Shown: positions 1-64,000 of the stretch, in pieces
How positions within the stretch are numbered: position 1 is the stretch's first letter
How the letters are laid out: each line of letters starts with the position of its first letter
From: an uncultured Candidatus Saccharibacteria bacterium
GTDB taxonomy: Bacteria > Patescibacteriota > Dojkabacteria > GCA-002793355
Length of the DNA stretch: 64,000 bases
Direction of reading: 5' to 3'
Assembly: GCA_964525295.1 (NCBI GenBank)
Contig: CAZGEO010000001.1
Span: 504,662-568,661, forward strand
Notes under the pieces: model-generated
Databases searched by the model: none
Told to the model about the DNA's origin: nothing
Seen by the model: the letters and a program-made list of their open reading frames with translations, nothing else
Program-made: the position numbers and the translations under genes

Positions 1-2009
1 TGATTCGACCTAATGGCAAACGTTGTAATATTTGAATCATTGCCAAGTTCGATAGTAAAATTTTTGACCAACTCAGCATCTGAAATACGCACAATACCAT
101 TGACACGATCATATTTACTATTACACTCACCTACTTTTGCAGTAACCTCCGACACGATGGCAGCTATTGACTGTTTTACTTTGTCAGTCTTGATCTTACC
201 AATAATCGCTTTTTCTTTATCAAATACCGGTTGAGCTTCTGCAGCACAAAGTTCCAATTGCTTTTCTGTGTCTTCTTTATCGATAGGAACGATATTTTGT
301 TCATAGAAACTAACAAACTTTGATTGAACCTGCTGAATCTCAGTCAACAATGACTTTTCTAACTTGTTCTGCGCATTAGTTGCACTAATGCGCCAAATAA
401 CAAACACCACAACTATCACAAAAATCAACCAGAAGCCTGGTGCAATTTTCTTTGGCCAAAGAACTGAAGGTTTACCTGAAAGATACATTTTTTGCGTGGT
501 GTCCGTAGACTTTTTGCCCACTAATGAAAGTATTTTTTCAATTAATAATCTGAACAGTCCACTAACCATTGCAATCGCAGATCTTACTGTTGGATGTCTC
601 GAAATCTTCGCCCACGGCGAATGCATTGATTTCAATTCTTGTACATAGTTGTTACTGCGCACATTTCCATTTGAAATTCTACCTATTGGCTGAGCTTTAA
701 CTGGTAGGGTTGATTCTTGCTTAATAATAGGAGCTGGCTCTTCTGAGATTGTTTCATCACCCCAATCTTGCGAAGTAAATTTTTTTAACTTCTCATCGGG
801 AGTTAAAACATCAGAAATCGATTCTACTTCTGACTTCTTCTCTTCTTCTTCTTTTACTGCATCATCAACGATTTCTTGGTACGTTCCTTTATCTAGAATC
901 ATTGCCGTCGTAACTTCTTCAGTAACTTCAAAATCATCAAAAGATACCGATCTATTTGCTACAGACTCAACTATCTCCTCTGACTCTTCTTCGGCAACCA
1001 CTTCAGAGTTTCGTGCCCTAATAACAGGGGGTGGAGCGACAAATCCTTGCACATTATTATTCTTTTCTAGCGGACTTTCTGCTACAGTTTCTTGTTCTTT
1101 GCCCTCAAACTCAAGTTCATCAATTTCTGGCGCAGGTTGTACTACTTCTTGAGGTTCAATGTTAGGCTCTATTGGCAAAGTAGCCTTCTCAGTAACAAGT
1201 TTTGGCTGAGAGACTTCAACAGGAACATCTTCCTCTTTTTTCTTCTTAAATCTGTCAAAGAAGGTGCCGACACTAGTAACAAATGATGAATATACTGCTT
1301 TTGCCCTGTCGATTGGCGAAGAAATTCCATTTTTTTGAACACTTGTTGTGCCAGCAACTTCCGCATCGCCAAGCGCAATGAGGAATAGTTTCTTGCTACC
1401 AAAAAGATTCTCTCTAAACGACTCAAGTGATTGCAGAAGAGCTTCAAGCGACGTCATTGCAAGCATATCAGCCTCGAAAGCATTACGAAGCAACGTTTTG
1501 TTGCCAAGCATTAAAACATCACCTCTATCGAGTTCTACTTCCAAGAACTTCAGGTCATATAACGATGCATTTGTTGGCACGAGCTTGCCCATATCTGCGA
1601 ACTTACTATTTCTAACGACGAAAATGTCAGCATCACCGAAACTAATGAGCTTTAGCATATACCCTTTTTCAGATGGAACTACATTGGCAAGTACAATATT
1701 TACATCAATACCTTCTTCTACGTTGAAGTTTCTAAGCAACTGAATAAACATCTTAATTGATGTTTTCAATGCTTGCTCAAAACCTACCGTGTAAAAATGA
1801 TCGTTAAAAGTTTCCCAAAAACGCTTTGTTATCTGTTCGTATACTGAATCGTCAACATCTCCCGAAAGAACCTCAAAGAACAATCCTATTCCACCGCTTT
1901 GCGCACGTAACGAATCGAGTGGATAATACCAGAAGATTCGAGAATAACTACCGCTCTCCAAATCATCTGAGAGGTATTGTTTTACTAAAAATGGGGCGTG
2001 TAAGCTCAT
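1..2009 (-). CDS. Large membrane protein, 5' part only (runs off window start): N-terminal PP2C/SpoIIE-like (possibly degenerate) domain, acidic low-complexity linker, one TM helix, extracytoplasmic C-terminal region
   Basis: Every codon of the minus-strand frame was checked and it is open from ATG at 2009-2007 to position 1 (669 codons, no TAA/TAG/TGA). Motifs ISFGDADIFVV and GDVLMLGNKTLL resemble PPM phosphatase motifs. The E/K-rich linker and the hydrophobic segment GFWLIFVIVVVFVIW are visible. The ORF track has no entry because the stop lies outside the window. Confidence 0.6.
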   Translation of the reverse strand, partial: MSLHAPFLVKQYLSDDLESGSYSRIFWYYPLDSLRAQSGGIGLFFEVLSGDVDDSVYEQITKRFWETFNDHFYTVGFEQALKTSIKMFIQLLRNFNVEEGIDVNIVLANVVPSEKGYMLKLISFGDADIFVVRNSKFADMGKLVPTNASLYDLKFLEVELDRGDVLMLGNKTLLRNAFEADMLAMTSLEALLQSLESFRENLFGSKKLFLIALGDAEVAGTTSVQKNGISSPIDRAKAVYSSFVTSVGTFFDRFKKKKEEDVPVEVSQPKLVTEKATLPIEPNIEPQEVVQPAPEIDELEFEGKEQETVAESPLEKNNNVQGFVAPPPVIRARNSEVVAEEESEEIVESVANRSVSFDDFEVTEEVTTAMILDKGTYQEIVDDAVKEEEEKKSEVESISDVLTPDEKLKKFTSQDWGDETISEEPAPIIKQESTLPVKAQPIGRISNGNVRSNNYVQELKSMHSPWAKISRHPTVRSAIAMVSGLFRLLIEKILSLVGKKSTDTTQKMYLSGKPSVLWPKKIAPGFWLIFVIVVVFVIWRISATNAQNKLEKSLLTEIQQVQSKFVSFYEQNIVPIDKEDTEKQLELCAAEAQPVFDKEKAIIGKIKTDKVKQSIAAIVSEVTAKVGECNSKYDRVNGIVRISDAELVKNFTIELGNDSNITTFAIRSN

Positions 2010-2012
2010 GTA

Positions 2013-2300
2013 CTAGAAGAGTAGCAAAAGTCCTAGGAAGATTGCAAGTCCCAGCACGGCAAAAAAATGAATTAACGCAATATATCGCATAACCCCCGAA
2101 CCTGGAGTAGAGAGGGTTAATGACAATATTCTGATTCGTAAATAAAGAAAAAGTGCGAAGAACACATACATTGCAATAACAATAATGATGAGGAACTTCA
2201 ACCCGTACGAGACAAATAACCCAGCTGTCTCACTCAAATCAAGATCCATTATACTAAAGTTCGTCGTCAGGGATGGCGCCATTTTGCTTCTCATTCTCAA
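2013..2300 (-). CDS. Small two-TM membrane protein (start probably at an internal Met near 2249)
   Basis: Hydrophobic 78-95 aa ORF packed between two minus-strand genes. Its stop TAG sits 3 nt before the next gene's ATG. Confidence 0.4.
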   Translation of the reverse strand: MRMRSKMAPSLTTNFSIMDLDLSETAGLFVSYGLKFLIIIVIAMYVFFALFLYLRIRILSLTLSTPGSGVMRYIALIHFFAVLGLAIFLGLLLLF

Positions 2301-2883
2301 CTAAGTCCATAATAATATCTTGAACATCTCTTGCCTTCGGCATATTTTTAAGTTCAAAATTTTCTTTGTGCGAGGCCGTCAAAATCACGAGATTTGCCAT
2401 GTCAAACAAGGTATTAATGAATCCTGGAGTCGAATACGACACATCTTGAACAGCACGTAACATGGTTGTGCTCCAACGTGATTCAGTAATCGAATCGAAA
2501 TCGAGATCTACAATACGACTAGAAGTGATTAAGGTTACAGTAAAATACCACTTGAAAAAATCATAAATCAGTGAGGTTAATGCAATACCTGAACCCCCAA
2601 CGAGTAATGCAAAAGAGATTCCAAGCAATTGCGTATACGATGCGAATGCGGTATTTAGTGCCCACACAATCAAGCCAATAAGAAAGAACGTTCCAATTCC
2701 TCTAAGGAAACCAGGGATCAAAACAATTGGATGTTGGCGTAAAAACAGAATAATCTGCTCTTCATTATCACGCCCATCGAAGTTGACATTTTCTGGATAC
2801 ACACGAACAGCATCAAGCAGACGTATTCGTGAAAGTTGTTGGACCTTTGAATACGAAGATTGACTAACTTTTATTTCAGCCAT
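2254..2883 (-). CDS. Membrane protein with bacterial PH-like (YdbS/YdbT-type) domain
   Basis: Two TM helices followed by a soluble domain. Its start overlaps the upstream SpoIID gene stop (2883). Confidence 0.55.
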   Translation of the reverse strand: MAEIKVSQSSYSKVQQLSRIRLLDAVRVYPENVNFDGRDNEEQIILFLRQHPIVLIPGFLRGIGTFFLIGLIVWALNTAFASYTQLLGISFALLVGGSGIALTSLIYDFFKWYFTVTLITSSRIVDLDFDSITESRWSTTMLRAVQDVSYSTPGFINTLFDMANLVILTASHKENFELKNMPKARDVQDIIMDLVENEKQNGAIPDDEL

Positions 2884-4913
2884 TAGTTGTACTCAATTTT
2901 TATCTCAGTATTTGCAGGAACTGTTTTTATAACTGAATTTCCATCAGAAATCTGGATTTCGGCCCTTGACGTTACCGTCATAACCCGAGAACCGACCTTT
3001 GATAGTGCAATTCTTACGTTTCTGCCTATATCGTATTGTACTACATTTGCCCCATTATAGTAATAGGAAAGTATCGACTTATAGGACTGCCCTGCTTGAG
3101 CTCGCCCCTGAGCACCGTACTGACTCATCCCAACGCGATGGCCATAACCACGTGACCACATTTGCCAATCTTCAGAAGAAACCTTTTTTATATCGTACAG
3201 GCTCGACCATAGCGAATTATTCCCAGGAGAACGAACATTATATGAGGTCTTAAACCCTACTCCCGAAATTCGCATCGTTCCTTTTGCTCCGGTTACTTCA
3301 ATAAATGAGGTCTGTTTTGTGTTCTCAACAATTGTTTTACCCCCCTGATCGTAAATTTGCTCAACCTTGTCTATTGCACCAATTTTATTTTGTATTGAAT
3401 TTGCACCAAGTGCCGAAGCTAACGCAGATGCAGACTGCTCTCCAGTAGTTTTAACCGTTTTGTGAATATCGTAATATATCGCGCCATTCAAGTAATCTGT
3501 CATAAGTGCCATCGTATTCGTATGAGTTTGTTTCAACCAATACGAGAGAGAGCCATTTCCATAAGGCTTCCAATTTCCTTCAGCATCTTGGTATCTATCT
3601 GGTTTTGCCTGCAAATAATCACGATATCCTCCAAAAGAAGGAGATTCATTAGAAGCTAAGGTGTGCCCACCAGTTTCTGCTGAATACAATGCTTGAATGA
3701 TAGAACCATTGTGAGAAGCTACTTCTTTAGTTGTGCTATCTACCGCTGATTTCCAATTATTTCCCGAGGCACCCTTAATTTTTGAAGTTCCTACGTAATC
3801 TTGATCACGAACTGAATCATAAAGATCAAATGCTCCATATCCGCCACGTTGCATTTTATATACTGCGTAACTTCTCCCCGCAACTGCTTGCACTTTCAAC
3901 GCTTCACTATGCCACGAGGATGGCATTTCACCGAGCCCATAAAGATATTGATCGAGAGGAAGTTCGTTAATTGCAAAAATTCCTGAATTTTTATTGAATT
4001 CGATAACACCAAAATATTCAGTAGTCCACGCTCCTTTAAGTGTTATTTCATTATTTGCCGACCTAACACGAACAATATTATTGGTTCTTTGCAATAAACT
4101 ACCTCCAACGAGTATAGAAATTGCTCCAGATGGATTCGGTGTTACCGCCGGAGGAGCAGTTGAGCCCCCACCCGCCCCAGAACCTGACCCGCCACTTGGA
4201 GGTTGAACTGAGTTTGCTTTTTGATTCAATATTGCCTGCGCAGCTTTTGAAAGATTTGATATATCTGAAACCAAACTATTTCTTTGTGCATAATTTTTCG
4301 CCAAAGCAGCTGCCAATTGAGCTTGTTGATTTTCTAAATCTGCAATTTTCTGATTAACATCTGAAAGTGACGCTTGTAACTGCTTTTGCTCATTTGCAAT
4401 AGAACTTTTACGTTCTGCTAAGGCAGTTTGCTGCGTTAAAAGATACTCTCGCTCGTTGCTAAGTAACTTCTCTTGAACATTATAAAAGAGTAACTTGTCT
4501 AACAAACGTGCCAAATCAGCAGTTTCAAACAATGTAATTAGCAGACTCTTTTGCGATTCTACGTAAAACAAAGCTTGTTGTAGTGAATGTTTTTTTGCCA
4601 AATCGGCCAATTGCGCTTCTTGGTCTTTTGAGGCACTCTCTAAAGATGATAAATCTGCATTCATTGAAGCTACAAGCGCTTCTAGCTTCTCTTTGTCTTT
4701 CTTTAATTCTGAAATTTTTGTGGAAATACTCTGCTTTGATGATGCAGTTGTTGAAATTTCTTTCATTATTGCATCGAGTTCACGTTGCTTTTGTGATTTT
4801 TGTTGCGCAATCTCTTCTTCTGTTTGAGCATATACTGAGGCGCCTTTAATAACAACCCCGCTAATTATGACAAATAATAAAAGAAGTAGGAGTAATGCGC
4901 GGGGAGTTCTCAT
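2883..4913 (-). CDS. SpoIID/LytB-domain protein with long N-terminal coiled-coil (EnvC-like) region and Gly/Ser/Pro linker
   Basis: Signal/TM at the N-terminus and a Q/K/E-rich coiled coil. A C-terminal SpoIID signature LYGLGEMPSSWHSEALKVQAVAGRSYAVYK is present. Confidence 0.8.
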   Translation of the reverse strand: MRTPRALLLLLLLFVIISGVVIKGASVYAQTEEEIAQQKSQKQRELDAIMKEISTTASSKQSISTKISELKKDKEKLEALVASMNADLSSLESASKDQEAQLADLAKKHSLQQALFYVESQKSLLITLFETADLARLLDKLLFYNVQEKLLSNEREYLLTQQTALAERKSSIANEQKQLQASLSDVNQKIADLENQQAQLAAALAKNYAQRNSLVSDISNLSKAAQAILNQKANSVQPPSGGSGSGAGGGSTAPPAVTPNPSGAISILVGGSLLQRTNNIVRVRSANNEITLKGAWTTEYFGVIEFNKNSGIFAINELPLDQYLYGLGEMPSSWHSEALKVQAVAGRSYAVYKMQRGGYGAFDLYDSVRDQDYVGTSKIKGASGNNWKSAVDSTTKEVASHNGSIIQALYSAETGGHTLASNESPSFGGYRDYLQAKPDRYQDAEGNWKPYGNGSLSYWLKQTHTNTMALMTDYLNGAIYYDIHKTVKTTGEQSASALASALGANSIQNKIGAIDKVEQIYDQGGKTIVENTKQTSFIEVTGAKGTMRISGVGFKTSYNVRSPGNNSLWSSLYDIKKVSSEDWQMWSRGYGHRVGMSQYGAQGRAQAGQSYKSILSYYYNGANVVQYDIGRNVRIALSKVGSRVMTVTSRAEIQISDGNSVIKTVPANTEIKIEYN

Positions 4914-4971
4914 TAATTATTATACCACGAACAAGATATTGACCTTTTTATCGTAGGTATTTGAAATCGAA

Positions 4972-5343
4972 CTAATTTGTAGGTAAGGTCAGCTTGAATA
5001 GCGACCCGACTCCACCGGTAAAATTGACGACACCTGTTGCAAGCCCAATAAGAAGAAAACCCACTAATGCGACAACATATCCAATAATTGCATAAAACAA
5101 AACTTGTGACGACTGCTTCACTGCCTGAGGATTATCCATTGCGAGCAAGCGCATACCGCCTGCATAAGCGATCATTATCACGAGAAGAACTAGAGCAACA
5201 GTAAACAGAAATGTATTAATTAGATTGACGCCAAGTGCCAAGACACTGGCGAGAGTTGGTGGCTCGTAAGTAGGAAAACCATTCTGCCCAGCATTCCCAA
5301 CATCTACACTAAACAAAAAATTTGCTAGTTTTGATAATGGCAT
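4972..5343 (-). CDS. T4SS pilin-like (TrbC/VirB2-family-like) small membrane protein
   Basis: 123 aa with two TM helices, in the same family as the five paralogs in this window. Confidence 0.6.
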   Translation of the reverse strand: MPLSKLANFLFSVDVGNAGQNGFPTYEPPTLASVLALGVNLINTFLFTVALVLLVIMIAYAGGMRLLAMDNPQAVKQSSQVLFYAIIGYVVALVGFLLIGLATGVVNFTGGVGSLFKLTLPTN

Positions 5344-5359
5344 CTGTATGTGTAATCAA

Positions 5360-5719
5360 TTACTGAGCTTCTGTTGGTAATGCAATTGCATCGCTATCAA
5401 CACCAAGTTGTCTCAAAATGAATGAAACTAAGAAGTATGCTGCAAATGCTACCAATAAACCTACAATTGCGTTAGTAATACTTGACATTGCAGTCTTTGC
5501 TTTTTGTGCATCACCTTGGCTGGTTACATATTGCAACCCTGCAAACATAATATAGACAACTGCTGCAATAACAACAACGATCAAAATTGTGTCAAGAATT
5601 TTCTTTACTAAATCGTTTGCATTACCGGTAACGCCAGTATCTGGAGCCCAGCTTGATGCCTGAACTGATGGAATTACGATGTCTTTAATGTACTCTATTG
5701 GGTTGATCATTTGTTGCAT
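5360..5719 (-). CDS. T4SS pilin-like small membrane protein
   Basis: 119 aa. Motif TSQGDAQKAKTAMSSITNAIVGLLVAFAAYFLV matches the GGDP/GDP-K-x-A-x-I-G-L core shared with the 11598-12602 paralogs. Confidence 0.65.
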   Translation of the reverse strand: MQQMINPIEYIKDIVIPSVQASSWAPDTGVTGNANDLVKKILDTILIVVVIAAVVYIMFAGLQYVTSQGDAQKAKTAMSSITNAIVGLLVAFAAYFLVSFILRQLGVDSDAIALPTEAQ

Positions 5720-5824
5720 AACTATGTTATTTCGCTATTTTAACAAGACTTAGCCCGCTCGTCAAATAATACCGCACAATTTTTCAGTATCGATTTGCGA
5801 CCTACGTTAATTAGAACTAAGTAA

Positions 5825-5854
5825 TTGTTAAATGGTTCGAACAGCTTGTATAAT
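5825..5854 (+). promoter_or_regulatory. Sigma70-like promoter of metG (TTGTTA -35, TGtATAAT extended -10), leaderless
   Basis: TTGTTA at 5825-5830, TG at 5847-5848, TATAAT at 5849-5854, and ATG at 5861 only 6 nt downstream. Confidence 0.5.
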
Positions 5855-5860
5855 ACTTTA

Positions 5861-7330
5861 ATGAGCAAGTTTTACATCACAACAACATTACCTTACGTTA
5901 ATGCACTGCCACATATTGGGCATACCCTCGAATTTTTGCAAGCAGATGTTATTGCTCGCTACATGCGTACTAGAGTTGGCGCTTCAGAAGTTTTCTTTAA
6001 CATAGGCACAGATGAACATGGGCAAAAAATATATACGAAAGCAATCGAAGAAGGGTTAACTCCCCAAGAATTTGTCGATAAATATGTATCAGGCTGGAAA
6101 GATTTTTGTGAGCTATATCAGATATCATATACAAACTTCTACCGTACAAGTGACCAGAGACATGTAGAGCTAGCAAAAAAGTTATGGCAGATACTCGTCG
6201 ATAAAGGGCAGATTTACAAAAAAAAATATGCAGGCCTCTATTGTGTAGGTTGCGAATCGTTCAAAATGGAGAAAGAATTGGTAGATGGCAAATGTCCCGA
6301 TCACGATAAAGCACCAATACCAATGGAAGAAGAGAACTATTTCTTAAAACTTTCAGAGCACACAGAGAAAATCCTTGATCATATCGAAAAAAACAAAGAA
6401 TTCGTAAAAAGTCCCGAGAAACAGAAACATCTCGTGAATTTTCTCAAAGAAGGATTGCAAGATATAAGCGTTTCTCGATTGAAAGAGAAGCTACCTTGGG
6501 GAATTGACATTCCAGGCGACGATAAGCAAGTAATGTATGTTTGGCTAGATGCGTTGAGTAACTATATTTTTGCAGTAGATTATCTGCAAAATGAGGAAAA
6601 TTACAAAAAATTATGGCCAGGTGTACAAATCTGTGGGCCTGACAATCTCAAATTTCAAGGCGCTATTTGGCAAGGAATCCTCGCAGCTCTTGAAGAGCCA
6701 TTTACCAAAAAGATTCTTGTACATGGGATGATCAACGATGAACATGGACGAAAAATGAGTAAAACACTCGGAAATGTAATATCTCCTTTTGAAATTCTTG
6801 AAAAATATGGGCTTAAAGCAGTTCGCTACTACCTAACAGTCGGCATTCCAACATACGATGATGCTGCATTTTCAGAAACACGCCTAGTGGATCTTTACAA
6901 TGATGGCTTGGCTGATAAATACGGTAACCTTCTAAACAGGGTAATTCACTTGGCTAATAAAAATTCCATTACGTTGGGGCTAGAAACTGAAAAAGACCCT
7001 GAAATTGTAGAAAAAGTTAATGCCACAATGAAACGCTATCATGAATTAATGGGAGAATATGAGCTATCCGAAGCTTTTCAGTGTATCTATGAACTATCAA
7101 GTTTCGGAAATGAATACATCTCTATCAAGCAACCTTGGGGAAAAGACAAATCAATTAATGAAATTACCGTAGTTCTCAATTCCCTTGCCTACATACTAGA
7201 AGCTGTAATTGCTGGATACGAACCAATATTATTGGAGACTACACAAATCGCAAAAGATGCGCTTAAATCACAATCTCCAGTAATTCTATTCGACAAAATA
7301 ACTGTTTCACCATCTGAACCAAAAGAATAA
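5861..7330 (+). CDS. metG: Methionyl-tRNA synthetase
   Basis: Class I HIGH motif PHIGH and KMSKS (KMSKTLGN) are present. The start is placed at Met13 (5861) because the track start 5825 coincides with the -35 box. Confidence 0.9.
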   Translation: MSKFYITTTLPYVNALPHIGHTLEFLQADVIARYMRTRVGASEVFFNIGTDEHGQKIYTKAIEEGLTPQEFVDKYVSGWKDFCELYQISYTNFYRTSDQRHVELAKKLWQILVDKGQIYKKKYAGLYCVGCESFKMEKELVDGKCPDHDKAPIPMEEENYFLKLSEHTEKILDHIEKNKEFVKSPEKQKHLVNFLKEGLQDISVSRLKEKLPWGIDIPGDDKQVMYVWLDALSNYIFAVDYLQNEENYKKLWPGVQICGPDNLKFQGAIWQGILAALEEPFTKKILVHGMINDEHGRKMSKTLGNVISPFEILEKYGLKAVRYYLTVGIPTYDDAAFSETRLVDLYNDGLADKYGNLLNRVIHLANKNSITLGLETEKDPEIVEKVNATMKRYHELMGEYELSEAFQCIYELSSFGNEYISIKQPWGKDKSINEITVVLNSLAYILEAVIAGYEPILLETTQIAKDALKSQSPVILFDKITVSPSEPKE

Positions 7331-7780
7331 TATCGCTCTTACTGTCAATCAGAACGATTTGAGAGATTGATTCACAGACGCAGAGATATACTGCCTGTGG
7401 AATTTTCAGAACAAAATGAGTGATGTGGACAACTTGCCCGAGAGAATATTTATGATGCGGAAAACAAGAAATTATTTTGTCTCTCTTCGAATTTGCACAT
7501 AAATCCTCACAATTTCAATAGAAAATGCGACTTCTATAAATATATACCCACAACTAACCAATTATGACTGAGTTCAATTTCCACAGAATGCGAAGAACGC
7601 GAAAAGTAATCCACGAGATATCCACACGCAAAAAACAGATAATTAATTCCAATATATCAGATGGAATTGAAACAACACCACAAATCCACACTCCCTACTA
7701 CCACTTCTATAAATATAAATAGAGTAAGAAAACAAACAGTTCTGTGATAAAATCAGAATAATAATTTATTCGGAGAAGTT
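7331..7780. other. Candidate chromosomal replication origin (oriC): AT-rich 450-bp non-coding region with about 8 DnaA-box-like TCCACA-core 9-mers, immediately upstream of dnaN
   Basis: Sites include atgtggaca (7423), atatccaca (7618), taatccacg (7608), aaatccaca (7682), tttccacag (7580), tacccacaa (7547) and ctgtggaat (7396). Gene orientation switches from minus to plus around 5.7-7.8 kb. Confidence 0.5.
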
Positions 7781-8935
7781 ATGGAGTTTAAGATCGGGGC
7801 TGAAGTCCTTTCAAGTTACGTCAATATCGTAAGTCGCGTAGTGAATGCAAAAGCAAACCTGCCTCTTCTTAATAATATCCTTATTGATGTCTCTAAAGAC
7901 ACCATCCTTCTTTCGGGTACTGACCTAGAAGTGCAAATTACTGCAGCTGCACAATTAAACACAAAAGAAGCCGGTAAAACATCTGTTAATGCAAGAATGT
8001 TTGCCCAGTATGTGAATACTATTCCAAAAAGCGAAACATTAACTATTTCTCAAGAAAAAGGATTACTGAAAGTATCTTCTGGTGTGGGCTCAGCTGAGTT
8101 TGCAACTCGTGAAGTTGAAGACTTCCCTCTCTTTGAAGATACTGAAATGCTTCAATTATTTGAGATCCCTGCAGAATCTTTTGCTACAATGGTCGACAAA
8201 ACGATTGTTGCTTGTGCTAAAAATGATATCCGCCCAATTTTGACAGGTGTTAATGTAGAAATAGATGGTGATTCAGTAACCTTCGTCGCTCTAGATACTT
8301 TTAGACTTTCAAAGATTTCGACCACGTCACAATCTAAATATGTTGGAAAAAAACAGGTTGCAATTCCAGCAGCTGCAATGGAGAATATGGTAAGAATCGT
8401 TCGCGACTCGTTTATTTCTTCTCTTGCTGACTCTCCTATTGTGTCTTGTAAACTTGCTTCTTCTGGTAATTTCGTGTTGTTGCAGTATGGTGAAGTAAAG
8501 TTGTATGCACGCTTGATAGAAGGCGAATACCCTGAATATAAAGCAGTAATTCCAGTAGCTCATCAAATGGAAGCAACTGTTAATCGTGTCGCTTGGTTGG
8601 AATCATTGAAGCGTGTTGGTGTTTTCGCTCAATCTGCAATTAACCAGAAAGTTATCTTGTCATTTGATTCAGGAAAGATTGTAATGGAATCTCAGGTGCC
8701 TGAAATTGGTAATATTCGTGAAGAATTGGAGGCGACAATTGATGGCGCGACACTTCGTGTCGCCTTCCAAATTAAGTATCTCACTGATATTTTGACACTT
8801 GTTTCTGATGAAGCTGTTATATTTAGGGCATCGATTACAGGAACTGCTCCGCAAGAATTCATCAAAGGTTCATTCTTAGAACCATCTCAGGAGACCTTCC
8901 TGCATATTTTAATGCCTCTTAAGTTAGACGAGTAA
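7781..8935 (+). CDS. dnaN: DNA polymerase III beta sliding clamp
   Basis: 384 aa with a typical DnaN N-terminus (MEFKIGAEVLSSYVNIVSRVV...LLSGTDLEVQI). An SD GGAG lies 6 nt upstream. Confidence 0.9.
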   Translation: MEFKIGAEVLSSYVNIVSRVVNAKANLPLLNNILIDVSKDTILLSGTDLEVQITAAAQLNTKEAGKTSVNARMFAQYVNTIPKSETLTISQEKGLLKVSSGVGSAEFATREVEDFPLFEDTEMLQLFEIPAESFATMVDKTIVACAKNDIRPILTGVNVEIDGDSVTFVALDTFRLSKISTTSQSKYVGKKQVAIPAAAMENMVRIVRDSFISSLADSPIVSCKLASSGNFVLLQYGEVKLYARLIEGEYPEYKAVIPVAHQMEATVNRVAWLESLKRVGVFAQSAINQKVILSFDSGKIVMESQVPEIGNIREELEATIDGATLRVAFQIKYLTDILTLVSDEAVIFRASITGTAPQEFIKGSFLEPSQETFLHILMPLKLDE

Positions 8936-9409
8936 TTGCGCATGCAATCCAAGCAGGGTGAGAACCCGCAACTAACATTGGCAGTTAAAGTTAATCCATT
9001 TCAATCGTGGTTAATTTCAACGAAAAAGGCAATTCGCCATATTAAGTATTCACCAGTTTTATTACTGATAAGAAACTTCCTTTTTTGGGTTCAACTCGGC
9101 ATAGTTTTTATGTCGTTTCTTGTGAGAATTCTTTTTGCTGAAAAATTACAGGTAAGTTTTGCAGTTTTAAATATGGCTGCGTCAACCGTTCAAGGATTTG
9201 TATCTAAATCAGTTCGTTCACTTGCGCAGGTTGATGAACTTCTTTTGCTTATTTCTGGTGTGACCGTACTGTCGTGGATCGTTGCGGTCGCCTTTTACTC
9301 TTTTGGCAAGCAAGGTATTGTTCCGTATGTTTTAGTTTCAGCAATATTAATTATTTTATTGTTGGTCAAAATAATTGTGACTCCAATCTTACTTTTAGGA
9401 ATTAACTAA
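8936..9409 (+). CDS. Hypothetical polytopic membrane protein (TTG start abutting dnaN stop)
   Basis: Hydrophobic 157-aa ORF in the operon context. Confidence 0.4.
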   Translation: MRMQSKQGENPQLTLAVKVNPFQSWLISTKKAIRHIKYSPVLLLIRNFLFWVQLGIVFMSFLVRILFAEKLQVSFAVLNMAASTVQGFVSKSVRSLAQVDELLLLISGVTVLSWIVAVAFYSFGKQGIVPYVLVSAILIILLLVKIIVTPILLLGIN

Positions 9410-9411
9410 TT

Positions 9412-10587
9412 ATGGATATTCTTACCTTTGCAATTGCCTTTGTCGTCGCTTTAGTACTGGCTTTACTAATAACGCCATGGATTGCAGTTTTGGCAAAAAA
9501 GTTTGGAGCTATGCAACTTCCACCTGCGCAGGTATTACAAAAGATTCAAGAACAGCGAGAAAGAGGATTGCTTTCTGATGCAGAATATGAAGCAAAATTG
9601 CAAGCAGCGCGAAGAAGGCTTGATAAACCACCACTAATTATGTGGGGTGGTATTGCCTATGTTGTACCCTTTTTGTTAGTTTCTGGGGTGATTTTACTCA
9701 CCTCAAAGGTTATTAATTTACCTGTTCCCGAGTTTACCAATTATCTACTTTGGTTTGCGACGATAGGGGTACTCTTTGTTATGGGGATTTTAGATGATGT
9801 TTTTGAATTTCCCGGAAAAGTTCAATTGATTTTTCACCTCCTTGCAACGTTACTTTTTGTACTTTCACCGATAGATTTTGATGGTTTTAGAAATCCACTA
9901 TCAAATACTTTTGTGAATCTTGATTGGTGGCATTTGGTTGCTGGCTCTTTTCCTTGGCAAATAAGTCTAGTATTCCCTGGTGATTTCGTTTTGTTCTTTT
10001 GGATTTGGCCGATGATTATGGCTCTCAAGATGCAAGCAGGTAGCGATGGCCTTATGGAAGGTAATGTCGCAATCGGTGCATTTATGCTCTTTTTGGTAAG
10101 TTTCTTTTACGGGCAACCAGCCTCGGCTCTTTTCTCAATTACCTTATCAGGGGCAATGTTAGGATTTTTGTATTTCAATTTTTACCCAACTAAGATTCTT
10201 TCAGGCTCAGCAGGTAAAAGTGTGGTAGGTTTCATATTGGCAGGATTGTCAGTAATTAGTAACTCAAAATTCGCAATCAGTCTTGTTATTTTTGCACTTC
10301 CGTTGTTTGATATGTTTTGGGTATATTTACGAAGAATTCTTTACTATCGTCCACGTTCAATTAAACAACTTTTATTGATTAGTGACAGATTCCATTTTCA
10401 CCATAGTTTAATGAAGTTAGGATTTTCTGAAACAAAAATAGCATTGATTGAGTATGGTATTACCCTGGGGCTTGGTCTTTTAGCAGTATTTGCGCCACCA
10501 CAATTCAAACCAATGATTATCATTGGCTCCTGGGGTTTTGTTGCCAGTTTAATAATTTTTGTCACCAGTAAAGCTAATGCCGTCTAA
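9412..10587 (+). CDS. Glycosyltransferase family 4 polyprenyl-phosphate sugar-1-phosphate transferase (MraY/WecA-like)
   Basis: About 10 TM helices and a GILDDVFEF aspartate-rich motif. A SHOCT-like EYEAKLQAARRRL motif follows TM1. Confidence 0.7.
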   Translation: MDILTFAIAFVVALVLALLITPWIAVLAKKFGAMQLPPAQVLQKIQEQRERGLLSDAEYEAKLQAARRRLDKPPLIMWGGIAYVVPFLLVSGVILLTSKVINLPVPEFTNYLLWFATIGVLFVMGILDDVFEFPGKVQLIFHLLATLLFVLSPIDFDGFRNPLSNTFVNLDWWHLVAGSFPWQISLVFPGDFVLFFWIWPMIMALKMQAGSDGLMEGNVAIGAFMLFLVSFFYGQPASALFSITLSGAMLGFLYFNFYPTKILSGSAGKSVVGFILAGLSVISNSKFAISLVIFALPLFDMFWVYLRRILYYRPRSIKQLLLISDRFHFHHSLMKLGFSETKIALIEYGITLGLGLLAVFAPPQFKPMIIIGSWGFVASLIIFVTSKANAV

Positions 10588-11566
10588 TATTGATGCGAAA
10601 GATTTTGTTGCAAATTATGAACTAAATGACTATCGTTATAGTGCTTTTTGGGTCGGTCGTGAATATGAACATGAATCTGAGGTTTTACTTCTCAATCGAT
10701 TAATTGCGCAATACTTACCCGATCTCAAAGAACGTAGAATTATTGACCTCGGAGGTGCTTATGGTCGTTTAGCCCCAATTTACTCACACGCAAAAGAAAT
10801 AGTTTTAGCAGATTACTCTACCGGTGAATTGAAAGATGGTCAAAAAAGACTTCAAAAAGTGTCGTATGCTAGTAAATTGAAATATGTTGCGCTTAATGCA
10901 TATCGCCTTCCATTTGCAGAAAACAGTATTGATGCGTTGTTAAGTGTTCGAGTAATGCATCACTTGAAAGACGCGAATATATTCCTACAACAACTAGCTA
11001 CTGCCCTAGTTCCAGGCGGAGTTGCAATAATTGAATTCGCACATAAAAATCACCTACTTTCGTTATTAAAAAATCTTTTTAGAGGAAAATTGCGAAGCTT
11101 TTTATCGCAACAGATACTTGAAGTGAATCATCGTGCAGATTCGCAAGGAGTTGCAACAGAGAAAGGACAGATTTCGATTATGTACAACTTCTCTTTTGAG
11201 TATTTTCGTGACAATGCAATTAAATCAGGTCTTCGCGTCGAAGGGGTTTACCCTTGCTCGTTTTTACGTTTAGGATTTTTGAAGAAGAGATTTAAGGTTG
11301 CAACACTATTAAAATTCGAAAATTTTTTACAGAGATTCCTCTCTTTTCTTCGGGTTACTCCAAGTCTGTTCATTGTGTTAAGTAAGAATGGTAGATTCGA
11401 ACCTAGCTCGTTATCTCTTGAGGAAACTTTGCAATGTCCCACGTGCTCTACTCAGGTTAAATCAGCGAAAGAGTCACTAAAATGCGTTAATGGTCATGAT
11501 TTTCCTCAGTCACAAAAAGATATAATCGATTTGCGTGATCCTCGCCCTGAAGAAGTCAACTTTTGA
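10577..11566 (+). CDS. Class I SAM-dependent methyltransferase with C-terminal zinc-ribbon
   Basis: Motif I IIDLGGAYGRL, LVPGGVAIIEF, and a C-terminal CPTCST...CVNGHDF. The alternative start 10559 overlaps the upstream gene. Confidence 0.7.
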   Translation: MPSNIDAKDFVANYELNDYRYSAFWVGREYEHESEVLLLNRLIAQYLPDLKERRIIDLGGAYGRLAPIYSHAKEIVLADYSTGELKDGQKRLQKVSYASKLKYVALNAYRLPFAENSIDALLSVRVMHHLKDANIFLQQLATALVPGGVAIIEFAHKNHLLSLLKNLFRGKLRSFLSQQILEVNHRADSQGVATEKGQISIMYNFSFEYFRDNAIKSGLRVEGVYPCSFLRLGFLKKRFKVATLLKFENFLQRFLSFLRVTPSLFIVLSKNGRFEPSSLSLEETLQCPTCSTQVKSAKESLKCVNGHDFPQSQKDIIDLRDPRPEEVNF

Positions 11567-11597
11567 ATCTCTTTGGGTATCCTGATATAATTCACCA

Positions 11598-11933
11598 ATG
11601 ACACCGTTTTTGGGGCAAATAACAACTTTACCATTCAGTGCGCAAACGATGCCTATTATTGATGGTGTTCTTGATTTATCTACTGAACCAGGAGCTTTTG
11701 TCACTTGGGGGCTTGCTGCTGGTGTCGGTCTTGGTAGTGGTATCGCCCTGATTCTAGTTACCCTTGGCGCATACAAAATTCTTACTAGTGGTGGAGATCC
11801 GTCAAAAGTAAAAGATGGCAAAGATCAAATACAAAATGCCATTATTGGGTTACTTCTCATTATTCTATCTTTTGCGATTGTTAGCACAATATTTAACCTT
11901 TTAGGGTTAGGCTCAATAATTAAATTTGGTTAA
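11598..11933 (+). CDS. T4SS pilin-like small membrane protein
   Basis: SGGDPSKVKDGKDQIQNAIIGLLLIILSFAIV core with two TM helices. Confidence 0.65.
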   Translation: MTPFLGQITTLPFSAQTMPIIDGVLDLSTEPGAFVTWGLAAGVGLGSGIALILVTLGAYKILTSGGDPSKVKDGKDQIQNAIIGLLLIILSFAIVSTIFNLLGLGSIIKFG

Positions 11934-11939
11934 AGAACA

Positions 11940-12248
11940 ATGAACGGATTTCTTGCGACCTCATATACAATTAAACCTCCTCCAGGAGTTCCTACTTCGA
12001 TTACGGTGTGGGGCGTTACAAATAATGCATTAACGGCGATATTAGCTCTCGCTGCTGTTGGCGTTGTAATCACATTTGTTTATGCAGGAATTTCATTCAT
12101 TATGAGTCATTCTGACCCTGGTAAGATTAAGGGAGCTCAAGCAATGATGACTAATGCAGCAATTGGATTTGTAATTATCGTCGCTGCATTCTTTATTCTG
12201 CAATTAATCAACTTCGCCATTACTGGTCAAACTATTGGCGGTATTTAA
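11940..12248 (+). CDS. T4SS pilin-like small membrane protein
   Basis: SHSDPGKIKGAQAMMTNAAIGFVIIVAAFFIL core, tandem paralog. Confidence 0.65.
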   Translation: MNGFLATSYTIKPPPGVPTSITVWGVTNNALTAILALAAVGVVITFVYAGISFIMSHSDPGKIKGAQAMMTNAAIGFVIIVAAFFILQLINFAITGQTIGGI

Positions 12249-12254
12249 TCTTTC

Positions 12255-12602
12255 ATGAAAACAATGATGCTATCAATTTTTCAAAAAGCCTTTGCTTTTG
12301 GGGTAAATGTTATCGGAAATCCTTCTGTGCCTTCAGGGTATATTAAATCTAATGAAGGGGCCGAAAGAATTAGTTCCGCTCTAAGCGTCATATTTGTATT
12401 AACTGCCATTACGGCCGTATTTACTATTATGTGGGCAGGTTTTGCCTATATAACGAGTACAGGTGATCCAGGTAAGATTAAGCAGGCAATGAGTACCCTG
12501 CAATGGGCTGTTGTAGGTTTGATCATCTCAGGTCTAGGTTATCTCATCGTTTCTATTATTGCCGGAATCATGGGAATCAATAGTCTTGAATTGCCGTTCT
12601 AG
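12255..12602 (+). CDS. T4SS pilin-like small membrane protein
   Basis: STGDPGKIKQAMSTLQWAVVGLIISGLGYLIV core, tandem paralog. Confidence 0.65.
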   Translation: MKTMMLSIFQKAFAFGVNVIGNPSVPSGYIKSNEGAERISSALSVIFVLTAITAVFTIMWAGFAYITSTGDPGKIKQAMSTLQWAVVGLIISGLGYLIVSIIAGIMGINSLELPF

Positions 12603-12676
12603 TTACTAATTACAATCTATCCAATCAATTTCTCTTTGTTTGAGCTTTTTTTTGGGGAAGATTGTGATCAGACACT

Positions 12677-12705
12677 TTGTTCAAAGTAAAAATTTAAGGT
12701 ATAAT
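12677..12705 (+). promoter_or_regulatory. Sigma70-like promoter TTGTTC-17-TATAAT upstream of the DUF4870 gene
   Basis: Exact 17-nt spacer. TATAAT lies at 12700-12705, 28 nt before the ATG at 12734. Confidence 0.5.
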
Positions 12706-12733
12706 GCACCATTAAGTTAAACTGTTCACTCAC

Positions 12734-13105
12734 ATGGCAGAAGTCGTCGAAACAAAGCCAGTTGCAACCGAATCAGCAGCATCAACTGTTGATAGCAACG
12801 CAAAATTAATGGCAGCAATTGCATGGTTCTTTGCACCAATTGCATCTGTCGTATTCATCGTTCTTGATAACTACAAGAAAGATAAATATGTTCAATTCCA
12901 TGCTTGGCAATCATTAGCATTCGGTATTGCAAACATCGTTGTTTCATTCGTTTTAGGTTGGACTTGTATTCTTCCACTTGCAATGTTTGTTGTTGCAATC
13001 GTTGGAATTATCAAGGCATTCCAAGGTGAAATGTGGAAGCTTCCAGTTATTGGTGACTGGGCAGAACAACAGGCAAATAGCACTGTTGCAAGCGCAAGCA
13101 AATAG
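12734..13105 (+). CDS. DUF4870-family small membrane protein
   Basis: Motif YVQFHAWQSLAFGI with two or three TM helices. Confidence 0.65.
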   Translation: MAEVVETKPVATESAASTVDSNAKLMAAIAWFFAPIASVVFIVLDNYKKDKYVQFHAWQSLAFGIANIVVSFVLGWTCILPLAMFVVAIVGIIKAFQGEMWKLPVIGDWAEQQANSTVASASK

Positions 13106-13139
13106 GGTTAGCACTATTGCCACGTGAGTGGTTTTGCGT

Positions 13140-14756
13140 TTATTGTTGGTTGCGCTGCGTAGCAGCGCAACTTTCTATGGAGAGGTGGCCGAGTGGCTGA
13201 AGGCACCTCACTGCTAACGAGGCAAGGATGAAAATCCTTCCCGGGTTCGAATCCCGGCCTCTCCGCCAGTTGTTTGTTATTCGGACTTCCCGAATCTTTA
13301 TTAGTTGAGCAACCACAGGGTTGTATTCAACTCGCACAATTTGTTTATTATCAACGTAAATTCCTTCAAAAAACATTCTCAAATACTTTCTTTTTAGTGT
13401 TGCATCGGCTTTTATATAGCTTGAGAAGATATTTTCAGATAATGACAGTATGCTATCGAGAATCTTTACTTTGTCGGTATGGTCATTCTGAATACTCGCC
13501 AAATCACTCATAGCAACGGATAGCTCATCTTTTAACCTCATATAAATATCCGTAAATTCATCGCTAGATACAATCCTATCCATTCTGTCATCTTCGGCGT
13601 TTTTCATGCGTGTTTTAATCTTCGCAATCCTGTTCTTAATGATTTTTTCTTCTTCTGATTCAGTTTCTCGTACTTCTGCAAGGATTGATTTTGCGGTTTT
13701 AATAACATCTTTCTTAAAGTCTTCCGTAAACTCAATCTTCTTGAATTCTTCGGATACTAACTGCTCTAGTACTTCCATACGGACATAGTTTTTTGAGCAG
13801 TTTTTGCTCTTTTTTCTGCTTTTGCATCCAAAGTAAAAGAATTCCTGTTGTTTTCCGTTTAGGTATTTCTTGATTTTCTGCTCTCCAACAAGTCTTGAAC
13901 CACAGTTACAATAAACATGACCTCTAAGCATGAAATTATGCGTTCTATCACGAGTTCCTTTCACCTTGCGAATATCGAGTAATTGCTGAACAGTATCAAA
14001 TAACTGCTTTGTTATGATTGGTTCATGCTTTCCTTTGTGTAGTTCGCCTTTCCAGTCAAAATCTCCATAATAAATGGGGTTTCTTAACATTCGTGATACT
14101 GCACTTCTTGATATTGGTTTACTCTCTGTTGAAAGCATACCTTTCTTTTGGAGTGTTTCCGTTAAAGAGGTTATAGAATGATCACCACTTGCAAAGAGCT
14201 GAAAGGCGTATAAAACGAGTTTTGCTACATCGGGTACTGGTCTTATATATCTTTTGTGTTTCTCTCCATAATTTTCATATCCGATGGGTGCAAATGTTGG
14301 CCACCAACCATTCTTTATCTTTTGAGAAACACCTTTTTTGACTTCAAAACCGAGATTAGCAGAATAAAACTGTGCTTGAGCCGACATTATTCCCATTAAG
14401 AATTGGTCTGCTGGGTTATCATCGTTGAAATTCTCCGATACTGACATGAGTTTTACTTTTTTGTCATTGAGAATCTTCTTGATAGTCCAAAAATCAGCCA
14501 TATCACGAGATAACCTATCAGACTTATGGATAATAAGTCCATCTACTTCATGTTCTGATATAAAAGAGATCATTTCAAGAAGTGCAGGTCTATCTGCTGT
14601 TCGTGCTGATTTCCCTGCATCTTCAAATTCTTTTACGACTACATATCCGTTAGCTTTCGCAAATTCGTTACATTTTTCACGCTGAAAAGGTAGCGATAAA
14701 TCATGCTTTGCCTGTTCATCTGTGGATACTCTCGTGTATATGACTGCTGTTTTCAT
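13140..14756 (-). CDS. Large serine recombinase (resolvase/invertase N-domain + recombinase domain + zinc-ribbon); the frame continues antisense across the whole tRNA-Ser gene
   Basis: N-terminal YTRVSTDEQ with the catalytic Ser, and DRLSRD. Cys pairs lie in the C-terminal region. The last ~43 codons are the reverse complement of the tRNA. Confidence 0.8.
   Translation of the reverse strand: MKTAVIYTRVSTDEQAKHDLSLPFQREKCNEFAKANGYVVVKEFEDAGKSARTADRPALLEMISFISEHEVDGLIIHKSDRLSRDMADFWTIKKILNDKKVKLMSVSENFNDDNPADQFLMGIMSAQAQFYSANLGFEVKKGVSQKIKNGWWPTFAPIGYENYGEKHKRYIRPVPDVAKLVLYAFQLFASGDHSITSLTETLQKKGMLSTESKPISRSAVSRMLRNPIYYGDFDWKGELHKGKHEPIITKQLFDTVQQLLDIRKVKGTRDRTHNFMLRGHVYCNCGSRLVGEQKIKKYLNGKQQEFFYFGCKSRKKSKNCSKNYVRMEVLEQLVSEEFKKIEFTEDFKKDVIKTAKSILAEVRETESEEEKIIKNRIAKIKTRMKNAEDDRMDRIVSSDEFTDIYMRLKDELSVAMSDLASIQNDHTDKVKILDSILSLSENIFSSYIKADATLKRKYLRMFFEGIYVDNKQIVRVEYNPVVAQLIKIREVRITNNWRRGRDSNPGRIFILASLAVRCLQPLGHLSIESCAATQRNQQ
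13150..13176 (+). terminator. Perfect 9-bp inverted repeat TTGCGCTGC-gta-GCAGCGCAA followed by CTTTCT; possible intrinsic terminator between the DUF4870 gene and tRNA-Ser
   Basis: The palindrome is read directly in the sequence. The U tract is weak, and the hairpin also lies inside the 3' tail of the recombinase reading frame. Confidence 0.35.
13179..13268 (+). tRNA. tRNA-Ser (anticodon GCU) with long variable arm and encoded CCA
   Basis: Acceptor GGAGAGG/CCTCTCC, anticodon loop CUGCUAA (U33, GCU, A37), variable-arm hairpin AAGGATGAAAATCCTT, T-arm CCGGGTTCGAATCCCGG, discriminator G + CCA. Confidence 0.85.
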
Positions 14757-14913
14757 TTTAGGCTTTATTAGGTTTCAATTTAGCTTTTCGCATAGCTTTC
14801 ATTTCCCTTATCATGGCGTAGTAATAATCCTTTTGTGCGTTCACAAAATTTTGGATAAATAAATCGACTGGTTTTAATTTCTTTTTCATATTGTATTAGT
14901 GTTAATAAATAAA

Positions 14914-15023
14914 AAAGGGCGACTCGTTGGACACAACTCTGTATCACAGAATTGTACGAATCGCCCTTTACATCATTTAAACCTAAATGACTAAGGTCTG
15001 TGATACGATTAAGTTGTGTCCAG
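14914..15023. repeat. Two interleaved imperfect inverted repeats upstream of the recombinase gene: AAAGGGCGA/TCGCCCTTT and TTGGACACAAC..GTATCACAGA/TCTGTGATAC..GTTGTGTCCAG
   Basis: Read directly in the sequence. Candidate recombinase-binding or att-like or operator site. The 85-aa track ORF 14780..15037 here is probably spurious. Confidence 0.5.
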
Positions 15024-16001
15024 TTATATCTTACCATAGTTTTGTTTTTCTGTTAATTTTTCTACCTCCTTTTTTATAAAATTAAGTAAATTGAAGTTTT
15101 CGGCGTTCATATTGAGAAATTCTGTACTAAATCCGTTTTGCTCAAAGGTCGCATAATCAATAAAAAGAAATCTATCCTTTTGCAAAAAGTCATCTACAAC
15201 ATAATCAGACATACTGCGAATATCATCTGCCATTGTTACCCCCTTTAAAACAACATTTTTGAAGTTCATACTAGCATGACTCCAACTCCACTGACCTGTA
15301 TATTCAGGCTCAAATACAACAAGGTTTTTAAGCCTTTCTCTTGTGCTTTCGGTGATAAACAGGATATTCGGGTAAGTGTTTACTTTTTGTTGTTTGAGTT
15401 GATCAAAATATTCAAAGTATTTCATGTACTTAACCGCAACATCTTTTGAATACTCTGTTCCTCTGTCGTATTCAATCCAAAATGAAAAGACAATGTTTTC
15501 TATTTGAATTTCAACTTCTGCATCAGGCATTACATATCTTTTGATAATCCTGCCCGATGATGTGTTGCGAAACTGATATTCATACCTTGTAAAATGGTCA
15601 CCTGTAAACTTTCTTAATATTAGGTTGTGTTTTTGGCACTCCCGAAGCAAAAGCAAATACAAATTAGCGACTTTTACTGTATGCTCTAAAGCAAAGAAAT
15701 TCACACCAGTTAGCCTTTCAGGACAATTAATAGAATCCTCACTCACACCTGTACCAGTAGCCAGTTGTTTTGCCCCAAGTCGTGATAAAAATATGATTTT
15801 GGCATTGTTGGTATAGTAGGTCGTTCTAATTAATCCATGCTCCCTTAATCTGTTTACTGTTCTACTAACTGCTTGATAACTTCCGTATAACTTCTTCTCC
15901 AATAAAATCTTAGTCAAAACTTGAAGCGGTAAAAATCTAAAACTATTAACTATCCCTAATATCTGAATATCATTGTACTTTGCAATATAACTTTCTTTCA
16001 T
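15024..16001 (-). CDS. Replication-relaxation family protein (plasmid-type, wHTH N-terminus)
   Basis: N-terminal wHTH (LTKILLEKKLYGSYQAVSRTVNRLREHGLIRT) and a PDAEVEI...FWIEYDRGTE motif typical of the Replication-relaxation family. Confidence 0.55.
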   Translation of the reverse strand: MKESYIAKYNDIQILGIVNSFRFLPLQVLTKILLEKKLYGSYQAVSRTVNRLREHGLIRTTYYTNNAKIIFLSRLGAKQLATGTGVSEDSINCPERLTGVNFFALEHTVKVANLYLLLLRECQKHNLILRKFTGDHFTRYEYQFRNTSSGRIIKRYVMPDAEVEIQIENIVFSFWIEYDRGTEYSKDVAVKYMKYFEYFDQLKQQKVNTYPNILFITESTRERLKNLVVFEPEYTGQWSWSHASMNFKNVVLKGVTMADDIRSMSDYVVDDFLQKDRFLFIDYATFEQNGFSTEFLNMNAENFNLLNFIKKEVEKLTEKQNYGKI

Positions 16002-16033
16002 AATAAAAATAACTAAAAAATTAAATAAAAAAG

Positions 16034-16196
16034 TAAGGTCTGTCGATCACACACTTTTCACAGAACTTAATGTGTAACACACACACATTAATCGTTGTCG
16101 AGGGAGTGATTGGGTGGAAGGCATTAGGAAACGCAGTTTCGCCTTCCACCCAATCAGTCACGAGGTTCTGTAAAAGTGCGACAGACCGTAACTTTC
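16034..16196. repeat. Nested inverted-repeat (cruciform-capable) region: outer arms GGTCTGTCG..CACTTTTCACAGAAC / GTTCTGTAAAAGTGCGACAGACC, palindrome TTAATGTGT-aacac-ACACATTAA, inner perfect 13-bp IR TTGGGTGGAAGGC / GCCTTCCACCCAA
   Basis: Read directly in the sequence. It is located just downstream of the Rep-like gene inside the element. Candidate element origin, oriT or a structured RNA. Confidence 0.55.
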
Positions 16197-16286
16197 GTGT
16201 TTGACAACATGGTGAGAAACTGGATTCATAGAAACGCCCTTTTCGGTAGGATACATTCAACATTTAATCAATCATGGTTTTCATAG

Positions 16287-17075
16287 TTAAAATTTAGATT
16301 TTTCTAAGAATTTAGCTCTCATTGTTTCAAGTTTTGACAGTTGCTCTTTGCGTTTTCGTTTCTCCTGTAAATCTTTGAGAGTTTTAACAAACAACCCTGC
16401 TGGGTTTGAGAGTGGTTTTGTTCCATCAACTTGAGCAGTGCGAATTTGAGTTCTTGTGAAAATTAAAGCATCTGTAACATCATCGGAATTAACAATTCCT
16501 TTGTTCTTTTGGCTGATTAGCTTTTGGTAGTATTTAATGCTTTTAAGGTAGTTTAGCTCTTTAGCGATTTCTACTGCTTCTTCTGAAAAAGATTTAAAAT
16601 CATCGTTTAACGTTAACTTATTATTTTTAATCTTTTCTTCTTCAACTTTATATTCTTTGTAGGTCAAATTTGACTCACCTTGATGTGTCAATTCTGAAAC
16701 ATCTGGTTGTTGCAATTCTGACACATCCGCAAGACTATCGAGTTTTTCAGCATATATTTCTGATATTGGCTCAAGAATATACAAGTTTGTTTTATTAAGT
16801 CCTCTTGTTTTCCAAGACATAAGCCCACGACTTCTAAGCTCATCTAATCCTCTAAATATTGAACTTCTACTTTTACCGATTGTTTCTGCTAGTTTATTTT
16901 GTCCTGGAAAACAATAATTTTTGTTCATAGCGTATTTGAGAAGTGCCAAATATACTCTAACTGCAAGATCTGAAAGCAATCTATCTTCTGTTATTAAATG
17001 ACTAATTTGAGCAAATCCGTATTGCTTTTCAAAATCTCGAAATATTACTTTGTCTTGCTTATCGGTCATTTTCAT
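16287..17075 (-). CDS. HTH-domain replication-initiator-like protein (DnaD/replisome-organizer-like N-terminus)
   Basis: The N-terminal VYLALLKYAMNKN...NKLAETIGKSRSSIFRGLDELRSRGLM resembles Rep/DnaD-type wHTH. The C-terminus is charged. Confidence 0.45.
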   Translation of the reverse strand: MKMTDKQDKVIFRDFEKQYGFAQISHLITEDRLLSDLAVRVYLALLKYAMNKNYCFPGQNKLAETIGKSRSSIFRGLDELRSRGLMSWKTRGLNKTNLYILEPISEIYAEKLDSLADVSELQQPDVSELTHQGESNLTYKEYKVEEEKIKNNKLTLNDDFKSFSEEAVEIAKELNYLKSIKYYQKLISQKNKGIVNSDDVTDALIFTRTQIRTAQVDGTKPLSNPAGLFVKTLKDLQEKRKRKEQLSKLETMRAKFLEKSKF

Positions 17076-17254
17076 GTACTTTTCGTTTTTGTAAATAACT
17101 TGCTTTTTCGAAGTAGCTCAATTGCTGATTTAGACTTCTCCTGCTTTCCAATTAATCGGCTATAACCTAATTGTTCAAAACAAAGCAAAACCCATTCACG
17201 AATGAATAGTTCTCTTGCGGTCATAGGTTTTGTTTTTTGTTTCTCTTTTGCCAT
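17072..17254 (-). CDS. Small basic hypothetical protein (60 aa), translationally coupled (ATGA overlap) to the downstream Rep-like gene
   Basis: 4-nt start/stop overlap with 16287..17075. Confidence 0.4.
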   Translation of the reverse strand: MAKEKQKTKPMTARELFIREWVLLCFEQLGYSRLIGKQEKSKSAIELLRKSKLFTKTKST

Positions 17255-17257
17255 TTT

Positions 17258-17335
17258 TAAAACAAAAAAAGAGGTCTAAATCAAAAAGGCTGTAAGCGTT
17301 ACGCTTAACAAATGACCTTTAAGACTTAGACCTCT
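17258..17335 (-). terminator. Intrinsic terminator: 10-bp perfect stem AGAGGTCTAA/TTAGACCTCT (with inner GCGTAACGC hairpin) followed on the minus strand by U7-rich tract
   Basis: Plus-strand aacaaaaaaagaggtctaa...ttagacctct, downstream of gene 17384..17599. Confidence 0.5.
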
Positions 17336-17383
17336 CTACAACTCAACTAAGGGTAGCTGAGGGCTAATATCTAAATTATTTAC

Positions 17384-17599
17384 TTATTGTTTCGTTTTTC
17401 TTTTACCTGTTTTTATATGTAATATCGTGCTATCAATTCTTTTGTTTGATATTTTAATTTCGTAAGTTCCAAATTCAAATTTTACGAATTCTTCAATGAT
17501 TTTCTTGAGATCTTCCAAGTGGATATTATAGATTTCAGGGCTTTGTAATAGCTCAAGAAATTGTTTTTTGAGTTCAAGTGATATTTTAGATTGTGTCAT
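17384..17599 (-). CDS. Hypothetical small protein (71 aa)
   Basis: 14-nt overlap with the upstream ORF and the same orientation as the element genes. Confidence 0.4.
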   Translation of the reverse strand: MTQSKISLELKKQFLELLQSPEIYNIHLEDLKKIIEEFVKFEFGTYEIKISNKRIDSTILHIKTGKRKTKQ

Positions 17600-18365
17600 A
17601 TGAGATATTTTTGTCTAATAAATCTAAATAATCCGTACTATCGCTATCTGTTTTCATAGCGTAATTCTTGTAAATCATTAACGGCTCTAAATACTCAATA
17701 CTTGATACTCCATCAACTATTGAAACTCGTTTAAAACCCTCTTGTTTGAGGTACTCGTTATCAGTACGAAGTACTGAAAAGATATTTGCTTCTTGAGTTG
17801 TTAAGTTCTTTTTAGGGATTAAAACAACATAGAATGGGTCAAGTTTTGAGTGGTAATAGTCAAATATTGTAAGTTTCCAACATGGAATTGAGACTTTTTG
17901 AGTGTATACAGTCATTTCTTCAATAACTGGGAGGGCTACAAACAGCTTTTTATTAAGTCTGAGGTTGTATAGGACTCTTTCTTCCATTGGAGTATTTTCA
18001 ACTGGTTTTGGTGGCAATTGGCTTGAAAAATAGTTATATACATGGATTCGTATTTCATCATGTTTATATCCTCGTTTAAATAATTGGTGAATGTACCATA
18101 TCATCATTGGTACTTTAATTTTGTGATAGCCTACTGTACCACCAAGAGCAGAGGTTAAGCCCATTTTCTTTGCAGAGGGAAGAAAGCTATGTCGGGAGTA
18201 GTAAATGAGTTTCTTTCTATCACATTCAATGTTCCAAGAGCTTTTTATGATTAAATCGACAACTGTATCTGAGGATAGATCGTATCTATTTGTTGTATCG
18301 GAGACTAAACCCCATTCATACATTTGTTTTACGAAGTTACTAATTGTTTTATCTAAGATATTCAT
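17586..18365 (-). CDS. Hypothetical protein (259 aa), element-encoded
   Basis: Long ORF with no recognisable motif. Confidence 0.5.
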   Translation of the reverse strand: MNILDKTISNFVKQMYEWGLVSDTTNRYDLSSDTVVDLIIKSSWNIECDRKKLIYYSRHSFLPSAKKMGLTSALGGTVGYHKIKVPMMIWYIHQLFKRGYKHDEIRIHVYNYFSSQLPPKPVENTPMEERVLYNLRLNKKLFVALPVIEEMTVYTQKVSIPCWKLTIFDYYHSKLDPFYVVLIPKKNLTTQEANIFSVLRTDNEYLKQEGFKRVSIVDGVSSIEYLEPLMIYKNYAMKTDSDSTDYLDLLDKNISYDTI

Positions 18366-18580
18366 AGTATCGAGTTAAATATATCAATGTTTGTCACTAT
18401 ACTAATATATACCACTCAAAATAGTTTGTCAATAAATTTGCTATGTTTTACACTCAAGCTCAAAACTAAGAAACTAAGTATAAATTTAAAGCTTCGCTTT
18501 CTTATTATAATGTCGTTTCAGGTAAAATTGGGTAATGTATAAGCCGATTTAATACGGGAATAATTAATTATTAAAACAAA

Positions 18581-19657
18581 ATGAATGAAGCTGTAAATAA
18601 GTATCTTGAGGAAGTACAAAGCAAGTTTAAAACTGGACACGCTAGAGAACACGCCTATCACCCAGCGTTACAAAAACTTATTGAAGATATTAATAGCTCA
18701 ATCAATGCGGTAAATGACCCAAAACAACAAAAGGTCGGTGCTCCTGATTTTGTTTTACTAAAAAGTAAAACACCTATCGGCTATGTAGAAGCAAAAGACA
18801 TAGATATTGCACTTGATAAAGAATTTAAAACAAAGAATCAATTTAACAGATATAAAGCCTCACTCAATAACTTGTGTTTTACGAATTATCTCGACTTTCA
18901 CTTTTACCTAAATGGTGAAGAAGTAGCAAAAGTTGCTATCGGAAAACTGGAAAATAACAAAATCGAAGTTTTACCAGATAATATTCCACTGCTTGAAAGC
19001 TTACTCAAGAATTTTACAACACAGAAATCTATTTCTATCAGAAGCCCGAAAGAACTTGCTTCTCTTATGGCTGAAAAAGCAAAGATGCTTAAGAATGTTG
19101 TTTATTTGTCATTAAAAGAAGAATCAGAAGTTAAAGGACAAGTTGAACAACAATACCAAGTGTTTAAGCAAATGCTTATTCATGACTTATCACTTGAACA
19201 ATACGCTGATTTATACGCTCAGACTGTTGCTTACGGAATGTTTGCGACTAGATACTACGACCCTTCTTTGGAGAACTTTAATAGAGGTGAAGCAAACAAG
19301 CTTTTGCCAAAGTCAAACCTTTTTTTGCAGAACTTCTTGAAAACTATGGAAAAGATACAAAACGAAGTGATGTCATTGTTCCTTTTACGAAACTTTCTTG
19401 GCAGAATATGACCCTAAAATGCGTAAATCAAGAGGTGTTTACTATACTCCTGAACCAGTAGTTGATTTTATCGTAAGGGCTGTTGATGACATTTTGAAAA
19501 CCTAGTTTGGAATTACTGACGAATTAGCAGATATAAGCAAGATTGAAGTTGAAAAAGAGTTACAGGGTAATAAGAAGAAGCAGAAAGTAACGGAACACAG
19601 TATTCAAGTTCTTGATCCTGCGACTGGGACAGGTATATTCCGAAATCTTGCCACCCT
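18581..19657 (+). pseudogene. N-terminal remnant (~330 aa equivalent) of a Type IIG restriction-modification / BREX PglX-like N6-adenine DNA methyltransferase; frameshift near 19395-19411, in-frame TAG at 19507-19509, truncated right after motif I
   Basis: ORF 18581..19411, then in the +1 frame YDPKMRKSRGVYYTPEPVVDFIVRAV, then TAG, then ...HSIQVLDPATGTGIF (motif I). This runs in frame into the RibB-like/E1-alpha gene, and no catalytic NPPY/DPPY region follows. Confidence 0.6.
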
Positions 19658-19682
19658 ATCTGTGTTGAGTTATACTTATGTT

Positions 19683-21269
19683 ATGTCAGAACAGATAAAA
19701 CGTATTGTTAAATCAGGCAATCCCTTTCTTATTTATCATAATTCTGAAAATGAGACGGCGTTAGTGATTCCTGCAGAATTCATGACTGAAGCAAAATATA
19801 GATTATTTCGAGAATATGCAACCTCTGATGTCGCAATGATGTTTCCTGTAGACATTGCAGAAAGTCTTGGAATCGAGTACATCTCAGACGCACTATTTCT
19901 TAGTGCAGAATACGATTCAATTGTAGATAGTGCAGTAAGAAAATCTCACGCTGGACCAACCCTCGATTTAAAAAGTGTTGAAACAGGAAGTGCTGATGCG
20001 GACAAGGTCAAGACAATAACAAGATTTGCAGAAGTTATATCTTCTCAGAACTTCACAGATTTTTTCAATGAATTCTCAATACCAGGGCATGTTAGAACTT
20101 ATCTTGCCGACCAAGATTTATTAGATGGGCGTAGTGGTCACACTGAGTTAGGTGTATACTTGTCACTTTACACACAGCTTTCAGGTGTCGTATGTATGGT
20201 GACTATTAGAGATAAGGTAACTGGAAAACCATTCAACCTTATTGAGTCGGAGCGTTTTGCAGAAAAAAATAATTACACAATCTTCTATGAGAATGATATT
20301 TTAGACCTATATAGACGGGAGTTTTTACCTTACTGTAAAGCGTCGTTTGAGCAAAAGCAAAACAAGATTATTGAAGATTATAGAAAACTACTAGATATCA
20401 GAAAGTTTGAACAAACCTTAGAAAAGTTGTTTAAAAGTCAAAAAATTCGAGGTTCCTATCATTTAGCCATTGGACAAGAGGCAACAGGAGTGGCTTTAGG
20501 TAAAGTCATTAGCTTGAAAGAAGGAGATAGCGCATTTGTAACACATAGGGGACATCATATTGCTCTCGGTTTAGGGTTAAATAGTCGAGATTTTTTCTTT
20601 GAATGTATTGGAAGTGAACAAGGTCTAAACAACGGGAGATCTGGTCCTATGCACTTTTTTTACAAGCCTAATGGATTAATAAGCGCGAATGGTATTGTAG
20701 CTGCAAATGCACCTATTGCTGCAGGTCTTGCACTGTCAAACAAGCTTAAAAATAATAATAACGTAGTTGTTAATGTTGTAGGAGAAGGCTCCTTAGATGA
20801 AGGAGTCGTGCATGAAACATTGACAGATATGAAAATATGGGGAATTCCATTGATAATACTATGTGAAAATAATTTTTATTCTCAGTCTACGGTAATTGAA
20901 AAACATTTGCCATATGAGAGAGTCACAACAGCGATGCGACAGTTTTACGGCATCAAAGTAGAAAGAATCGAAAATGGTACCGATTTAATTCATTTACAAA
21001 AAAGGCTTAATCATATTGTAGGATGGGTAAGAAAAAATAAAATGCCGGTTTTTGTTGAAATTCAAACATATCGCCAATGTGGACATTCGATGAGTGATAC
21101 TGAGCAAAGTTATATGGATCCGAGTTTAGATTCTGCTTGGCTTAGAAAAGACCCGGTAAGCTTATTGAAACAGTATATTTTAAATCATAATCTTTCAAAT
21201 AACGCTGCTTTAGAAAAGATAGAATCAGAAGTTATAGAATTTTATATGAATCTAGAAACACAAGTATGA
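19683..21269 (+). CDS. Fusion protein: degenerate RibB-like (3,4-dihydroxy-2-butanone-4-phosphate synthase-like) N-domain + TPP-dependent 2-oxoacid dehydrogenase E1 alpha subunit
   Basis: The N-terminal ~200 aa align to RibB (PGHVRTYLADQDLLDGRSGHTE) but the acidic DDEDRENEGD motif is replaced by YHNSENETAL. The C-terminal E1-alpha has YHLAIGQEA, GSEQGLNNGRSGPMH and a TPP motif GEGSLDEG...ENNFY. The likely leaderless start is ATG 19683 (TATACT 6 nt upstream); the track start is 19662. Confidence 0.7.
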   Translation: MSEQIKRIVKSGNPFLIYHNSENETALVIPAEFMTEAKYRLFREYATSDVAMMFPVDIAESLGIEYISDALFLSAEYDSIVDSAVRKSHAGPTLDLKSVETGSADADKVKTITRFAEVISSQNFTDFFNEFSIPGHVRTYLADQDLLDGRSGHTELGVYLSLYTQLSGVVCMVTIRDKVTGKPFNLIESERFAEKNNYTIFYENDILDLYRREFLPYCKASFEQKQNKIIEDYRKLLDIRKFEQTLEKLFKSQKIRGSYHLAIGQEATGVALGKVISLKEGDSAFVTHRGHHIALGLGLNSRDFFFECIGSEQGLNNGRSGPMHFFYKPNGLISANGIVAANAPIAAGLALSNKLKNNNNVVVNVVGEGSLDEGVVHETLTDMKIWGIPLIILCENNFYSQSTVIEKHLPYERVTTAMRQFYGIKVERIENGTDLIHLQKRLNHIVGWVRKNKMPVFVEIQTYRQCGHSMSDTEQSYMDPSLDSAWLRKDPVSLLKQYILNHNLSNNAALEKIESEVIEFYMNLETQV

Positions 21270-22195
21270 AATATTTAGATGCTATCACGAGCTGTTTAAA
21301 GTTTGAACTATCAAAAGAGAATTTATATATTCTTGGACAGGATTTACTCAATTGGAAGGGGCGGGGTCGCTTCTTACATTCATTAATAACTGATTATAGT
21401 GACAAGATAATTGATACTCCAATTTCTGAATCCGCAACTTCAGGAATCGCAACCGGTTTAGCACTGGGAGGATTCAGAGTTATGGTGGAATATGCATTTT
21501 TAGATTTTATATTACATAGTACGGATCAAATAGTTAACAATTCGACTAAGCTTCAATTCTTTGCGGGTTCAAAACACGCCATAAATCTACCAATCGTCTA
21601 TTACTCAACGATTAATTCTGCTATGGGATATGGAGCAACTCATTCACAACCATTGGAGTATCTTTTCTGTAATATTCCTAATTTATTAACAGTTTATCCT
21701 TCCAATAGTACGGATGCTCAGTCTCTATTAAAGGAGGCTCTGAATGCCTCTTCGCCTACCCTTTTTATAAATCATAAACTACTCCACGATACTGAGGACG
21801 ATTTACCCGTAATAGATGCCGGTAAGGCACGAGTTTTTTCTCAAACTAATGATAAGTCGGAAAAGATTGTAATTGTAACTTATGGAAGATCTACTCAATT
21901 GGTTCGAGAAATTTTGACTCAACTTCCAGAACCAGTATATCATGTGGATTTAAGATATCTATCGAAATTTGATTATCAATCAATCCTTCATCCTGCAAGA
22001 AAAATAGTATTTGTAGAGGAAGGTTCTGGTGTGATTATGAAACAGCTTATTGCTGATTTAGTAACCTATTACAACTTAACCTCGAAAGATATCAGATTGA
22101 TAAGCTCAAAAGCTATGCAAATTGGTGCCGGAAGAGCACATGAAGAAATGGTCTTTGTTTCAAAGTCTGATATTTTAGATGCAATACAGTCCTAA
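21266..22195 (+). CDS. TPP-dependent dehydrogenase E1 beta subunit / transketolase-like pyrimidine-binding + C-terminal domains (divergent)
   Basis: 4-nt overlap with E1-alpha and an E1-beta-like layout (TPISESATSGIATGLALGGFRVMVEY). No E2/E3 is nearby. Confidence 0.65.
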   Translation: MKYLDAITSCLKFELSKENLYILGQDLLNWKGRGRFLHSLITDYSDKIIDTPISESATSGIATGLALGGFRVMVEYAFLDFILHSTDQIVNNSTKLQFFAGSKHAINLPIVYYSTINSAMGYGATHSQPLEYLFCNIPNLLTVYPSNSTDAQSLLKEALNASSPTLFINHKLLHDTEDDLPVIDAGKARVFSQTNDKSEKIVIVTYGRSTQLVREILTQLPEPVYHVDLRYLSKFDYQSILHPARKIVFVEEGSGVIMKQLIADLVTYYNLTSKDIRLISSKAMQIGAGRAHEEMVFVSKSDILDAIQS

Positions 22196-22399
22196 GAGGC
22201 TTTATTTTTGACGCTGTTTCAGAGCATTCGAACTTAATTAATCAACCCTAGAATAATGGCCACAGATCTACTTGTATTTAAGCTCGTCGATTAGCGTTAA
22301 TGTTTTGCCTTTTCCTGGGCCAAATTGCACAGGGGATGGAGGAATCTTCCTTAATAGTTCTACCAAGAATAAGAGTGCGAATAAGCGACCTCATCGTCC

Positions 22400-22514
22400 G
22401 TTTTTACAAAAATTCTCTCCTTCCTTACAAAAAAGAAAATTCTTTCTTTTTTGTTACAGTCAGGATCCGAATTTTGTAAAAATCGGTATTAAGGAGGGAG
22501 TTTTTGTAAAAAAG
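22400..22514. repeat. Array of four palindromic TTTTTGTAAAAA / TTTTTACAAAAA motifs inside a 520-bp non-coding region
   Basis: gtttttacaaaaa (22400), ttacaaaaaag (22425), attttgtaaaaa (22471), tttttgtaaaaaa (22501). Confidence 0.5.
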
Positions 22515-22713
22515 GAAAATGGTTGTTGGGATTTGAAACTTGAGGAGAACATGACCAACGTCATGTTTGACGAGAGCGGGGCTGCGCCTAACAACATTTA
22601 GAGTATATATGTGCATTTTCAGTGATGAAGAATGAATCCTGAAAATGTTGGGTAGCCGAATCCCGGCATGATGCATTCTTTGTTTCAATAAAACTGTAGT
22701 AAAATTCACTATT

Positions 22714-23214
22714 ATGCTACAAACCTCCGATGAACTTATAGATATAGTCAATGACAAAGACATTGTAATAGGTCAAGATTTCAAGGTAAATGTTCACGCA
22801 AAAAGTAGAGTTTTACACCGCGAAATTGGCGTACTTATCTGTGATGAAAAGGGAAGATTTTTACTGCAACAGCGAAGTTTTAAGAAGAAATTCTTTCCGG
22901 GCACCTGGAGTGTTAGTGCAGTTGGGCATGTGCCGGCAGGCATGACCCCCGAAGAAGCAGCGCACAAAGAATTATTTGAGGAGTTGGGGTTTGATACCGA
23001 ATTACAATTCATAGAAAAGCGCGTCTACGATTCGGGAGAACACTGTTCTTTTGGATATTTTTATAAAGGTCTTTGTTCAAGTGAGGTGAAAATCAAACTA
23101 GATCCAAACGAGGTTGAGCAGGCAAAATTTGTTACAAAAGAAGAATTACATCAAATGATGCACTGTGGAATCGTTGATTACCATACTGTTGAAACAATTA
23201 ACAAGTTCGGTTAA
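22714..23214 (+). CDS. NUDIX hydrolase, isopentenyl-diphosphate delta-isomerase (type 1)-like
   Basis: Nudix box GHVPAGMTPEEAAHKELFEELGF. HREIGVLICDEKGRFLLQQRSFKKKFFPGTWSVSAVGH parallels the IDI KK.WPG.W..S.CGH motif. Confidence 0.6.
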   Translation: MLQTSDELIDIVNDKDIVIGQDFKVNVHAKSRVLHREIGVLICDEKGRFLLQQRSFKKKFFPGTWSVSAVGHVPAGMTPEEAAHKELFEELGFDTELQFIEKRVYDSGEHCSFGYFYKGLCSSEVKIKLDPNEVEQAKFVTKEELHQMMHCGIVDYHTVETINKFG

Positions 23215-23933
23215 GCGTATTTTCGTGCCAAAAACATTAATCGTGTAGGGATCACAGAGTATTTATAAAAATTGGCTGGCTCGACTCTCCCCTGTTCTAG
23301 TGGTGTAGGTTCCCAAATATTTTCAATATACATCTCCGCTTTACGTAAAGAATGCAAATAATCACTAAATGTGTGTTGTTGAATAGTTAATTGAGTACCC
23401 CAGGGAGTTAGAATATTTCGTGATTGAGGAGCAAAATATGAGTATTTGCGATTATTTATCCAACGCATAGGATGGGCTGTGATTGCGAGCATGCAACCAT
23501 CTTGAACAAGGGAAGTGCTTATCTGTTGAAAAATTGAGATCAATTCTTCTGTTACAAAAAAATGCAACACATGAACAGAAATGCAAAGATCGAATTTTTC
23601 GGCTTTGAGCTCTTTGATCGTAGTAAAATTTTTCACATCACCAAGAAAAATATGTGAAGAGGGAAAATCGTTTTTTGCTTCTTGCAGGAAAGTTTCATCG
23701 ACATCGATGCCATAAATGTTCTCTTCTTTGAATCCTTTCTTAATTAAATATTCGAATATTTTACCGCTTCCGCAACCCAAATCGAGTACTTTGAGATCTT
23801 CGACTTTCTTAGCGCATGTTGAAAGATAAAGATCAAGAATTTCTAGAAATTTTGGTAAATCTACATATTTCCAGCTAAACAGATTATGTTCTTGTTGGGC
23901 ATATTTTTTTCCAAGTCCTTTGATTGCTACCAT
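23211..23933 (-). CDS. Class I SAM-dependent methyltransferase
   Basis: Motif I VLDLGCGSGKIFEYL, acidic residue after beta-2 (GIDVDE). Confidence 0.7.
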   Translation of the reverse strand: MVAIKGLGKKYAQQEHNLFSWKYVDLPKFLEILDLYLSTCAKKVEDLKVLDLGCGSGKIFEYLIKKGFKEENIYGIDVDETFLQEAKNDFPSSHIFLGDVKNFTTIKELKAEKFDLCISVHVLHFFVTEELISIFQQISTSLVQDGCMLAITAHPMRWINNRKYSYFAPQSRNILTPWGTQLTIQQHTFSDYLHSLRKAEMYIENIWEPTPLEQGRVEPANFYKYSVIPTRLMFLARKYA

Positions 23934-23987
23934 TTTCTAGAGTACTCCCGAAAATGGCTTTTGGCAATAGTTTGAGTATAATACCGT

Positions 23988-24314
23988 ATGAATGAAGATT
24001 TGATTTTGCAATATTATAGGAATCCAGAACATTATCGAATTATCGACGGAATTATTCCTATTGCAAGCCTAAATCCAACCTGTGGAGACGAATTGTTGTT
24101 CTACATAAAAAGAAATGATGCGGGCGAAATTGTAGACATGACTTATCAAGGAGCAGCATGCTCTGTTTGTCTTGCATCTGCCGAAATCGTTTGCGAATTC
24201 GCTGAGAAAAACAAGCGATTAATGACCAGTGATGAATTGTTGAAATTACTTGAGATGACACCAGATCATAAGCGTTTGCGCTGCGCAACCCTAGCGATAG
24301 TTAGCAATTCCTAG
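23988..24314 (+). CDS. SufU/IscU/NifU-like Fe-S cluster scaffold protein (N-terminal NifU domain)
   Basis: NPTCGD...YQGAACSVCLASAE with three conserved Cys. Confidence 0.6.
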   Translation: MNEDLILQYYRNPEHYRIIDGIIPIASLNPTCGDELLFYIKRNDAGEIVDMTYQGAACSVCLASAEIVCEFAEKNKRLMTSDELLKLLEMTPDHKRLRCATLAIVSNS

Positions 24315-24377
24315 TGCCCAATTTTTCAAGAACAATATTTCAATGCGCCAACTCAATTGGAAGTTGATAATTGGCAG

Positions 24378-25145
24378 TTATCTTCCAACTTCAGGAAGTG
24401 CTTTCATGAGGAAGGTGTCATTAACGGTCGTTGGAAGTTTACCATCCCATTTCTCGATAAACATTTTGCGAAGAGTGAATTCGTTGAGTGATTCAGCTTG
24501 CAATTTGTATTTTTCTACCTCTTTTTTAGCCTGATCAAGCTCGTATGATGCCTGTTTTGCTTTCTGCTCTGCAACTTGTTTAGCCTCGATTGCGTTAGAA
24601 AATTGAGCGCTAAATTGGAAGTTCGTAATTGCGACAGTCTCTAACGTAACATTGTAACCCTGCAATTTATCGGATAATTGTAGGTCAACTTCTTGTTTAA
24701 CTGCTTCTCTCTTGGTAATAAGTTCCTCTGCAGTGAATTTTGCAGTTGTTTGCTTTACTGCCTCTTGAATGATTGGTTGCAGAATAACATCTTTCACATT
24801 TTCATCAACACCAATTTGCGTATAGAGTTTTGTGACATCATTTTTATTGATTCGATAGACAACTGCGATAGTTGTGTTGACGTCTTGTAAGTCTTTTGTT
24901 GCTGCTTGAGCTTCAGCTTCGTATTTCTGTGATCGAAGATTGAAGACAATAACTTTATCAATGAAAGGGACTCTCCAGTTCAAACCAGGGTCGAGAATTC
25001 TTCCTGAAAGGCTACCAAATCTGGTTACAATACCAACTGAACCAGTATCGATGGTCTTTACTGGGTTCCCTGCTGCAGCCACTATGAGGGCAACTGCGAT
25101 CAATGCGATTGTTGTGAATAATTTTGTTGAATTTTGTTGTGTCAT
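24378..25145 (-). CDS. SPFH/band-7 (prohibitin/HflC-like) membrane protein
   Basis: N-terminal TM, then PVKTIDTGSVGIVTRFGSLSGRILDPGLNWRVPFIDKV and a coiled-coil tail. Confidence 0.75.
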   Translation of the reverse strand: MTQQNSTKLFTTIALIAVALIVAAAGNPVKTIDTGSVGIVTRFGSLSGRILDPGLNWRVPFIDKVIVFNLRSQKYEAEAQAATKDLQDVNTTIAVVYRINKNDVTKLYTQIGVDENVKDVILQPIIQEAVKQTTAKFTAEELITKREAVKQEVDLQLSDKLQGYNVTLETVAITNFQFSAQFSNAIEAKQVAEQKAKQASYELDQAKKEVEKYKLQAESLNEFTLRKMFIEKWDGKLPTTVNDTFLMKALPEVGR

Positions 25146-25229
25146 TGGTAAGTATATCGTGAAAAAGCTGTATAATACAATACTGCCAGAATTTTAAAAC
25201 ACTAGTAATACATTAGAAATTATACGTAG

Positions 25230-27083
25230 ATGGGCAATAATACCGACATTCAAGAAGTTAAGGCTCGTGCAGACATCGTTCAAGTCGTGTCTCGGTATGT
25301 CAATTTAAAGAAATCAAGCGCAAATTTTGTCGGCCTCTGCCCTTTTCATGGAGAGAAAACGCCATCATTTAACGTCAACCCAGCATTGGGTATTTATAAA
25401 TGTTTTGGGTGCGGAGTTACTGGAGATGTGATCAAGTTTATTCAAGAAATTGAACATATAGAATTTCCTCAGGCACTCGAAAAATTGGCAGATGAGTTTG
25501 GCGTGAAGTTACATAAAGCAGATGATCCTAACGTCAAGTTAGTTGGTAAGTTGCGGGAAATTAATAAGTTGGCGGCTGAATTCTTCCATTACATGCTGAC
25601 TAAGCACCCTTCGGGTGTTGATTGTTTGGAATACACGCTAAAAAAACGTAGACTATCAAAAGAGACTATCGTTGCAAATAAGATAGGTTTTGCTCCGAAA
25701 GATAGTTTTGTCTTACAAAATTTTCTTAAGAAAAAAGGGTTTACACTTCAAGAGATTCATGATGCAGGGTTAATAAATGAGAAAGGTTATGATAAATATA
25801 CCGACAGATTGATGTTTCCGGTATTTGATCTGAGTGGGCACGTCGTTGCGTTTAGCGGAAGGGTCTACAGAAAAGAAGATGAGCGACCAAAATATTTGAA
25901 CTCTCCTGAAACTTTAGTATTTAAAAAACGTTTTACGCTGTTTGGGCTTTATGGTGCCAAAGATCAAATAGCTAAACAGAATATTGCGATACTTTGTGAG
26001 GGCCAAATAGATGCCATCGTTTCGCAACAGGTTGGGGTTAAGCATACTGCCACACCACTTGGTACGGGGTTAACAGATACTCAACTCTCAATATTAAGTA
26101 GATTTACAAAAAATGTTGCCTTTTGTTTTGATAATGATGCTGCTGGGCAGAAATCAATAATGCGTGGCGTTCAGTTGGCGCTTGCGCAAGATATGAGGCC
26201 TTTTTTGATTCTCTTGCCAGAAGATGTCAAAGATATCGATGACTTAGTACAAAAAAGGCCAGACGATTGGATTGATAGAGCGACTCATCCACTAGATTTT
26301 TTTGAGTACCAGATTACGCAATTGAAACAGTTGATTAAAAAAGATATGGCGACATTTGAGAAACGTTTGCAAGAAGTTCTTGCAGTTGCCGGAGCAGCCA
26401 CAGAATTGAAGCAAGGGATTATTGCGAAGCAATTCGCGGAATCGTTAGGATTAGGTGAGCAGGGACTTTTAGCTGCAATGCGCAAATCGGCACCAGTGAG
26501 TCTCATTCGTGATGAAATGAAGCAAAAACAAGGGGCGCTAACTACTGCAGAATATGTTTTGAGCGTGGTTATCGCATTTCCTCTAGTGACTTTGGTCATG
26601 GGTAATATCGAAAAAGTATCGCTTTATTTTGTGACTGCAGATCAACAGCAATTGTTCAGAAAGTTGTATGAGTTCGCAAAATTGCACGAGAATATAGTTA
26701 CTAGCGTTCAAGATAAAAAGACAAAAGAATTGCAGGTTTCTTGGGAGATAGTCTATGGTAGATTTTTAAATGAATTAATGGCAGATTACTCACTATACTT
26801 AGGTAAAATTCAAGAAGAAGAGCCGTCATTGGCGACTCTTCTCGAGCGGGTTGGACTTGCGGAACAGACCTCGAATATTTCGATAACTGATGAAATCGTG
26901 ACCGATTTTTTCCAGGCCTGGATTCGCTTACAGCGCCAAATGGTTAATGCGCGACTCGAAATGTTAAGAAAAAAACTCGGTGCTGCAGAATTATCGCAAG
27001 ATGAGAAGACAATAGAACAACTGCAAGCAGAAACAATTGAATTGATGATCCTTTTACGTAAAATTGAGAAGAAGACAAAGTAA
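25230..27083 (+). CDS. dnaG: DNA primase
   Basis: CHC2 zinc finger CPFHGEKTPSF...CFGCG, TOPRIM EGQIDA / DNDAAG. Confidence 0.9.
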   Translation: MGNNTDIQEVKARADIVQVVSRYVNLKKSSANFVGLCPFHGEKTPSFNVNPALGIYKCFGCGVTGDVIKFIQEIEHIEFPQALEKLADEFGVKLHKADDPNVKLVGKLREINKLAAEFFHYMLTKHPSGVDCLEYTLKKRRLSKETIVANKIGFAPKDSFVLQNFLKKKGFTLQEIHDAGLINEKGYDKYTDRLMFPVFDLSGHVVAFSGRVYRKEDERPKYLNSPETLVFKKRFTLFGLYGAKDQIAKQNIAILCEGQIDAIVSQQVGVKHTATPLGTGLTDTQLSILSRFTKNVAFCFDNDAAGQKSIMRGVQLALAQDMRPFLILLPEDVKDIDDLVQKRPDDWIDRATHPLDFFEYQITQLKQLIKKDMATFEKRLQEVLAVAGAATELKQGIIAKQFAESLGLGEQGLLAAMRKSAPVSLIRDEMKQKQGALTTAEYVLSVVIAFPLVTLVMGNIEKVSLYFVTADQQQLFRKLYEFAKLHENIVTSVQDKKTKELQVSWEIVYGRFLNELMADYSLYLGKIQEEEPSLATLLERVGLAEQTSNISITDEIVTDFFQAWIRLQRQMVNARLEMLRKKLGAAELSQDEKTIEQLQAETIELMILLRKIEKKTK

Positions 27084-27097
27084 CAGTACAATAGGCT

Positions 27098-28333
27098 ATG
27101 ATTGTTAATCGTTATTCACTTTCACAAGCTCCAGTAAATCTGCGTAAAGCAGTACTTGTTTGTAATCCGAAGGAGTTGAGCGAATTATTCAAAATTGCAG
27201 AAGTATCTGTTAAAACACAATTATTTATTGAGAATGCAGGTGTGTCTGCAGTATGTTTGCAAATTCCAGCGAAGAAATTGCGATATCATGGCGAACAGGT
27301 CGTTTCCGAAGGGTATCTTTTTGTAAGACTTCCCCATTCGGCAGAAGAAAAGGAATATTTCGATAATCTAGCTGAGGCGGAAGTTTGGGAAGTTTCTGGT
27401 GAAGATGAAGGAATCTTGAGAGTCTCAGGCTCACATCTGTTAGAAATTAAAGAACATGCTGCTAATAAACGAGCAGAAGCACTATGGCGAACACTTCCAG
27501 AACAAGAGAAGCGATGGGGAGTGAATAAATTGCCGTTGTTTAGATCAAATTTCTTGTCGATATTTTGGAAAAGTAAAAAAGAAGCCCTTGAACTGCTGTT
27601 CGAGCGCTTGCGTATGCGTTATGAAGAAAACAGAACAATGGAAAAAATTGGTCCAGGCATTGTTGTTACTCCCAACTTAGACCATTTGCGCATGCTTTTC
27701 GAGGATAATAATGAAGCATTTCAACAAGTGTATGCAAACGCAATCTTGCAAACGCCAGATGGGTATCCTCCGTTGGTGAAATTTGCCAAACAGTCGATCG
27801 GATACCAAACGCAGGAGCAGATTACTGGCGTAGATATGTTTATGCAATTAATCAACACAATTGGCCGTGAATCGTTGCCGTATACGATATATTTAGTCGG
27901 GGGGTTTGGTAATGTACCATATCAGGCGCGTGATTTCTTTGTAAGTATTTACCCCAATTTAGCGTCGAACTTCGTAGGAATAAGCACTCCGCCGATAGGA
28001 TTTTTGAAAAATGAACAGATTATGACTGCGATAGTAGAAGATATTAATAAAAAGAAGCCTGATTTGATTTTTGCTGGAATGACTGCTCCCGTGCAGGAGC
28101 TTTTTATACAAGAGTTAATAAACCGAAAAGTAAATTTCGGTTTAGGCTTTGGTGTTGGTAGAGCAATCGAGATTCTAACCGGTTTTCAAAAAAAGGAGCC
28201 AGCAGTTTTTGAAAAATTGCACGTCAGTTGGATATACAGAGCATTCACCGGAAGCTCAAAAGATATTGTTAGGCGTAATTTTGATCGTGTGAAGAAAGAT
28301 CTGCTATTCGCTTTCAGAAGGTTGACTAAATAG
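27098..28333 (+). CDS. WecB/TagA/CpsF-family glycosyltransferase with ~190-aa unknown N-terminal extension
   Basis: The C-terminal half matches the WecB/TagA family (VTPNLDH..., LVGG..., IFAGMTAPVQE, GLGFGVG). Confidence 0.6.
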   Translation: MIVNRYSLSQAPVNLRKAVLVCNPKELSELFKIAEVSVKTQLFIENAGVSAVCLQIPAKKLRYHGEQVVSEGYLFVRLPHSAEEKEYFDNLAEAEVWEVSGEDEGILRVSGSHLLEIKEHAANKRAEALWRTLPEQEKRWGVNKLPLFRSNFLSIFWKSKKEALELLFERLRMRYEENRTMEKIGPGIVVTPNLDHLRMLFEDNNEAFQQVYANAILQTPDGYPPLVKFAKQSIGYQTQEQITGVDMFMQLINTIGRESLPYTIYLVGGFGNVPYQARDFFVSIYPNLASNFVGISTPPIGFLKNEQIMTAIVEDINKKKPDLIFAGMTAPVQELFIQELINRKVNFGLGFGVGRAIEILTGFQKKEPAVFEKLHVSWIYRAFTGSSKDIVRRNFDRVKKDLLFAFRRLTK

Positions 28334-28552
28334 TCTAATTCCATTGTTATTTAAGAAGGGTAAGTTACTACGCCTGTTTATCAACAACTCGGTACGTCTG
28401 TGAAACTGTTGTGGCGCAATCTTTGTTTGGAATATGTTATCCACTCCCGTGAAATAGCCGTGGAATGTATTCAAGCAGCGAAATATTGATAACTCAGTAA
28501 AAAAATCTCAACATAAGTGAGAAGAGAGATATGAATAGGAAGGAGGCTTACT

Positions 28553-29464
28553 CTACCCTTTTGAAGCAATGCTCTCTACAGCGATAGCAGCTTCAGCAGC
28601 AGCGGTAACAAGTTGAGCGAATTTGTTTGAAGCGGTGGTACTGTCGCCGGCTGCAAGTATTCCGGGTACTGAAGTTCGTTGCTCTTTATCGACAATTATG
28701 AAACCGTGGTCGTCGAGTTGTATCCCGAGGTCGGTAGTCAGTTCAGTTATTGGTTCGTGGCCAATTTCAATAAATACACCTTGAATTGATAATTCAGTGA
28801 TAGTGCCAGAAAGAATAAGTTTTTCTACAACTTGATTGCCCGTAATTTCTTGTATTTGCGTGCTGAAATGAACTTTGATGTTACTCTTTTCTTCAAGCTT
28901 TTTTATCCAATAAGGTTCGGCTCGCAGTTTGTCGCTTCTCACTAGTAAATGGACAGTTGTGCAAAGTTCAGATAAAAATAAGGCTGCAGTTACCGCGGAA
29001 TCACCGCCACCGACTACCGCAACTTCTTTTCCTTTGAAGAATGCGCCGTCGCAGGTAGCACAGTAAGTGACGCCTTTTCCGTAAAATTCTGCCTCTCCTG
29101 TAACATGTAGCTTTTTTCGTTTCATGCCGATTGTTAAGAGAATATTCTTCGCTTTGATTTGTTCGTTTTGCTCGGTTGTAAGGGTGAATGGATATTTTTC
29201 TTCGGAATTTTTCTCAATCTTTGCAACTTTACTGTAAATTTCTTCAACACCTAGTTTGATAGTCTGTTGTTGTACTTTTTGCATGAGTTCCATGCCGGTA
29301 ATTTCCTCGAAACCAGGATAATTCCCTATTATGTGTGCTTCTGCTGTTTGTCCGCCAAAATTATCGCCGAAAATTACAGTTTTCAAACCGTAACGGGCAG
29401 CATAAATTGCACCAGTATATCCAGCAAATCCCATGCCAACAATTGCAAGATCATAATTTTTCAT
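28553..29464 (-). CDS. trxB: Thioredoxin-disulfide reductase
   Basis: FAD site YDLAIVGMGFAGYTGAIYAA, redox CATCDG, NADPH site VAVVGGGDSA. The start was moved to MKNYDL (29464); the track start 29680 adds 72 non-conserved residues. Confidence 0.85.
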   Translation of the reverse strand: MKNYDLAIVGMGFAGYTGAIYAARYGLKTVIFGDNFGGQTAEAHIIGNYPGFEEITGMELMQKVQQQTIKLGVEEIYSKVAKIEKNSEEKYPFTLTTEQNEQIKAKNILLTIGMKRKKLHVTGEAEFYGKGVTYCATCDGAFFKGKEVAVVGGGDSAVTAALFLSELCTTVHLLVRSDKLRAEPYWIKKLEEKSNIKVHFSTQIQEITGNQVVEKLILSGTITELSIQGVFIEIGHEPITELTTDLGIQLDDHGFIIVDKEQRTSVPGILAAGDSTTASNKFAQLVTAAAEAAIAVESIASKG

Positions 29465-29492
29465 ATGAATAATTATAACATACCCCCGGGGG

Positions 29493-30131
29493 GTGTCGTG
29501 CGTGCTATACTCTTCTATGAAGGAATTGTTGTCAAAAGTTAGTATTATTTTGGTCGGAGTAATTGCACTTTTTGTCGGTTTTCTCGTTGGTAGATATCTA
29601 TTCCCTATGCAGAAATCTGACGTTCCTGAGGTAAGTACGCAAGCGATATTGCAAAGTGTTTCTGCGCAAGGTTTTCTCATTACGCAAACGGTAATTTCTA
29701 GTCAAGACGTTACCTATACTGTAGATCAAGGCTCAGATTGGTCTAACTTCTGGTGGGGGCATGAAATTACTGCGGAAGCGACAATGCAATCTCATATAGG
29801 TATTGACTTATCACAAATGAGTGAGAAAGATGTAGTTGCTGATTCTCGCACGAAAACAGTTTGTTTTAGATATCCAACTCCTGAAATTAAGGAGACTGTA
29901 ATTATCGGAGATATTGAAGTGATGACAAAAAGTGGAATTTTGAAAAAATTGCTTGCTTCAGACACCAATAATGATTACAACATTGCACTTGCACAGTTAA
30001 AAACGAATGCGCAAAAAGCTGCGGCAACTCTACCGAATATGTCTGGTGAAGCATTTGCTAACGCCGATAAGGTTTTGAGCTTTATTGTTTCCGAAACAGG
30101 TTATCGTGTCGCGCCAGAGTGCAGAAAATAG
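29493..30131 (+). CDS. Hypothetical membrane-anchored protein (N-terminal TM, extracytoplasmic domain; DUF4230-like?)
   Basis: ORF with a single TM and no clear motif. Confidence 0.45.
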   Translation: MSCVLYSSMKELLSKVSIILVGVIALFVGFLVGRYLFPMQKSDVPEVSTQAILQSVSAQGFLITQTVISSQDVTYTVDQGSDWSNFWWGHEITAEATMQSHIGIDLSQMSEKDVVADSRTKTVCFRYPTPEIKETVIIGDIEVMTKSGILKKLLASDTNNDYNIALAQLKTNAQKAAATLPNMSGEAFANADKVLSFIVSETGYRVAPECRK

Positions 30132-30225
30132 CTCAAGAATTGGCTTTTTTGTGATGTGTAGAAATGTTCTTCGCAAGGTAGATGATTTCACCATGCAGTG
30201 CTCATAATTTGGTGTATAATGACAA

Positions 30226-32580
30226 ATGGCGAAGAGAGGACGACCATCAAGATCAAAAGAATTGACAATAAAAAGTAGAGAAACACAGGTCTTTATGGGC
30301 TTTGTTTTTGTAGTTCTTGGCGTTTCATTATTTATTACGAATAGCCTGACTGGTGCAATTCCTTTATTTATTCAACTCAATTTTGGGCAGACGACTTACA
30401 TTTTAGGAGTTATCTCTATTGTGCTCGGGTTGCGTTTAATCGGGGTGAAATTGTATATAACGAGTGATCGCTTTCTTATTGGATTGATACTATTATTACT
30501 TGCGATGCTCCCCTTGTTTACGTCTATTGCAGTTGGGGGTGATCCACAATTGGCATATTCAGAGGCATTACAAGTTAAAGGCGGTGGTGCTATCGGGGCA
30601 ATGCTTCATCAATGGTTGGTTGGGTGGCTTGGGCATACGGCGGAAGTGGGTATTTTGTGGGCGATAGTTCTTCTTGCAGCCTCAATTATTAGTGGAATTT
30701 CACTAGAACAGGCAGGAGATATTTTGACTGCAATATTTGGATTTATCTGGAATGGTATCCTCGCTTTATTTGGTGCAGCTACGACAAAAGTACCAGATAG
30801 TGAAGCTAAACCAGAAATTGTGAATCGTCAAGCAGAACTTAAGAAAGTTCACGATGGTGTTGCTGGGCAAACTGACGAATCGAAAGAATTAGAAATTGAG
30901 AATACACTAAATCCTAGCATTAAAGAAGTTGATGTCGCCGATGTGGATCTGCCAGAGTTAGATGCAGACAAAGGGCCCACCAAACAAGATGCTGGACATA
31001 GAATATCAATGAGTTTTGGTCCAGATTTACGAGGTGGTGGTAAAACAGGTCTTGATGACGCAGAAAGTGACTCGTTGCAGGTTTCTGATTTAGAACAAGA
31101 TTTTTCTTCGCGATATGAGCCAAAATTTGTGACTTGGTCAAATGTTCCAATGAATCTGCTCGACCCTGCTGTTCCTGAAAATATGCAAGAAGACGATCTC
31201 CTTGAAAAGAGTAAATTGATCGAAAAAACTCTCTCTAGCTTTAAGATTCAAGCTCGGGTAGCAAAGGTTTTTGTTGGTCCGTCAGTAGTGCAATATGCGT
31301 TGAACCTTGCGGTTGGAACTAAAGTTTCAAAGGTAAAGAATCTTGCTAAAGATATCGGGTTAGCTCTTGCAGCTTCTTCAGATACAATTCGTATCGAAAC
31401 AATTGGTGGAACATCGTTAGTTGGTATAGAGGTCGCTCGAAAATCGGCACGTATGGTTCGTGCAAGAGAAATCATTGAATCGGGTGAAATGTCTCGACAA
31501 GTTAAGAAGTTACCACTTGCTCTTGGCGCCGATATTCGCAATGATATTGTTGCAATTGATCTTGATTCCATGCCACATATCCTGGTTGCCGGTTCGACTG
31601 GTACAGGTAAGTCAGTCGCGATAAACACCATCATTGTTGGGTTACTCTCGAAATTTACACCAGATGAGTTACGTTTGATCTTGGTTGATCCAAAGATGGT
31701 AGAAATGGCACTTTATAATGGCATGCCATACTTGATTACTCCAGTTATCACCGACATGGATAAAGTCATTGGTGCTTTAGACTGGGCAATTGATGAAATG
31801 ACTAAACGTTACAAGCTCTTCAAAGAGAAAATGGTGCGTAAATTAGAAGAATTCAATGAAAAGTCAGAATACAAGCTTCCGCACATTATTGTTGTGATCG
31901 ATGAGATGGCAGACCTTATGTTGACTAAAGGGAAAGAAGTTGAACAGAAGATAGTTAGATTGGCACAGCTCGCGCGTGCGACTGGAATTCACTTGATTTT
32001 GGCAACGCAGAGGCCTAGCGTTAATGTTATTACTGGGTTGATTAAAGCAAACATTCCTGCGCGAATTGCCTTGGCAGTAACAAGTGGTGTTGATTCGCGC
32101 GTTATTATCGATCAACAAGGTGCAGAAAGCCTTATTGGAAAAGGTGATATGTTAGTGAAATCGCCAGATAACTCGAAAATACGACGTGTTCAGGGTGCTT
32201 TTGTTTCAACAAAAGAAGTTCAAAAAGTTACTGATTATATTCGCGAACATGCTGAAAAACTTGATCCTGGTGGAGATTGGTATATGGCAGGATTTGAAGA
32301 ATTTATTGCTGGCAACGGCATGACTGCAGGTGGAATTGGTACAAATGTCGAAGATGCTGAATTAAATGACCCAGTTTTCCGCAAAGCTGTTGAGGTCGTC
32401 ATTAGTCAAGGGAAAGGTTCTGCCTCAACTCTACAACGATACCTGAAAATTGGTTTTAATAAAGCTGCACGCTACATCGATATGATGGAAAACTTGGGGA
32501 TTGTTGCTGCATCAAATGGGAGTAAGCCACGTGAAGTTTTGGTGAGTAGTATCTCTGAAGTTGAAGAACTGAACAATTAG
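30226..32580 (+). CDS. ftsK: DNA translocase FtsK/SpoIIIE
   Basis: Four N-terminal TM helices, Walker A VAGSTGTGKS, Walker B IIVVIDEMAD, and a C-terminal gamma (wHTH) domain. Confidence 0.9.
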   Translation: MAKRGRPSRSKELTIKSRETQVFMGFVFVVLGVSLFITNSLTGAIPLFIQLNFGQTTYILGVISIVLGLRLIGVKLYITSDRFLIGLILLLLAMLPLFTSIAVGGDPQLAYSEALQVKGGGAIGAMLHQWLVGWLGHTAEVGILWAIVLLAASIISGISLEQAGDILTAIFGFIWNGILALFGAATTKVPDSEAKPEIVNRQAELKKVHDGVAGQTDESKELEIENTLNPSIKEVDVADVDLPELDADKGPTKQDAGHRISMSFGPDLRGGGKTGLDDAESDSLQVSDLEQDFSSRYEPKFVTWSNVPMNLLDPAVPENMQEDDLLEKSKLIEKTLSSFKIQARVAKVFVGPSVVQYALNLAVGTKVSKVKNLAKDIGLALAASSDTIRIETIGGTSLVGIEVARKSARMVRAREIIESGEMSRQVKKLPLALGADIRNDIVAIDLDSMPHILVAGSTGTGKSVAINTIIVGLLSKFTPDELRLILVDPKMVEMALYNGMPYLITPVITDMDKVIGALDWAIDEMTKRYKLFKEKMVRKLEEFNEKSEYKLPHIIVVIDEMADLMLTKGKEVEQKIVRLAQLARATGIHLILATQRPSVNVITGLIKANIPARIALAVTSGVDSRVIIDQQGAESLIGKGDMLVKSPDNSKIRRVQGAFVSTKEVQKVTDYIREHAEKLDPGGDWYMAGFEEFIAGNGMTAGGIGTNVEDAELNDPVFRKAVEVVISQGKGSASTLQRYLKIGFNKAARYIDMMENLGIVAASNGSKPREVLVSSISEVEELNN

Positions 32581-32605
32581 CCTAAGGTTTTGTGTGTAGT
32601 GATTA

Positions 32606-33424
32606 TCACTCTATTTCTCCTGTTGCAATGAATGTGGCAATTCTATTTCGAAATGCTTCAATAACTAAAGCATCGGTTATTACCAAATCACCTTCTTTCT
32701 GTGAGATTTCTACTTCTTCGGGTAAAAGTTCTGCCAGACGTAAAATAGCAAAATGCTCATCGATAGCTGCAAGAGCATTTTTAATGGTTTGTTGGCGTGG
32801 GAAAGTAAGTTTTGCGGAATTCTCTGCGGTTGTAATTGTCAGTAATGAGTGTCGGAAGGCATGAAGAACTAAAGTTTCAATATTTGCAAATTCTTCAGGC
32901 AATTCAGTTTGAACGTTAAGCTCAAGATGATGCTGTATTTCATACTGAGCGTCTGATGTTCTTAATGTGCGCTGGCTTCTTGAATTTACACTCGGAGATG
33001 AGGGGCTTGGTTGTTCATCGGAGGATTGAATATTTCTGGAAATGGTAAGCAGTTCTGTTCCGATATAAAGGGTTGGTTCACCATTAAGAAATCGCGATCC
33101 GTTTGAATTTCCTTCTGCTTGAAAGGTAAAGCTTGTTGCACTATTTTGGTTTTCAACTAAGGCAGTATATTCATAGGTTGGTTGTTCATGTATTGGAGCT
33201 GCTTCTGTTAGGGTTAATGTTAAAGGAAGTTTCCTTGTTTGCGAAGAAATTACTTCATGAAGTATTACGGGTTGAGTACTAAGAAGTTCATTAAAACATC
33301 TAACTACGTGTTTGTGAATGGTGTAGGTATGTATAGGTGGAATTTCAATTTCAGCAGAATTAATGGTAGGAGCTTGCAGAGAAGGTTTGTTGTCTGACAT
33401 CGGAAGAAAGTTTGACATAATCAA
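32606..33424 (-). CDS. Hypothetical protein (272 aa)
   Basis: Long ORF with no recognisable motif. Confidence 0.45.
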   Translation of the reverse strand: MIMSNFLPMSDNKPSLQAPTINSAEIEIPPIHTYTIHKHVVRCFNELLSTQPVILHEVISSQTRKLPLTLTLTEAAPIHEQPTYEYTALVENQNSATSFTFQAEGNSNGSRFLNGEPTLYIGTELLTISRNIQSSDEQPSPSSPSVNSRSQRTLRTSDAQYEIQHHLELNVQTELPEEFANIETLVLHAFRHSLLTITTAENSAKLTFPRQQTIKNALAAIDEHFAILRLAELLPEEVEISQKEGDLVITDALVIEAFRNRIATFIATGEIE

Positions 33425-33513
33425 TAAATTTTTGTCTTATAGTGTAATTATACTCTTTTCACATGGTTGAGTAAATATGAGTTATAATTGTCTAGTAAAC
33501 TAATTGTTGAATT

Positions 33514-34662
33514 ATGAATGACTTCACTTTGTACAATCCTAATCGCTACATTTTTGGTAAGTCAGCTATATCTCACATTGCTGAACAAGTCGCCAAATTT
33601 GGTAAAAAAGTATTCCTCACGTACGGTGGTGGTAGCATAAAAAAGAACGGTACCTACGATAAAGTAATGGCTCAACTGAAAGATTGTGAAGTGCTGGAAT
33701 TCGGGGGAATAGAACCAAATCCACATGTTGAAACATTGCGAAAAGCAATTGAATTAGCGCGAGAATTTGAACCAGATATTATCCTTGCTGTTGGTGGCGG
33801 AAGTGTGATTGACGGATCAAAATTAATCGCAGGGGCAATTCACTACTCTGGCGATGCGTGGGATATCGTTGAAAAAAAGAATATAACTGGGCAGAAAATC
33901 GTTCCTTTGGGCTGTGTTTTGACGATGGCTGCTACTGGTACCGAAATGAATGGCAATGCAGTTATCACAAGATGGGAAACAAATGACAAAGATTATTTCT
34001 CTGGCGAAGAGTATATTCCGGCATTTTCAATTGTTGACCCCCAAGTAATGCAAAGTTTACCAGCTGATCAAACGGCATACGGCATTGTTGATGCCTATTC
34101 ACACGTGCTGGAGCAATATCTTACAATCGACATTTCTAGCCCAATTCAAGAGCGTTTCTCGGAAGGGATCTTGTGTACATTAATAGAATGGGGGCCAATG
34201 GCCGTTTCGAATCTAGAGAATTATGAAGCCCGTGCCAATATTGCCTTTGCAGCCACGATGGCGCTAAATGGGCTAATTGGAGTTGGCGTCTCTCAAGATT
34301 GGCTTACCCACGATTTAGAACACATGTATAGCGGCTTGTACAATATTCCACACGGAGCAGGGCTTGCGATTATTCATCCTCGATATTTAGCAACGATTGC
34401 GGTTCAGAAGAAACTAGCAAAAATGGTTCAATACGGTAAACGCGTCTTTGGCCTTACCGGTACTGATGCCGAGATTGCAAAGAACGCAGCGCAAAAGACT
34501 TTTGATTTCTTTGCATCGTTAGGAATAAAAATGACATTTACAGAGTGGGGATTGTCGCCTTCGGAAGTTAACAAAATCATTGAGAAGTTGCCGAATGCAC
34601 CTAGTAGTGACATTCCAGTTGCTGATGAAGAAATGGTAGCACTTTTACGAAACTGCTATTAA
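33514..34662 (+). CDS. Iron-containing (group III) alcohol dehydrogenase, YqhD/BdhA-like
   Basis: GGGSVIDGSKLIA nucleotide-binding motif and metal-binding His cluster (HDLEH, HG). Confidence 0.8.
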   Translation: MNDFTLYNPNRYIFGKSAISHIAEQVAKFGKKVFLTYGGGSIKKNGTYDKVMAQLKDCEVLEFGGIEPNPHVETLRKAIELAREFEPDIILAVGGGSVIDGSKLIAGAIHYSGDAWDIVEKKNITGQKIVPLGCVLTMAATGTEMNGNAVITRWETNDKDYFSGEEYIPAFSIVDPQVMQSLPADQTAYGIVDAYSHVLEQYLTIDISSPIQERFSEGILCTLIEWGPMAVSNLENYEARANIAFAATMALNGLIGVGVSQDWLTHDLEHMYSGLYNIPHGAGLAIIHPRYLATIAVQKKLAKMVQYGKRVFGLTGTDAEIAKNAAQKTFDFFASLGIKMTFTEWGLSPSEVNKIIEKLPNAPSSDIPVADEEMVALLRNCY

Positions 34663-36434
34663 TTCTTTGCAAAAAGCCTTTTAATTCCAGTCTTTTCGAG
34701 AATTTTCTCGAGAGTCATAAACTGTTCCCAAACAGATTTTGTTATGACGAGATAAAGAAGTCCTGATCCCAAGGCTGTCACTGTTGCCAGGATGAGAACA
34801 GAAATTGTTTTGGTTGTATCCATGGTGTAATCCATAAAGCGATATAAGGCATAACTTCCGGCAAAGGTGACGATACTTGCGAGTGCTAGTAAGCGTAACG
34901 ATGCGAATAGCTTGTTGCGAAGTCCATAAGCTAGAAGACCAATTTTCTTTGAAAGAAGGAAGAAGCTGACAGCAACTTCAATAAATAAGCCGGCTGATAT
35001 TCCGAATGCTAAGCCTGCGACTGCAGCAAATGAGCCATTTCGTGCGAAGAACCAAGAAAAGAGTGTCGGGATTGAAGAGAGCCATAATTCTGGTGCTTTT
35101 AGAATTGCGAGAATGTCATGGTAATGTGAAAAAAAGTTGGTAAATCCGATACTGAAGAGAATATTTAGTGTTACGCCAACGAAGCTGACGATTAGTGGCG
35201 TTCGTGTATTATGTATTGCGTAAAATGTACGAATATTTAGCGCTGCCATCGCCTGCAATAAGATAGCAGGGGTAAAAAACACCAGGGTAAAACTCGTCAC
35301 AATTGTGGCGGTCCAGGTAAATTGTCCGGCACCGAAGATTAATCGAACGATTGGAAGGCGGAGAACAATGAACAAAATCATTATTGGAATAGCCACAAAA
35401 CACAATAGCAAGAGTGCTTTCCAGTATAGTTTATTTAGAGATTCATAATTATCATTCTCATTTGCTTTATCATTTAAATGCGGAAATATGGCCTGCAAAA
35501 AACTTCCTGAGAGAATGTCTACTGGTACTGAATGAAGTGAGCTTGCAAACCAATATACTGAAAGGGCTCCAGCTCCGAGCGTAAAGCTCCAAAAGGTATT
35601 GAACATTATGGCAATCTGCTCTACTCCAAGCCCAAAAATTCGGGGGAGTGAAAGTTTTCCGATTTCTTTGACGTAGTTATTAATTTTAAAAGACCAGGAA
35701 TAATCATTATCATGTAGATTGAAAATGCCGATCAATTGGGTAACAAAATGTAATACTGTACCAAGTAGCACAGAATAGCTCAATGCATAAATACCGAATT
35801 CAGGTGCAAATTTTACGAACCCAATGATACCAATCACAATACCAATGTTGTACATTACTGGTGCCAATGCAGTCGTAATGAAGCGTTTATGAGCTTGTAA
35901 ATATGCGCCAAAAACGCTACTTACTGCGAGAAGTAGCGGTGACAAAAGCATTAATCGTGAAAGGTTGATAAACAGCGCCTCGTAATATTCTGCTGAACCT
36001 TTTGACAGTACCAAAGAAATGTTAACTGCTCGCATTACCTCCTTTGAGGAGAACAAGTAATGCGCAATCCATGGCATTGCGAAGTAAATTACTGCCAAAA
36101 TCGCAAACATTGCAACAAATAGAATGGTAATAACGGTATTGAGTGTTGTATGCAATTCTTTTTGCTCATTTTTACGAATCATCTTGATAAAAATTGGCAC
36201 CAATGCTGCATTTACGGTGCCAATAACAAGAAGTGCAAAAACAAGATCGGGTAATGCAAAAGCTGCGCGAAAAACGTCTAACTCTTGGCTGACACCGAAG
36301 ATTCTTGCCATGAAGTGCAGCTTTACAAAACCGATGACTTTACCTAAGAGTGTGGTCCCAACTAAGATAATTGACGCGCTTCCGATTTTGCTTTCAAAAA
36401 TCGACAATTTACTCTTAATATCTGACAATTTCAT
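34659..36434 (-). CDS. murJ: Lipid II flippase MurJ (MviN) with C-terminal extension
   Basis: 14+ TM helices and an N-terminal signature FGVSQELDVFRAAFALPDLVFALLVIGTVNAALVPIF. Confidence 0.8.
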   Translation of the reverse strand: MKLSDIKSKLSIFESKIGSASIILVGTTLLGKVIGFVKLHFMARIFGVSQELDVFRAAFALPDLVFALLVIGTVNAALVPIFIKMIRKNEQKELHTTLNTVITILFVAMFAILAVIYFAMPWIAHYLFSSKEVMRAVNISLVLSKGSAEYYEALFINLSRLMLLSPLLLAVSSVFGAYLQAHKRFITTALAPVMYNIGIVIGIIGFVKFAPEFGIYALSYSVLLGTVLHFVTQLIGIFNLHDNDYSWSFKINNYVKEIGKLSLPRIFGLGVEQIAIMFNTFWSFTLGAGALSVYWFASSLHSVPVDILSGSFLQAIFPHLNDKANENDNYESLNKLYWKALLLLCFVAIPIMILFIVLRLPIVRLIFGAGQFTWTATIVTSFTLVFFTPAILLQAMAALNIRTFYAIHNTRTPLIVSFVGVTLNILFSIGFTNFFSHYHDILAILKAPELWLSSIPTLFSWFFARNGSFAAVAGLAFGISAGLFIEVAVSFFLLSKKIGLLAYGLRNKLFASLRLLALASIVTFAGSYALYRFMDYTMDTTKTISVLILATVTALGSGLLYLVITKSVWEQFMTLEKILEKTGIKRLFAKN

Positions 36435-36436
36435 AG

Positions 36437-36625
36437 TTATTGCGGTGTTAAAATTTCAATGCCAGAAGGAGTTTGCAAATTGCTCCATAAATAGGTAAAT
36501 CCGCCGAAGCAAAAGATGCAAAATGCGATAAAAAGTATGTAAAACCAAATATTTTGAGGAGATTCTGTAATAGTTTTCTTCATGGCTGTGGTCATTATAC
36601 TAGAACGGAACAAACTCGGAAACAT
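36437..36625 (-). CDS. Small membrane protein (62 aa)
   Basis: Single TM, tightly packed upstream of murJ. Confidence 0.35.
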   Translation of the reverse strand: MFPSLFRSSIMTTAMKKTITESPQNIWFYILFIAFCIFCFGGFTYLWSNLQTPSGIEILTPQ

Positions 36626-36679
36626 AACAGGTCATTATTAATTTTGAATTGAAATTTAATAGTTAATAATTAATAAGTA

Positions 36680-37297
36680 TTATCTCCATAATCCCCTCTT
36701 CTCTTCTCTTGCGAGTTGTTGCGCAGCAAGAAATTTTGTTTGAAACATAACATTCGGTTGTATCGTGAGTATTGTTGCGTACCCCATTCTAATAATTGCG
36801 TAGTTAACCATAGTACCGTCTTCAAGATAAACATAACTTAATCGCCTGCCATATTTATCAAGTTCTGCGACATCTTGAAATAGGTATACGAACTTGTTGA
36901 GCACTAACATTTCATTTACTTTTGTTGCTTCTGGTCCGAACGGTTCATTTGTGCCGTTACCTTGATGCTGAATTTCTGGTGTATCTATGCCAATATAGCG
37001 AACAGTTATTGTTTCTTCATCTTTAGTTACTTTAATTGTGTCACCATCAACAATATCATGCACAAAGACCTTTGTACCTTTTTTCAGGTCGACATCAGCC
37101 TTTAAGAGTTGATTTTGCTCATTTAATTGAAGAAATTCAGTTTCATAATTGTTCGCCTCTGTCTTTTGTGTCGGATTAAGAAACACAACAAACAAACTAA
37201 TAATTGCAATGAATGTAATTACTAGATTAACCGTACTTCTTCCGAAAAGTTTCGAAAGAAGGCTCTTATTTACATTTATGCGAATTTCTTTTTGCAT
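36680..37297 (-). CDS. Membrane-anchored thermonuclease (staphylococcal nuclease/SNase-like)
   Basis: N-terminal TM and SNase motifs DGDTIKV, RYIGIDTPE, GRRLSYVY. Confidence 0.8.
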   Translation of the reverse strand: MQKEIRINVNKSLLSKLFGRSTVNLVITFIAIISLFVVFLNPTQKTEANNYETEFLQLNEQNQLLKADVDLKKGTKVFVHDIVDGDTIKVTKDEETITVRYIGIDTPEIQHQGNGTNEPFGPEATKVNEMLVLNKFVYLFQDVAELDKYGRRLSYVYLEDGTMVNYAIIRMGYATILTIQPNVMFQTKFLAAQQLAREEKRGLWR

Positions 37298-38502
37298 TCC
37301 TGTAATATTGTAAAGAAATAATCAATTTCAGTTATCGTATTGTAAAAACTAAGTGATGCTCTAATCGAGTGTTGCACGCCGAGAGCTTGATGTAATGGCT
37401 GCGCGCAGTGGTGCCCTGCTCTTACGGCTATTCCAGCGTTATCTAGAAAATCGGCAACATCATGGGGATGCAGTGATAAAGAAAGGCTAAAAAGTGGAAT
37501 ATCCAAGTTTTTTTCATCAGAAAGCAATTTAACTGATGGATCAAACTTTTTGTATTCAGCTAATTTCTGCAAAAAATGTTGGGTAAGAATTTTTTCTTTT
37601 GTAAGAATATCTTCTCTCCCGATTGTATCAATGTAGCGCAATGCAGCACGTAATCCTGCAATTCCTGCGGTATTTGGGGTCCCTGCTTCAAATTTTTCCT
37701 CATTCGTTTTGAATGTGTAGTCGGTAGTACTGACCTGTGAAATCATTCCTCCCCCAATATTTTGAGGTTCCATTTGTTGCAGTGTTTCTTTTGAAGCGAC
37801 TAGCATACCAACGCCTTCTGGCGCAAAAAGCTTGTGACCTGAAGCAACCAGAAAATCAATCTTATGTTGTCGAAGAGAAATCATTTTGTGTGGAAGTAGT
37901 TGCGTAGCATCAATAAGGACCTTACATGCATATTTCTGCGCAAGTTGACTGATTATTTCGAGGTCAGTACATAAGCCTGTAACATTTGAGCAGGCGGTAA
38001 TTGCAATATAGGCGCCGGGATGTTCAGAAACTAATAGAGCTAAGCTTTCGTAGTTGATTTCCCCGGTGTTTTTTACAGGTGCGATTTCTAGAGAAATTTG
38101 CTTGTTTTTGTGTAAACGTAACCAAGGTAAGAAATTAGCATGATGTTCTACCTGAGTCGTGATTACTGTTATTTTCTCACCTTTTCTCACTAAGTCTGCA
38201 AAGTAGTAGGCAATCATATTGAGCGATTCAGTCGCGTTTTTGGTAAAAACAGTTGAGTAATTTTCTGGGGCGTCGATAAATTGTAAAAATGAGGTTCGTG
38301 TATTTTCAATGATTTGCGATGCTGTAAGCGCTAAAGAATGTGTTCCTCTCCCTGGATTGCCGTTGTTTATTTGATAATGCTCGCTTAGCGCAGCTATCAC
38401 TGCCTTTGGTTTTGGTGTTGTTGCAGCATTATCGAAATATACCAACTCGTGGTCGTTAATTATCTTTGTAAGTAAAGGAAAATCGCCTGATAGGTTGTTC
38501 AT
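37276..38502 (-). CDS. Cysteine desulfurase (class V aminotransferase, SufS/NifS-like)
   Basis: PLP-lysine motif ASGHKLFAPEGVGML and a C-terminal active-site Cys region HHCAQPL. Confidence 0.8.
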   Translation of the reverse strand: MNNLSGDFPLLTKIINDHELVYFDNAATTPKPKAVIAALSEHYQINNGNPGRGTHSLALTASQIIENTRTSFLQFIDAPENYSTVFTKNATESLNMIAYYFADLVRKGEKITVITTQVEHHANFLPWLRLHKNKQISLEIAPVKNTGEINYESLALLVSEHPGAYIAITACSNVTGLCTDLEIISQLAQKYACKVLIDATQLLPHKMISLRQHKIDFLVASGHKLFAPEGVGMLVASKETLQQMEPQNIGGGMISQVSTTDYTFKTNEEKFEAGTPNTAGIAGLRAALRYIDTIGREDILTKEKILTQHFLQKLAEYKKFDPSVKLLSDEKNLDIPLFSLSLSLHPHDVADFLDNAGIAVRAGHHCAQPLHQALGVQHSIRASLSFYNTITEIDYFFTILQECKKKFA

Positions 38503-38553
38503 ATTTGCCCTGAAATACGATATAATTCAGTAATTCAATTATAGCACGAAAAT

Positions 38554-39231
38554 GTGAAACGAATACTTTGGCAATTACGCCTAAAAATAAGAGCTTTGGT
38601 TAGAAATGTGATAAGGCGTGTTCGAAGTGTCTTTTTTCCAATAAGTGTTAGTTCATTGAAGCAGGCAGAATATCAAAAGCTTCCAGCGCCAATAGCATGG
38701 GAGAAAATTGCACAAAACCGCGATTTGCACGTTGAAATTGGTTCAGGTCACGGCGAGGTGTTATTAGCGAATAATAAAGAGAAGTCAATCATTGTTGGGT
38801 ATGAAATTAAATCACGTTTCTTTAGACTTTCACAACGAAAAACTCGCAAGCGCCAAGACATTTTCATTTACAAAGGAAATGGCTATGAATCAACACTTTC
38901 CCATTATAAAAATGCAAGTATTTCAACAATCTTTATACTTTTCCCTGATCCCTGGCACAAAGCGAAGCATAACAAAAGAAGACCGTTGATAGCAGAATAC
39001 TTTTTAGCAGTAGCACAAAAGTTGAAAAATGATGGAAGAATTGTAATTGCGACTGACTGGCCAGATTATGCTGAATTCATTAAAAATGAGGTCGCAAAAA
39101 TCACAGAAGTTTATGAGGTAGCTGTTCGACCGTATAATCCGGAAGAATTCGACTTACCAATAACGCATTATCACCAGAAATGGGTACGAAAAGGTAGATC
39201 ATTTACTGCTTTCGTATTACAAAAAAGATAG
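38554..39231 (+). CDS. trmB: tRNA (guanine46-N7)-methyltransferase
   Basis: FPDPWHKAKHNKRR signature. Confidence 0.8.
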   Translation: MKRILWQLRLKIRALVRNVIRRVRSVFFPISVSSLKQAEYQKLPAPIAWEKIAQNRDLHVEIGSGHGEVLLANNKEKSIIVGYEIKSRFFRLSQRKTRKRQDIFIYKGNGYESTLSHYKNASISTIFILFPDPWHKAKHNKRRPLIAEYFLAVAQKLKNDGRIVIATDWPDYAEFIKNEVAKITEVYEVAVRPYNPEEFDLPITHYHQKWVRKGRSFTAFVLQKR

Positions 39232-39261
39232 TGATCACAATTGTCATGTCACAATTGATTT

Positions 39262-40101
39262 GTGAGAAGACAAGAAGTGCCTACTCCTGAACGGAAATTG
39301 TGTACAGAAAATTGGTGGGTTCGTAGTGTAGATAAATTGTGGCGTTTTCTGGGCTTCTATCGCTGTGCTGGATGCGATAAGTTTTCGTACACTCTTTGTA
39401 ACACATGTTGTGACAGATTGACCTTTGCTGTGCCTACTTGTTGTCGTTGCGGAAAATTTTCAAGGAATGGTACGATTCACCAAATCTGTGTACCTAATTC
39501 GCAATTCTATCAAAAAACAATATCATTTTTCTCATACACAAAAGTTGTAAAAAGTCTTTTTGCTGCCTATAAGTTTCGGCGACAATTTCAATATCAGCAG
39601 GTATTAGCCGAGTTAATCAAACAATACTTTTTGCTTGACCCTTTTCATTTATTGTCGTGTAACTTTAATTCTGGCGACAAAATTGCACTTATACCTGTGC
39701 CAATGCACAAAAGAAAGCAGAGTGACCGTGGATTTTCACCAGCATATGAACTCACTCTCCTACTCTACCGTGAATTCTTTCAGAATTTTAGCAACGAAAT
39801 TGAAATTTTTGGGCATACTATAACCAAAGTAACTGACAGTTCTGCTCAGTCTTCGCAGAAGCACCGTAATAGGATGCTTTCACTTCAGCGGTCTATACAA
39901 ATTTTGCCAGAAAATGTGTCGGAAGCTTCGCGACTTCTAAAATTCGCACCAACAAAACTTGTTATTGTCGATGACATTTTAACTACTGGCGCGACCGCAA
40001 CGGTTGTTATTGAATCTTTAGCAAAAAATTTACCAGAACTATGCAAAAACACAGAACGAATAGTAATAACGTTTGCTAGAAGCGATAAAAAGCTTTACTA
40101 G
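39262..40101 (+). CDS. ComF-family protein (N-terminal zinc-finger + phosphoribosyltransferase domain)
   Basis: CAGCDKFSY..CNTCC..CCRCGKF and PRPP-binding VIVDDILTTGATAT. Confidence 0.75.
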   Translation: MRRQEVPTPERKLCTENWWVRSVDKLWRFLGFYRCAGCDKFSYTLCNTCCDRLTFAVPTCCRCGKFSRNGTIHQICVPNSQFYQKTISFFSYTKVVKSLFAAYKFRRQFQYQQVLAELIKQYFLLDPFHLLSCNFNSGDKIALIPVPMHKRKQSDRGFSPAYELTLLLYREFFQNFSNEIEIFGHTITKVTDSSAQSSQKHRNRMLSLQRSIQILPENVSEASRLLKFAPTKLVIVDDILTTGATATVVIESLAKNLPELCKNTERIVITFARSDKKLY

Positions 40102-43100
40102 ACAACAATTTTCAGTTGTAGCGGTGTTTTTTCTGCGCCTACTTCAACAGTCGTAAAACCTGCGCCTTCAGGAGAAGTTGCTAGGATACTAACTTCACTT
40201 AAGAATGTCGTTGTTGCCAACTTTTCCTGATACTTGTTAATCATTTCATTGAGTTTTTTCTCTTCGCTGTAAACTTCAAGTTTTGCTCTTTGTCCAATTG
40301 CAAGGTTAGCATTCTTTCTAGCTGCCTGAACAGCACGAGAAATCTCGCGCAGTAGCCCCATCTCTGCAAGTTCTGGCGTAATCTCAGTTTCGAGCCCAAT
40401 AGTAACATCCTTTTCTGATTTGGTAACAATAGTAGTTGATTCTGGCATTACTTCAACCATTTCTACTGATTGCACATTGAGTTCTTCAGCGATTAAATCG
40501 AGATATTCCTGCTCAAGTTTCTTGTCAGCCTGATACATTACTTTTTGGAGAGGTTGCTTCAATGCTAATGCTTTTTCAACACGAATGTTCTGCCCGAGTG
40601 AGGCAACTTCACGAGTAAATTCCATTGTGGTTAACGCCTTTTCTTCTGCGGTTGTCAAAGCATTCACTTCTGGATACAACTCAAGATGCACAGATTCAAG
40701 CGTTAAGACAGTTGGTGCACCTTTTCTCAATTCTTGATAAATGTAATCGGCTATAAATGGCACTATGGGAGCAAAGATTTTTGCCACTGAAACAAGAACC
40801 GAAAAGAGCGTTTGTAACGCAGCTTTATCACCTGCAACGAATCTTTCTCGTGAACGACGAATGTACCACGTAGAAATGTCATCTATAAGAGGTTTTATCT
40901 CAGAAACAGCCTTTGGTACATGATAGGAACTTAGATGTTTATCAATATCAATGGCGGTCTTTTTAATTCGTGCAAGTACCCATTCATCGAGAACAGTTGG
41001 GGTAACTTTCGTTTCTGTAGCGTCAAAATTGTGTTGATTAGCGTATAGAGCGAAATATTTGTACACATTCATAAGTGGGAGTAAAACGTCTTTTATCGGC
41101 TGCGCAATTGCTTCTTCTGAAACGTTCAGATCTTCGCCAACCGGAAGAACGCTACCTGCGACATAAACTCTAAATGCATCTCCCCCATATTTTTCAATTA
41201 CTCCCTTTGGATCAGGATAATTCTTGAGACTCTTGCTCATCTTTCTGCCGTCAGTACCTTTGATAGTTCCTGTTACGATGACATTCTTAAACGCATTCGA
41301 TTTGAAAAGAATTGTTGAAACAACGTGCATGACATTGAACCACGCTCTTGTTTGTCCAACATATTCGATAACGAAATCTCCTGGGAAATTGTTTTCAAAT
41401 TTCTCTTTATTTTCGAAAGGATAGTGATATTGAGCAAAAGGCATTGATGCCGATTCAAACCAACAGTCTAAAACTTCTGGGACTCGTGTCATCGTACCTT
41501 TCTGGCATTCTTCACATTTCCACGTATGCGTATCAATGTATGGACGATGCAGGTTGTCTATTTTCTTTCCTGATTTTGCTTCAATTTCTGCAATTGAGCC
41601 CATGACTTCACGATGGTGACAGGTTGGTTCGGAACATTCCCAAATAGGCATAGGTGTCGCCCAGTAGCGGGTTCGTGAAAGTCCCCAATCAGGGAAGGTT
41701 TTGATCGCTTCGCTGAATCTACCGTATTTTAGATGTTCTGGAACCCAGTTGATGTTTTCGTTGTTTGCAAAAAGTTGCTCCTTTATCTGTTGAATATCGA
41801 CATACCAAGCGCCTTGAGCCTTGTAAACAAGTGGCGTTTTACAGCGATAACAGATTGGATAACTGTGAGTGATTCTCTCCTCTTTGTATAAAATACCTCG
41901 TTCCTTTAGATTCTCGGTTATTGCTGGATCAGCCTTTTTGAAATAAATGCCCGCATAATCGGCTACTTCTGAAATAAACTTTCCTTCATCATCAATGGTT
42001 TCGTGCATCGAAAGGCCAATTTCTTTTCCTAGTGCGGTATCATCTTCACCGAATCCTGGTGCCATGTGAATGATTCCCGTACCATCTTCAATACTGACGA
42101 AATCTGCGTGATAGATTTTGAAATCCTTGTCACCTGCTGGGAAGTAGTTGAACAGCGGTTTGTAGGTATTGCCAACTAATTCTTTACCTTTATAGGTATC
42201 AACTACCGTAAAGGGAGTTTCCTTTAACACTTTTTCTACTAAATTTGCAGCGAGAATGACATATTCCTCACCAATTTTGGCGGTAACGTAGTCTTGTTCT
42301 TTATCTACAACAAGTGCTGTATTGGCCGGCAGCGTCCATGGAGTCGTTGTCCAGGCCATTACAGAAACCTTAGGTTTGCTAATGTTAGGCTCTACTGTTT
42401 GCTCATTGATAATTGAAGATTGATAATTAACAATTGAGGGTTTGTTCTCTAGGATGTCTTTCAAGCAGTTCCTTGTTGGAATATGCATGTCGTTCCATGG
42501 AATATCGTTTTTGTCGAACCATTCAATGTTTTTATCAAGTCCCGCTTCGTCGGTAACTTTAATGTCACCTGTAACTTTCGCCTTAAAATGGTGAGTCTTG
42601 AACAATCTACCTTCGAAAATATCGATTGCGTAACCATAATATTCAAGAGCAGCAATATCGCAACCTATCTCCTCTTTAATCTCTCGGGCAACCGTGTTTT
42701 TTAAGTCGCCATTATCTTGCTCTTCATATTTTCCCCCGACGATTCCGTATACTCTATCTCGACCAGGTTCGTTTCTGCGAATCATCATTACTTGGCCCTT
42801 TTCATTTTCAATAACAACACCTGCGCCAACTCCGGTTTTGTAGTAATTCAATTCGAATTTAACAAAGACGGCTGGATCTTCCAGATCTGCATACGAGTTA
42901 TCCATTGCAATCTCGAAGTTAGAAAGTGGAGTTCCACATCGAGTGCAGTACAAAGAAACTCGTTTTCCTTGATAGACAAGCCCTTTTTCGAAGAATTGTT
43001 TGAAAACCCACATAACGGTTTCCATGTAATTCAAATCCATTGTTCGGTAGGGCTTTTTCATGTCAACCCAACGTGCAATTCTGTCGATATACCATTCCCA

Positions 43101-43505
43101 TTCACCAGAAACGTCGGTTACGTAGGAATAGCAAGAATCGATAAATTGTTGGATACCAATCTTAGTTTCGATCTCACGACGATTTTTAGTTTCGAATTTG
43201 CGTTCAACAATTTCTTCAATTGGCAAACCGTGACAGTCCCATCCCCAAACGCGTTTTACTCTCTTTCCTTTCATTGTTTGATAGCGAGGAACGATGTCTT
43301 TTATGATACTTCCGAGTAAGTGTCCGTAGTGAGGAAGTCCTGTAACGAATGGAGGCCCATCATAGAAAATGAAATGATCTTTTTCAGAACGGCTGGTAAT
43401 AGATTTCTCAAAAATGGAGTTTGATTTCCAATAATCAAGTATCGGTTGTTCCACCTCGTTGTAAAACGAGCGTACATTGGGAACTGAAAAAGAAGATTTA
43501 GTCAT
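40098..43505 (-). CDS. ileS: Isoleucyl-tRNA synthetase (type 2, eukaryote-like C-terminus) carrying a ~150-aa NUDIX-hydrolase insertion (about 42381-42833) between the catalytic-core Zn-knuckle region and the CP1 editing domain
   Basis: HIGH = PHYGHLLGS, KMSKS = KMSKSLKNYP, CP1 WTTTPWTLPAN. The insert holds a Nudix box GIVGGKYEEQDNGDLKNTVAREIKEEIGC. The gene is leaderless (TATAAT 5 nt before the ATG). Confidence 0.9.
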   Translation of the reverse strand: MTKSSFSVPNVRSFYNEVEQPILDYWKSNSIFEKSITSRSEKDHFIFYDGPPFVTGLPHYGHLLGSIIKDIVPRYQTMKGKRVKRVWGWDCHGLPIEEIVERKFETKNRREIETKIGIQQFIDSCYSYVTDVSGEWEWYIDRIARWVDMKKPYRTMDLNYMETVMWVFKQFFEKGLVYQGKRVSLYCTRCGTPLSNFEIAMDNSYADLEDPAVFVKFELNYYKTGVGAGVVIENEKGQVMMIRRNEPGRDRVYGIVGGKYEEQDNGDLKNTVAREIKEEIGCDIAALEYYGYAIDIFEGRLFKTHHFKAKVTGDIKVTDEAGLDKNIEWFDKNDIPWNDMHIPTRNCLKDILENKPSIVNYQSSIINEQTVEPNISKPKVSVMAWTTTPWTLPANTALVVDKEQDYVTAKIGEEYVILAANLVEKVLKETPFTVVDTYKGKELVGNTYKPLFNYFPAGDKDFKIYHADFVSIEDGTGIIHMAPGFGEDDTALGKEIGLSMHETIDDEGKFISEVADYAGIYFKKADPAITENLKERGILYKEERITHSYPICYRCKTPLVYKAQGAWYVDIQQIKEQLFANNENINWVPEHLKYGRFSEAIKTFPDWGLSRTRYWATPMPIWECSEPTCHHREVMGSIAEIEAKSGKKIDNLHRPYIDTHTWKCEECQKGTMTRVPEVLDCWFESASMPFAQYHYPFENKEKFENNFPGDFVIEYVGQTRAWFNVMHVVSTILFKSNAFKNVIVTGTIKGTDGRKMSKSLKNYPDPKGVIEKYGGDAFRVYVAGSVLPVGEDLNVSEEAIAQPIKDVLLPLMNVYKYFALYANQHNFDATETKVTPTVLDEWVLARIKKTAIDIDKHLSSYHVPKAVSEIKPLIDDISTWYIRRSRERFVAGDKAALQTLFSVLVSVAKIFAPIVPFIADYIYQELRKGAPTVLTLESVHLELYPEVNALTTAEEKALTTMEFTREVASLGQNIRVEKALALKQPLQKVMYQADKKLEQEYLDLIAEELNVQSVEMVEVMPESTTIVTKSEKDVTIGLETEITPELAEMGLLREISRAVQAARKNANLAIGQRAKLEVYSEEKKLNEMINKYQEKLATTTFLSEVSILATSPEGAGFTTVEVGAEKTPLQLKIVV

Positions 43506-43555
43506 TGGGTATTATAGCGATTAATGCGGTAAAGTGGTAGAGCTATTGAGATAAA

Positions 43556-44356
43556 TTAACGTGCGACTTGTCTCAATGTTTGCAGGAAGTTTAGTCCCTG
43601 AAAATAGATGAAAAGGTCTTTTTCGTAAAGTAATTTTTCAAAAGTCTTTTCTTCGCTATAAAGTGGCGCGGTGAAATAAAATATTACCGCTGAGAGCAAT
43701 TGAGCCTGTTTACGAGTGTAAAGGTCGGCAGAATTAAGAGGGTTAGGGTTTTCTGCAATATAAGGAAATGGAAAGTTTTTGATTAAAAAGTTTGCCGGCA
43801 TCTGTGGAAATTCCGAGACAATTACGGAGTGCAATTGGTTTAATACATGCGTCGAAAAAGTAGGATCAATTGTCTTCACAATATTCAACAATCGTTTTGC
43901 ATTTCGAAACTTCTCTGATTTGGGCATGCAAGAAAGAATTCCACGGGCAACTTTGAGTGCGTAAAATTCTGGAGGATATTCACTGGTCTGACAATTCGCA
44001 TCGCGAATATGCATTCCTATATATTCGAAAAACTGGTCGATATACTCTTCTGAATGTTTTCTGATCCAAGTATCTCTGTAGAAGTAAAGTGTTGGTAATT
44101 CATATAATTTTTTTGCGTTGAGTAAGTGCGCAGTAACCCGGGGGAGAAAGTATTCTTTATTACTGAGACCAACAACCGATGAAGGAGTATTAATCCACAT
44201 ACTAACGTTGTTGGGATTATCTACCTCTTTAACCTCGTTAAATATTCCTCGAAGAAACGGCCCTCCGTCAGTACTTACGTTAGCCAATTCAGTAACAACA
44301 AGAGCTTCAACACGTGAAATTGGGGAGGTCTTTGGCAGTTCAATCGTTTGAGCCAC
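43556..44356 (-). CDS. Hypothetical protein (266 aa)
   Basis: Long ORF divergent from the ligase gene. Confidence 0.45.
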   Translation of the reverse strand: MAQTIELPKTSPISRVEALVVTELANVSTDGGPFLRGIFNEVKEVDNPNNVSMWINTPSSVVGLSNKEYFLPRVTAHLLNAKKLYELPTLYFYRDTWIRKHSEEYIDQFFEYIGMHIRDANCQTSEYPPEFYALKVARGILSCMPKSEKFRNAKRLLNIVKTIDPTFSTHVLNQLHSVIVSEFPQMPANFLIKNFPFPYIAENPNPLNSADLYTRKQAQLLSAVIFYFTAPLYSEEKTFEKLLYEKDLFIYFQGLNFLQTLRQVAR

Positions 44357-44435
44357 TGCAGTAGTATAAAAGATTTGCTTATGAATCGCAAAATTATGAA
44401 ATTCGCTAATACTTACATTACTTGTATAATTGGTT

Positions 44436-46280
44436 ATGACAACAACTCAGCTTTCTACTCTTTTTTCTGCAATAGAAACGACTCCAAAAAGACTCGAAAT
44501 GCAGGCATTACTCACAGATTTTTACGCAAATGCTTCTTCTGAAGAGGCTGCAATAGTGTCGTATTTACTTATTGGCCGATTGGTGCCTGATTTTATTGCG
44601 GTTGAGTTCCAATTATCAGACAAAACATTGCGTGCAGTAGTTGAAGAACAACAAGATCAGGATATCTCAGAAAAATTGGCTAAATTGGGGGACATTGGTT
44701 CAGTTTGGGAAGCCTCGTCTACGACATCGGGTGAAATAACGGTAGAAGATTTGTATCAGAAACTCTGGGAAATTGCCCAAACAACCGGAACTGGCTCTCA
44801 GAAGAAAAAACAGGAATTGATTAAGAAATTGTTGCAACAAGTATCACCTCTTTCAGGAAAGTACGTATTGCGAATTATGAATAGTAAATTGCGATTAGGG
44901 GCGAGTGAACGAACTATTTTAGAAGCTCTGGGAAAATTACCAGGTGGAGAAATCGAGAAATTAAAGGAATTGTATGCTAATACGAGCGATATCGGTCACA
45001 CAGCATTTCTTTTCAAAAAATACGGAACTGAATGTTATAAACAAGCTTCGTTTCAGCCTGGTGTTCCTGTGTCAGCAAAGTTGGTTGAACGTGAAGATTC
45101 AATTGAATCGATATTTAAGCGAATTCCTGCTCCACTAGAAGAACCGAAATATGATGGCTTACGCATACAAATACACGTATTTCGAACCGATGCAGCAAAA
45201 GTTGCGTATGCAGAACGAGTGTGGGCAAATAATTATCAATTATCAATTACCAATGCTCAATTAAAAGACGAAAAGGCAGCGACATTGTCACTCTTTGCCG
45301 AGCCGGTCGAACTGAAAGAAGACGAATTTACTGTGCAATTGTTCTCTCGCAATCTTGAGAATATGACTGAAATGTTTCCTGAAGTGGTTGAAGCAGCAAA
45401 GAAGTTACCTGAGCAATATTCGAGAAAGTTCGGTGAAAAGGTAGATTCCATTGTCCTAGATGGTGAAGTTATTGGTTACAACGATGTAGTTCAAGAATAT
45501 CTTCCTTTTCAGCAGACAATGACTCGAAAGCGCAAACATGACGTTGGCAATGCCTCAGATGCCGTACCAGTCAAAGTTTTTTCCTTCGATATTTTGTTGC
45601 TAGGTGATCGCAATCTTATGGCTCTTCCATTGCGTGAGCGTAAGGCACTACTAACATTTCTTGATGAGAATGCTGATGTGCAGCAAACAATTGTTAAGAC
45701 ACCAATCCATGAGCCAAAGACTCTTGAAGAAGGTGAGAAAATCTTCGAAACATACATTGCGCAAGGATTAGAAGGCGTAATATTTAAAGATAGTGATTCT
45801 GTTTATACTCCAGGAACTAGGAATTTTGATTGGTTAAAATTCAAACGAGCAATGCGTAGCGATCTTGCGGATAGCGTTGATATTGTACTTTTAGGGTATT
45901 ATCGAGGCGAGGGAAAACTGGCAACTTTTGGTATTGGAGCTCTTCTTGCAGGTGTATACGACCGAAAAAGTGACAAATTCTTAACGGTGACAAAAATAGG
46001 AACAGGAATTACCCATGAACAGTGGCAATCGATCAAAATCGCTTGTGATGCCGTTAAAAGTGACCGCCATTTGGACAATGTTATCGTTCCAAAATCATTA
46101 GAGCCTGATGTTTGGCTTTTACCTTCATTGGTAGTTGAGGTCGAGGCAGATGAAATTACGAAAAGTCCGTTGCATACGTCAGGATATGCTTTGCGATTTC
46201 CAAGATTTAAGAAATTCCGTGAGAAAAAGGCTGAAGATGCAACAACAATTGAAGAACTCAAAGAAATAGCCAAGATCTAA
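44436..46280 (+). CDS. ATP-dependent DNA ligase (Lig1/LigB-type: DNA-binding, adenylation and OB domains)
   Basis: Motif I EPKYDGLRIQ (KxDGxR), later motifs IVLDGEV, EGVIFK, DIVLLGYYRG. The leaderless start is 44436 (TGTATAAT then 5 nt then ATG); the track start is 44430. Confidence 0.85.
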   Translation: MTTTQLSTLFSAIETTPKRLEMQALLTDFYANASSEEAAIVSYLLIGRLVPDFIAVEFQLSDKTLRAVVEEQQDQDISEKLAKLGDIGSVWEASSTTSGEITVEDLYQKLWEIAQTTGTGSQKKKQELIKKLLQQVSPLSGKYVLRIMNSKLRLGASERTILEALGKLPGGEIEKLKELYANTSDIGHTAFLFKKYGTECYKQASFQPGVPVSAKLVEREDSIESIFKRIPAPLEEPKYDGLRIQIHVFRTDAAKVAYAERVWANNYQLSITNAQLKDEKAATLSLFAEPVELKEDEFTVQLFSRNLENMTEMFPEVVEAAKKLPEQYSRKFGEKVDSIVLDGEVIGYNDVVQEYLPFQQTMTRKRKHDVGNASDAVPVKVFSFDILLLGDRNLMALPLRERKALLTFLDENADVQQTIVKTPIHEPKTLEEGEKIFETYIAQGLEGVIFKDSDSVYTPGTRNFDWLKFKRAMRSDLADSVDIVLLGYYRGEGKLATFGIGALLAGVYDRKSDKFLTVTKIGTGITHEQWQSIKIACDAVKSDRHLDNVIVPKSLEPDVWLLPSLVVEVEADEITKSPLHTSGYALRFPRFKKFREKKAEDATTIEELKEIAKI

Positions 46281-46432
46281 TTATTAATTATTGATCTTCA
46301 ATTCTCAGTGATAAGTGCGTTCTGCTAGATATTTTTGTATTGATAATTGAAAATTAATAATTATGAATTAATTATGGTATCCTACAGTATCGGCGTATTG
46401 TTACTATAAGTAATTTCTATCGTAAATAAAGA

Positions 46433-47137
46433 ATGGCAAGTTCATCTGAAATTGTCCCGCTTACTCATCTTGTAGTAATTCCTGATGGCAATCGTCGATG
46501 GGCAAAATCGCGTAATCTTCCCGCTTGGGAGGGGCATCGTCGAGGTGCAGAAAATACACGACAGGTACTTGATGCATGCAAAGAGAAAAATGTGAAATAT
46601 CTTACTTTGTGGGGATTTTCAACAGAAAACTGGAAACGCGATAAGCAGGAAGTTGATTTTTTGATGAAACTATTCAAAGAGTTTCTGGTAAAAGAACGTG
46701 ATGAAATGATTAAGTCAAAAGTGCGTTTTAGACACTTAGGGCGTAAAGATCGCCTAGATAGTGATTTGCTTCAGATGATAACATCGCTAGAAAATGAAAC
46801 AAATGACTTTTCTGATTGGCATTTGCAAATAGCCCTTGATTATGGTGGAAGAGATGAAATCGTACGTGCAACGCAAAAGATTTTGGCTTCGGGTTTGCAG
46901 CCTGCCGAGGTAACACTCGATGTTTTCGCAAACTATCTCGATACCGCAGGTATACCTGATCCTGATTTAATAGTGAGAACTTCTGGTGAGCAACGACTTT
47001 CGGGAATGATGCCATTTCAAGGAACATATGCAGAATTGACTTTCGTGCCATTGCTATTTCCCGATTTCACGAAAGACAAAGTACTTGCGGTAATTGATGA
47101 ATATTATCAGCGTCAGCGCCGTTTCGGAGGGAGTTAG
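46433..47137 (+). CDS. uppS: Undecaprenyl-diphosphate synthase (cis-isoprenyl transferase)
   Basis: VIPDGNRRWA, the RxG substrate motif and ERLSGMMPFQ. Confidence 0.85.
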   Translation: MASSSEIVPLTHLVVIPDGNRRWAKSRNLPAWEGHRRGAENTRQVLDACKEKNVKYLTLWGFSTENWKRDKQEVDFLMKLFKEFLVKERDEMIKSKVRFRHLGRKDRLDSDLLQMITSLENETNDFSDWHLQIALDYGGRDEIVRATQKILASGLQPAEVTLDVFANYLDTAGIPDPDLIVRTSGEQRLSGMMPFQGTYAELTFVPLLFPDFTKDKVLAVIDEYYQRQRRFGGS

Positions 47138-47193
47138 TCGTCTAAAAGCTTATTCATAACGACATTTCTTGAAATTTGCGCTAATATAGTCGT

Positions 47194-47493
47194 ATGAATC
47201 CGTACGGAAGGAAATTTCTGTTATTAGTTTTGGTTATTGGGGTTTGGTATGCTTTGTACGTACTTTTTCAAACTGGAATTGTTCAAACAGTTGGAAATTG
47301 CCCTACTCCATCTGGTTCTGCCCCAACTGGAGTAATTCCTGCGCCATTTATTTGTAACGGAATCAATGCATTCGGATTTATCTTCACTCCTCCTAATTGG
47401 TTGTTTCTTTCAATTATGCTACTGAAACAATTGATGCCCTTGGCGGTTGCGCTTTTTACTGGAGTTATCTTTCTGAAAAAAACAAAACAATGA
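47194..47493 (+). CDS. Small membrane protein (99 aa)
   Basis: Two TM helices, ATGA-coupled to the next ORF. Confidence 0.4.
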   Translation: MNPYGRKFLLLVLVIGVWYALYVLFQTGIVQTVGNCPTPSGSAPTGVIPAPFICNGINAFGFIFTPPNWLFLSIMLLKQLMPLAVALFTGVIFLKKTKQ

Positions 47494-47918
47494 ATGTCAT
47501 AATCCCACTTTTACTTATCGCGTTTATTTTACTTGTTGCCGTTGTTTTTCCTAAATTCGCTGATACCGAAGGAAAAGCTTTGCGACAACGCGCAAAGCAG
47601 CTATCAGATGAATATTTTTACGCACATTCAGAGCAAAACCTAGAGAAAAGAAGGTTGTTGTTTGAACGTTTAACGTTAGCGACAGATAGGGTACTTTCGC
47701 ATACTCTTTCACATTTTGGCATTAAAGAGCAAAGTGTTAAGCAACAGTTACGTCAAGCAATGCAGCAAAAAACAATAACGTATGACCAATTTCAGTTGGT
47801 TAAACGATTTCATCATTTCAGAAATGAAGTAGTTCACGAAGGATTGCAGGTTTCTGGGGAGAATGAGAAGTTTATTTACGAGGCAATTACGGTTATTCGA
47901 TCAATTCTAGGTGATTAA
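47489..47918 (+). CDS. Hypothetical membrane-anchored protein (143 aa from MNVIIPLLL)
   Basis: N-terminal TM and an ATGA overlap with the upstream ORF. The track start 47397 is inside the upstream gene. Confidence 0.45.
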
Positions 47919-48791
47919 ATTCTCGGCAAGTAATTTCCATTCGTTGAGCGATAATTCGTGTGCTCGTAAATGCAGTAGATGAGCAATTGTATCGGGTGCA
48001 TTGCTGTGTAGGTCTTTTTTGAATACTGAGGCAATGACTTTTCGTTTCGCTGTAAAGCCTGCTCTAATCACTTTTGCTAATGCAGTATCACATTCAGCAT
48101 CTTTAACCATAGATTTGCGATCTTTCCACGCAATTTCTAATATTGCGCTATCAACTTTTGGTGGTGGATAAAAAGCTCCTGGTGGCAGATTACGGGTAAT
48201 GCGACGTGTGGTCGCGTAGAGAGAGAGCTCCGTGCCAAGAAAAGCTGCGGTGGGCGGGTGGGAAATATAGTCATCAGCCACTTCTTTTTGAATAACAAAA
48301 CGAGAAGGAAGGGTGATGACCTCTTGAGAGATTTTCTGATAAATTTGACAATTCCACTTTACAATTTTCTTAGAAATATTGTAAGGCAACGATCCAAAAA
48401 TGTAACAAAATTCTTGTTTGCGGAAGAACTCGGGAAAGTACTTTAAAACATCGATATGCTCGAGGGAAAACGAAATTCTTTGAGGCAAATTTAAGGCTTC
48501 AACTCTTGTTTTTGTCGTCTGAATCGCTTCTAAATCAACATCTACAGCAGTATATGAAATTCGTAAGTGTGAAAAGGGAAGTAATTGTTGCAAAACGGCT
48601 TCTGTTACATTTCCGCTGCCTGGCCCGATTTCAACGATTCCGATAACAGCAGTTTTCTGCAGTGATTGTAATTTTTCTAATTCGTCGAGTGGAAACAATA
48701 GTTCCTTTGGAACTTGTCGTAAAAAGTGTTGTCCAAATTGTTTCTTATAGGTGAACGCCATGGTTGACTGTAGCATGTATGATAAAGTCAT
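47907..48791 (-). CDS. rsmA: 16S rRNA (adenine1518/1519-N6)-dimethyltransferase
   Basis: IVEIGPGSGNVTE motif I and the N6-MTase motif IV region FGSLPYNIS. Confidence 0.8.
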   Translation of the reverse strand: MTLSYMLQSTMAFTYKKQFGQHFLRQVPKELLFPLDELEKLQSLQKTAVIGIVEIGPGSGNVTEAVLQQLLPFSHLRISYTAVDVDLEAIQTTKTRVEALNLPQRISFSLEHIDVLKYFPEFFRKQEFCYIFGSLPYNISKKIVKWNCQIYQKISQEVITLPSRFVIQKEVADDYISHPPTAAFLGTELSLYATTRRITRNLPPGAFYPPPKVDSAILEIAWKDRKSMVKDAECDTALAKVIRAGFTAKRKVIASVFKKDLHSNAPDTIAHLLHLRAHELSLNEWKLLAENLIT

Positions 48792-48807
48792 GCTACTATA
48801 GAACTGT

Positions 48808-49494
48808 ATGAAGAGGGTGTTTCAATTTTTAGTAGTTATGGTAACAAGTTTATTGTTGCTTTCATTTCCTTCGGTTTCAGCGCAGTCAACAACGGCTACT
48901 TTGGTATTTTCACCAGGCTCTAAGAGTGCGCAGGTAAATGAATCATTTCCAGTTGATGTGATGCTTCGTGCAACTGGAGCAAAACGAGTAGGTTATACTC
49001 GTGCTGTCGTTACTTTTGACCCAACATTGCTTGAAGTTACGCAGGTTCAGCACAGTCAATTGTTTTGTAACTTTCCTACGGATGAAGCAAATTATGAAGT
49101 AGACAATACCGCGGGAACAATTATGATTACTGGTATTGCGACAGGAACTGAGCAGTGTCCTTTTCCTGAAATTACTGAACAAGCAACGATATTTGCAAGA
49201 ATTACCCTGAAAGCCAAATCAAGAGGTACTGCAACGCTAGAATTTCTTTATAACGGGCAAGCGGGTGAAACTGTATCAGGAATTACCGACACAAATAGCC
49301 CTTCACAGTTTATTATGACTGCTCCAGCAAAAGCGACGTATTCAATCGGCGCAATCGCAACAACAGCTGCGCCTCCTGGTGATTTAGGTGTTGATCCTCG
49401 CATTGTGATTGGTGGTGCGTTAATTGTTGTTGCCATTGGTTGGCTAACACGCCCCAAAAAGCAAGAACAACGAGTTGTATCAGTAAGTGAATAA
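48808..49494 (+). CDS. Cell-surface protein, cohesin-domain-like fold, signal peptide + C-terminal TM anchor
   Basis: Signal peptide, beta-rich domain (ATLVFSPGS...VDVMLRATG...VVTFDPTLLEV), C-terminal anchor IVIGGALIVVAIGWLTRPKK. Confidence 0.5.
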   Translation: MKRVFQFLVVMVTSLLLLSFPSVSAQSTTATLVFSPGSKSAQVNESFPVDVMLRATGAKRVGYTRAVVTFDPTLLEVTQVQHSQLFCNFPTDEANYEVDNTAGTIMITGIATGTEQCPFPEITEQATIFARITLKAKSRGTATLEFLYNGQAGETVSGITDTNSPSQFIMTAPAKATYSIGAIATTAAPPGDLGVDPRIVIGGALIVVAIGWLTRPKKQEQRVVSVSE

Positions 49495-49735
49495 AACTTC
49501 CCAGTCACTATTTCGAATTCATTTTATGGATATCTTTGGCCTTACCGCCTCATAACTACGTTGTGAAAATCACTTCGGGGTTTAGGGCTCGATATTTCGA
49601 CACTTTGAGTCCACTTTATGATTTTGCTTTCACCCACGCCCTAACGGACGTGGAATTCATGTTCCGAACTAGAATAATGCCCCAAGCCTTGCTTGCGTAG
49701 TATCAGCGTAACGTATTACGCCTTATGACAAATGA

Positions 49736-51244
49736 TTATTGTAATTTTACGAGTGTTAGTGCAGTGCTTCCCGCGGTTGCTTGTTGAACAGTTTTGGATA
49801 CTGCTTGATACCAAATGTCTCCGTTAGATGCGATGCAAATGGCGTTGCTTATGACAGTGTCTGTTGCACTCGGTGCAAAATATGCGTTCAATGATGAGTT
49901 TCTGATAGGAGCAAGATTAACCGCCCAATTTTTACCCGAAGTTGGCAATGTTGTTACTACCGACGAATACGTGTTGCCACGTTTCAGTTGGGTGCGAACG
50001 ACGCAATCTCCAATAGAATTTGTGATAGTTCCACTAATTACCGTTTGTGTCGTTGGAAGTGCGATTGGCGCAGGAGTAGAGAAGGATCGAACGACTGTTG
50101 AGTTTGCCGATTTGAAGAAATAGCCAGTATTTGAACTGAGTCCTGAAAGAGTCATGTGGTGTAATCTTCTGGGGGTGATATTTACGGCGTCTCGATCATC
50201 CTTCTTGGTGCTTGTTAGGGAGGTGCTTGATGTTCCGTAAGAAAGTGCCTCGGCTTCTGCCTCGCTACTAATCCACATAATGCTAATTAAGGCATCGGTT
50301 ACATTCGACATTGAAGGAGTTTCAAAGGAATTCAATATATCTGCCTTGCTAACGCTTGGTTGTGATGTCGTTACTGTTGGTGTGACTGCTCCTGTTACTG
50401 TAGTTGTAACGCCAATTGGTAAAAGTGGTACATCTTGTTTGCGGGTTACGCTAGGGGTTGCAGTTACTGTTGTTGTGGGTGTCGTGGTTGCCTGCAACAC
50501 AGCATTTATCGAATCTTGTGAGAATGACGGCATCAATTCAACTGTTACCGGTACTGATGCCGCAGTTTGTGTGGCAACGCTTCCAGCGTTGCCACCATCT
50601 GTAATTATGGCGACTTGTGTGTCTGTAGACACCTTCAAGTAGTCGCCATTTGTTAATGATCTTGCGCCATTTAGGTTGATTAGCCACGTGCCGTCATTGT
50701 TAGGTACTACTGCAAGGGGCATGCTCGTGGCGTAAGAACCAGAAGTGTTTACGTAAGCGTATATTATTGCATCGGTAGTAGTTGTTGCTACGTCACCATA
50801 AAGTGATACGGTTGCAGATTGCGTTGAAACAGGCGCAGACATGGTTCTGAAAGTCGCGGGAGCTTGGTCTAGGGCGGGGTAGGGGGTTGCTCCTACATAT
50901 AAACGATAGTAATAAACTTTATTTGGGAGCAAATTACTAATAGTAACTAAATGCGATCTGCGAGCCTTTGTTGTGCCATCGCGTTTGTCTCGAACATCTA
51001 TGGCAGTTGTTCCGAGAGATTCGGTTTCGCCGTATTGAATAGTACCAATCGAAGGAGCTCCAGCTGTTGCCCAGCCAATAGACATTGTTGTATCACTTCC
51101 GTTTGCAAAAGTGATTCTTTGTGGCAAGTTATTTGAGGCCTGTGGTGTAAAAATGTTGAATCGTTGCAAAGCGATTGCAAGTAGCGGAATGCTGACAGCA
51201 GCGAATATAAGTACCCATAAGGCAGTTGATTTCTTTCCATTCAT
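49736..51244 (-). CDS. Secreted protein with two purple-acid-phosphatase-N/fibronectin-III-like domains
   Basis: Signal peptide. Two copies of the FN3-like pattern (SIGWAT...TIQYGET...VTISNLLPNKVYYYRL; ISIMWIS...LSYGTS...MTLSGLSSNTGYFFK). Confidence 0.6.
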   Translation of the reverse strand: MNGKKSTALWVLIFAAVSIPLLAIALQRFNIFTPQASNNLPQRITFANGSDTTMSIGWATAGAPSIGTIQYGETESLGTTAIDVRDKRDGTTKARRSHLVTISNLLPNKVYYYRLYVGATPYPALDQAPATFRTMSAPVSTQSATVSLYGDVATTTTDAIIYAYVNTSGSYATSMPLAVVPNNDGTWLINLNGARSLTNGDYLKVSTDTQVAIITDGGNAGSVATQTAASVPVTVELMPSFSQDSINAVLQATTTPTTTVTATPSVTRKQDVPLLPIGVTTTVTGAVTPTVTTSQPSVSKADILNSFETPSMSNVTDALISIMWISSEAEAEALSYGTSSTSLTSTKKDDRDAVNITPRRLHHMTLSGLSSNTGYFFKSANSTVVRSFSTPAPIALPTTQTVISGTITNSIGDCVVRTQLKRGNTYSSVVTTLPTSGKNWAVNLAPIRNSSLNAYFAPSATDTVISNAICIASNGDIWYQAVSKTVQQATAGSTALTLVKLQ

Positions 51245-51396
51245 ACTAATTCATTATACCTTTTCGATACTAATTATCAATTGTTAATTTTCAATACTCA
51301 ATTTTAAGGAGTAAATAACGAAGTGTTAATTTGTAAAAGTCATCTATTAAAAACAAACTTCTTGCGAAAAATGTAAATACTCGATACACTGTTCCT

Positions 51397-52905
51397 ATGA
51401 AAGGATATATCTCACGACTAGTTCAGGAGCGTCTTGAACAATCAATTGCAAGTAATCTTATTACCATGATAATTGGCCCGCGACAGGTGGGGAAAAGTAC
51501 GTTAATGCAACATGCCCAAGAAATGGTAGAAAAGAAGCAGAGAACTGAGAAGAAAGATGGCGCAATGATAATTTCTCGTAACGTTTTCACGTATATTCTT
51601 GATGATATGCAATTGCGAAGTGCATTGAAAAAAGATGTTCGCTATATCCAAAAAGATATTGAACTTTCATTGGGCGAAATGCTTGAAAAAACAGAACAAA
51701 CAGTTCATATTTTTATTGACGAAGTACAAAAAATGCCTGCCTTGTTCGATTGGATGAAGCAGGTTTTTGATTCAAATAGTGAGCATGTCAAATTCATTCT
51801 CTCTGGTTCTTCTGCGGTATCGATCACGTCAGTCGCGAGCGAGACACTCGCAGGAAGAGTTGAATATATCAATGTCTATCCATTCGTTTATAACGAATTG
51901 CTTGGTGCAAAAGCTGGCATAGAACAATCATTTTTTGAAGACTTGATAAAAGAAATTGATTCTTACGCTGGTGGTGAAGCCTCGAGTGAAAGCGCAGATG
52001 ATATTTTGGCTCAACTAACAGCAGCCAGACCTGGTGCTGCTGATATTATGGCTTCTCTGATGGCATACTTTGATAAAAAACTTCCTGAATATCATAGTAA
52101 ACTGTCACCTGTCGTGCGTGAAGCTACGGCTTGTGTTGTAGAAACATTGTTTTATGGTGGTTTACCGAGAGTAATTACCGCTCCAATCGAAGAAAGAATA
52201 CGCATGATAAAAAACTATATTGATGTCTACATGGAAAAAGAGATCGGGACACTTGCAAGAAATCTCGATCTGGAGCTTTTTGGTTTGAGTTTGCAGTCAT
52301 TTGCACAGCAAAATGGGTCAACACTCAATATTAATCAAGTAAGTAAAGATGTTGGTATTTCTCGCCCAAGTTTATACAAGTATCTTGATTTATTGGAAAA
52401 TACCTATTTGATCAAGAAAATTCATCCATATGCAGCAGGCGGAGTATCAGAAGAAGCCACAAAAAGCGTGGTCATGTACTATCTAGATACTGGAATCCTG
52501 AACAATTTATCTTACGTTACGTCAATGCAAGAGATGATGCGTCCTGATGTCTTTTCTCGTATTTTAGGTACTTGGATGATGGGAAGTATGCTCGCCTCAT
52601 TTAGTATGTTGCCTCATGTGCCGGCGGTATCGTATTGGCAAAATTATGCTGGTCACAAATTAGACTTGGTGTTTGAACGTGGCGATATAGCATTTGCCTT
52701 TATGCTCCAGAAACCAAAAGATCCACGAAGAATTCGCTCAACTATTGAAAAATTTGCCGAAACTACGAGTCGTTCGAATGTTGTCATCTTCATGCCTTAT
52801 CTTGATGCTGTAGGTATGTCACTTGCGTATAAAATCGAGGTTAGCGAAGTTGAGGCAGGTAAACGAGTTCTAACGGTCGAAATTCCAGTACAGTTTCTTG
52901 GATAA
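51397..52905 (+). CDS. AAA-family ATPase (AAA_14 + DUF4143-like)
   Basis: Walker A IIGPRQVGKST, Walker B HIFIDEVQ. Confidence 0.65.
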   Translation: MKGYISRLVQERLEQSIASNLITMIIGPRQVGKSTLMQHAQEMVEKKQRTEKKDGAMIISRNVFTYILDDMQLRSALKKDVRYIQKDIELSLGEMLEKTEQTVHIFIDEVQKMPALFDWMKQVFDSNSEHVKFILSGSSAVSITSVASETLAGRVEYINVYPFVYNELLGAKAGIEQSFFEDLIKEIDSYAGGEASSESADDILAQLTAARPGAADIMASLMAYFDKKLPEYHSKLSPVVREATACVVETLFYGGLPRVITAPIEERIRMIKNYIDVYMEKEIGTLARNLDLELFGLSLQSFAQQNGSTLNINQVSKDVGISRPSLYKYLDLLENTYLIKKIHPYAAGGVSEEATKSVVMYYLDTGILNNLSYVTSMQEMMRPDVFSRILGTWMMGSMLASFSMLPHVPAVSYWQNYAGHKLDLVFERGDIAFAFMLQKPKDPRRIRSTIEKFAETTSRSNVVIFMPYLDAVGMSLAYKIEVSEVEAGKRVLTVEIPVQFLG

Positions 52906-52984
52906 TTTGCAATTCATAATTATCAATCGTCAATAGCAGTGATTCAGGCTTATTAAGAATTGAGTATTGAAAATTAATAATTAT

Positions 52985-53590
52985 TTATGGCAGCATTGCG
53001 CCTTGCGATAGAATCAAAAACCATCCTAGTCCGACTATCGCACCTAATCCAGCGCCAACGATAACGTCCATGATATAGTGAACACCTAATAATGGCCTGT
53101 TAAATACGTTTATGAATGCAAATGCGTAAATGACTTCTTTGTAAGGAAACGGTAAAAAGAACGTGGAAAAAAATATCAATCCAGAAGCAAAAGCGTGAGA
53201 CGATGGAAACGAAAAGCCTTTTTTTCTTCCAGCACTTAGTGGTCGCTGTCTTTTGAATATCCGCTTTATGGACAATTCATGAAAGAAAATGAAGAAAAGA
53301 ATGTACGCATCAAATGTTAATGGTGAGGGCTGTCGAGAAAAGCCATACCAAAAGAGAATTAAGGGAAGTGCTGGGCCATCCGAAATCCAGCCGATCGCTT
53401 TACTGAAAAACGAGAGTAGCGTATACTGTTGTGTAGTCTCGTAGAGGTAAGTTGAGTATTTATGGTCTAAATAATGGAGCTTCTGATAAAACTTCGTGAC
53501 ATATTCCAAGAACTTCGCTGGCAACAGTGGTGGAAAAATTTGTTTATCTTTTTGGTTCTCCTTTGGGCTCCTCATGTAACATATAGTCAA
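52985..53590 (-). CDS. PAP2-family lipid phosphatase (start uncertain; the 5' end overlaps the divergent UbiA gene)
   Basis: PAP2 motifs KRQRPLSAG, PSSHA, and H..D in GVHYIMDVIVG. Confidence 0.7.
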   Translation of the reverse strand: MTICYMRSPKENQKDKQIFPPLLPAKFLEYVTKFYQKLHYLDHKYSTYLYETTQQYTLLSFFSKAIGWISDGPALPLILFWYGFSRQPSPLTFDAYILFFIFFHELSIKRIFKRQRPLSAGRKKGFSFPSSHAFASGLIFFSTFFLPFPYKEVIYAFAFINVFNRPLLGVHYIMDVIVGAGLGAIVGLGWFLILSQGAMLP

Positions 53591-54346
53591 GTTAGTGCTT
53601 TAGGGGTCGGATTTATCGCCCTCTGCATTTCTAGTAGTATAGTTTATATATTCAACGATTTAAAGGATATCGAACTCGATAGAAAGCATCCTTTGAAAAA
53701 AGAACGCCCGATCGCAGCGGGAAAAATCACTGGAATTGAAGCATATTCGCTACTTCTGATTTTGACAGGCTTACTGTTTATTATTGTGGCACTACTGAAC
53801 AATGTGTGGTTTACTGGCTTGATTTTAGTTCAAATTATCGTCAATCTTGCTTACACTTTCGGGTTAAAACATGTTAGCTATGTTGATCTTTTCACGGTTG
53901 CGTCGCTTTTGATTTTGAGAGCGATTACAGGATTTATGTTGCTTGATGTTGCTATTCCGATTTTTATGATGATAGCGATTTTCTTCTTCTCGATGTTTAT
54001 TATGACAATGCAGCGAATTGCAGAATATGAAATCGTTAGATCAGCAGCACGACCAGCGCTTAAGGGCTACTCGTTGCAAATGCTTCATTTACTCTTAACA
54101 GTATCGATGATGATTACATCGGTTTTTTACTTTATTGCGTTTGCATTTGTATCACTACCACTTGCGTACACCGATATTTTGTACTTTCTTTCACTCGCAA
54201 CAATTAACGATTTTATGACATCTTCTACAACTAAGAAAGATTTGGCACAGAATGAACTTATGATTCTTTTCACCAATAAACGGGTGCTTACATATGTAGT
54301 TTTGTTTATTCTGGTAGTGATTACCATTCTTATTTGGTTTAGGTAA
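53474..54346 (+). CDS. UbiA-family prenyltransferase, decaprenyl-phosphate phosphoribosyltransferase (DPPR synthase)-like
   Basis: N-terminal LRWQQWWKNLFIFLVLL and NDLKDIELDRKHPLKKERPIAAGKI. This subfamily signature NDxxDxxxDxxHPxKxxRPxAxG is the one used by Rv3806c-type enzymes. Confidence 0.7.
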   Translation: MELLIKLRDIFQELRWQQWWKNLFIFLVLLWAPHVTYSQVSALGVGFIALCISSSIVYIFNDLKDIELDRKHPLKKERPIAAGKITGIEAYSLLLILTGLLFIIVALLNNVWFTGLILVQIIVNLAYTFGLKHVSYVDLFTVASLLILRAITGFMLLDVAIPIFMMIAIFFFSMFIMTMQRIAEYEIVRSAARPALKGYSLQMLHLLLTVSMMITSVFYFIAFAFVSLPLAYTDILYFLSLATINDFMTSSTTKKDLAQNELMILFTNKRVLTYVVLFILVVITILIWFR

Positions 54347-55200
54347 TGAATTTTAGGTTTTTTCTTTTATTGTTGAGGCAATGGCGAGTAGAGAGTTGGT
54401 ATAAACAGTGGCAAGTTTTTATTCCTTTAGTTTTTGTATTTAGTGTCGAAAATGCGATTCTTTTGGCTGGTGTAGCAGTAATCATGTGTTTTGCAAGTGG
54501 TATTGTTTACTCAATCAACGACGCAATTGATCTTAATTATGACTGCAAACATAATACCAAATCAAAGCGTCCGTTGGCTGCCGGAAATCTGACACTTTTT
54601 CAGGTGATTTGTGGGGTGATTTTTCTTGTCGTGGCAATTTTATTTTTATTGCTAATGTATAAAAATGTGTTTCTTTTGCTTGTCGTAATCTTATTTGTTC
54701 TCATGAATATATTTTATGCAAAAGTTGCCAAGAAACTGCCATATTTTGAGGTCCTATTCTACGGTATTGTGTTGCAATCATTTCGCTTTCTTGCCGGCTA
54801 TGCGGTATTTCCAATCATTGACTCACTATCTGTGTTGCTAGTGTTGGCTGCCTCAGGAATTTTTATGTTAAGTTTTTTGCGCTATACGGAAAAAGCCCTC
54901 TATGGTGATGAATCACGTGCAATATTACGAAAGTATTCATTGAGAGGTTTACGGAATTTTTCGATTTTAGCGCTATTGCTATTTGCCGCCTCGCATGTGC
55001 TCCTTCAGGCTGAAGTTTCTGCGCTTTTTGTGATTATTGTTGGTGGCAGGATGTACTCCGTTTTGTTGGATGAGAGAATTGATAAAGCGCAAAAAGATGA
55101 TTGGTTCAAGCTCTTCTTTGTTGATAGAGTGTTGAGAATTCTAGGATTTCTTTATGTTGCAACAATTCTTCTGTATATCGCAAGATTCCTGCTACAATAG
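54346..55200 (+). CDS. UbiA-family prenyltransferase, second tandem DPPR-synthase-like paralog
   Basis: NDAIDLNYDCKHNTKSKRPLAAGNL, about 8 TM helices. Its start abuts the upstream paralog's stop. Confidence 0.65.
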   Translation: MNFRFFLLLLRQWRVESWYKQWQVFIPLVFVFSVENAILLAGVAVIMCFASGIVYSINDAIDLNYDCKHNTKSKRPLAAGNLTLFQVICGVIFLVVAILFLLLMYKNVFLLLVVILFVLMNIFYAKVAKKLPYFEVLFYGIVLQSFRFLAGYAVFPIIDSLSVLLVLAASGIFMLSFLRYTEKALYGDESRAILRKYSLRGLRNFSILALLLFAASHVLLQAEVSALFVIIVGGRMYSVLLDERIDKAQKDDWFKLFFVDRVLRILGFLYVATILLYIARFLLQ

Positions 55201-55203
55201 GGC

Positions 55204-56583
55204 ATGGAACCAATGCAATTTTTTGAGAAAAACAAACAGCGCTTGCTTGAAGAGATTGTAGAGTTATTGAAAATTCCTTCGATTTCTACGAGAGATGAAA
55301 ATAAAAAGGATATCGCAGCAGCGGCAAATTGGGTTGAAAAGAAGTTGCAGCAGATGGGAATGGACAATGTTACGCAAGTAACCGTGAATGGGGGCAATCC
55401 TGTGATTGTTGCCGAAAAAATATTTGATAACAACCTACCAACCCTTCTTGTTTATGGACATTATGATGTGCAACCGGCTGAACCTCTAGAAGAATGGCAA
55501 AGCTCTCCTTTTGAGCCAGAAATTCGTGAAGGAGCGATTTATGGAAGAGGCACGACAGATAATAAAGCCCAATTTCTAACAAATTTTGCAGCATTGGAGT
55601 ATTATTTATCAGAACAAACTAATAAAACGTGGAATATCAAAGTAGCCATTGAAGGTGAAGAAGAGATTGGTGGGCCATCAATTGACGCCATGATTGTTGA
55701 TCCCCACTATAGCGAGCATTTTAAGGCTGACTATGCGTATATTTCTGATGGTCCATGGGTAAAAAATGATGTTCCTTCGATTGAATTTTCCTTGCGCGGA
55801 TTGGTGTATTTTGACCTAACACTGCGAACGTCACGTTCAGATATGCATTCTGGATTATTTGGTAACAGCGTTATGAATCCAGCTAATTTGGCTGGTTATG
55901 TGATCTATAAATTAAAGGATGTGTTGGCAAATCGCATAAAGGTAGCAAATATTTACAAACAGGTTCGTAAATTGTCGGAAGAGGAGATTGAATCGATTAA
56001 TACCGGTTCTATGAGCTGGGCTGATGTTAAGGAGCATTCTGGGGCATTTGTGATTACTCCAACCAGAAAAGACGGTAAATTGATGACTCCAGCGGTACTC
56101 ACAGGTACAAAACCAAGTCTTGATGTTCATGGTATTTCTACAGGTTTTACCGAAGTCGGTCGTATGAAAACGGTTATCCCTGCAACTGCTTTTGTGAAGT
56201 TCAGTATTCGTTTAGTTCCGTTTATGAATCCAGATGAAGTGGTAGCTTTGGTTGAAAAGTACGTAAAAAAGATTATGCCAAAAAATGTTGAATATGAACT
56301 AGTCTGTTTGTCGAAGGGCAAACCCTACTTGACTGATCCAAATGATGAACGGGTTCGTCACTTGATCGCTTCGTACGAAACTGCTTTCGGTAAATCACCA
56401 GTCCTGGCTCCAAGTGGCGGTTCCATTGGACTGGTGACAACGCTCGCAGAGGCTCATGGTGTCAAATCTCTGCTCGCCTCATACGGACTTCCAGATGATC
56501 GCCTGCACGGCCCTAACGAAAAGTACAATTTGAGCCAATTCGAGGGTGGATTTAGAACACTAGTGGAGTTTTTAAAACAATAG
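55204..56583 (+). CDS. M20-family metallopeptidase (dipeptidase/ArgE-DapE-like)
   Basis: LVYGHYDVQPAEPLEEWQSSPFEPEIREGAIYGRGTTDNKAQ, EGEEEIGG. Confidence 0.75.
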   Translation: MEPMQFFEKNKQRLLEEIVELLKIPSISTRDENKKDIAAAANWVEKKLQQMGMDNVTQVTVNGGNPVIVAEKIFDNNLPTLLVYGHYDVQPAEPLEEWQSSPFEPEIREGAIYGRGTTDNKAQFLTNFAALEYYLSEQTNKTWNIKVAIEGEEEIGGPSIDAMIVDPHYSEHFKADYAYISDGPWVKNDVPSIEFSLRGLVYFDLTLRTSRSDMHSGLFGNSVMNPANLAGYVIYKLKDVLANRIKVANIYKQVRKLSEEEIESINTGSMSWADVKEHSGAFVITPTRKDGKLMTPAVLTGTKPSLDVHGISTGFTEVGRMKTVIPATAFVKFSIRLVPFMNPDEVVALVEKYVKKIMPKNVEYELVCLSKGKPYLTDPNDERVRHLIASYETAFGKSPVLAPSGGSIGLVTTLAEAHGVKSLLASYGLPDDRLHGPNEKYNLSQFEGGFRTLVEFLKQ

Positions 56584-56586
56584 TGA

Positions 56587-56650
56587 ATTAAAGCGGTAAA
56601 GTAGTAAAGCACTAGCGCGCGAAAGCATTAAAGCGCTAAAGCAGTAATGC
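56587..56650. repeat. Octanucleotide tandem array (8 x NNTAAAGC-like units)
   Basis: attaaagc ggtaaagt agtaaagc actagcgc gcgaaagc attaaagc gctaaagc agtaatgc. Confidence 0.7.
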
Positions 56651-56675
56651 TTTAATATGGTGATTCCAAGTAAAT

Positions 56676-57689
56676 TCAACTTTTGTCATTCTCCATCAGC
56701 CATGCTGTGAATGAGTCTGGAGCAACGTTCAGTATTCGTAAGAATGGGTATTGAGGGCGTGCGACGTCTCTTGCAATGTAGGGAGCTTTGTGGAGATCGC
56801 GGGGAACAATTGTTGGATGTTCAGTATCTTTGAAGATTTTTATTACTGTTGGTCCGAGATTTTTGTGGAAAACTTCATGACGAATACCAGAATATTCTAG
56901 CCATACTTGGAGTGGTATTGCGAAGCTCAGTGGAAGTTCGTATTTTTTGATTATTTTTTGGAGGGTAAGATAATTGAATCCTGAGGCGCATAGCTCACTT
57001 AATTTCGTTGAGTGCACGATCTGCAACATTCTTTCTCGCCCAATTGAATAGCTTTCTGGCCATGAATAGCCAAATATCTTTCGAGTTAAGGCGAGGTGAG
57101 TCTCTTGTGTGGTATTGACGGGTAGAATGATGGGAATTTCGAAAAAAATTTCGGGACGATCAAAAGATGACAATAGAATGTATCCACCTGGCTTCGTTCT
57201 TTCCCACATGCGGTTAAGTATTTCGCCAGAATCAGTCATCGAAAAAAGTGCATTAAAAGAAGCCACAACGTCAAACTGTTCATTGTGCAGATAGCCTCCG
57301 TTGCCTAGGTCATGAGCATCGCAAATGAAGGGGCGAATTCGAGTATTTATATAATCTGGTGTGCTTCTCCATCTAGATTCAAATCGCTGAATAATATCTA
57401 AAGCTGTGTAACGAATTCTTTTTCTTGCTTGAAGTGCTAATGCAACAATTTCGCGTGCTATGTCAGATGATTGTGCACCAATTTCCAATATTTCACATTT
57501 CTCTGGTAAGTTCGGTATTTCTAATGCACGGAGAATCTCTGGCAAGTGATATTTTTCTGCCCATTCACGGTTATAGTCGGCATGAGAGTACCCATTATAG
57601 TGTTCTGTCGGTGCATTTAACTTTGCAACTAGGTCATAGTTGGCTTCCTTTCCGACTTTCGGCGCGGGCAGCAGATTGTGGTTCTGCAT
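56676..57689 (-). CDS. Putative SAM-dependent methyltransferase-like protein (337 aa)
   Basis: Weak motif I CEILEIGAQSSDIAREI. The gene is flanked on both sides by octamer arrays. Confidence 0.45.
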   Translation of the reverse strand: MQNHNLLPAPKVGKEANYDLVAKLNAPTEHYNGYSHADYNREWAEKYHLPEILRALEIPNLPEKCEILEIGAQSSDIAREIVALALQARKRIRYTALDIIQRFESRWRSTPDYINTRIRPFICDAHDLGNGGYLHNEQFDVVASFNALFSMTDSGEILNRMWERTKPGGYILLSSFDRPEIFFEIPIILPVNTTQETHLALTRKIFGYSWPESYSIGRERMLQIVHSTKLSELCASGFNYLTLQKIIKKYELPLSFAIPLQVWLEYSGIRHEVFHKNLGPTVIKIFKDTEHPTIVPRDLHKAPYIARDVARPQYPFLRILNVAPDSFTAWLMENDKS

Positions 57690-57726
57690 TGTTATGTATT
57701 ATCCCATAATGTTAAGCGGGACTCAA

Positions 57727-57846
57727 GATAAAGCATGAGGGAGGTAAAGAATTAAAGCAGTAAAACGGTAAAACACGGAAGCACTAGAGCATTAAAGCAT
57801 TAGAGTACTAAAGCGCTAAAGCAAGAAAGTAGGAAAGTTATAAAGC
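57727..57846. repeat. Octanucleotide tandem array (about 15 x NNTAAAGC-like units); its 3' end is the left boundary of the 5079-bp tandem duplication
   Basis: ...ggtaaaga attaaagc agtaaaac ggtaaaac acggaagc actagagc attaaagc attagagt actaaagc gctaaagc aagaaagt aggaaagt tataaagc. Confidence 0.7.
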
Positions 57847-57847
57847 G

Positions 57848-57876
57848 CAAAAAAATTAATGCTTTATCGCATTAAT
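57848..57876 (-). terminator. Intrinsic terminator of the nth-like gene: ATTAATGC-loop-GCATTAAT hairpin overlapping the stop codon, followed by U7 on the minus strand
   Basis: Plus strand gcgcAAAAAAATTAATGCtttatcGCATTAAT. An identical copy lies at 62927..62955. Confidence 0.5.
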
Positions 57877-58516
57877 CTGCTACCTTGTACTTGTTGAGAA
57901 TATTGTTTGGGTCTTTCATCTGAATGTGATTCGACAAGTGTTGTCCAACAAGCACGAGAATGCGGTTCGTTTTGATCCATAATTCTTTTGGAAGTTTCTT
58001 GCGTAAGGCAAATTCTGTTTGTTCAGGAGTTTTGGTTGTAACGTACCCAATATGATTCATGATGCGATGCACGTGAGTGTCAACACAAATTGCAGGAATG
58101 TCAAAAACTACCGATTGCACAAGATTTGCAGTTTTACGACCAACACCAGGGAGTTCGAGTAGCTGTTCCATTTCGCTAGGTACATTTCCTTGATATTTTT
58201 CGATGAGTATCGAAGAAAGTTCTTTGAGGTGCTTTGCTTTTGTCGTGTAAAAGTTGATAGGTCGGAGCAATTGTGCAAGCCTATCGATTGGTATTGCCAT
58301 CATTTTTTCGGGGGTACTTGCTTCTTGCCACAATCCAGGCATACGTGTATTCGTTAAGCTGTCTTTGGTTCTTGCAGAAAGTACTATCGAAACCAAGGTA
58401 AAAAAAGGTGATTTGTAGGTTTCATGAACTGCTTCTGCGAATGAAAGCGGCGCTTCAATCGATTGCAATTCTTTTTCAAGAGCTTCGTAAAATTCGGCTA
58501 TAGAAACAGTATTCAT
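57872..58516 (-). CDS. nth: Endonuclease III-like HhH-GPD DNA glycosylase/lyase lacking the C-terminal [4Fe-4S] Cys cluster (copy 1)
   Basis: HhH-GPD LLELPGVGRKTANLV with the catalytic Lys, VDTHVHRI with Asp, and no C-x6-C-x2-C-x5-C at the C-terminus. Confidence 0.75.
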   Translation of the reverse strand: MNTVSIAEFYEALEKELQSIEAPLSFAEAVHETYKSPFFTLVSIVLSARTKDSLTNTRMPGLWQEASTPEKMMAIPIDRLAQLLRPINFYTTKAKHLKELSSILIEKYQGNVPSEMEQLLELPGVGRKTANLVQSVVFDIPAICVDTHVHRIMNHIGYVTTKTPEQTEFALRKKLPKELWIKTNRILVLVGQHLSNHIQMKDPNNILNKYKVAD

Positions 58517-58548
58517 AAAATTCTTATTAACTTAATGTTACGTATCAC

Positions 58549-60204
58549 TTAGTAAATTGCGCACTTCACGTCAATGAAGTCGAAGTCGTTGATGCTGCTT
58601 AGTTTGTCGTTTGCTTGGCTTGCTACAGTAACGGTTGCCTGCGCTGCCTGGTATTCTGTGCAAGTTTTTTGTTCGGCGACCTCTGGTGGGTAGTAAACCA
58701 CAACAGGAATTAGGTTTTCTGCTAAACAGGCGTCTTTTCTGAAGAAGAGTATGCCATACCACATACAGCGATTGTATGACTCTTTTTTCTCATCAATTTC
58801 TGCTTGGGTTGGAAGGTTGAGGCTGGCAATTCCAGCTTTTCCGGTGACAGCACCTTGACCAACTACAATATAATCTGAATAATCGATTATTGAAGATATT
58901 GTTGAACCGACAAAAGCTCCTGTAAGAGGCATTATAACAAGTCCCGATTCTCCTTTCTCAGGTGATAGGATTTCCAATGCATTTGGTTCTGGAGCTGGAT
59001 TCGGTGTGGCTGTATTCGTTGGTGCATAAGTCGGGGTACTTGTTGCGGTTTGAGAGGGAGTATTAGTGGCAGTAGGTGTCGTTGTCTGTATTACTGTCAT
59101 TGAAGTACATTGACCATTAGATTCAATGTAGCCACTCGAACAGGTAGCATGTTCTGTGTCTGTAGCATCATAACAGGGGATCGAATTAGGTGTTCCTTTT
59201 TTAACAGTTCCGCTTTTTGGACATTGAGGTTCGCGTCTACATAAAACTCCAGATGCAGTAAATGGAGGCTTACACTCAAAGCGAGACGCATTTTGTTTAT
59301 CGTAACATTGTGTCGCATTTTTGACGTTGTTACCCACGGTTGGATAAGAACATTGTGGCGTTTTGAGGGTACTTGCAACACAAACCCCGTCTTTCAACAT
59401 ATATCCTGAATTGCATTCATTAAGCTCTTTATTGGTTTTATCGTAACAAGTATGTGAATAGAGTATAACTTTTGAGGTTGTTGCTCCAGAACATTGTGGC
59501 GTTTTGAGTATGATGGTTGGCGTCGGTGTGTGCCCTGTGCATTCACCTTCTTCGTGAGTGGATGTTGTTGTTGTGTATGCACAGCACTTCAAGGCATTGT
59601 TCCATTCTTCACCTGATCTACAGGTTGTTGGTGTTGTAGCAATGGTCGTTATTGCGGGGCATCGTGTTGTAGTTTTTGACAAAGCGGTTGCACCATTTGC
59701 TTTCTTTGCGCATCTATACATAAAGCCATCTCTACCACATCTATCGGGTGTGCCGAGATCACATTCATCCCCATCGTTTGCACTGCCAGTCGGCGCTACA
59801 GGTGTTGTTGTCGTTGGTACTGACGCTACTGAGACTCCACAGTCTTCTTCCATTTTGCCTGGACGATAACGATAATCTTTACCTTTAGGACTATCAGCAG
59901 GGCATCGTTCACCTAATTTTGTTTCGGGGCCGTAATATTCAACTGCTTTGGCTGGCGAAGTACATGAGCAGTTGCCCTGTTTGTTACAAACGGCAACTTT
60001 CTTGCTTCCGCAATCGAGGTCTGAAGGTTTTTTTGCTTTTTCAGCATTTTTGCTTTTTGCAAACGAACCAAACACAAATTCTTGCGTTTCAGTTCCTGAG
60101 ACAATAAACGTGGTTACCACAAGGAGCGAGAGCGCCGCGAATGCGATAATTACGTTCTTTACCGAGAAAACCTTAGCAATTGATGATTTTTTAACTTTTA
60201 CCAT
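58549..60204 (-). CDS. Secreted/membrane-anchored cysteine-rich modular protein: N-terminal signal-anchor, Cys-rich region, 3-4 tandem ~45-aa six-Cys modules (TPQCS..C.D...EC.SGY...G.C), Thr/Pro-rich linker, C-terminal domain
   Basis: Repeats KTPQCSGATT...CYDKTNKELNECNSGYMLKDGVCVA / KTPQCSYPT...CYDKQNASRFECKPPF..GVLC / PQCPKSGT...CYDATDTEHATCSSGYIESNGQCTS, then TTTPTATNTPSQTATSTPTYAPTNTATPNPAPEP. Confidence 0.7.
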   Translation of the reverse strand: MVKVKKSSIAKVFSVKNVIIAFAALSLLVVTTFIVSGTETQEFVFGSFAKSKNAEKAKKPSDLDCGSKKVAVCNKQGNCSCTSPAKAVEYYGPETKLGERCPADSPKGKDYRYRPGKMEEDCGVSVASVPTTTTPVAPTGSANDGDECDLGTPDRCGRDGFMYRCAKKANGATALSKTTTRCPAITTIATTPTTCRSGEEWNNALKCCAYTTTTSTHEEGECTGHTPTPTIILKTPQCSGATTSKVILYSHTCYDKTNKELNECNSGYMLKDGVCVASTLKTPQCSYPTVGNNVKNATQCYDKQNASRFECKPPFTASGVLCRREPQCPKSGTVKKGTPNSIPCYDATDTEHATCSSGYIESNGQCTSMTVIQTTTPTATNTPSQTATSTPTYAPTNTATPNPAPEPNALEILSPEKGESGLVIMPLTGAFVGSTISSIIDYSDYIVVGQGAVTGKAGIASLNLPTQAEIDEKKESYNRCMWYGILFFRKDACLAENLIPVVVYYPPEVAEQKTCTEYQAAQATVTVASQANDKLSSINDFDFIDVKCAIY

Positions 60205-60239
60205 AATTTCATAGTACCGAATCTATAAAACTTGTCAAG

Positions 60240-60947
60240 TCAATAGTCTTCGGCTTCTGCCACATCTTCAACGTATTCGAAAGGCATTTCTAAATATTCG
60301 TTTACAGTTTTTAGCGAAAAAGTGTCAAAGAGGTCTGTTCTTTGAGCAATTTCTTCTGCTGTATTCCAAATATTCTCTTGATGAGCGGTTTGTTGAATGA
60401 ATTCACCACCAATATCAGTAACTAAGTGACGGTAAAAAATTACATCTTGGACTGTTGATTCACCGTGCTTACGAATTTTATGATAAATATTGATCAGCTT
60501 AATATTTTTGGCAGTTAGGCCTGTTTCTTCAAAAAGCTCTCTGAGTACAGCATCTTTTAAAGTTTCGCCAAAGCGTACTTTGCCACCGAGAAAGCCAACT
60601 TTTCCATAATATGGTTGTCGAAGACGCTTTGAGAGTAAAAATTCATCGTGATTCGTGCCTGTACGTTTGCGTGTAACAATGAAGATAACGGAAGTCTTCG
60701 GCTGTTTTTCGATCTCTGTGATTGTGTCATCCATCAAATTTGCGTAATCTTTTCCGGTATCAGTTAATTCATAATGTCCATTTCTTCGGCGAACGAACTC
60801 AAGTTCCATCAATTTCTGTAGATGGTAATTCATGTGTTCGCTTTCAATTCCTTCGATTATTAGGTCGTTGAATCGAAGTGGATCTTTATGCAGAGTCAGC
60901 TTTCGCAAGAGCTCTTTTTGTAAATTGTGTAATTTTGTTTCTGTCAT
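60240..60947 (-). CDS. NUDIX hydrolase with N-terminal winged-helix domain (reverse domain order relative to NrtR)
   Basis: Nudix box GGKVRFGETLKDAVLRELFEETGL. N-terminal wHTH-like LQKELLRKLTL...FNDLI...YHLQKLMELEFV. Confidence 0.65.
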   Translation of the reverse strand: MTETKLHNLQKELLRKLTLHKDPLRFNDLIIEGIESEHMNYHLQKLMELEFVRRRNGHYELTDTGKDYANLMDDTITEIEKQPKTSVIFIVTRKRTGTNHDEFLLSKRLRQPYYGKVGFLGGKVRFGETLKDAVLRELFEETGLTAKNIKLINIYHKIRKHGESTVQDVIFYRHLVTDIGGEFIQQTAHQENIWNTAEEIAQRTDLFDTFSLKTVNEYLEMPFEYVEDVAEAEDY

Positions 60948-61083
60948 GATTGATTATTATGCGATTTTAGCATTGATTCAACTGAAAAATATTTTAGTAA
61001 GAGAAATAATCTGCGATATCGATTCTCCAAGTAATTGAGCATTAATGATTGATAATTAATAATTAAACAGGTTATAATCCTCA

Positions 61084-62883
61084 ATGCAGCGAACAATTTC
61101 ATCTCAACTCCTTCCTCTTGCAGGTCAAAAAGCACGCGTTGAAGGGTGGTTACATAACTTCAGGGAACTCGGAAAAATCGGTTTTTTGATACTTCGAGAT
61201 CGTGGTGGGTTGGTACAGGTAGTTGTTGATAACGCTGATTCGTTAAAGAAAATTAAGGATTTGCAACCAGGTTCAGTAATTCGAGCAATTGGTGAAGTAA
61301 AAGAAACAAAGGCAACAGACAATAAAGTGGAACTCGTGAATCCAGAAATTGAGGTGTTGGTTCCTATTCATGAAATTCCACCGGTCGCATATAACAAGAA
61401 GGGGCTTGATGTAAATATTGATACTGAGCTTGATTATCGTCCTTTGGTTATTCGCAACTTGAAGAAACAAGCGATATTTCGAGCGCAGGCAGTTATATTG
61501 CAAAAGTTCGCAGAATCACTACGGAATCAAGGGTTTACCGAATTTCGTTCCCCGGTTTTGATGAATGCGCCGTCTGAAAGTGGAGCAAGCGTTTTTGAAG
61601 TTAATTATTTTGAAGGAAAGGCATATCTTGCACAATCACCGCAAATATATAAGCAGATTATGGTTACTGCGTTTGAGCGCGCATTTTGCGTTGGTACGGT
61701 ATTTAGAGCAGAGAAACACAATACAACAAGGCACTTGATGGAGATTACTCAGATGGACGCAGAAATGGGCTTCATTGAGAATTATGATGAAGCAATGGAA
61801 GTAGCAGAAACCGTCATTCGTGACATTATGACTGCTGTTTCGTCACAATTCGAGAAAGAATTGGCAGAATATGGCGTAGATTTGCCCAAATTGCCGACAG
61901 AAAGATTTCCAAAAGTGAAAGTTAAAGAAGCATTGAAGATTATTGAAGAGCGCATCGGAAAAAGCGCAGCACGTGAAGAATTGGATCTTGATCCAGAAGA
62001 TGAGCGAGAATTAAGTAAATGGGCCCTAGAAAAGTTTAATTCAGACTTTTTGTGGGTACTGAACTTTAAAGGAAACAAGAACTTTTACACTTGGGATAAT
62101 CCAGAAGATGCAGAAGAATCATTGAGTTTTGACCTCGAGTTTCGAGGACTTGAAATGTTGTCTGGAACTCATCGTATTCATGATTATGAAAAACTACATG
62201 AAAGATTCTTGAAACAGGGGTTAACTGAAGCTTACTACGAACATTATTTTCAGGCCTTCAAATACGGTATGCCATCTGAAGCTGGATTTTCTTTCGGTCT
62301 AGAACGTTTGACCATGAAATTGTTCAACTTGCCGAATGTTCGAGAGGCTACATTGTTCCCTTCAGATTTGAAGCGAATAGCTGCAATGAACAGAATAAAG
62401 GAAGTTATCAAAGGTGAAAAAGAAGTTGTCGCTAAAATTAAGCAAATTCTCGATACTCGCGCGATGGAGTACACTTTCGAAGAACATGAAGCTGTACAAA
62501 CTAGTGAAGAAGCTGCAGCTTTGCGTGGCGTTCCTCTCTCTTCTGGAGCTAAAGCGCTCATTCTCAAGGGAAAAAAGAGCAGTAAGCATGTTATGGTTGT
62601 TGTTCCTGGAGATAAAAAACTCGATATGCGGGCAGTATCTGAAAAGGTCGGTGAAAAAGTTGAATTTGAAAAACCTGAAGCTATTCTCGATACTTACGGT
62701 ATTATGGTCGGTGGCGTGCCTCCATTCGGTAACGTTCTCGGAATGCGAGTGTTGCTAGATGAAAATGTTGCCAATAATCCAAAAGTTTCGTTTAATGCAG
62801 GAATGCGAACGTGCTCGATTTCGATGAATGGTGCAGATCTTGCCGAGGCAAATGAGGGAGAAATTGGGAAATTTAGTGCCTAG
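61084..62883 (+). CDS. Archaeal/eukaryotic-type aspartyl/asparaginyl-tRNA synthetase fused to a C-terminal YbaK/ProX-like aminoacyl-tRNA deacylase domain (about 62416-62883)
   Basis: N-terminal OB fold, class II motifs (QSPQIYKQ, FRAEKHNTTRHLMEITQMD, GLERL). C-terminal KALILKGKK..KHVMVVVPGDKKLDMRAVSEKVGEKVEF..PE....GIMVGGVPPFG....VLLDE....VSFNAG matches YbaK. Leaderless (TTATAAT 6 nt upstream). Confidence 0.8.
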   Translation: MQRTISSQLLPLAGQKARVEGWLHNFRELGKIGFLILRDRGGLVQVVVDNADSLKKIKDLQPGSVIRAIGEVKETKATDNKVELVNPEIEVLVPIHEIPPVAYNKKGLDVNIDTELDYRPLVIRNLKKQAIFRAQAVILQKFAESLRNQGFTEFRSPVLMNAPSESGASVFEVNYFEGKAYLAQSPQIYKQIMVTAFERAFCVGTVFRAEKHNTTRHLMEITQMDAEMGFIENYDEAMEVAETVIRDIMTAVSSQFEKELAEYGVDLPKLPTERFPKVKVKEALKIIEERIGKSAAREELDLDPEDERELSKWALEKFNSDFLWVLNFKGNKNFYTWDNPEDAEESLSFDLEFRGLEMLSGTHRIHDYEKLHERFLKQGLTEAYYEHYFQAFKYGMPSEAGFSFGLERLTMKLFNLPNVREATLFPSDLKRIAAMNRIKEVIKGEKEVVAKIKQILDTRAMEYTFEEHEAVQTSEEAAALRGVPLSSGAKALILKGKKSSKHVMVVVPGDKKLDMRAVSEKVGEKVEFEKPEAILDTYGIMVGGVPPFGNVLGMRVLLDENVANNPKVSFNAGMRTCSISMNGADLAEANEGEIGKFSA

Positions 62884-62885
62884 TA

Positions 62886-62925
62886 AGTAAAGCGCTAAAG
62901 CAAGAAAGTAGGAAAGTTATAAAGC
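62886..62925. repeat. Octanucleotide array (5 units), second copy at the duplication junction
   Basis: agtaaagc gctaaagc aagaaagt aggaaagt tataaagc, identical to 57807-57846 except for the first unit. Confidence 0.7.
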
Positions 62926-62950
62926 GCAAAAAAATTAATGCTTTATCGCA

Positions 62951-63595
62951 TTAATCTGCTACCTTGTACTTGTTGAGAATATTGTTTGGGTCTTTCATCT
63001 GAATGTGATTCGACAAGTGTTGTCCAACAAGCACGAGAATGCGGTTCGTTTTGATCCATAATTCTTTTGGAAGTTTCTTGCGTAAGGCAAATTCTGTTTG
63101 TTCAGGAGTTTTGGTTGTAACGTACCCAATATGATTCATGATGCGATGCACGTGAGTGTCAACACAAATTGCAGGAATGTCAAAAACTACCGATTGCACA
63201 AGATTTGCAGTTTTACGACCAACACCAGGGAGTTCGAGTAGCTGTTCCATTTCGCTAGGTACATTTCCTTGATATTTTTCGATGAGTATCGAAGAAAGTT
63301 CTTTGAGGTGCTTTGCTTTTGTCGTGTAAAAGTTGATAGGTCGGAGCAATTGTGCAAGCCTATCGATTGGTATTGCCATCATTTTTTCGGGGGTACTTGC
63401 TTCTTGCCACAATCCAGGCATACGTGTATTCGTTAAGCTGTCTTTGGTTCTTGCAGAAAGTACTATCGAAACCAAGGTAAAAAAAGGTGATTTGTAGGTT
63501 TCATGAACTGCTTCTGCGAATGAAAGCGGCGCTTCAATCGATTGCAATTCTTTTTCAAGAGCTTCGTAAAATTCGGCTATAGAAACAGTATTCAT
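62951..63595 (-). CDS. nth: Endonuclease III-like HhH-GPD glycosylase (copy 2, identical to 57872..58516)
   Basis: The 214-aa translation is identical. Confidence 0.75.
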   Translation of the reverse strand: MNTVSIAEFYEALEKELQSIEAPLSFAEAVHETYKSPFFTLVSIVLSARTKDSLTNTRMPGLWQEASTPEKMMAIPIDRLAQLLRPINFYTTKAKHLKELSSILIEKYQGNVPSEMEQLLELPGVGRKTANLVQSVVFDIPAICVDTHVHRIMNHIGYVTTKTPEQTEFALRKKLPKELWIKTNRILVLVGQHLSNHIQMKDPNNILNKYKVAD

Positions 63596-63627
63596 AAAAT
63601 TCTTATTAACTTAATGTTACGTATCAC

Positions 63628-64000
63628 TTAGTAAATTGCGCACTTCACGTCAATGAAGTCGAAGTCGTTGATGCTGCTTAGTTTGTCGTTTGCTTGGCTT
63701 GCTACAGTAACGGTTGCCTGCGCTGCCTGGTATTCTGTGCAAGTTTTTTGTTCGGCGACCTCTGGTGGGTAGTAAACCACAACAGGAATTAGGTTTTCTG
63801 CTAAACAGGCGTCTTTTCTGAAGAAGAGTATGCCATACCACATACAGCGATTGTATGACTCTTTTTTCTCATCAATTTCTGCTTGGGTTGGAAGGTTGAG
63901 GCTGGCAATTCCAGCTTTTCCGGTGACAGCACCTTGACCAACTACAATATAATCTGAATAATCGATTATTGAAGATATTGTTGAACCGACAAAAGCTCCT
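63628..64000 (-). CDS. 3' portion of a second copy of the cysteine-rich modular protein gene (truncated by window end)
   Basis: The C-terminal 71 aa are identical to the copy-1 C-terminus, and the frame stays open to the window edge. Confidence 0.6.
   Translation of the reverse strand, partial: GAFVGSTISSIIDYSDYIVVGQGAVTGKAGIASLNLPTQAEIDEKKESYNRCMWYGILFFRKDACLAENLIPVVVYYPPEVAEQKTCTEYQAAQATVTVASQANDKLSSINDFDFIDVKCAIY

What the first reader, a model, noticed from the sequence alone, without database searches (positions are those of the whole stretch)
18581..19700. Dead Type IIG/PglX-like adenine methyltransferase N-terminus fused in frame to a metabolic gene
Frame 1 (18581-19411) encodes the N-terminal target-recognition-like region. 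After a +1 shift the sequence reads YDPKMRKSRGVYYTPEPVVDFIV (the GxYYTP motif), then TAG, then the SAM-binding motif I VLDPATGTGIF. Fifteen codons later, in the same frame, it runs into MSEQ..., the start of the RibB-like/E1-alpha protein. Motif IV (NPPY/DPPY) and all downstream domains are missing. This is a breakpoint, either an element boundary or a deletion, that cut a restriction-modification or BREX-type gene, with the metabolic gene starting exactly at the scar.
Basis: partly seen in the sequence, partly recalled or inferred. Interest (0 to 1): 0.6.

Follow-up and report, generated by a model that had tools for sequence, protein, structure and literature searches.

The report
Decayed restriction enzyme gene at mobile-element edge
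This is the broken first third of a combined restriction-and-methylation enzyme gene, carried in by a small mobile element that inserted next to a tRNA gene in a tiny-genome (Dojkabacteria-like) bacterium and later lost its far end by deletion; this is ordinary gene decay, and the neighbouring metabolic gene is intact and not truly fused to it.

Summary
The sequence observation is real. 18581-19640 is the 5' third of a Type IIG/IIL restriction-modification gene (PADLOC REase_MTase_IIG, E 1.4e-87; closest homolog 79% identical). It carries four lesions: a net 97-nt loss at about 19326/19327, a 1-nt deletion at 19381/19382, a GAA/GAG->TAG nonsense codon at 19503-19505, and complete loss of homology after 19639/19640, just past SAM motif I. 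Two separate read-set assemblies reproduce all of this exactly.

The N-terminal ORF is the PD-(D/E)xK nuclease domain plus helical spacer, not a target-recognition region. The enzyme is not PglX/BREX-like. The "in-frame fusion" has no functional meaning: the DHBP-synthase-like/E1-alpha gene starts at its native ATG (19683), as in its 526-535-aa relatives.

The remnant is cargo of a roughly 7-kb integrative, probably mobilizable, element (serine recombinase, Replic_Relax, HTH_36) inserted at the 3' end of tRNA-Ser(GCT). That slot lies between chromosomal genes that are also neighbours in distant relatives. Related copies keep both att cores (CCGCCAGTT); this one keeps only attL. The best explanation is therefore a deletion that removed about 620 codons and attR, leaving the element unable to excise. 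This is an ordinary decayed gene of low interest.

The parts
12734..13105 (+). PF09685 (DUF4870/MamF_MmsF) membrane-protein gene, the conserved chromosomal left neighbour of the insertion slot.
   Evidence: Weak Pfam hit (E 1.4e-4, 22.2 bits, below the 25-bit cutoff). The same family is called in the same slot upstream of the fusion gene in relatives L013 and L011. The gene is on the same 659-kb NCBI contig.
13179..13268 (+). tRNA-Ser(GCT), the integration target of the element.
   Evidence: ARAGORN. Related element copies abut tRNA-Ser(GGA) in L018 and a tRNA 3' end in L005.
13262..13271 (+). attL core TCCGCCAGTT, spanning the last bases of the tRNA and the first bases of the element. It is the only copy in the window.
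   Evidence: Core search. Homology to L017 starts at 13263. There is no second copy of the tRNA 3' end in the window.
13140..14756 (-). Large serine recombinase (538 aa), apparently intact. Its ORF reads across attL into the tRNA on the opposite strand.
   Evidence: Pfam Resolvase + Recombinase + Zn_ribbon_recom. NCBIfam CcrB/XisF-like hits below cutoff. Its >=90%-identity cluster has 11 members.
15024..16001 (-). Replic_Relax (PF13814) protein, a candidate MobC-type relaxase of the element backbone.
   Evidence: Pfam E 5.8e-10. PF13814 is classed as a MobC relaxase of integrative mobilizable elements in PMC5357655. Its cluster has 14 members.
16287..17075 (-). HTH_36 DNA-binding protein of the backbone, possibly a replication or regulatory protein.
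   Evidence: Pfam E 5.4e-12. It is syntenic with L005.
17586..18365 (-). Conserved 259-aa backbone protein of unknown function, the last backbone gene before the cargo slot.
   Evidence: No Pfam hit. Its >=90%-identity cluster has 30 members. Homologous in L005, L016, L017 and L018.
18466..18580 (+). Start of the cargo region. Backbone homology to L016 and L017 ends at about 18459-18465. This stretch is the upstream region of the RM remnant.
   Evidence: blastn end points and side-by-side sequences. Logan contigs of both runs begin nearby, at 18388.
18581..19326 (+). Authentic 5' part of the Type IIG/IIL RM gene (about 246-248 codons): PD-(D/E)xK nuclease domain (motif at 18740-18799) and most of the helical spacer. 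The annotated 276-aa ORF continues out of frame to TGA 19409-19411.
   Evidence: It is 85% identical in protein (208/246) to the L005 homolog.
19326..19327 (+). Lesion 1: net loss of 97 nt (32 codons + 1 nt; homologs have ...PFLRNFFQTIAGYNIDDRIVWIVDDLAELFNHVNVRE... here). The ends lie in short similar sequences, so the exact position is ambiguous by a few nt.
   Evidence: DNA alignment A1, columns 98-194; protein alignment.
19333..19380 (+). 16 authentic codons (LLENYGKDTKRSDVIV) in a third reading frame, between lesions 1 and 2.
19381..19382 (+). Lesion 2: 1-nt deletion inside the conserved His codon (CAC -> C-C), the second frameshift.
   Evidence: Alignment A1, column 250; sequence check.
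19383..19640 (+).
   Evidence: It is 91% identical in protein (92/101) to L005. Aligns to DrdV 7LO5 and to LlaGI/LlaBIII.
19503..19505 (+). Lesion 3: nonsense codon TAG, where all homologs have Glu (GAA/GAG).
   Evidence: Alignment A1.
19639..19640 (+). Lesion 4, the scar. Homology to every homolog (L004, L005, L006, L007) stops here. About 620 codons (motif IV NPPY, the rest of the MTase, the Type_ISP_C specificity domain) and the element's attR are missing.
   Evidence: blastn end points at 19639 (L004-L006) and 19635 (L007); alignment A1; tblastn of C-terminal parts finds nothing elsewhere; no second att core.
19641..19682 (+). 42-nt spacer between the scar and the start of the next gene. 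It contains a sigma-70-like match, TTGCCA-17-TATACT (19648-19676). It is stop-free in the remnant's frame by coincidence.
   Evidence: The number of promoter matches in the region is not above the shuffled expectation (6 versus 5.9), so this is only a lead.
19683..21269 (+). Intact chromosomal gene: a DHBP_synthase-like domain fused to a TPP-dependent E1-alpha (528 aa). It is the right-hand neighbour of the slot, not part of the remnant.
   Evidence: Pfam/NCBIfam. Relatives are 526-535 aa and start at the same aligned position. Synteny in L011 and L013.
21266..22195 (+). E1-beta (transketolase-like) partner gene, overlapping the fusion gene's stop codon.
   Evidence: Pfam/NCBIfam. The same pair occurs in all related loci.

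Best explanation
Window 18581-19640 is a non-functional fossil of a single-polypeptide Type IIG/IIL restriction-modification enzyme. In homologs the layout is N-terminal PD-(D/E)xK nuclease, helical spacer, gamma-class N6-adenine methyltransferase, then a C-terminal Type_ISP_C specificity domain, about 1000 aa in total.

The gene arrived as the cargo of a small integrative, probably mobilizable, element. The element backbone (about 13263-18465) encodes a large serine recombinase, a Replic_Relax/MobC-type protein, an HTH_36 protein and a conserved 259-aa protein. The recombinase inserted the element at the 3' end of tRNA-Ser(GCT), at the core CCGCCAGTT, in a Dojkabacteria-like (CPR) chromosome. 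The insertion lies between a PF09685 membrane-protein gene and a DHBP-synthase-like/E1-alpha operon that are also neighbours in distant relatives.

Afterwards the RM gene decayed through a net 97-nt loss, a 1-nt deletion and a Glu->TAG mutation. A larger deletion removed its last roughly 620 codons together with the element's right attachment site, ending 43 nt upstream of the intact host gene. Without attR the element can no longer excise.

Shown here: family identity, the four lesions, their reproducibility in two assemblies, the element backbone and attL, attL plus attR in a related copy, slot synteny, and intactness of the downstream gene.

Inferred: that the terminal lesion was a deletion after integration, the order of events, loss of mobility, and that the spacer supplies the downstream gene's promoter.
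For: 1. Family: PADLOC REase_MTase_IIG PDLC03610, E 1.4e-87, from profile position 2 of 1096. There are 2368 homologs, the best at 79%, 72% and 71% identity. PDB best hits are DrdV 7LO5, LlaGI and LlaBIII. Homolog domains are HSDR_N-like, N6_Mtase/MmeI_Mtase/Eco57I and Type_ISP_C. The domain order is as published for MmeI (PMC4833311).
2. Lesions: mapped on DNA alignment A1 and the protein alignment. The missing part is absent from the whole window.
3. Not an error: two Logan assemblies are identical over 2.2-12.9 kb.
4. Cargo of an element: L005 has the same order, recombinase, Replic_Relax, HTH_36, 259-aa gene, (HTH_3, ApbA), then an undisrupted RM gene that runs to the contig end (512 aa), at 65-88% nt identity. 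L016 and L017 match the backbone at 88-90% only up to about 18459-18465. Cargo differs between copies: an ABC transporter in L017 and an unknown 608-aa protein in L018.
5. att sites: the core sits at the tRNA 3' end in the window, L018 and L005. L018 has a second core 7.1 kb away, just after its cargo gene. L017 has cargo, core, then backbone. The window has a single core.
6. Insertion into a conserved slot: L013 has PF09685, tRNA, 0.5 kb, then the fusion gene. L011 has the same flanks around other DNA.
7. Downstream gene intact: relatives are 526-535 aa with aligned N-termini.
8. Host: all named MetRS hits are Candidatus Dojkabacteria.
9. Recent decay: lineage-specific changes are 41 synonymous to 31 nonsynonymous, against 34:16, 28:16 and 21:18 in homolog lineages.
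Against: - No close relative with an empty site or with an intact RM-carrying copy including attR was recovered. The amount of DNA lost and the post-integration timing of the deletion are therefore inferred.
- L005, the best comparator, ends at a contig edge inside the RM gene.
- L017's reading as a circular attP form is not proven.
- Large serine recombinases do not need long att identity, so absence of a recognisable core at 19640 is strong but not absolute evidence that attR is gone.
- The two Logan assemblies may derive from the same reads as the NCBI assembly, so they exclude assembler error but not systematic read error. A G->T nonsense change and a 97-nt loss are, however, not typical read errors.
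- Both Logan contigs start at 18388, which shows some ambiguity in the assembly graph just left of the remnant.
Confidence: 0.8

Rival explanations
1. The truncation predates integration. The circulating element already carried only the 5' third of the RM gene next to its attP, and 19640 is the true recombination junction (attR), formed at a non-canonical or degenerate site.
For: The cargo slot lies directly before the att core in L017 and L018, so the last cargo gene is expected to sit at the junction. Serine recombinases need only a short crossover identity (established knowledge). There is a weak 10/12 similarity, TTCC(C)GAA(A)TCTT, between 13288-13300 and 19638-19649 (sequence).
Against: The conserved core CCGCCAGTT, present at attL here and at both ends of the L018 copy and in L017, is absent at 19640; the best local alignment has about 5 mismatches in 10. 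By my estimate a 10/12 match is expected about 0.5 times by chance in windows of this size. The break falls in the middle of a conserved domain, right after motif I, with no arm-like sequence before it.
Confidence: 0.1
2. The remnant has been put to use. The 276-aa ORF (nuclease domain plus spacer) is still made and does something, or the remnant DNA now serves as the promoter or 5' region of the E1-alpha operon.
For: 246 codons remain open in 32-36% GC DNA, and lineage-specific changes are not strongly relaxed (41 synonymous to 31 nonsynonymous). The PD...EAK motif is intact. A promoter-like match lies at 19648-19676, and another at 19612-19639 inside the remnant.
Against: In this family the nuclease has no DNA recognition of its own and acts as part of the full enzyme (PMC4833311). 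The ORF's last roughly 28-30 residues are frameshifted read-through. The exact 276-aa ORF was found only in this genome's own assemblies. Promoter-like matches are at the shuffled expectation. The low nonsynonymous-to-synonymous ratio is equally explained by recent inactivation.
Confidence: 0.08
3. Sequencing or assembly artefact: the real genome has an intact long RM gene, or the junction at 19640 is chimeric.
For: Two of the lesions lie at or near T runs (19320-19326 and 19383-19386), and Logan contigs break nearby at 18388.
Against: Two separately assembled runs reproduce every lesion and span the junction. The 97-nt loss and the G->T nonsense change are not homopolymer errors. The C-terminal two-thirds is absent from the window, and the next gene starts 43 nt after the break. 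Genes on both sides are on one 659-kb NCBI contig.
Confidence: 0.02
4. It is a remnant of a BREX PglX methyltransferase rather than of a restriction enzyme.
For: PglX and Type IIG/IIL enzymes share the gamma-class MTase and related specificity domains (10.1101/2024.04.12.589305 appears; the relationship is stated from general knowledge).
Against: No PglX model appears at E<=1e-3 in PADLOC, while four Type IIG models (PDLC03610, PDLC03631, PDLC03597, PDLC03621) hit the repaired remnant, with E-values from 1.4e-87 to 6.4e-8. An N-terminal PD-(D/E)xK nuclease domain is present. In L005, L006 and L004 the gene is a lone cargo or island gene without brx/pglZ partners. No such genes flank it here.
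Confidence: 0.02

Closest known systems
MmeI / DrdV-type Type IIL (Type IIG) bifunctional restriction-modification enzymes
   Same: The domain order matches in the retained part: PD-(D/E)xK nuclease, helical spacer, then a gamma-class N6-adenine MTase beginning ...YDPK..RGVYYTP... and motif I DPATGTG. The best PDB sequence match is DrdV 7LO5. Homologs hit Pfam MmeI_Mtase and Eco57I.
   Different: Only about the first 385 of roughly 1000 codons survive, with two frameshifts and a stop. Sequence similarity to MmeI/DrdV themselves is limited to the MTase N-terminal motifs (E 2e-5). In homologs the specificity domain is of the Type_ISP_C kind rather than the MmeI TRD Pfam family.
Type ISP enzymes LlaGI / LlaBIII
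   Same: Homologs share the C-terminal Type_ISP_C specificity domain (E 8.5e-69) and the MTase motif region.
   Different: There is no helicase-like ATPase motor domain between nuclease and MTase. Homologs are about 1000 aa, against 1400-1600 aa for Type ISP enzymes.
BREX PglX (BrxX) methyltransferase
   Same: Related gamma-class adenine MTase core.
   Different: It has an N-terminal nuclease domain, gives no PglX profile hit, and has no BREX partner genes (and neighbourhood).
Integrative and mobilizable elements (IMEs) with a serine recombinase and a PF13814/MobC-type relaxase, as catalogued in streptococci (PMC5357655); also tRNA-targeting genomic islands
   Same: Small size (about 7 kb in L018), a site-specific recombinase at one end, a Replic_Relax protein, no conjugation pore genes, an insertion site at a tRNA 3' end that regenerates the tRNA, and a variable cargo module.
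   Different: The host is a CPR (Dojkabacteria-like) bacterium. No DNA or protein match was found among 72,556 annotated plasmids. Relaxase activity and transfer are untested. This copy lacks attR.

Membership tests
Type IIG/IIL bifunctional RM enzymes (MmeI/DrdV-like) | Significant match to family profiles and to homologs along the N-terminal region. | tested here: met
   PADLOC PDLC03610, E 1.4e-87, from profile position 2. Homologs reach 79% identity.
Type IIG/IIL bifunctional RM enzymes (MmeI/DrdV-like) | N-terminal PD-(D/E)xK endonuclease motif. | tested here: met
   APDFVLL...GYVEAKD at 18740-18799, conserved in L004, L005 and L006. The HSDR_N hit is weak (E 6e-4, below the Pfam cutoff).
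Type IIG/IIL bifunctional RM enzymes (MmeI/DrdV-like) | Gamma-class MTase with SAM motif I and catalytic motif IV (NPPY). | tested here: not met
   Motif I is present (19608-19640). Motif IV is absent from the window, whereas homologs have GNPPYS/GNPPYA.
Type IIG/IIL bifunctional RM enzymes (MmeI/DrdV-like) | C-terminal target recognition domain in the same polypeptide. | tested here: not met
   Type_ISP_C is present in the L006 homolog and absent from the window.
Type IIG/IIL bifunctional RM enzymes (MmeI/DrdV-like) | One uninterrupted ORF of about 900-1100 codons. | tested here: not met
   Two frameshifts, one nonsense codon and truncation at about codon 385. It is therefore a pseudogene derived from the family, not a functional member.
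BREX PglX | Match to PglX/BrxX profiles and adjacency to brxA/B/C, pglZ and brxL. | tested here: not met
   No PglX model at E<=1e-3. Neighbours here and in the homolog loci are unrelated.
Integrative mobilizable element (IME) | Own site-specific recombinase. | tested here: met
   538-aa large serine recombinase with Resolvase + Recombinase + Zn_ribbon_recom domains.
Integrative mobilizable element (IME) | Relaxase or mobilization protein, without a conjugation pore. | tested here: inconclusive
   Replic_Relax PF13814, E 5.8e-10, classed as MobC relaxase in PMC5357655. No oriT or activity was tested. No T4SS-like genes occur in the 6.4 kb.
Integrative mobilizable element (IME) | Bounded by attL and attR sharing a core. 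| tested here: not met
   The window has the core only at 13262-13271. The related copy L018 has both, 7.1 kb apart. The window copy is therefore a truncated, probably immobile derivative.
Integrative mobilizable element (IME) | Presence or absence polymorphism at a conserved chromosomal site. | tested here: inconclusive
   The slot between the PF09685 gene/tRNA and the fusion gene is short in L013 and holds other DNA in L011. These relatives are only about 53% identical and have tRNA-Pro there. No near-identical empty site was found.

The most novel reading that the evidence does not exclude
The remnant is a marker for an apparently undescribed family of roughly 7-kb serine-recombinase elements. 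These elements target the 3' ends of tRNA genes (tRNA-Ser in the two copies where the tRNA could be identified), share the core CCGCCAGTT, and circulate at >=90% protein identity among many metagenomes, probably in Dojkabacteria/CPR bacteria. They have one cargo slot that carries either a defence gene (a Type IIG RM enzyme) or other genes (an ABC transporter, ApbA). That would make them a simple vehicle for gene exchange in bacteria with tiny genomes that are thought to rely on RM systems for defence. The window copy would be a fossil fixed in place by loss of attR.
Probability: 0.4. Interest if true: 0.45.

Novelty: new member of a known kind. Interest (0 to 1): 0.22.

Why it matters
The finding itself is routine genome decay: a restriction-modification gene brought in by a mobile element and then lost. 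Its practical value is for annotation. The 276-aa 'hypothetical protein' should be marked as a pseudogene fragment, and the E1-alpha fusion gene should start at ATG 19683, not at GTG 19662.

There is modest wider interest. CPR bacteria rarely have CRISPR and are thought to depend on compact RM systems (PMC6509639). This locus shows one route by which such a system arrives, on a small tRNA-targeting element, and how quickly it can be lost. The comparison also defines the att core and the cargo slot of an element family that could be surveyed across CPR genomes.

Tried and rejected
1. A genome-contig scan with the fusion protein, meant to find the same locus in close relatives, returned only distant E1-alpha genes at 30-32% identity. 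No empty-site comparator was obtained.
2. The exact-sequence lookups reported the element's minus-strand genes as 'not in the collection'. This was my coordinate error: I trimmed the Met codon instead of the stop. Corrected, all are on the 659-kb NCBI contig. An early idea that the window is chimeric at 18388 was dropped.
3. Pairwise dN/dS was uninformative because synonymous sites are saturated. The first run also had an off-by-one bug in the post-deletion segment. It was replaced by lineage-specific counts.
4. A short similarity, TTCC(C)GAA(A)TCTT, near attL and at the scar was considered as an att repeat and rejected as chance-level. The real core, CCGCCAGTT, was identified from L017 and L018 instead.
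5. PglX/BREX membership was rejected.
6. Plasmid database searches with the backbone DNA and the Replic_Relax protein gave no match.
7. Many homologs end at 618-620 aa, which suggested a naturally split gene. In L007 the ORF stops where a repeat begins near the contig end, so I treat these as assembly or insertion breaks. This is not resolved.
8. P0004, which looked like a relative's copy of the remnant, is the window's own ORF.
9. Literature searches found no description of this element family in CPR bacteria. The library is incomplete, so this is not proof of novelty.


Full report
**Observation**

- An ATG-initiated ORF runs 18581-19411 (276 aa).
- In another frame the sequence reads YDPKMRKSRGVYYTPEPVVDFIV (19407-19475).
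- A TAG lies at 19503-19505.
- The SAM-binding motif I, VLDPATGTGIF, lies at 19608-19640.
- Fourteen further codons (19641-19682) lead in the same frame to ATG 19683 (MSEQIK...).

Logan assemblies of two separate sequencing runs (SRR11582162 and SRR11582163) are base-for-base identical to the window from 18388 onward, with 0 mismatches over 2.2 to 12.9 kb. The frameshifts, the stop and the junction are therefore not products of one assembler.

**What the remnant is**

A conceptual repair of the three frames finds 2368 homologs. The best are 79%, 72% and 71% identical. It hits the PADLOC Type IIG restriction enzyme-methyltransferase model PDLC03610 (1096 positions) at E 1.4e-87, starting at profile position 2. 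No PglX/BREX model appears.

The best solved relatives by sequence are DrdV (7LO5, Type IIL) and the Type ISP enzymes LlaGI and LlaBIII, all through the MTase N-terminal motifs.

Homologs have this domain order:
- an HSDR_N-like nuclease region (residues about 49-116);
- N6_Mtase/MmeI_Mtase/Eco57I (about 370-590);
- in L006, a C-terminal Type_ISP_C specificity domain (E 8.5e-69).

The L006 gene spans 3013 nt, about 1004 codons. This is the MmeI layout: PD-(D/E)XK nuclease 1-155, helical spacer 156-300, MTase 301-620, then the TRD (PMC4833311).

The recognition domain is among the parts that are lost.

**Lesions**

DNA and protein alignments with L004, L005 and L006 show four independent defects.
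1. A net loss of 97 nt at about 19326/19327. This removes 32 codons (homologs read ...PFLRNFFQTIAGYNIDDRIVWIVDDLAELFNHVNVRE...) plus one base.
2. A 1-nt deletion in a conserved His codon at 19381/19382.
3. GAA/GAG (Glu) changed to TAG at 19503-19505.
4. Complete loss of homology after 19639/19640, immediately after the GTG of motif I.

Sixteen authentic codons (19333-19380) sit in a third frame between them.

tblastn with homolog C-terminal parts finds nothing else in the 64-kb window. About 620 codons, including NPPY and the specificity domain, are truly absent.

The surviving codons are still 85% (N-terminal part) and 91% (MTase start) identical to the L005 protein. Lineage-specific changes are 41 synonymous to 31 nonsynonymous, against 34:16, 28:16 and 21:18 in the homolog lineages. 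That is at most mild relaxation, so the decay is probably recent relative to the divergence among these copies. This last step is inference.

**Context: cargo of an integrated element**

Upstream of the remnant lie, in order:
- tRNA-Ser(GCT), 13179-13268;
- a 538-aa large serine recombinase, 13140-14756, minus strand;
- a Replic_Relax protein, 15024-16001;
- an HTH_36 protein, 16287-17075;
- small ORFs;
- a 259-aa protein, 17586-18365.

The contig encoding the closest RM homolog (L005) has the same order, followed by HTH_3 and ApbA genes and an RM gene that is undisrupted as far as the contig runs (512 aa), at 65-88% nt identity.

Backbone proteins belong to >=90%-identity clusters with 11-30 members from NCBI, JGI, ENA and Logan samples. 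PF13814 proteins are classed as MobC-type relaxases of integrative mobilizable elements (PMC5357655).

L016 and L017 match the window at 88-90% from 13263 to about 18459-18465 and then diverge. This defines a conserved backbone followed by a variable cargo slot. L017 carries an ABC transporter, L018 an unknown 608-aa protein, and L005 carries HTH_3 + ApbA + the RM gene.

No annotated plasmid resembles the backbone.

**Attachment sites**

In the window, L018 and L005 the element's recombinase end abuts the 3' end of a tRNA, with the shared core (T/C)CCGCCAGTT. The tRNA is tRNA-Ser(GCT) in the window and tRNA-Ser(GGA) in L018; in L005 only the tRNA's 3' end lies on the contig, so its identity is unknown.
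- In L018 a second core lies 7.1 kb away, 124 nt after its single cargo gene. L018 therefore has both attL and attR.
- In L017 a cargo ORF is followed by the core and then the backbone, as expected for an attP-type junction.
- The window has the core once, at 13262-13271, and no second copy of the tRNA 3' end.

**The slot is chromosomal**

The gene to the right (19683-21269) encodes a DHBP_synthase-like domain fused to a TPP-dependent E1-alpha. An E1-beta gene follows.

Its roughly ten relatives (52-56% identity) are 526-535 aa, and their N-termini align with the Met at 19683. The gene is therefore complete, and the GTG at 19662 is not its start.

In relative L013 the order is LexA, PF09685 gene, tRNA, about 0.5 kb, then the fusion gene. 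In L011 the same flanks hold about 9 kb of unrelated DNA. The window has the same PF09685 gene at 12734-13105.

Genes on both sides of the element are on one 659-kb NCBI contig.

All named MetRS relatives are Candidatus Dojkabacteria at 51-56% identity. The host is thus a divergent CPR bacterium.

**Best explanation**

An element of this family carrying a Type IIG/IIL RM gene integrated at tRNA-Ser. The RM gene then accumulated small lesions. A deletion running from about codon 385 through attR stopped 43 nt before the host operon's start codon, leaving the element unable to excise. Selection to keep the downstream operon and its promoter would account for where the deletion ends (inference).

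A sigma-70-like match, TTGCCA-17-TATACT, sits at 19648-19676, but the number of such matches in the region is no greater than in shuffled sequence.

The shared reading frame between remnant and host gene has no consequence. By my rough estimate it has a chance probability of about 0.1 (one in three for the frame, times about one in three for 14 stop-free codons at this base composition).

**Rivals**

- *Truncation before integration, with 19640 as a true attR.* This is disfavoured by the absence of the conserved core.
- *Retained function of the 276-aa ORF, or promoter donation.* This cannot be excluded but has no positive support.
- *Sequencing or assembly error.* This is contradicted by two assemblies and by the nature of the lesions.
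- *PglX/BREX origin.* This fails the profile and neighbourhood tests.

**Verdict**

This is a correctly spotted but ordinary pseudogene: a decayed restriction-modification gene at the eroded edge of a small integrated mobile element. The more interesting by-product is the element family itself, with its att core, its tRNA 3'-end target and its single cargo slot. I did not find it described in the searchable literature.

Noticed in passing
window 19683-22195: The 'metabolic gene' is itself unusual. A DHBP_synthase (RibB)-like domain is fused to a TPP-dependent E1-alpha, followed by E1-beta. Only about ten relatives were found, all Dojkabacteria-like and 526-535 aa. The RibB acidic loop reads YHNSENETA here and YHNDEDE(M/T)A in relatives. 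All NCBIfam scores are far below the equivalog cutoffs, so its function is unknown.
   Followed up: partly
window 13140-13271: The serine recombinase ORF reads across the attL core and through tRNA-Ser on the opposite strand. Members of its >=90% cluster range from 506 to 538 aa, so the C-terminal tail appears to depend on what lies beyond the att site, that is, on integration state.
   Followed up: no
window 18388 (Logan contigs L001 and L002): Contigs from both runs start at exactly 18388, close to the backbone/cargo border (about 18465). The other end of the 39-kb contig stops 30 nt into a perfect repeat, so the break at 18388 probably marks a second variant or copy of the element in the sample. 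This was not verified.
   Followed up: partly
window 57809-58108 and 62888-63187: A perfect 300-nt direct repeat 5 kb apart, overlapping the ends of two 214-aa ORFs (57872-58516 and 62951-63595, both minus strand).
   Followed up: no
window 36641, 42405, 45230, 46278, 46339, 51271, 52952, 61034 (about 31 nt each): An AT-rich intergenic motif (ATTGATAATTGAAGATTGATAATTAACAATT and variants) recurs at least 7 times in both orientations between genes. It could be a regulatory or terminator-like repeat.
   Followed up: no
homologs P0018, P0039, P0086 and many others; L007 7860-8052: None of the 120 best RM homologs exceeds 620 aa, and many end at the same alignment position (...GVSINIFVK), at the border between the MTase and the specificity domain. 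In L007 the ORF stops where a repetitive sequence begins near the contig end. These may be assembly breaks at a hypervariable specificity domain, or recurrent disruption.
   Followed up: partly
L011 1317-9757 versus L013 9323-10000: The slot between the PF09685 gene/tRNA and the fusion gene is variable in other Dojkabacteria-like genomes too. L011 holds about 9 kb there, including an ART-PolyVal-domain protein and large surface-type proteins.
   Followed up: no
L004 10001-11845 and L006 1980-4992: The two next-closest RM homologs are themselves interrupted: P0002 has a frameshifted tail, and L006 is split into 422 + 32 + 553 aa. Both come from low-coverage assemblies (coverage about 2-2.7), so it is unclear whether these are errors or further independent decay of this RM family.
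   Followed up: no
window 22272-22601: The E1-beta/NUDIX intergenic region contains a 31-nt inverted repeat (22392-22422 / 22491-22521, 84% complementary) and only weak ORFs. It may be a structured RNA or a terminator.
   Followed up: no

Follow-up and report, generated by a model that had tools for sequence, protein, structure and literature searches.

Two adjacent genes on the forward strand of the window (the whole stretch of DNA analysed, 64 kb) encode a fusion of a variant RibB domain (hereafter RibB*) to an E1-alpha subunit and, separately, an E1-beta subunit (Table 1). The start of the fusion at ATG 19683 matches the N-termini of its homologues in the alignment; an in-frame GTG lies at 19662. 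That the N-terminus is RibB-like, as the initial annotation had proposed, was confirmed by Pfam PF00926 (DHBP_synthase), which matched along nearly its whole profile (positions 5-189 of 191; E 3.7e-21; 75.9 bits versus a gathering threshold of 26.4), and by PDB 1pvw (HMMER, E 2.6e-21). In an AlphaFold2 model of the fusion (mean pLDDT 80.6, with low confidence in the linker at aa 215-222), Foldseek matched the N-terminal domain to M. jannaschii DHBPS (1pvy/1pvw; TM 0.83-0.84, normalised to the target) and the C-terminal domain to human PDH E1-alpha (1ni4; TM 0.74). The E1-beta gene begins, as also stated previously, with a 4-nt overlap (ATGA, 21266-21269); its match to Transketolase_C (PF02780) was weak, 19.3 bits being below the gathering threshold of 25.9. 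Against the PADLOC defence models, the fusion gave only a 12-bit noise match and E1-beta no match. The best promoter match upstream of the cassette is a weak candidate, as sigma-70-like sites are no more numerous in the region than in shuffled sequence.

Table 1. Features of the RibB*-E1 cassette (window coordinates).
Feature	Position	Strand	Evidence
Sigma-70-like promoter match TTGCCA-17-TATACT, best upstream of cassette	19648..19676	+	Consensus match alone; within RM-pseudogene remnant
Fusion gene, variant RibB-linker-E1-alpha	19683..21269	+	ORF, 528 aa + TGA stop; Pfam PF00926 + PF00676; homologues of same architecture
Variant RibB (DHBP-synthase-fold) domain, aa 7-207	19701..20303	+	Pfam, PDB 1pvw, Foldseek
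Acidic loop 1, shortened: Y18-H-N-S-E-N-E-T-A-L27	19734..19763	+	HMMER alignment to 1pvw, MAFFT, counts
D49, subfamily-specific Asp at canonical Leu53, two residues ahead of lost Cys55	19827..19829	+	Asp in 14/15 variants vs Leu/Ile in 85 canonical
Lid loop T101-G102-S103-A-D105-A-D107-K108	19983..20006	+	Alignment counts
P134-G135-H136-V137-R138: PGH (= Mj H147), then subfamily-specific Arg/Lys	20082..20096	+	H 26/27; R/K 15/15 vs P/F/H canonical
R150-S-G152-H153-T154-E155 (= Mj R161, G163, H164 (metal ligand), T165, E166)	20130..20147	+	R161, H164, T165 27/27
T174 in place of canonical Glu185	20202..20204	+	Glu 84/85 canonical; Ser/Thr 27/27 variants
Inter-domain linker, aa 208-236	20304..20390	+	Variable alignment columns; pLDDT < 50 at aa 215-222
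E1-alpha (TPP-binding) domain, aa 237-517	20391..21233	+	Pfam PF00676 E1_dh E 8e-50; 1ni4 E 2.8e-41; Foldseek
TPP-Mg motif G367-E368-G369 ... E395-N396-N397	20781..20873	+	Alignments
E1-alpha active-site His loop Y463-R-Q-C-G-H468-S-M-S-D472	21069..21098	+	Aligned to human YRYHGHSMSD; conserved in clade
E1-beta gene, 309 aa	21266..22195	+	Transket_pyr PF02779 E 3.7e-18; NF006667 128 bits; PDB 1ik6 + 3exe_B alignments

The E1 pair retains all hallmark motifs of its family, namely HLxxGQEA, G[DE]G...NN, and YRxxGHS, and in the beta-subunit DTPIxE and HSQ, which there read DTPISE (E55, the cofactor-activating Glu) and THSQ (H126) in alignments with the human and P. aerophilum E1 proteins. The GEG of the alpha-subunit had been singled out as a departure from the GDG of the TPP-Mg motif. 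It is no defect: the protein fits the pattern G-[DE]-G-x(24-27)-NN, human BCKDH E1-alpha natively contains YFGEGAASEGD...NNGYAIST, and GEG and GDG interchange among the RibB*-linked E1-alphas. The latter form one clade (neighbour-joining tree without support values). From the intact motifs, E1-alpha/beta is predicted to be a TPP enzyme capable of catalysis, in a clade of its own. It resembles heterotetrameric E1 (human PDH, 1NI4/3EXE; G. stearothermophilus, 1W85; BCKDH, 1DTW) in the motifs of both subunits, at 29-36% identity and a TM of 0.74, and in both PDB and NCBIfam its nearest relatives are PDH E1, but the PDH cutoffs were missed (TIGR03182, 227 versus 393.85 bits; NF006667, 128 versus 321 bits). 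Unlike these E1s, the clade lacks adjacent E2/E3, and its alpha N-terminus is short, with RibB* either fused to it or placed ahead of it; beside the cofactor/substrate pocket, GGS is changed to [AS]G[PNAI], AQ to AN, and Y[AG]M to Y[AS]Q (Met to Gln in NNxY[AS]Q). DXS shares the TPP superfamily, and weak local DXP_synthase_N matches fell in the TPP-binding region; however, DXS is a single three-domain chain as opposed to the split alpha/beta found here, and membership was rejected at 28-38 bits versus cutoffs of ~395-466 (for TIGR00204, 18.5-34 versus 465.95).

The active site of RibB* was compared, in the residue numbering of M. jannaschii (Mj) RibB, between 27 variants and 85 canonical RibBs for retained and lost residues, and between 15 variants and the same 85 for gained ones. 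The metal ligands of RibB are Glu26 and His164 in Mj, corresponding to Glu39 and His154 in V. cholerae (PMC9305975). The initial annotation quoted PGHV (P134-V137), GHTE (G152-E155), and YHNSENETAL (Y18-L27) correctly, but the view that the last of these replaces the Mg-binding acidic cluster is not borne out in that simple form, as E22 and E24 correspond to E26 and E28, and H153 to H164. The ligand pair E22 and H153 is present in 27/27 members. What the loop has undergone is a two-residue deletion, together with loss of any equivalent of D21, R25, and D30. Across the variants, E26, E28, T112, G113, R161, H164, and T165 are invariant (27/27 each), D118 is kept in 25 (Glu in the other two), and H147 in 26, homologue P0182 having Asn at this position. 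The lid loop of the window protein corresponds to T112, G113, I114 (now Ser), D116, D118, and R119 (now Lys).

Conversely, D30 (85/85 in canonical RibBs), E185 (84/85), D21 (82/85), and R25 (81/85) are each found in 0/27 variants, and C55 is also gone. Of these, Glu185, a second-sphere base, is said to start enolisation in canonical RibB. The substitutes are themselves fixed, with Ala or Ser at position 30 (Ala26 in the window protein), Ser or Thr at 185 (Thr174), and Lys at 119; the position of D21 is taken by H, S, N, E, L, or Q, and R25 is absent. The losses are uniform in both bacteria and archaea and are accompanied by gains specific to the subfamily: Asp at Mj 53 (14/15), Ser at 114 (15/15), and Arg or Lys at 149 (15/15). 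Judged from strand periodicity, the gained residues appear to cluster on strands bearing active-site residues.

The variants constitute a sharply bounded paralogue subfamily of 27 sequences. When 1.84 billion representatives were searched exhaustively with HMMER, the fusions ranked first and the standalone variants next (E 1e-46 to 1e-27), all of them above canonical RibBs, and the gap in bit score (≥216 versus ≤164) falls exactly where the residue signature changes. The RibB domain of the window also missed the equivalog cutoffs (TIGR00506, 78.3 versus 177.45 bits; NF004437, 65.4 versus 262 bits). Fused and standalone forms share 25-32% identity, and the invariant columns are nearly all active-site residues. 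Pairwise identities are equal for the RibB* and E1-alpha domains, and dN/dS was comparable, at 0.077 and 0.100 for the former versus 0.037 and 0.136 for the latter in the same pairs. Fixed losses, fixed gains, and low dN/dS together form the pattern expected of an enzyme that has taken on a new function, or of a module binding a specific ligand, rather than of decay. The initial annotation had considered the domain degenerate and probably non-catalytic; the loss of D21, R25, D30, C55, and E185 agrees with this, whereas the retained metal, phosphate, and lid residues, the low dN/dS, and the newly fixed residues speak against it.

RibB* thus still resembles canonical DHBP synthase in fold (TM 0.83; ~27% identity), in the ligands E26 and H164, in the conserved R161 and T165 adjoining the latter, in catalytic-strand H147, and in the lid loop T112-G113...D118, but differs from it by the deletion in loop 1, the replacement of five residues in every member, the new conserved Asp, Ser, and Arg/Lys, scores below the NCBIfam RibB cutoffs, and its linkage to E1. 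Because the canonical invariants are gone and residues of its own have been gained, RibB* is not expected to be a DHBP synthase; on these sequence comparisons it is most likely a neofunctionalised paralogue of the archaeal-type enzyme. A RibB domain fused to another enzyme is already known from RibBA, which was among the weaker matches (PF00926 + PF00925); there, however, the canonical RibB residues are present and the partner is GCH II, a riboflavin-pathway enzyme like RibB itself and not a TPP enzyme.

The fusion is genuine and conserved. At least seven independent assemblies, from Dojkabacteria and a UGA=Gly lineage, contain it too, with 50-57% identity. The frameshift mis-join that had been named as a possible refutation was not found: the architecture is identical and continuous in the homologues P0002-P0010, which come from independent assemblies and are 51-56% identical in sequence, and that of the code-25 organism maintains a continuous ORF with 14 in-frame TGA codons at glycine positions. 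In the window and at six further loci (L001/2, L003/4, L005, L006, L010, and L024) the fusion is followed by E1-beta amid otherwise unrelated neighbours. Unfused variants are found directly ahead of E1-alpha at 6/6 loci with usable context (P0028, P0030, P0032, P0034, P0186, and P0182), E1-beta follows wherever the contig continues, and stop and start codons mostly overlap. Named hosts of this form are Micrarchaeia/Micrarchaeota, and locus L022 has a clearly archaeal gene neighbourhood. This three-gene operon is the strongest evidence obtained and lies beyond what a single sequence could reveal. At the loci examined, RibB* was in every case accompanied by E1-alpha/beta and in none by rib genes, which, by analogy with Rosetta-stone type reasoning, suggests that the partners work together. 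The architecture was not described in the literature searched. It marks an uncharacterised enzyme module, probably one that processes sugar phosphates, common to tiny-genome CPR bacteria and DPANN archaea, and the earlier suggestion of a new module, or of a TPP enzyme put to another use, pointed in the right direction.

As had been noted, E2, E3, and lipoyl genes are missing from the vicinity. Among ~60 ORFs of the window (essentially all of ≥100 aa), no Pfam match to 2-oxoacid_dh, Biotin_lipoyl, Pyr_redox_dim, or lipoate ligase was obtained, and the 8-10 kb around related loci (or the sequence up to the contig end) also contained no E2, E3, or lipoyl gene. The one Pyr_redox_2 protein of the window (28553-29680) is a thioredoxin reductase (TIGR01292, 318 bits). 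Riboflavin genes (ribA, ribD, ribH, and ribE) were likewise absent from the window and from the same flanks, and no third conserved gene naming a pathway was present at the loci examined.

The best overall explanation, to which we assign a probability of somewhat less than one half (about 0.45), is that a neofunctionalised RibB and a competent TPP enzyme act jointly on a phosphorylated keto-sugar, for which we infer complex formation, substrate, order of steps, and products as follows. The two genes would give rise to a three-part enzyme of RibB*, E1-alpha, and E1-beta, most likely assembled as (RibB*-alpha)2-beta2 because RibB and E1 are both two-fold symmetric assemblies. RibB* would still build a platform binding Mg2+ and sugar phosphate, E1-alpha/beta would operate without neighbouring E2/E3, and a substrate of the ribulose-5-phosphate or 1-deoxy-ketose type would encounter the Mg2+ site and then the TPP site in succession. 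In the preferred version, RibB* would perform only the early steps, enolisation and C1 dehydration, turning Ru5P into the 1-deoxy-2,3-diketone-5-phosphate; E1 with TPP would then cut the C2-C3 bond of the diketone, yielding hydroxyethyl-TPP (leaving as acetaldehyde or acetyl) and 3-phosphoglycerate. Such a conversion would be redox-neutral, would require no lipoyl-E2/E3, and would channel nucleoside-derived pentose into lower glycolysis. As Glu185 is missing, the early RibB steps would need a substitute base, for which Asp49 is a guess.

AcoA/AcoB (acetoin:DCPIP oxidoreductase) are E1-alpha/beta subunits that cleave the methyl-ketol 3-hydroxy-2-butanone, and reportedly 1,2-diketones, at C2-C3 via TPP; DHBP and the diketone intermediate of RibB are phosphorylated analogues of these substrates. 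AcoAB differs in being encoded with acoC (E2) and acoL (E3) and in having no known RibB partner; acoC- or acoL-like genes did not adjoin the cassette in the window or the related-locus flanks, and membership in the acetoin dehydrogenases is suggested solely by the automatic AcoA label given to homologue P0007 by JGI. Canonical RibB proceeds via a 2,3-diketone that is hydrated at C3 (PMC9305975), and single mutations in the lid loop of E. coli RibB, or in PDH E1, each yield DXP in vivo (PMC3424233, PMC6734295), which places both families near 1-deoxy-ketose-phosphate chemistry. In the "nDXS" RibB (gain-of-function changes G108S and D113G in the lid loop; PMC3424233) and in AceE (PDH E1) suppressor mutants, small changes thus redirect the enzymes to 1-deoxy-pentulose-phosphate formation (PMC3424233, PMC6734295), and the fixed changes of RibB* from Ile/Val114 to Ser and from Arg119 to Lys flank the same loop. 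However, these are laboratory mutants of canonical enzymes acting separately, and RibB* keeps the equivalents of G108 and D113 while changing other positions. Taken to its most specific form, that is, a new two-site (Mg2+ and TPP) enzyme for the non-oxidative cleavage of pentulose 5-phosphate to a C2 unit and 3-phosphoglycerate via RibB's transient 1-deoxy-2,3-diketone, which originated in DPANN archaea and became fused after its transfer to CPR bacteria, the proposal is frankly doubtful. If true, it would constitute a phosphoketolase-like "pentose shunt" by which symbionts that scavenge nucleosides could burn ribose with neither a complete pentose-phosphate pathway nor an E2/E3 complex.

Retention of binding residues with loss of catalytic ones (D21, R25, D30, C55, and E185) is also expected of a ligand-sensing pseudoenzyme, and typical of pseudoenzymes in general. 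RibB* could therefore be a non-catalytic Mg2+/sugar-phosphate sensor or dimerisation scaffold that governs an E1 acting on pyruvate, another 2-oxo acid, or an acyloin, a reading close to the regulatory or ligand-binding role suggested in the initial annotation. TPP enzymes with separate small regulatory subunits are generally known (e.g., the AHAS small subunit), RibB is an obligate dimer and so could clamp alpha2-beta2, and H147N is tolerated in P0182. We nevertheless regard this as rather unlikely, because the replaced positions are fixed (A/S at 30, S/T at 185, K at 119), as are the new Asp, Ser, and Arg/Lys on strands with active-site residues, because metal ligands and lid loop are invariant from bacteria to archaea despite 25-32% identity, and because the orphan E1 would still be without an acceptor for its product. 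Even less probable is the ordinary case, a 2-oxoacid or acetoin dehydrogenase E1 with E2/E3 encoded elsewhere and RibB* as an accessory. The kinship to PDH E1, the AcoA label, and the retained active-site His residues for reductive acylation would all fit, and PDH complexes have been reported in 25 genomes, ~52% of Micrarchaeota (PMC5864196, PMC8407392), so that in archaeal hosts E2/E3 may lie elsewhere. Yet E2/E3/lipoyl genes are absent both from the 64-kb window and from the 8-10 kb (or up to the contig end) flanking related loci, the PDH equivalog cutoffs were clearly missed (227 versus 394; 128 versus 321), and the E1-alphas form a clade of their own in which the active-site motifs are changed. 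E1 genes, moreover, normally cluster with E2, and the obligatory RibB* partner would be left unexplained; quite improbable is thus our estimate.

The two sites might also act in the reverse, biosynthetic order: E1 as a DXS-like carboligase would join hydroxyethyl-TPP (from pyruvate) to an aldehyde phosphate, and RibB* would then catalyse an Mg2+-dependent 1,2-shift or fragmentation of the resulting 1-deoxy-ketose phosphate or acyloin. This is the logic of AHAS followed by KARI and of DXS followed by DXR, pairs of a TPP ligase and a metal-dependent ketol rearrangement that recur in metabolism. The loss of E185 with the metal platform kept, the weak DXP_synthase_N matches on E1-alpha, and the DXP formed by single mutants of both E. 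coli AceE and RibB (PMC3424233) are in line with it. The archaeal hosts, however, rely on the mevalonate route, and no requirement for DXP-like products is known in them (compare the GHMP/MVD-like gene in L022), no reductase or downstream gene is conserved next to the operon, and DXS scores are far under cutoff (28 versus 395 bits), whereas the gene order RibB*-alpha-beta is neutral; we consider this order improbable. Largely refuted, finally, is the notion that RibB* is a true DHBP synthase serving riboflavin synthesis that just happens to be fused to, or co-transcribed with, an unrelated E1, or that an assembly error or a frameshift produced the fusion. Although the Pfam gathering score is passed and some vitamin inventories of Micrarchaeota include RibB (PMC8407392), all 27 variants lack four to five residues whose conservation across the 85 canonical RibBs is 95-100%, TIGR00506 gave 78 bits against a cutoff of 177, and no rib gene stands beside any locus examined; the artefact reading is ruled out by the continuous ORFs in independent assemblies, that of the code-25 organism included.

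Several other genes were noted in the surroundings of the cassette. L015 encodes RuBisCO and three dNK genes, L017 a PRPP synthetase, and L003 and L005 an RNR; Nudix genes occur in the window and in L022, where the GHMP/MVD-like gene also lies near the cassette, and an Fe-ADH is encoded 11 kb downstream of it in the window. The recurrence of nucleotide and pentose genes nearby hints, if weakly, at a theme of the genomic context.

The N-terminal part of the fusion protein (aa 7–207) matched nearly the whole Pfam profile of DHBP synthase (PF00926 DHBP_synthase; 75.9 bits vs a gathering score of 26.4), and aa 237–517 matched the E1-alpha family (PF00676 E1_dh; E 8e-50). The E1-beta gene begins with an ATG lying within an ATGA, which overlaps the TGA stop of the fusion gene. 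NCBIfam returned the same families, all with scores far under the equivalog cutoffs (ribB, 78 vs 177 bits; PDH E1-alpha, 227 vs 394 bits; E1-beta, 128 vs 321 bits). The AlphaFold2 model of the fusion (mean pLDDT 80.6) comprised two well-folded domains and a low-confidence linker (aa 215–222); when this model was searched with Foldseek, the N-domain resembled M. jannaschii DHBPS (1pvy/1pvw; TM 0.83–0.84) and the C-domain human PDH E1-alpha (TM 0.74). The RibB-like character that the initial annotation had ascribed to the N-terminal region was thus borne out by both domain search and structure prediction, and the motifs it had listed (YHNSENETAL, PGHV, GHTE, and GEG) were all found in place. A scan for promoters and terminators returned no more sites than were found in shuffled sequence.

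Coordinates of the features of the window (nucleotide positions)
Feature	Coordinates	Strand	Basis or remark
Variant RibB–E1-alpha fusion gene, 528 aa	19683-21269	+	ORF call
E1-beta gene, 309 aa	21266-22195	+	ORF call; Transket_pyr match, Transketolase_C match weak
Nudix protein gene	22714-23214	+	directly 3′ of E1-beta
Type IIG restriction-methyltransferase pseudogene	18581-19682		profile match in two pieces
Probable integrated element beside tRNA-Ser(GCT)	13140-19400		upstream of cassette; gene content, low GC
Large serine recombinase gene	13140-14756	-	overlaps tRNA-Ser
tRNA-Ser(GCT)	13179-13268		overlapped by serine recombinase gene
Replic_Relax protein gene	15024-16001		within integrated element
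HTH_36 protein gene	16287-17075		within integrated element
Pyr_redox_2 gene	28553-29680		thioredoxin reductase
Fe-ADH gene	33514-34662
T4SS-pilin gene (PF18895)	5360-5719	-	small paralogue
T4SS-pilin genes (PF18895)	11598-11933, 11940-12248, 12255-12602	+	small paralogues, three in tandem
Isoleucyl-tRNA-synthetase-like gene, 1,135 aa	40098-43505	-	NUDIX domain inserted at aa 224–336
Class II tRNA synthetase gene, Asp/Asn/Lys type	61084-62883	+	C-terminal fused tRNA_edit (YbaK-like) domain
Direct repeat, 1,113 nt	57809-58921, 62888-64000		exact; second copy reaches window end
HhH-GPD glycosylase gene	57872-58516, 62951-63595		duplicated by the direct repeat

The same architecture was present in nine further proteins with 51–56% identity to the window fusion, their labeled hosts being Candidatus Dojkabacteria and one MAG labeled Saccharibacteria; it does therefore occur in other CPR genomes. 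At every retrieved locus (L001/L002, L003/L004, L005, L006, L010, and L024), the fusion gene was followed by E1-beta, and the remaining neighbors varied from locus to locus. An origin of the fusion by frameshift or mis-joining, which the initial annotation had named as a possible objection, was ruled out, as the same unbroken ORF is kept in independent assemblies, including that of a host using genetic code 25. This code was deduced from in-frame TGA codons, of which the fusion gene (P0004; locus L024) contains 14, all at positions occupied by Gly in relatives (alignment A1) and including both glycines of the GDG motif. The source organism of P0004 has 26.6% GC, and all four genes on the 4-kb contig of L024 (CAZZEA010000094.1, GCA_964652925.1) contain many in-frame TGA codons; the same code is used by Gracilibacteria/Absconditabacteria. 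The L024 fusion protein has been deposited with TGA translated as Trp.

When a profile of the N-domain was run exhaustively with HMMER against 1.84 billion representatives, the fusions ranked on top; standalone proteins ∼215 aa in length followed, at E 1e-46 to 1e-27, ahead of the ordinary RibBs. A second search added a dozen more standalone variants, and all named hosts were Candidatus Micrarchaeia/Micrarchaeota. Exhaustive searching was required: a word-indexed search with the N-domain alone gave only one match. A metagenome scan with the archaeal alignment recovered only one locus, and a genome scan three. In all six cases with usable context (P0028, P0030, P0032, P0034, P0186, and P0182), the standalone variant was directly followed by a separate E1-alpha gene (304–326 aa) and, wherever the contig runs on, by E1-beta, with stop and start codons mostly overlapping. 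One of these loci, L022, lies among genes for eIF-6, L18Ae, L31e, S19e, TFIIE, and Rpb6 and is unmistakably of archaeal origin. As standalone variant RibB adjoins E1-alpha and E1-beta, the CPR fusion and the three-gene operon of DPANN are two forms of one system. This pattern is classic Rosetta-stone evidence, which points to variant RibB and E1 as functional partners whose partnership is probably physical.

To compare active sites, 114 RibB-type sequences were aligned and mapped to M. jannaschii numbering, and residues were counted separately for canonical (n = 85) and variant (n = 27) sequences. The split between both groups was absolute and matched a break in bit score (at least 216 vs at most 164 bits). 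Retained in all variants were E26, E28, T112, G113, R161, H164, and T165, and nearly always D118 (25/27, the other two having Glu), H147 (26/27), and E166 (26/27). E26 and H164 correspond to the metal ligands Glu39 and His154 of the V. cholerae enzyme (PMC9305975), and T112 and D118 to the lid-loop pair Thr108 and Asp114 (PMC5228156). None of the 27 variants contained D30 (Ala/Ser instead; 85/85 in canonical RibB), E185 (Ser/Thr instead; 84/85), D21 (82/85), or R25 (81/85). Cys55 was mostly absent, R119 was replaced by Lys in 26 variants, and the acidic loop was two residues shorter. Glu185 is the residue that Steinbacher et al. 2003 reportedly found to contact the substrate C3-H and to be irreplaceable. 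Specific to the variants were Asp at position 53 (14/15; D49 of the window protein), Ser at position 114 (15/15; S103), and Arg/Lys two residues past the catalytic-strand His (15/15; R138). Fused and standalone variants share only 25–32% identity, and the invariant columns are nearly all active-site positions. Among the fusions, pairwise identities were 50–91% for the RibB domain and 52–97% for E1-alpha, and dN/dS was 0.077 and 0.100 vs 0.037 and 0.136, respectively. Judged from these residues and rates, the site is best understood as remodeled and under purifying selection, not as a relic, and variant RibB is clearly not predicted to be a DHBP synthase. In P0182 (loci L020, L022, and L023), Asn replaces the otherwise invariant His147 (PGNF vs PGH), and the operon is intact on three independent contigs.

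The hallmarks of the E1 part are complete, both in E1-alpha (HLxxGQEA, the TPP-Mg motif, and YRxxGHSMSD) and in E1-beta (DTPISE and THSQ). The initial annotation had pointed out GEG in place of GDG; GEG is indeed present, but it is not a defect and was ruled out as the mark of a dead E1, as human BCKDH E1-alpha carries it as well (YFGEGAASEGD...NNGYAIST) and the RibB-linked clade alternates between GDG (L015, L017, L021, and P0004) and GEG (the remaining members examined). When a rough NJ tree was built, E1-alphas from the fused and standalone forms grouped into one clade, which shares changes by the cofactor pocket (GxGGSMH to Gx[AS]G[PNAI]MH, NGIVxAQ to NGIVxAN, and NNxY[AG]M to NNxY[AS]Q).

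Canonical RibB converts Ru5P via an enediol to a 1-deoxy-2,3-diketone, hydrated at C3, before a 1,2-shift and deformylation take place (PMC9305975, PMC13151069). Single mutations in the lid loop of E. coli RibB (G108S or D113G), or single mutations in PDH E1 (AceE), each result in formation of DXP (PMC3424233, PMC6734295). The fixed changes Ser114 and Lys119 of variant RibB flank the lid loop holding those E. coli sites. What emerges is a predicted metal- and sugar-phosphate-binding platform fused or coupled to a seemingly competent TPP enzyme. We consider it probable (∼0.6) that variant RibB and E1 are a functional catalytic pair acting on a phosphorylated keto-sugar. The Mg2+ and TPP sites may in turn process a 1-deoxy-ketose or diketone phosphate. 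In the preferred version, variant RibB would halt at the diketone stage and E1 would then cut between C2 and C3, yielding a C2 unit and 3-phosphoglycerate. The E1-type enzyme AcoAB cleaves methyl-ketols and, reportedly, also 1,2-diketones. The cleavage proposed for variant RibB and E1 would be redox-neutral, would not need E2/E3, and would suit nucleoside-scavenging symbionts; as a specific chemistry it is doubtful.

That variant RibB is instead a pseudoenzyme sensing sugar phosphates is somewhat unlikely. It accords with the catalytically degenerate RibB domain of the initial annotation, a claim favored by the loss of the four canonical residues and opposed by the retained metal ligands and lid loop and by the low dN/dS. 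The two parts might also act in reverse order, E1 as a ligase first and variant RibB as a rearranging enzyme second, which we regard as unlikely. An ordinary dehydrogenase complex with E2/E3 encoded elsewhere is more improbable still: searches of the 64-kb window and of the regions flanking all related loci yielded no domain of the E2, lipoyl, E3, or lipoate-ligase type (the initial annotation had noted no E2/E3 or lipoyl genes nearby), and the Pyr_redox_2 gene encodes a thioredoxin reductase. PDH complexes are described for roughly half of Micrarchaeota (PMC5864196, PMC8407392); the archaeal hosts may therefore encode E2/E3 elsewhere in their genomes. A true RibB, set against the absolute split of active-site residues, or an artefact, set against the independent assemblies, is barely credible. 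A role of variant RibB and E1 as a defense system was rejected for lack of PADLOC support.

RibB and E1 belong to the best-studied enzyme families, and nothing on their association or functional link was found in the literature searched. Both folds are known; new are the subfamily, the rebuilt site, and the obligatory pairing with E1. The genetic link is strict (fusion in CPR, translationally coupled operon in Micrarchaeota) and is accompanied by coordinated rebuilding of the RibB active site. The pair represents a testable new enzyme system in two radiations of least-understood metabolism, and another instance of archaea-to-bacteria sharing among episymbionts. The names found in public records are "DHBP synthase" and "TPP-dependent enzyme"; these labels, the former in DPANN and the latter, generic one in Dojkabacteria, are probably mis-assigned, which bears on inferences about vitamin auxotrophy and PDH in these lineages. 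Variant RibB may also serve as a natural experiment on truncating or redirecting the multi-step RibB reaction, relevant to engineered nDXS routes.

Gene context lends weak support to the proposed two-site mechanism: L017 carries a PRPP synthetase gene, L003 and L005 each carry ribonucleotide reductase genes, Nudix genes are present both in L022 and in the window, and the window also has an Fe-ADH gene. In L015/L016 (Micrarchaeia MAGs), a RuBisCO large-subunit gene (1572-2855) lies ∼5 kb upstream of the operon and three tandem deoxynucleoside-kinase paralogues (10576-12962) lie directly downstream; the surroundings may be a nucleoside-salvage neighborhood. The Nudix protein encoded 3′ of E1-beta matched type-1 IPP isomerase best in NCBIfam (∼75 bits, under the cutoffs of 106–127) and, weakly, PADLOC PDC-S07 (28 bits). 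It has Val at what we take to be the site of the catalytic Cys of E. coli IDI (SAVGH vs SVCGH). The protein is IDI-like by similarity; its assignment as an IPP isomerase, and with it an isoprenoid link, was rejected because of the score and this Val.

Upstream, the ORF at 18581-19411 covers positions 2–261 of the 1,096 of the restriction-methyltransferase profile (E 7e-58). Past a frameshift and an internal stop, a remnant (GVYYTP...VLDPATGTGIF) covers positions 301–367 (E 3e-25), and ∼730 codons are gone. As this remnant reads in frame into the fusion ATG and ends exactly there, the 5′ edge of the cassette seems to be a recombination or deletion breakpoint. The adjacent element, which also holds unknown ORFs, has a GC content of 0.30–0.36 compared with 0.38–0.41 elsewhere; that of the cassette, a possible cargo of the element, is intermediate, and no att-type direct repeat was found around element or cassette. 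The closest relative being in a code-25 lineage and neighborhoods differing everywhere suggest movement of the cassette from one episymbiont genome to another; equally possible is that a deletion joined the edge of the island to a resident cassette.

Elsewhere in the window, four small T4SS-pilin paralogues are encoded, the NUDIX insertion in the isoleucyl-tRNA-synthetase-like protein is unusual for a class I aaRS, and the two copies of the direct repeat, spaced by 5,079 nt, stem from segmental duplication or else are an artefact of assembly.

Follow-up and report, generated by a model that had tools for sequence, protein, structure and literature searches.

A Nudix-fold domain nested in the CP1 editing domain of a type-2 isoleucyl-tRNA synthetase from a Dojkabacteria-like bacterium

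Introduction

Eukaryotic aminoacyl-tRNA synthetases (aaRSs) bear accessory domains such as WHEP, GST and EMAPII. Additionally, the TrpRS of Plasmodium carries an appended domain (PMC3680381). Accessory domains of this kind are extra, dispensable units on a conserved core, mostly terminal in position and mostly non-catalytic, with protein- or RNA-binding roles. The isoleucyl-tRNA synthetase (IleRS) described here likewise combines a conserved core with an apparently dispensable extra domain, but this domain is internal, lies in the editing domain, belongs to a phosphohydrolase family, and appears to have been gained more than once in organisms with very small genomes.

The closest described structures, IleRS2 of Priestia megaterium (PDB 8c8u/8c8v) and the IleRS of T. 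thermophilus (1ile), share with the present enzyme the HIGH and KMSKS motifs, the threonine-rich and His/Asp motifs of CP1, and the DUF5915 domain, whereas such type-2 bacterial IleRSs (eukaryote-like and mupirocin-insensitive) lack the ~160 residues of Nudix domain and linker found here at the tip of the first CP1 hairpin. A family curated by NCBI, NF040702 (ileS_w_GNAT), offers the nearest precedent for an IleRS with a whole unrelated enzyme domain inside, although its guest is a GNAT and not a Nudix domain. The IleRS encoded in the window, that is, the whole 64-kb stretch of DNA analysed, is not a member of this family, scoring 305 bits against a cut-off of 1999 and having no acetyltransferase match in Pfam. 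In the openly accessible full-text literature, no publication on a Nudix, GNAT or other enzyme domain inside IleRS was found, in line with the original prediction, to whose knowledge the insertion was unreported.

Domain anatomy of the synthetase

The anatomy was derived from Pfam, NCBIfam and PDB alignments together with AF2 models and fold searches, and comprises the following features.

40098..43505, minus strand: complete type-2 IleRS gene, 1135 aa, uninterrupted ORF
43320-43331, minus strand: HIGH motif (HYGH), aa 59-62
42849..42947, minus strand: Zn-knuckle CTRCGTP (aa 187-193) and outgoing beta-strand (aa 205-219, ...AVFVKFEL), which leads into CP1
42450..42836, minus strand: Nudix-fold domain, aa 224-352, with NYYKT (aa 220-224) as its only link to the strand before it
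42660..42737, minus strand: Nudix box GGKYEEQDNGDLKNTVAREIKEEIGC, aa 257-282, with the metal-binding core REIKEE at aa 274-279 (nt 42669-42686)
42594..42620, minus strand: family-specific motif IFEGRLFKT, aa 296-304, from the alignment of insert orthologues
42369..42449, minus strand: return linker ENKPSIVNYQSSIINEQTVEPNISKPK, aa 353-379, poorly conserved, variable in length and predicted to be disordered
42039..42368, minus strand: return strand (aa 380-386), running on through WTTTPWT to the editing His/Asp motif
42333-42353, minus strand: CP1 editing threonine-rich motif WTTTPWT, aa 385-391
42039-42083, minus strand: editing His/Asp motif GTGIIHMAPGFGEDD, aa 475-489
41229-41243, minus strand: KMSKS motif, aa 755-759

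The gene very probably encodes the housekeeping IleRS (type 2) of a Dojkabacteria-like member of the CPR, with a MutT-like Nudix domain nested in a CP1 hairpin. The protein belongs to TIGR00392 (ileS, isoleucine--tRNA ligase; 802.5 bits against a cut-off of 621.4), and Pfam places in it tRNA-synt_1 (aa 22-795, 408 bits), an anticodon-binding domain (Anticodon_1) and a C-terminal DUF5915. Its best PDB matches are 8c8v and 1ile, with an E-value of 5e-206 by sequence against type-2 bacterial IleRS structures, and the full-length AF2 model (pLDDT 88.9, pTM 0.78) superposes on 8c8v with a TM-score of 0.82, normalised to the target. Residues W385 to T391 are invariant in an alignment of 64 sequences, the alignment with the isolated T. 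thermophilus editing-domain structures 1wk8 and 1udz begins at aa 375, and the CP1 editing site appears, judged from its motifs, to be intact.

The placement of a Nudix-fold domain between the Zn-knuckle strand and the threonine-rich motif of CP1, as originally predicted, was confirmed by Pfam and by alignments. NUDIX (PF00293) matches the full-length protein at aa 224-336 (E 5e-13, 49.6 bits, cut-off 21.1) and the excised insert (42381-42833, aa 225-375) at 53.1 bits, while orthologous inserts reach 47-80 bits. In alignment with P. megaterium IleRS2, chain residues 5-211 of 8c8v correspond to aa 10-219 and residues 219-849 to aa 382-1016, so that the type-2 alignment proposed in the original prediction delimits the insert between aa 219 and aa 382. 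The ~160 residues from aa 220 to aa 381 thus stand in place of a hairpin turn of 4-8 residues just ahead of WTTTPWT (7 residues in 8c8v), and the nearest relatives without the insert read 'KFPVV-GQEKTFIVAWTTTPWT' at this point. The replaced loop measures ~11-18 residues in Thermus. The view that the insertion takes the place of a linker was therefore sound, whereas the estimate of ~25 replaced residues was too high, close relatives having ~5-8; likewise, the interval first assigned to the domain (42381-42833) does hold the Nudix fold, but its last ~27 residues are linker.

On the AF2 model, DSSP assigns a beta-strand to residues 205-219, and there is little doubt that the insertion point is the tip of the beta-hairpin (205-219 outwards, 380-386 back) that opens the CP1 editing domain. 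By the same anatomy, the N-terminus of the Nudix domain is in all likelihood held with almost no linker, and a disordered tether of ~27 residues leads back from its C-terminus. The model gives pLDDT below 50 at aa 359-369 of this linker, whose length among orthologues ranges from 15 to more than 28 residues.

The insert has the alpha/beta/alpha Nudix fold with its loop-helix-loop. The Nudix-box peptide quoted in the original prediction, GIVGGKYEEQDNGDLKNTVAREIKEEIGC, lies at aa 254-282, and REIKEEIGC of the insert matches the consensus REUxEExGU. Upstream of RE, the sequence reads GGKYEEQDNGD-LKNTVA-RE, in which the G-x5-E-x7 spacing exceeds the canonical one by 2 residues and D267 or E262 replaces the canonical Glu. 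The G-x5-E spacing is 1-2 residues longer in Dojkabacteria inserts, and the spacing of the box is exactly canonical in three orthologues (P0078, P0080, P0081). Beyond the box, E298 of the IFEGRLFKT motif may serve as a catalytic base or contact the substrate.

Distribution and conservation

A survey of CPR IleRSs, which the original prediction had suggested, revealed that the insert recurs, mostly in Ca. Dojkabacteria and their relatives. At least 32 distinct IleRSs share the insertion, among them those of 12 GTDB species genomes, and most of the carriers are Ca. Dojkabacteria. Among the 120 closest IleRSs, it occurs in ~24 clusters at 90% identity, and an exhaustive representative search yielded 5 clusters at 50% identity, every one with a Nudix domain at aa ~222-225.

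The RE..EE residues, on whose conservation among orthologues the original prediction was to stand or fall, proved invariant: RE-x2-EE (R274, E275, E278, E279) is kept in 32/32 distinct inserts at this site (site 1), across 34-70% identity. Within the 12 genomes, G257, G258 and K259 are invariant as well, and E298, G299, R300, F302 and T304 of the IFEGRLFKT motif are invariant among insert orthologues. The Nudix-box G is changed to D, N or Q in some of them. Mean pairwise identity is highest in the catalytic core (53.5%), with values of 48.4% and 47.8% in the Nudix and editing domains; the C-terminus stands at 34% and the linker at 27.8%. The Nudix domain is thus, by alignment, conserved to the same degree as the editing domain, and the insert is evidently old within its IleRS clade and under purifying selection, with RE-x2-EE retained.

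Some close relatives are without the insert. Those designated P0352-P0358, at 62-69% identity, have a tight hairpin at the site, and three clades, each with an NJ bootstrap of 100%, mix insert-bearing with insert-less enzymes. These patterns imply that the insert was probably lost or gained repeatedly, by clean loss or recombination on several occasions. Close relatives cleanly without it and the bootstrapped trees together mark the insert as an accessory module that in all likelihood stands outside the aminoacylation mechanism.

Origin and subfamily of the insert

The insert is very probably derived from a family of standalone CPR Nudix proteins. Its nearest neighbours in sequence and fold are generic MutT, MTH1 or uncharacterised Nudix proteins, and the parent family consists of standalone Nudix proteins of 130-150 aa that are common in CPR and Firmicutes. 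Standalone MutT/MTH1-like proteins (PDB 4dyw and 3grn, MTH1, NUDT15, and the CPR and Firmicutes sequences P0227-P0233) agree with the insert in length and in the RE-x2-EE loop-helix-loop, and the standalone CPR family also has its N-terminal 'GVGxGxxIxN' strand, with scores of up to 108 bits (L016 insert). Unlike these proteins, the insert is nested in another enzyme, and it is set apart from them by the invariant motif (F/I)(F/I)EGR(L/I)(F/Y)xT together with IPT(R/K)N; IFEGRLFKT is missing from the consensus of the standalone relatives.

Membership in a described subfamily was found for none of the activities considered. The window insert falls below the cut-off of every NCBIfam Nudix subfamily (best ~20 bits), and the insert of P0080 is likewise below, with at best 68 bits against the PRK08999 cut-off of 245. 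For MutT/8-oxo-dGTP diphosphatase, the scores are 20.5 bits against 97.9 (TIGR00586) and 17.1 against 148 (NF008044). The base-recognition residues of MTH1 (Asn33, Asp119 and Asp120) are not all reproduced: the MTH1 segment KDMWPDD aligns to NDMHIPT, Asp119/Asp120 fall on HIPTR, and the Asp pair is absent from the window insert. No RppH model (NF001934-NF001938) matches the window insert at E <=0.01, and these models give 25-39 bits against cut-offs of 116-259 on the inserts of P0080 and P0081; YtkD (TIGR02705) gives 19.1 bits against 154 on the window insert. Nudix Ap4A hydrolases reportedly have a conserved Tyr ~16-18 residues past the Nudix box, as Dunn et al. are said to have described in 1999, and the window insert has E-G-R and no Tyr at positions +16 to +18. 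The score for NudC (NF001299) is 19.8 bits against 158, and SQPWPFPxS, the hallmark motif of NudC, is absent from the translation. The substrates named in the original prediction (Ap4A, misactivated adenylates and NAD-capped RNA) were guesses.

Two standalone Nudix proteins are encoded elsewhere in the window, so that the idea of the insert as a stand-in for a missing standalone Nudix is unsupported. Rfam and tRNA scans of the window detected neither a tRNA-Ile nor an RNase P RNA near the gene, the only tRNA being a tRNA-Ser.

Other domains inserted in related synthetases

Length outliers among the relatives, inspected irrespective of domain type, revealed guest domains at further sites. P0437, P0370 and P0371 have a Nudix domain at site 2 (after aa 411), and L014 has one at site 3 (after aa 455); the three Nudix groups at the different sites share <=35 bits with one another. 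Site 4 (after aa 642) holds a His_Phos_1 domain with RHGES in L015/P0081, an IleRS that thereby combines Nudix and His_Phos_1 in a single protein. The 186-aa insert at site 2 of P0451 has no significant Pfam match, and a PDB sequence search identified it as a CYTH domain (E 7e-12 to N. europaea NE1496, NeuTTM-like; PDB 2fbl/3typ). All four of the further inserted domains found among the length outliers are phosphohydrolases (two Nudix, CYTH and His_Phos_1), and three of the four lie inside CP1. Related IleRSs have thus, as far as the alignments reveal, gained phosphate-cleaving domains several separate times, and the recurrent inserts hint at an undescribed tie between tRNA charging and nucleotide clean-up. 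Catalysis is not retained in every inserted Nudix domain, as indicated by the site-2 domain of P0370, which has lost its Nudix box.

In the NF040702 family, the GNAT domain seems to sit at the site-2 hairpin of CP1 or ahead of it, given that aa 414 of the window protein corresponds to position 446 of the profile. This precedent, the dispensability of the insert and its place among several independent phosphohydrolase inserts were missed in the original prediction.

Possible functions

AaRSs are the classical source of Ap4A and related dinucleoside and adenosine polyphosphates, and we tentatively propose, as a possibility to be held with less than even confidence, that the insert cleaves by-products of the adenylylated polyphosphate type, Ap4A and p4A among them. 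The domain would then act alongside the synthetase as a pyrophosphohydrolase dependent on Mg2+: side products formed from the enzyme-bound aminoacyl-adenylate (Ap4A, Ap3A, Ap4N and p4A) would be split by the Nudix domain to AMP and NTP or NDP, and the build-up of alarmones and cap precursors might thus be limited at source. AaRSs adenylate ATP, ADP, ppGpp and tri- or tetrapolyphosphate to give Ap4A, Ap3A, Ap3Gp2, p4A and p5A, and the asymmetric Ap4A hydrolases RppH/NudH/IalA, MutT1 and NUDT2 are Nudix enzymes (PMC7705103). RppH/NudH/IalA, NUDT2 and mycobacterial MutT1 are free-standing, whereas the insert is nested and without sequence membership among them (RppH far below cut-off). A functional link to IleRS is suggested mainly by recurrence, given that the domains inserted independently in relatives are all phosphohydrolases: two further, unrelated Nudix domains, a CYTH domain like NeuTTM, and a histidine phosphatase. 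NeuTTM is a specific tripolyphosphatase of the CYTH family (PMC3440374), and a tripolyphosphatase-like insert would fit the by-product proposal because tripolyphosphate is the acceptor for p4A synthesis by aaRSs.

Several observations weigh against by-product cleavage, namely the dispensability of the insert (relatives without it, and a stop codon within the domain in one strain), the lost box of P0370 and the missed subfamily cut-offs. Furthermore, the two standalone Nudix genes in the window suggest that such genes are abundant in the genome, making chance insertion possible. IleRS is also said to be a weak producer of Ap4A compared with LysRS and PheRS, a result attributed to Goerlich et al. 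in 1982.

A wider and more doubtful reading holds that the IleRSs of Dojkabacteria and neighbouring Patescibacteria are a platform that repeatedly recruits phosphohydrolases into CP1 (three unrelated Nudix domains, CYTH and a histidine phosphatase), as a second, nucleotide- or RNA-end-level 'proofreading' coupled to tRNA charging. Under that joint and doubtful heading, either Ap_nN, p4A or tripolyphosphate side products might be destroyed at the synthetase, or the acceptor end of tRNA-Ile might be repaired, for example by removal of a toxin-added 3'-pyrophosphate, with Nudix acting before the His phosphatase. If true, the guests would make up a functional class not previously known among aaRS accessory domains. 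The IleRS that contains a Nudix domain, alongside sisters with CYTH or histidine-phosphatase inserts, amounts to a natural experiment on control at the point of synthesis, in which one polypeptide can be compared with and without its guest for Ap_nN output, editing and tRNA-end chemistry. In addition, the tolerance of several CP1 hairpin tips for whole-enzyme insertion is useful for aaRS engineering, and the arrangement adds a further case of enzyme-in-enzyme nesting in ultra-small CPR genomes.

Among the rival explanations, the one that survives best, though we consider it rather unlikely, is that an ordinary house-cleaning or salvage Nudix (a MutT-like NTP or NDP-X pyrophosphatase) settled in a surface hairpin that tolerates insertion, in a gene that is essential and constitutively expressed, and is selected for its own activity, with no tie to aminoacylation. 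Its generic closest neighbours, a standalone parent widespread in CPR and Firmicutes, the frequency of Nudix genes (two more in the window), repeated loss of the insert with IleRS itself not replaced, and the long disordered tether, which suggests a loosely attached module, are all consistent with such a passenger. That all four further inserts are phosphohydrolases, three of them in CP1, is nevertheless hard to square with random passengers, and internal insertion is far rarer than terminal fusion where mere co-expression is at stake. Should the insert prove to be a passenger after all, it would be a curiosity of domain architecture.

An improbable alternative is that the CP1-tethered domain acts on RNA ends, removing a 5'-triphosphate or nucleotide cap in the manner of RppH or NudC, or a toxSAS-type pyrophosphate from 3'-CCA, the His phosphatase then taking the remaining phosphate. 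Every Nudix and CYTH insertion site lies in hairpins or loops of CP1, the domain that deals with the tRNA-Ile acceptor end, and L015/P0081 joins Nudix to His_Phos_1 in one IleRS. Both families include RNA-end phosphohydrolases, RppH for Nudix and Cet1-type RNA triphosphatases for CYTH (PMC8233210, PMC9582702). The CYTH insert, however, resembles the inorganic tripolyphosphatase NeuTTM and not Cet1, the RppH and YtkD models score far under cut-off, no RNA-binding extension is visible in the insert, and nothing ties toxSAS toxins to these genomes. Mature tRNA, moreover, normally bears a 5'-monophosphate already.

Slightly less probable still is a sensory or structural role, in which the domain would bind a nucleotide (Ap4A, ADP-ribose or ppGpp) and modulate editing or aminoacylation, or would stabilise CP1, with catalysis not under selection. 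Non-catalytic Nudix domains typically lose the R/E residues of the box, and the invariance of R274, E275, E278 and E279 in all 32 inserts is instead the pattern of catalytic Nudix enzymes. In favour of this role, some orthologues have D, N or Q for the Nudix-box G, the site-2 domain of P0370 is without a box, and ligand-binding, non-catalytic Nudix proteins exist, such as NrtR (3gz5/3gz8, recovered in the fold search) and CFIm25, which binds Ap4A (PMC7705103).

Finally, hydrolysis of misactivated Val-AMP, as extra pre-transfer editing, or of an Ile-AMP-mimicking antibiotic is very improbable. The insert does adjoin the editing pocket, and NCBIfam includes an IleRS with an inserted GNAT; GNAT enzymes such as MccE detoxify aminoacyl-nucleotide antibiotics. 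Yet the intact CP1 motifs leave nothing to compensate and recur in insert-less sister enzymes, and Nudix enzymes cleave a diphosphate bond that is missing from aminoacyl-adenylates and from sulfamoyl or phosphoramidate analogues. To our knowledge, aminoacyl-adenylates, which are not nucleoside diphosphate-X compounds, are not Nudix substrates, and established Nudix chemistry makes them the least likely of the substrates named in the original prediction.

Gene integrity and strain variation

The window protein is 100% identical to P0346 (NCBI and Logan; 659-kb contig). An assembly artefact or pseudogene was ruled out by the unbroken ORF and by the same in-frame architecture, with an uninterrupted IleRS ORF and the insert at the identical site, in 12 GTDB species genomes and many independent metagenome assemblies. 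The first matches (P0001-P0003) have fragmented gene calls; recoding or a naturally split gene was considered for them and rejected, as errors probably account for the fragments in L001 (a long-read contig) and L002 (coverage 1.56). In L003/L004, though not in the window, a true point change relative to L005, AAG to TAG, places a stop codon within the Nudix domain of one strain.

A Nudix domain nested in a type-2 isoleucyl-tRNA synthetase

The presence of a Nudix hydrolase domain inside the isoleucyl-tRNA synthetase (IleRS), claimed in the original prediction, is confirmed far above chance: Pfam, run on the whole ORF, matches NUDIX (PF00293) at aa 224-336 of the protein (E 5e-13; 49.6 bits, curated cut-off 21.1), and the same protein scores 802 bits against the NCBIfam ileS profile TIGR00392 (cut-off 621). 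The interval first assigned to the domain, 42381-42833, covers aa 225-375; taken by itself it reaches 53 bits for NUDIX, but its last ~27 residues are linker outside the fold. The gene and its neighbours are:

40098..43505, minus strand: ileS ORF, 1135 aa
aa 22-795 of ileS, minus strand: class-I synthetase core PF00133 (Pfam, 408 bits)
39262-40101, plus strand: PRTase/ComF-like ORF, convergent, downstream of ileS
43556-44356, minus strand: ORF upstream of ileS, 266 aa, without Pfam match
44430-46280, plus strand: ATP-dependent DNA ligase, divergent, on the upstream side of ileS

The host of the insert is an ordinary type-2 IleRS, in which Pfam also matched the anticodon-binding domain and a C-terminal DUF5915 domain. 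Since HIGH (as HYGH, aa 59-62), KMSKS (aa 755-759), and, for editing, the threonine-rich WTTTPWT (aa 385-391) and the His/Asp motif GTGIIHMAPGFGEDD (aa 475-489) are all kept, it looks like a working, editing-competent enzyme whose CP1 editing domain bears a guest on the tip of its first hairpin. Alignment with 8c8v, a solved type-2 IleRS from Priestia megaterium, delimits the insert: aa 10-219 pair with chain residues 5-211, and aa 382-1016 with 219-849, leaving ~160 residues where 8c8v has seven; the displaced loop, put at ~25 residues in the original prediction, measures 4-8 in the nearest relatives.

In the full-length model (64 IleRS sequences; pLDDT 88.9, pTM 0.78), the part outside the guest superposes on the yeast IleRS-tRNA structure 8wnd and on 8c8v (target-normalised TM 0.82). 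In this model, strand 205-219 leaves the Rossmann fold/Zn-knuckle region, five residues (NYYKT) form the whole spacer to the Nudix domain (pLDDT ~90), aa 359-369 fall below pLDDT 50, and the return strand 380-386 passes directly into WTTTPWT. A separate model of aa 216-381 (90 aligned Nudix sequences; pLDDT 81.9, pTM 0.74) has the Nudix order of strands and helices. The Nudix box reads GGKYEEQDNGDLKNTVAREIKEEIGC: its REUxEExGU half is canonical, and its G-x5-E-x7 half has two residues more than the canonical form in the window lineage, while orthologues further away keep the canonical spacing exactly. By profile and predicted fold the insert classifies as a Nudix superfamily member whose box agrees for the most part, and it is predicted to work like the standalone MutT-type hydrolases; those are free-standing, whereas this domain is nested in a type-2 IleRS.

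The PRTase/ComF-like ORF overlaps the ileS 3' end by 4 nt (40098-40101), covering the stop codon, and its N-terminus is Cys-rich and zinc-ribbon-like. The ligase-ileS neighbourhood recurs in two related loci (L001 and L034), and Rfam and ARAGORN found tRNA-Ser only over the 64-kb window; nothing in the inspected neighbourhood informs on insert function.

Distribution and conservation

Searched exhaustively with HMMER, 1.84 billion representatives yielded five matches to the insert below 1e-10, all of them long proteins that are IleRS by Pfam, with Nudix at aa ~222-225. A GTDB survey (one genome per species) recovered the same insertion in 12 genomes, at the same site of an uninterrupted IleRS ORF (1116-1389 aa), and among the 120 closest IleRS clusters about 24 have PF00293. 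Both NCBI and Logan contain the window protein (P0346, on a 659-kb contig). Nudix-bearing genomes are labelled Ca. Dojkabacteria (eight), Saccharibacteria (two), 'bacterium' (one), unclassified Patescibacteria (one) and Bdellovibrionales (one MAG). In the last of these (CAYQVD010000001.1, a 122-kb contig, 'uncultured Bdellovibrionales') the insert is, of all, the nearest to the standalone Nudix proteins of CPR; the bin carries a wrong label, or else the gene has spread beyond Patescibacteria.

Mean pairwise identity of IleRS regions across the 12 genomes
Catalytic core: 53.5%
Nudix domain: 48.4%
Editing domain: 47.8%
C-terminal part: 34.0%
Linker: 27.8%

Conservation of RE..EE among orthologues had been set beforehand as the test that could overturn the claim, and RE-x2-EE is found in all 32 distinct site-1 inserts (site 1 being the position of the window Nudix, aa 224-352); the claim survives this test. 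Positions invariant in the 12 genomes include K223, G225, G227, G229, R244, R249, G257, G258, K259, R274, E275, E278, E279, E298, G299, R300, F302, T304, W329 and P343. Together these carry the apparent signature of purifying selection for catalysis. The Zn-knuckle cysteines are lost in two Nudix-bearing relatives, P0078/P0079 (SLFSVETGTP and VPYSTRAGST versus SLYCTRCGTP at window aa 184-193).

Relatives 62-69% identical to the window IleRS (P0352-P0358, 975-982 aa) have no insert and read KFPVV-GQEKTFIVAWTTTPWT across the junction; by this comparison the site-1 domain is accessory. In a distance-based neighbour-joining tree (920 shared columns, 100 bootstraps), carriers and non-carriers share clades at 100% bootstrap three times: the window clade including P0352-P0358, P0359 and P0363 (with insert) with P0368 and P0369 (without), and L012 (with) with P0440 (without). 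The simplest reading would be that the insertion is old and was later lost, precisely, several times; alternatively, the insert may have been transferred between ileS alleles by recombination.

In a strain 99.3% identical to a Crystal Geyser Dojkabacteria genome (L005), an in-frame TAG replaces AAG (Lys) four codons past the Nudix box (EEIGCTV*TMTYTG; L003:1189-1191 and L004:1048-1050, equivalent to window aa ~286, nt ~42648-42650), identically in two assemblies (ENA ERZ27293347 and JGI 3300005235); an ATG follows two codons further on. The strain may have an IleRS in two pieces, read through the codon or be losing the gene, and each of these implies that the Nudix domain can be disrupted.

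Recurrent guest domains and precedent

Length outliers among the relatives were examined whatever their domain type, and place further guests at three sites:

Site 2, after window aa 411 (nt ~42273): tip of hairpin 405-411/414-419
Site 3, after window aa 455: second Nudix in L014 (ORF 209-4327; extra 137 aa, 56 bits)
Site 4, after window aa 642: His_Phos_1 (114 bits, RHGES motif) in L015/P0081

P0437 carries Nudix at site 2 (its aa 265-385) and none at site 1, while P0370 and P0371 carry it at both (site 2 at aa ~395-550); the site-2 Nudix of P0370 lacks a Nudix box. In the Ca. Dojkabacteria protein P0451 (MBN1331502.1; locus L035 4001-7546), site 2 holds a 186-residue insert (aa 259-444) without Pfam match, whose CYTH-like domain the source annotation also missed. 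It opens with E-x-E-x-K (EIELEK); with a match to N. europaea NE1496 (PDB 2fbl/3typ; E 7e-12), presumably NeuTTM, it appears to be a CYTH/triphosphate-tunnel-metalloenzyme-like domain. NeuTTM is a CYTH-family specific tripolyphosphatase (PMC3440374). P0370, P0371, P0437 and P0451 form one clade (100% bootstrap), so Nudix and CYTH alternate at site 2 among close relatives. The site-4 domain (aa 642-819) interrupts the latter half of the catalytic domain in a 1382-1389-aa protein (L015 ORF 2638-6804) that also has the site-1 Nudix.

Between the Nudix groups of sites 1, 2 and 3, matches stay at or below 35 bits, and site-1 domains reach 108 bits against standalone Nudix proteins of CPR; this makes at least three independent Nudix acquisitions. 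The four guests that came to light free of ascertainment bias are all phosphohydrolases, and these recurrent, phosphohydrolase-only insertions are the main source of interest.

Accessory domains of aminoacyl-tRNA synthetases (aaRSs) are in general well known. The nearest architectural precedent is the NCBIfam family ileS_w_GNAT (NF040702, 'isoleucine--tRNA ligase, N-acetyltransferase domain-containing'), an IleRS with a whole GNAT domain inside; its profile matches window aa 414-998, an offset that suggests the same CP1 region. The Nudix-in-IleRS architecture can be seen in Pfam annotations already computed for public proteins; a full-text literature search found no publication on Nudix, GNAT or any other enzyme inserted in IleRS, and the supposition that the insertion was unreported stands.

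Possible function of the insert

The insert approaches no NCBIfam Nudix subfamily cut-off and, on these scores, belongs to no defined subfamily. Its best PDB sequence matches are uncharacterised MutT-like proteins and MTH1 (E 1e-3 or weaker), and neither the MTH1 base-reading Asp pair nor the Ap4A-hydrolase and NudC signature residues were found in it.

Tentatively, and at somewhat less than even probability, we favour an active guest pyrophosphohydrolase that would clear the adenylylated polyphosphates which the synthetase produces from its own aminoacyl-adenylate. IleRS is reported to be a weak Ap4A producer, which counts against this mechanism, as do the missing subfamily match, the dispensability of the insert and the plentiful Nudix genes of the genome, two more of which lie within the window:

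22672-23211, plus strand: standalone Nudix gene
60243-60953, minus strand: standalone Nudix gene, N-terminal winged-helix-like DUF7347 before Nudix

Both encoded proteins share at most 33 bits with the insert and are not closely related to it; the DUF7347-Nudix arrangement recalls NrtR-type regulators. In favour of the pyrophosphohydrolase, aaRSs adenylate ATP, ADP, ppGpp and tri/tetrapolyphosphate, giving Ap4A, Ap3A, Ap3Gp2, p4A and p5A, and the asymmetric Ap4A hydrolases are Nudix enzymes (PMC7705103). Further support comes from the alternative site-2 guest, which resembles a tripolyphosphatase, tripolyphosphate being the p4A acceptor, and from the shared phosphohydrolase character of the guests.

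A passenger house-cleaning Nudix is a rather unlikely explanation, though one to be weighed seriously. It is improbable that the domain is an RNA-end enzyme with the acceptor end of tRNA as its target, one variant being that it strips a toxin-added 3'-pyrophosphate jointly with the His phosphatase, and decidedly improbable that it is a ligand sensor. Hydrolysis of the adenylate or of an inhibitor is highly implausible, being chemically unlikely for a Nudix enzyme.
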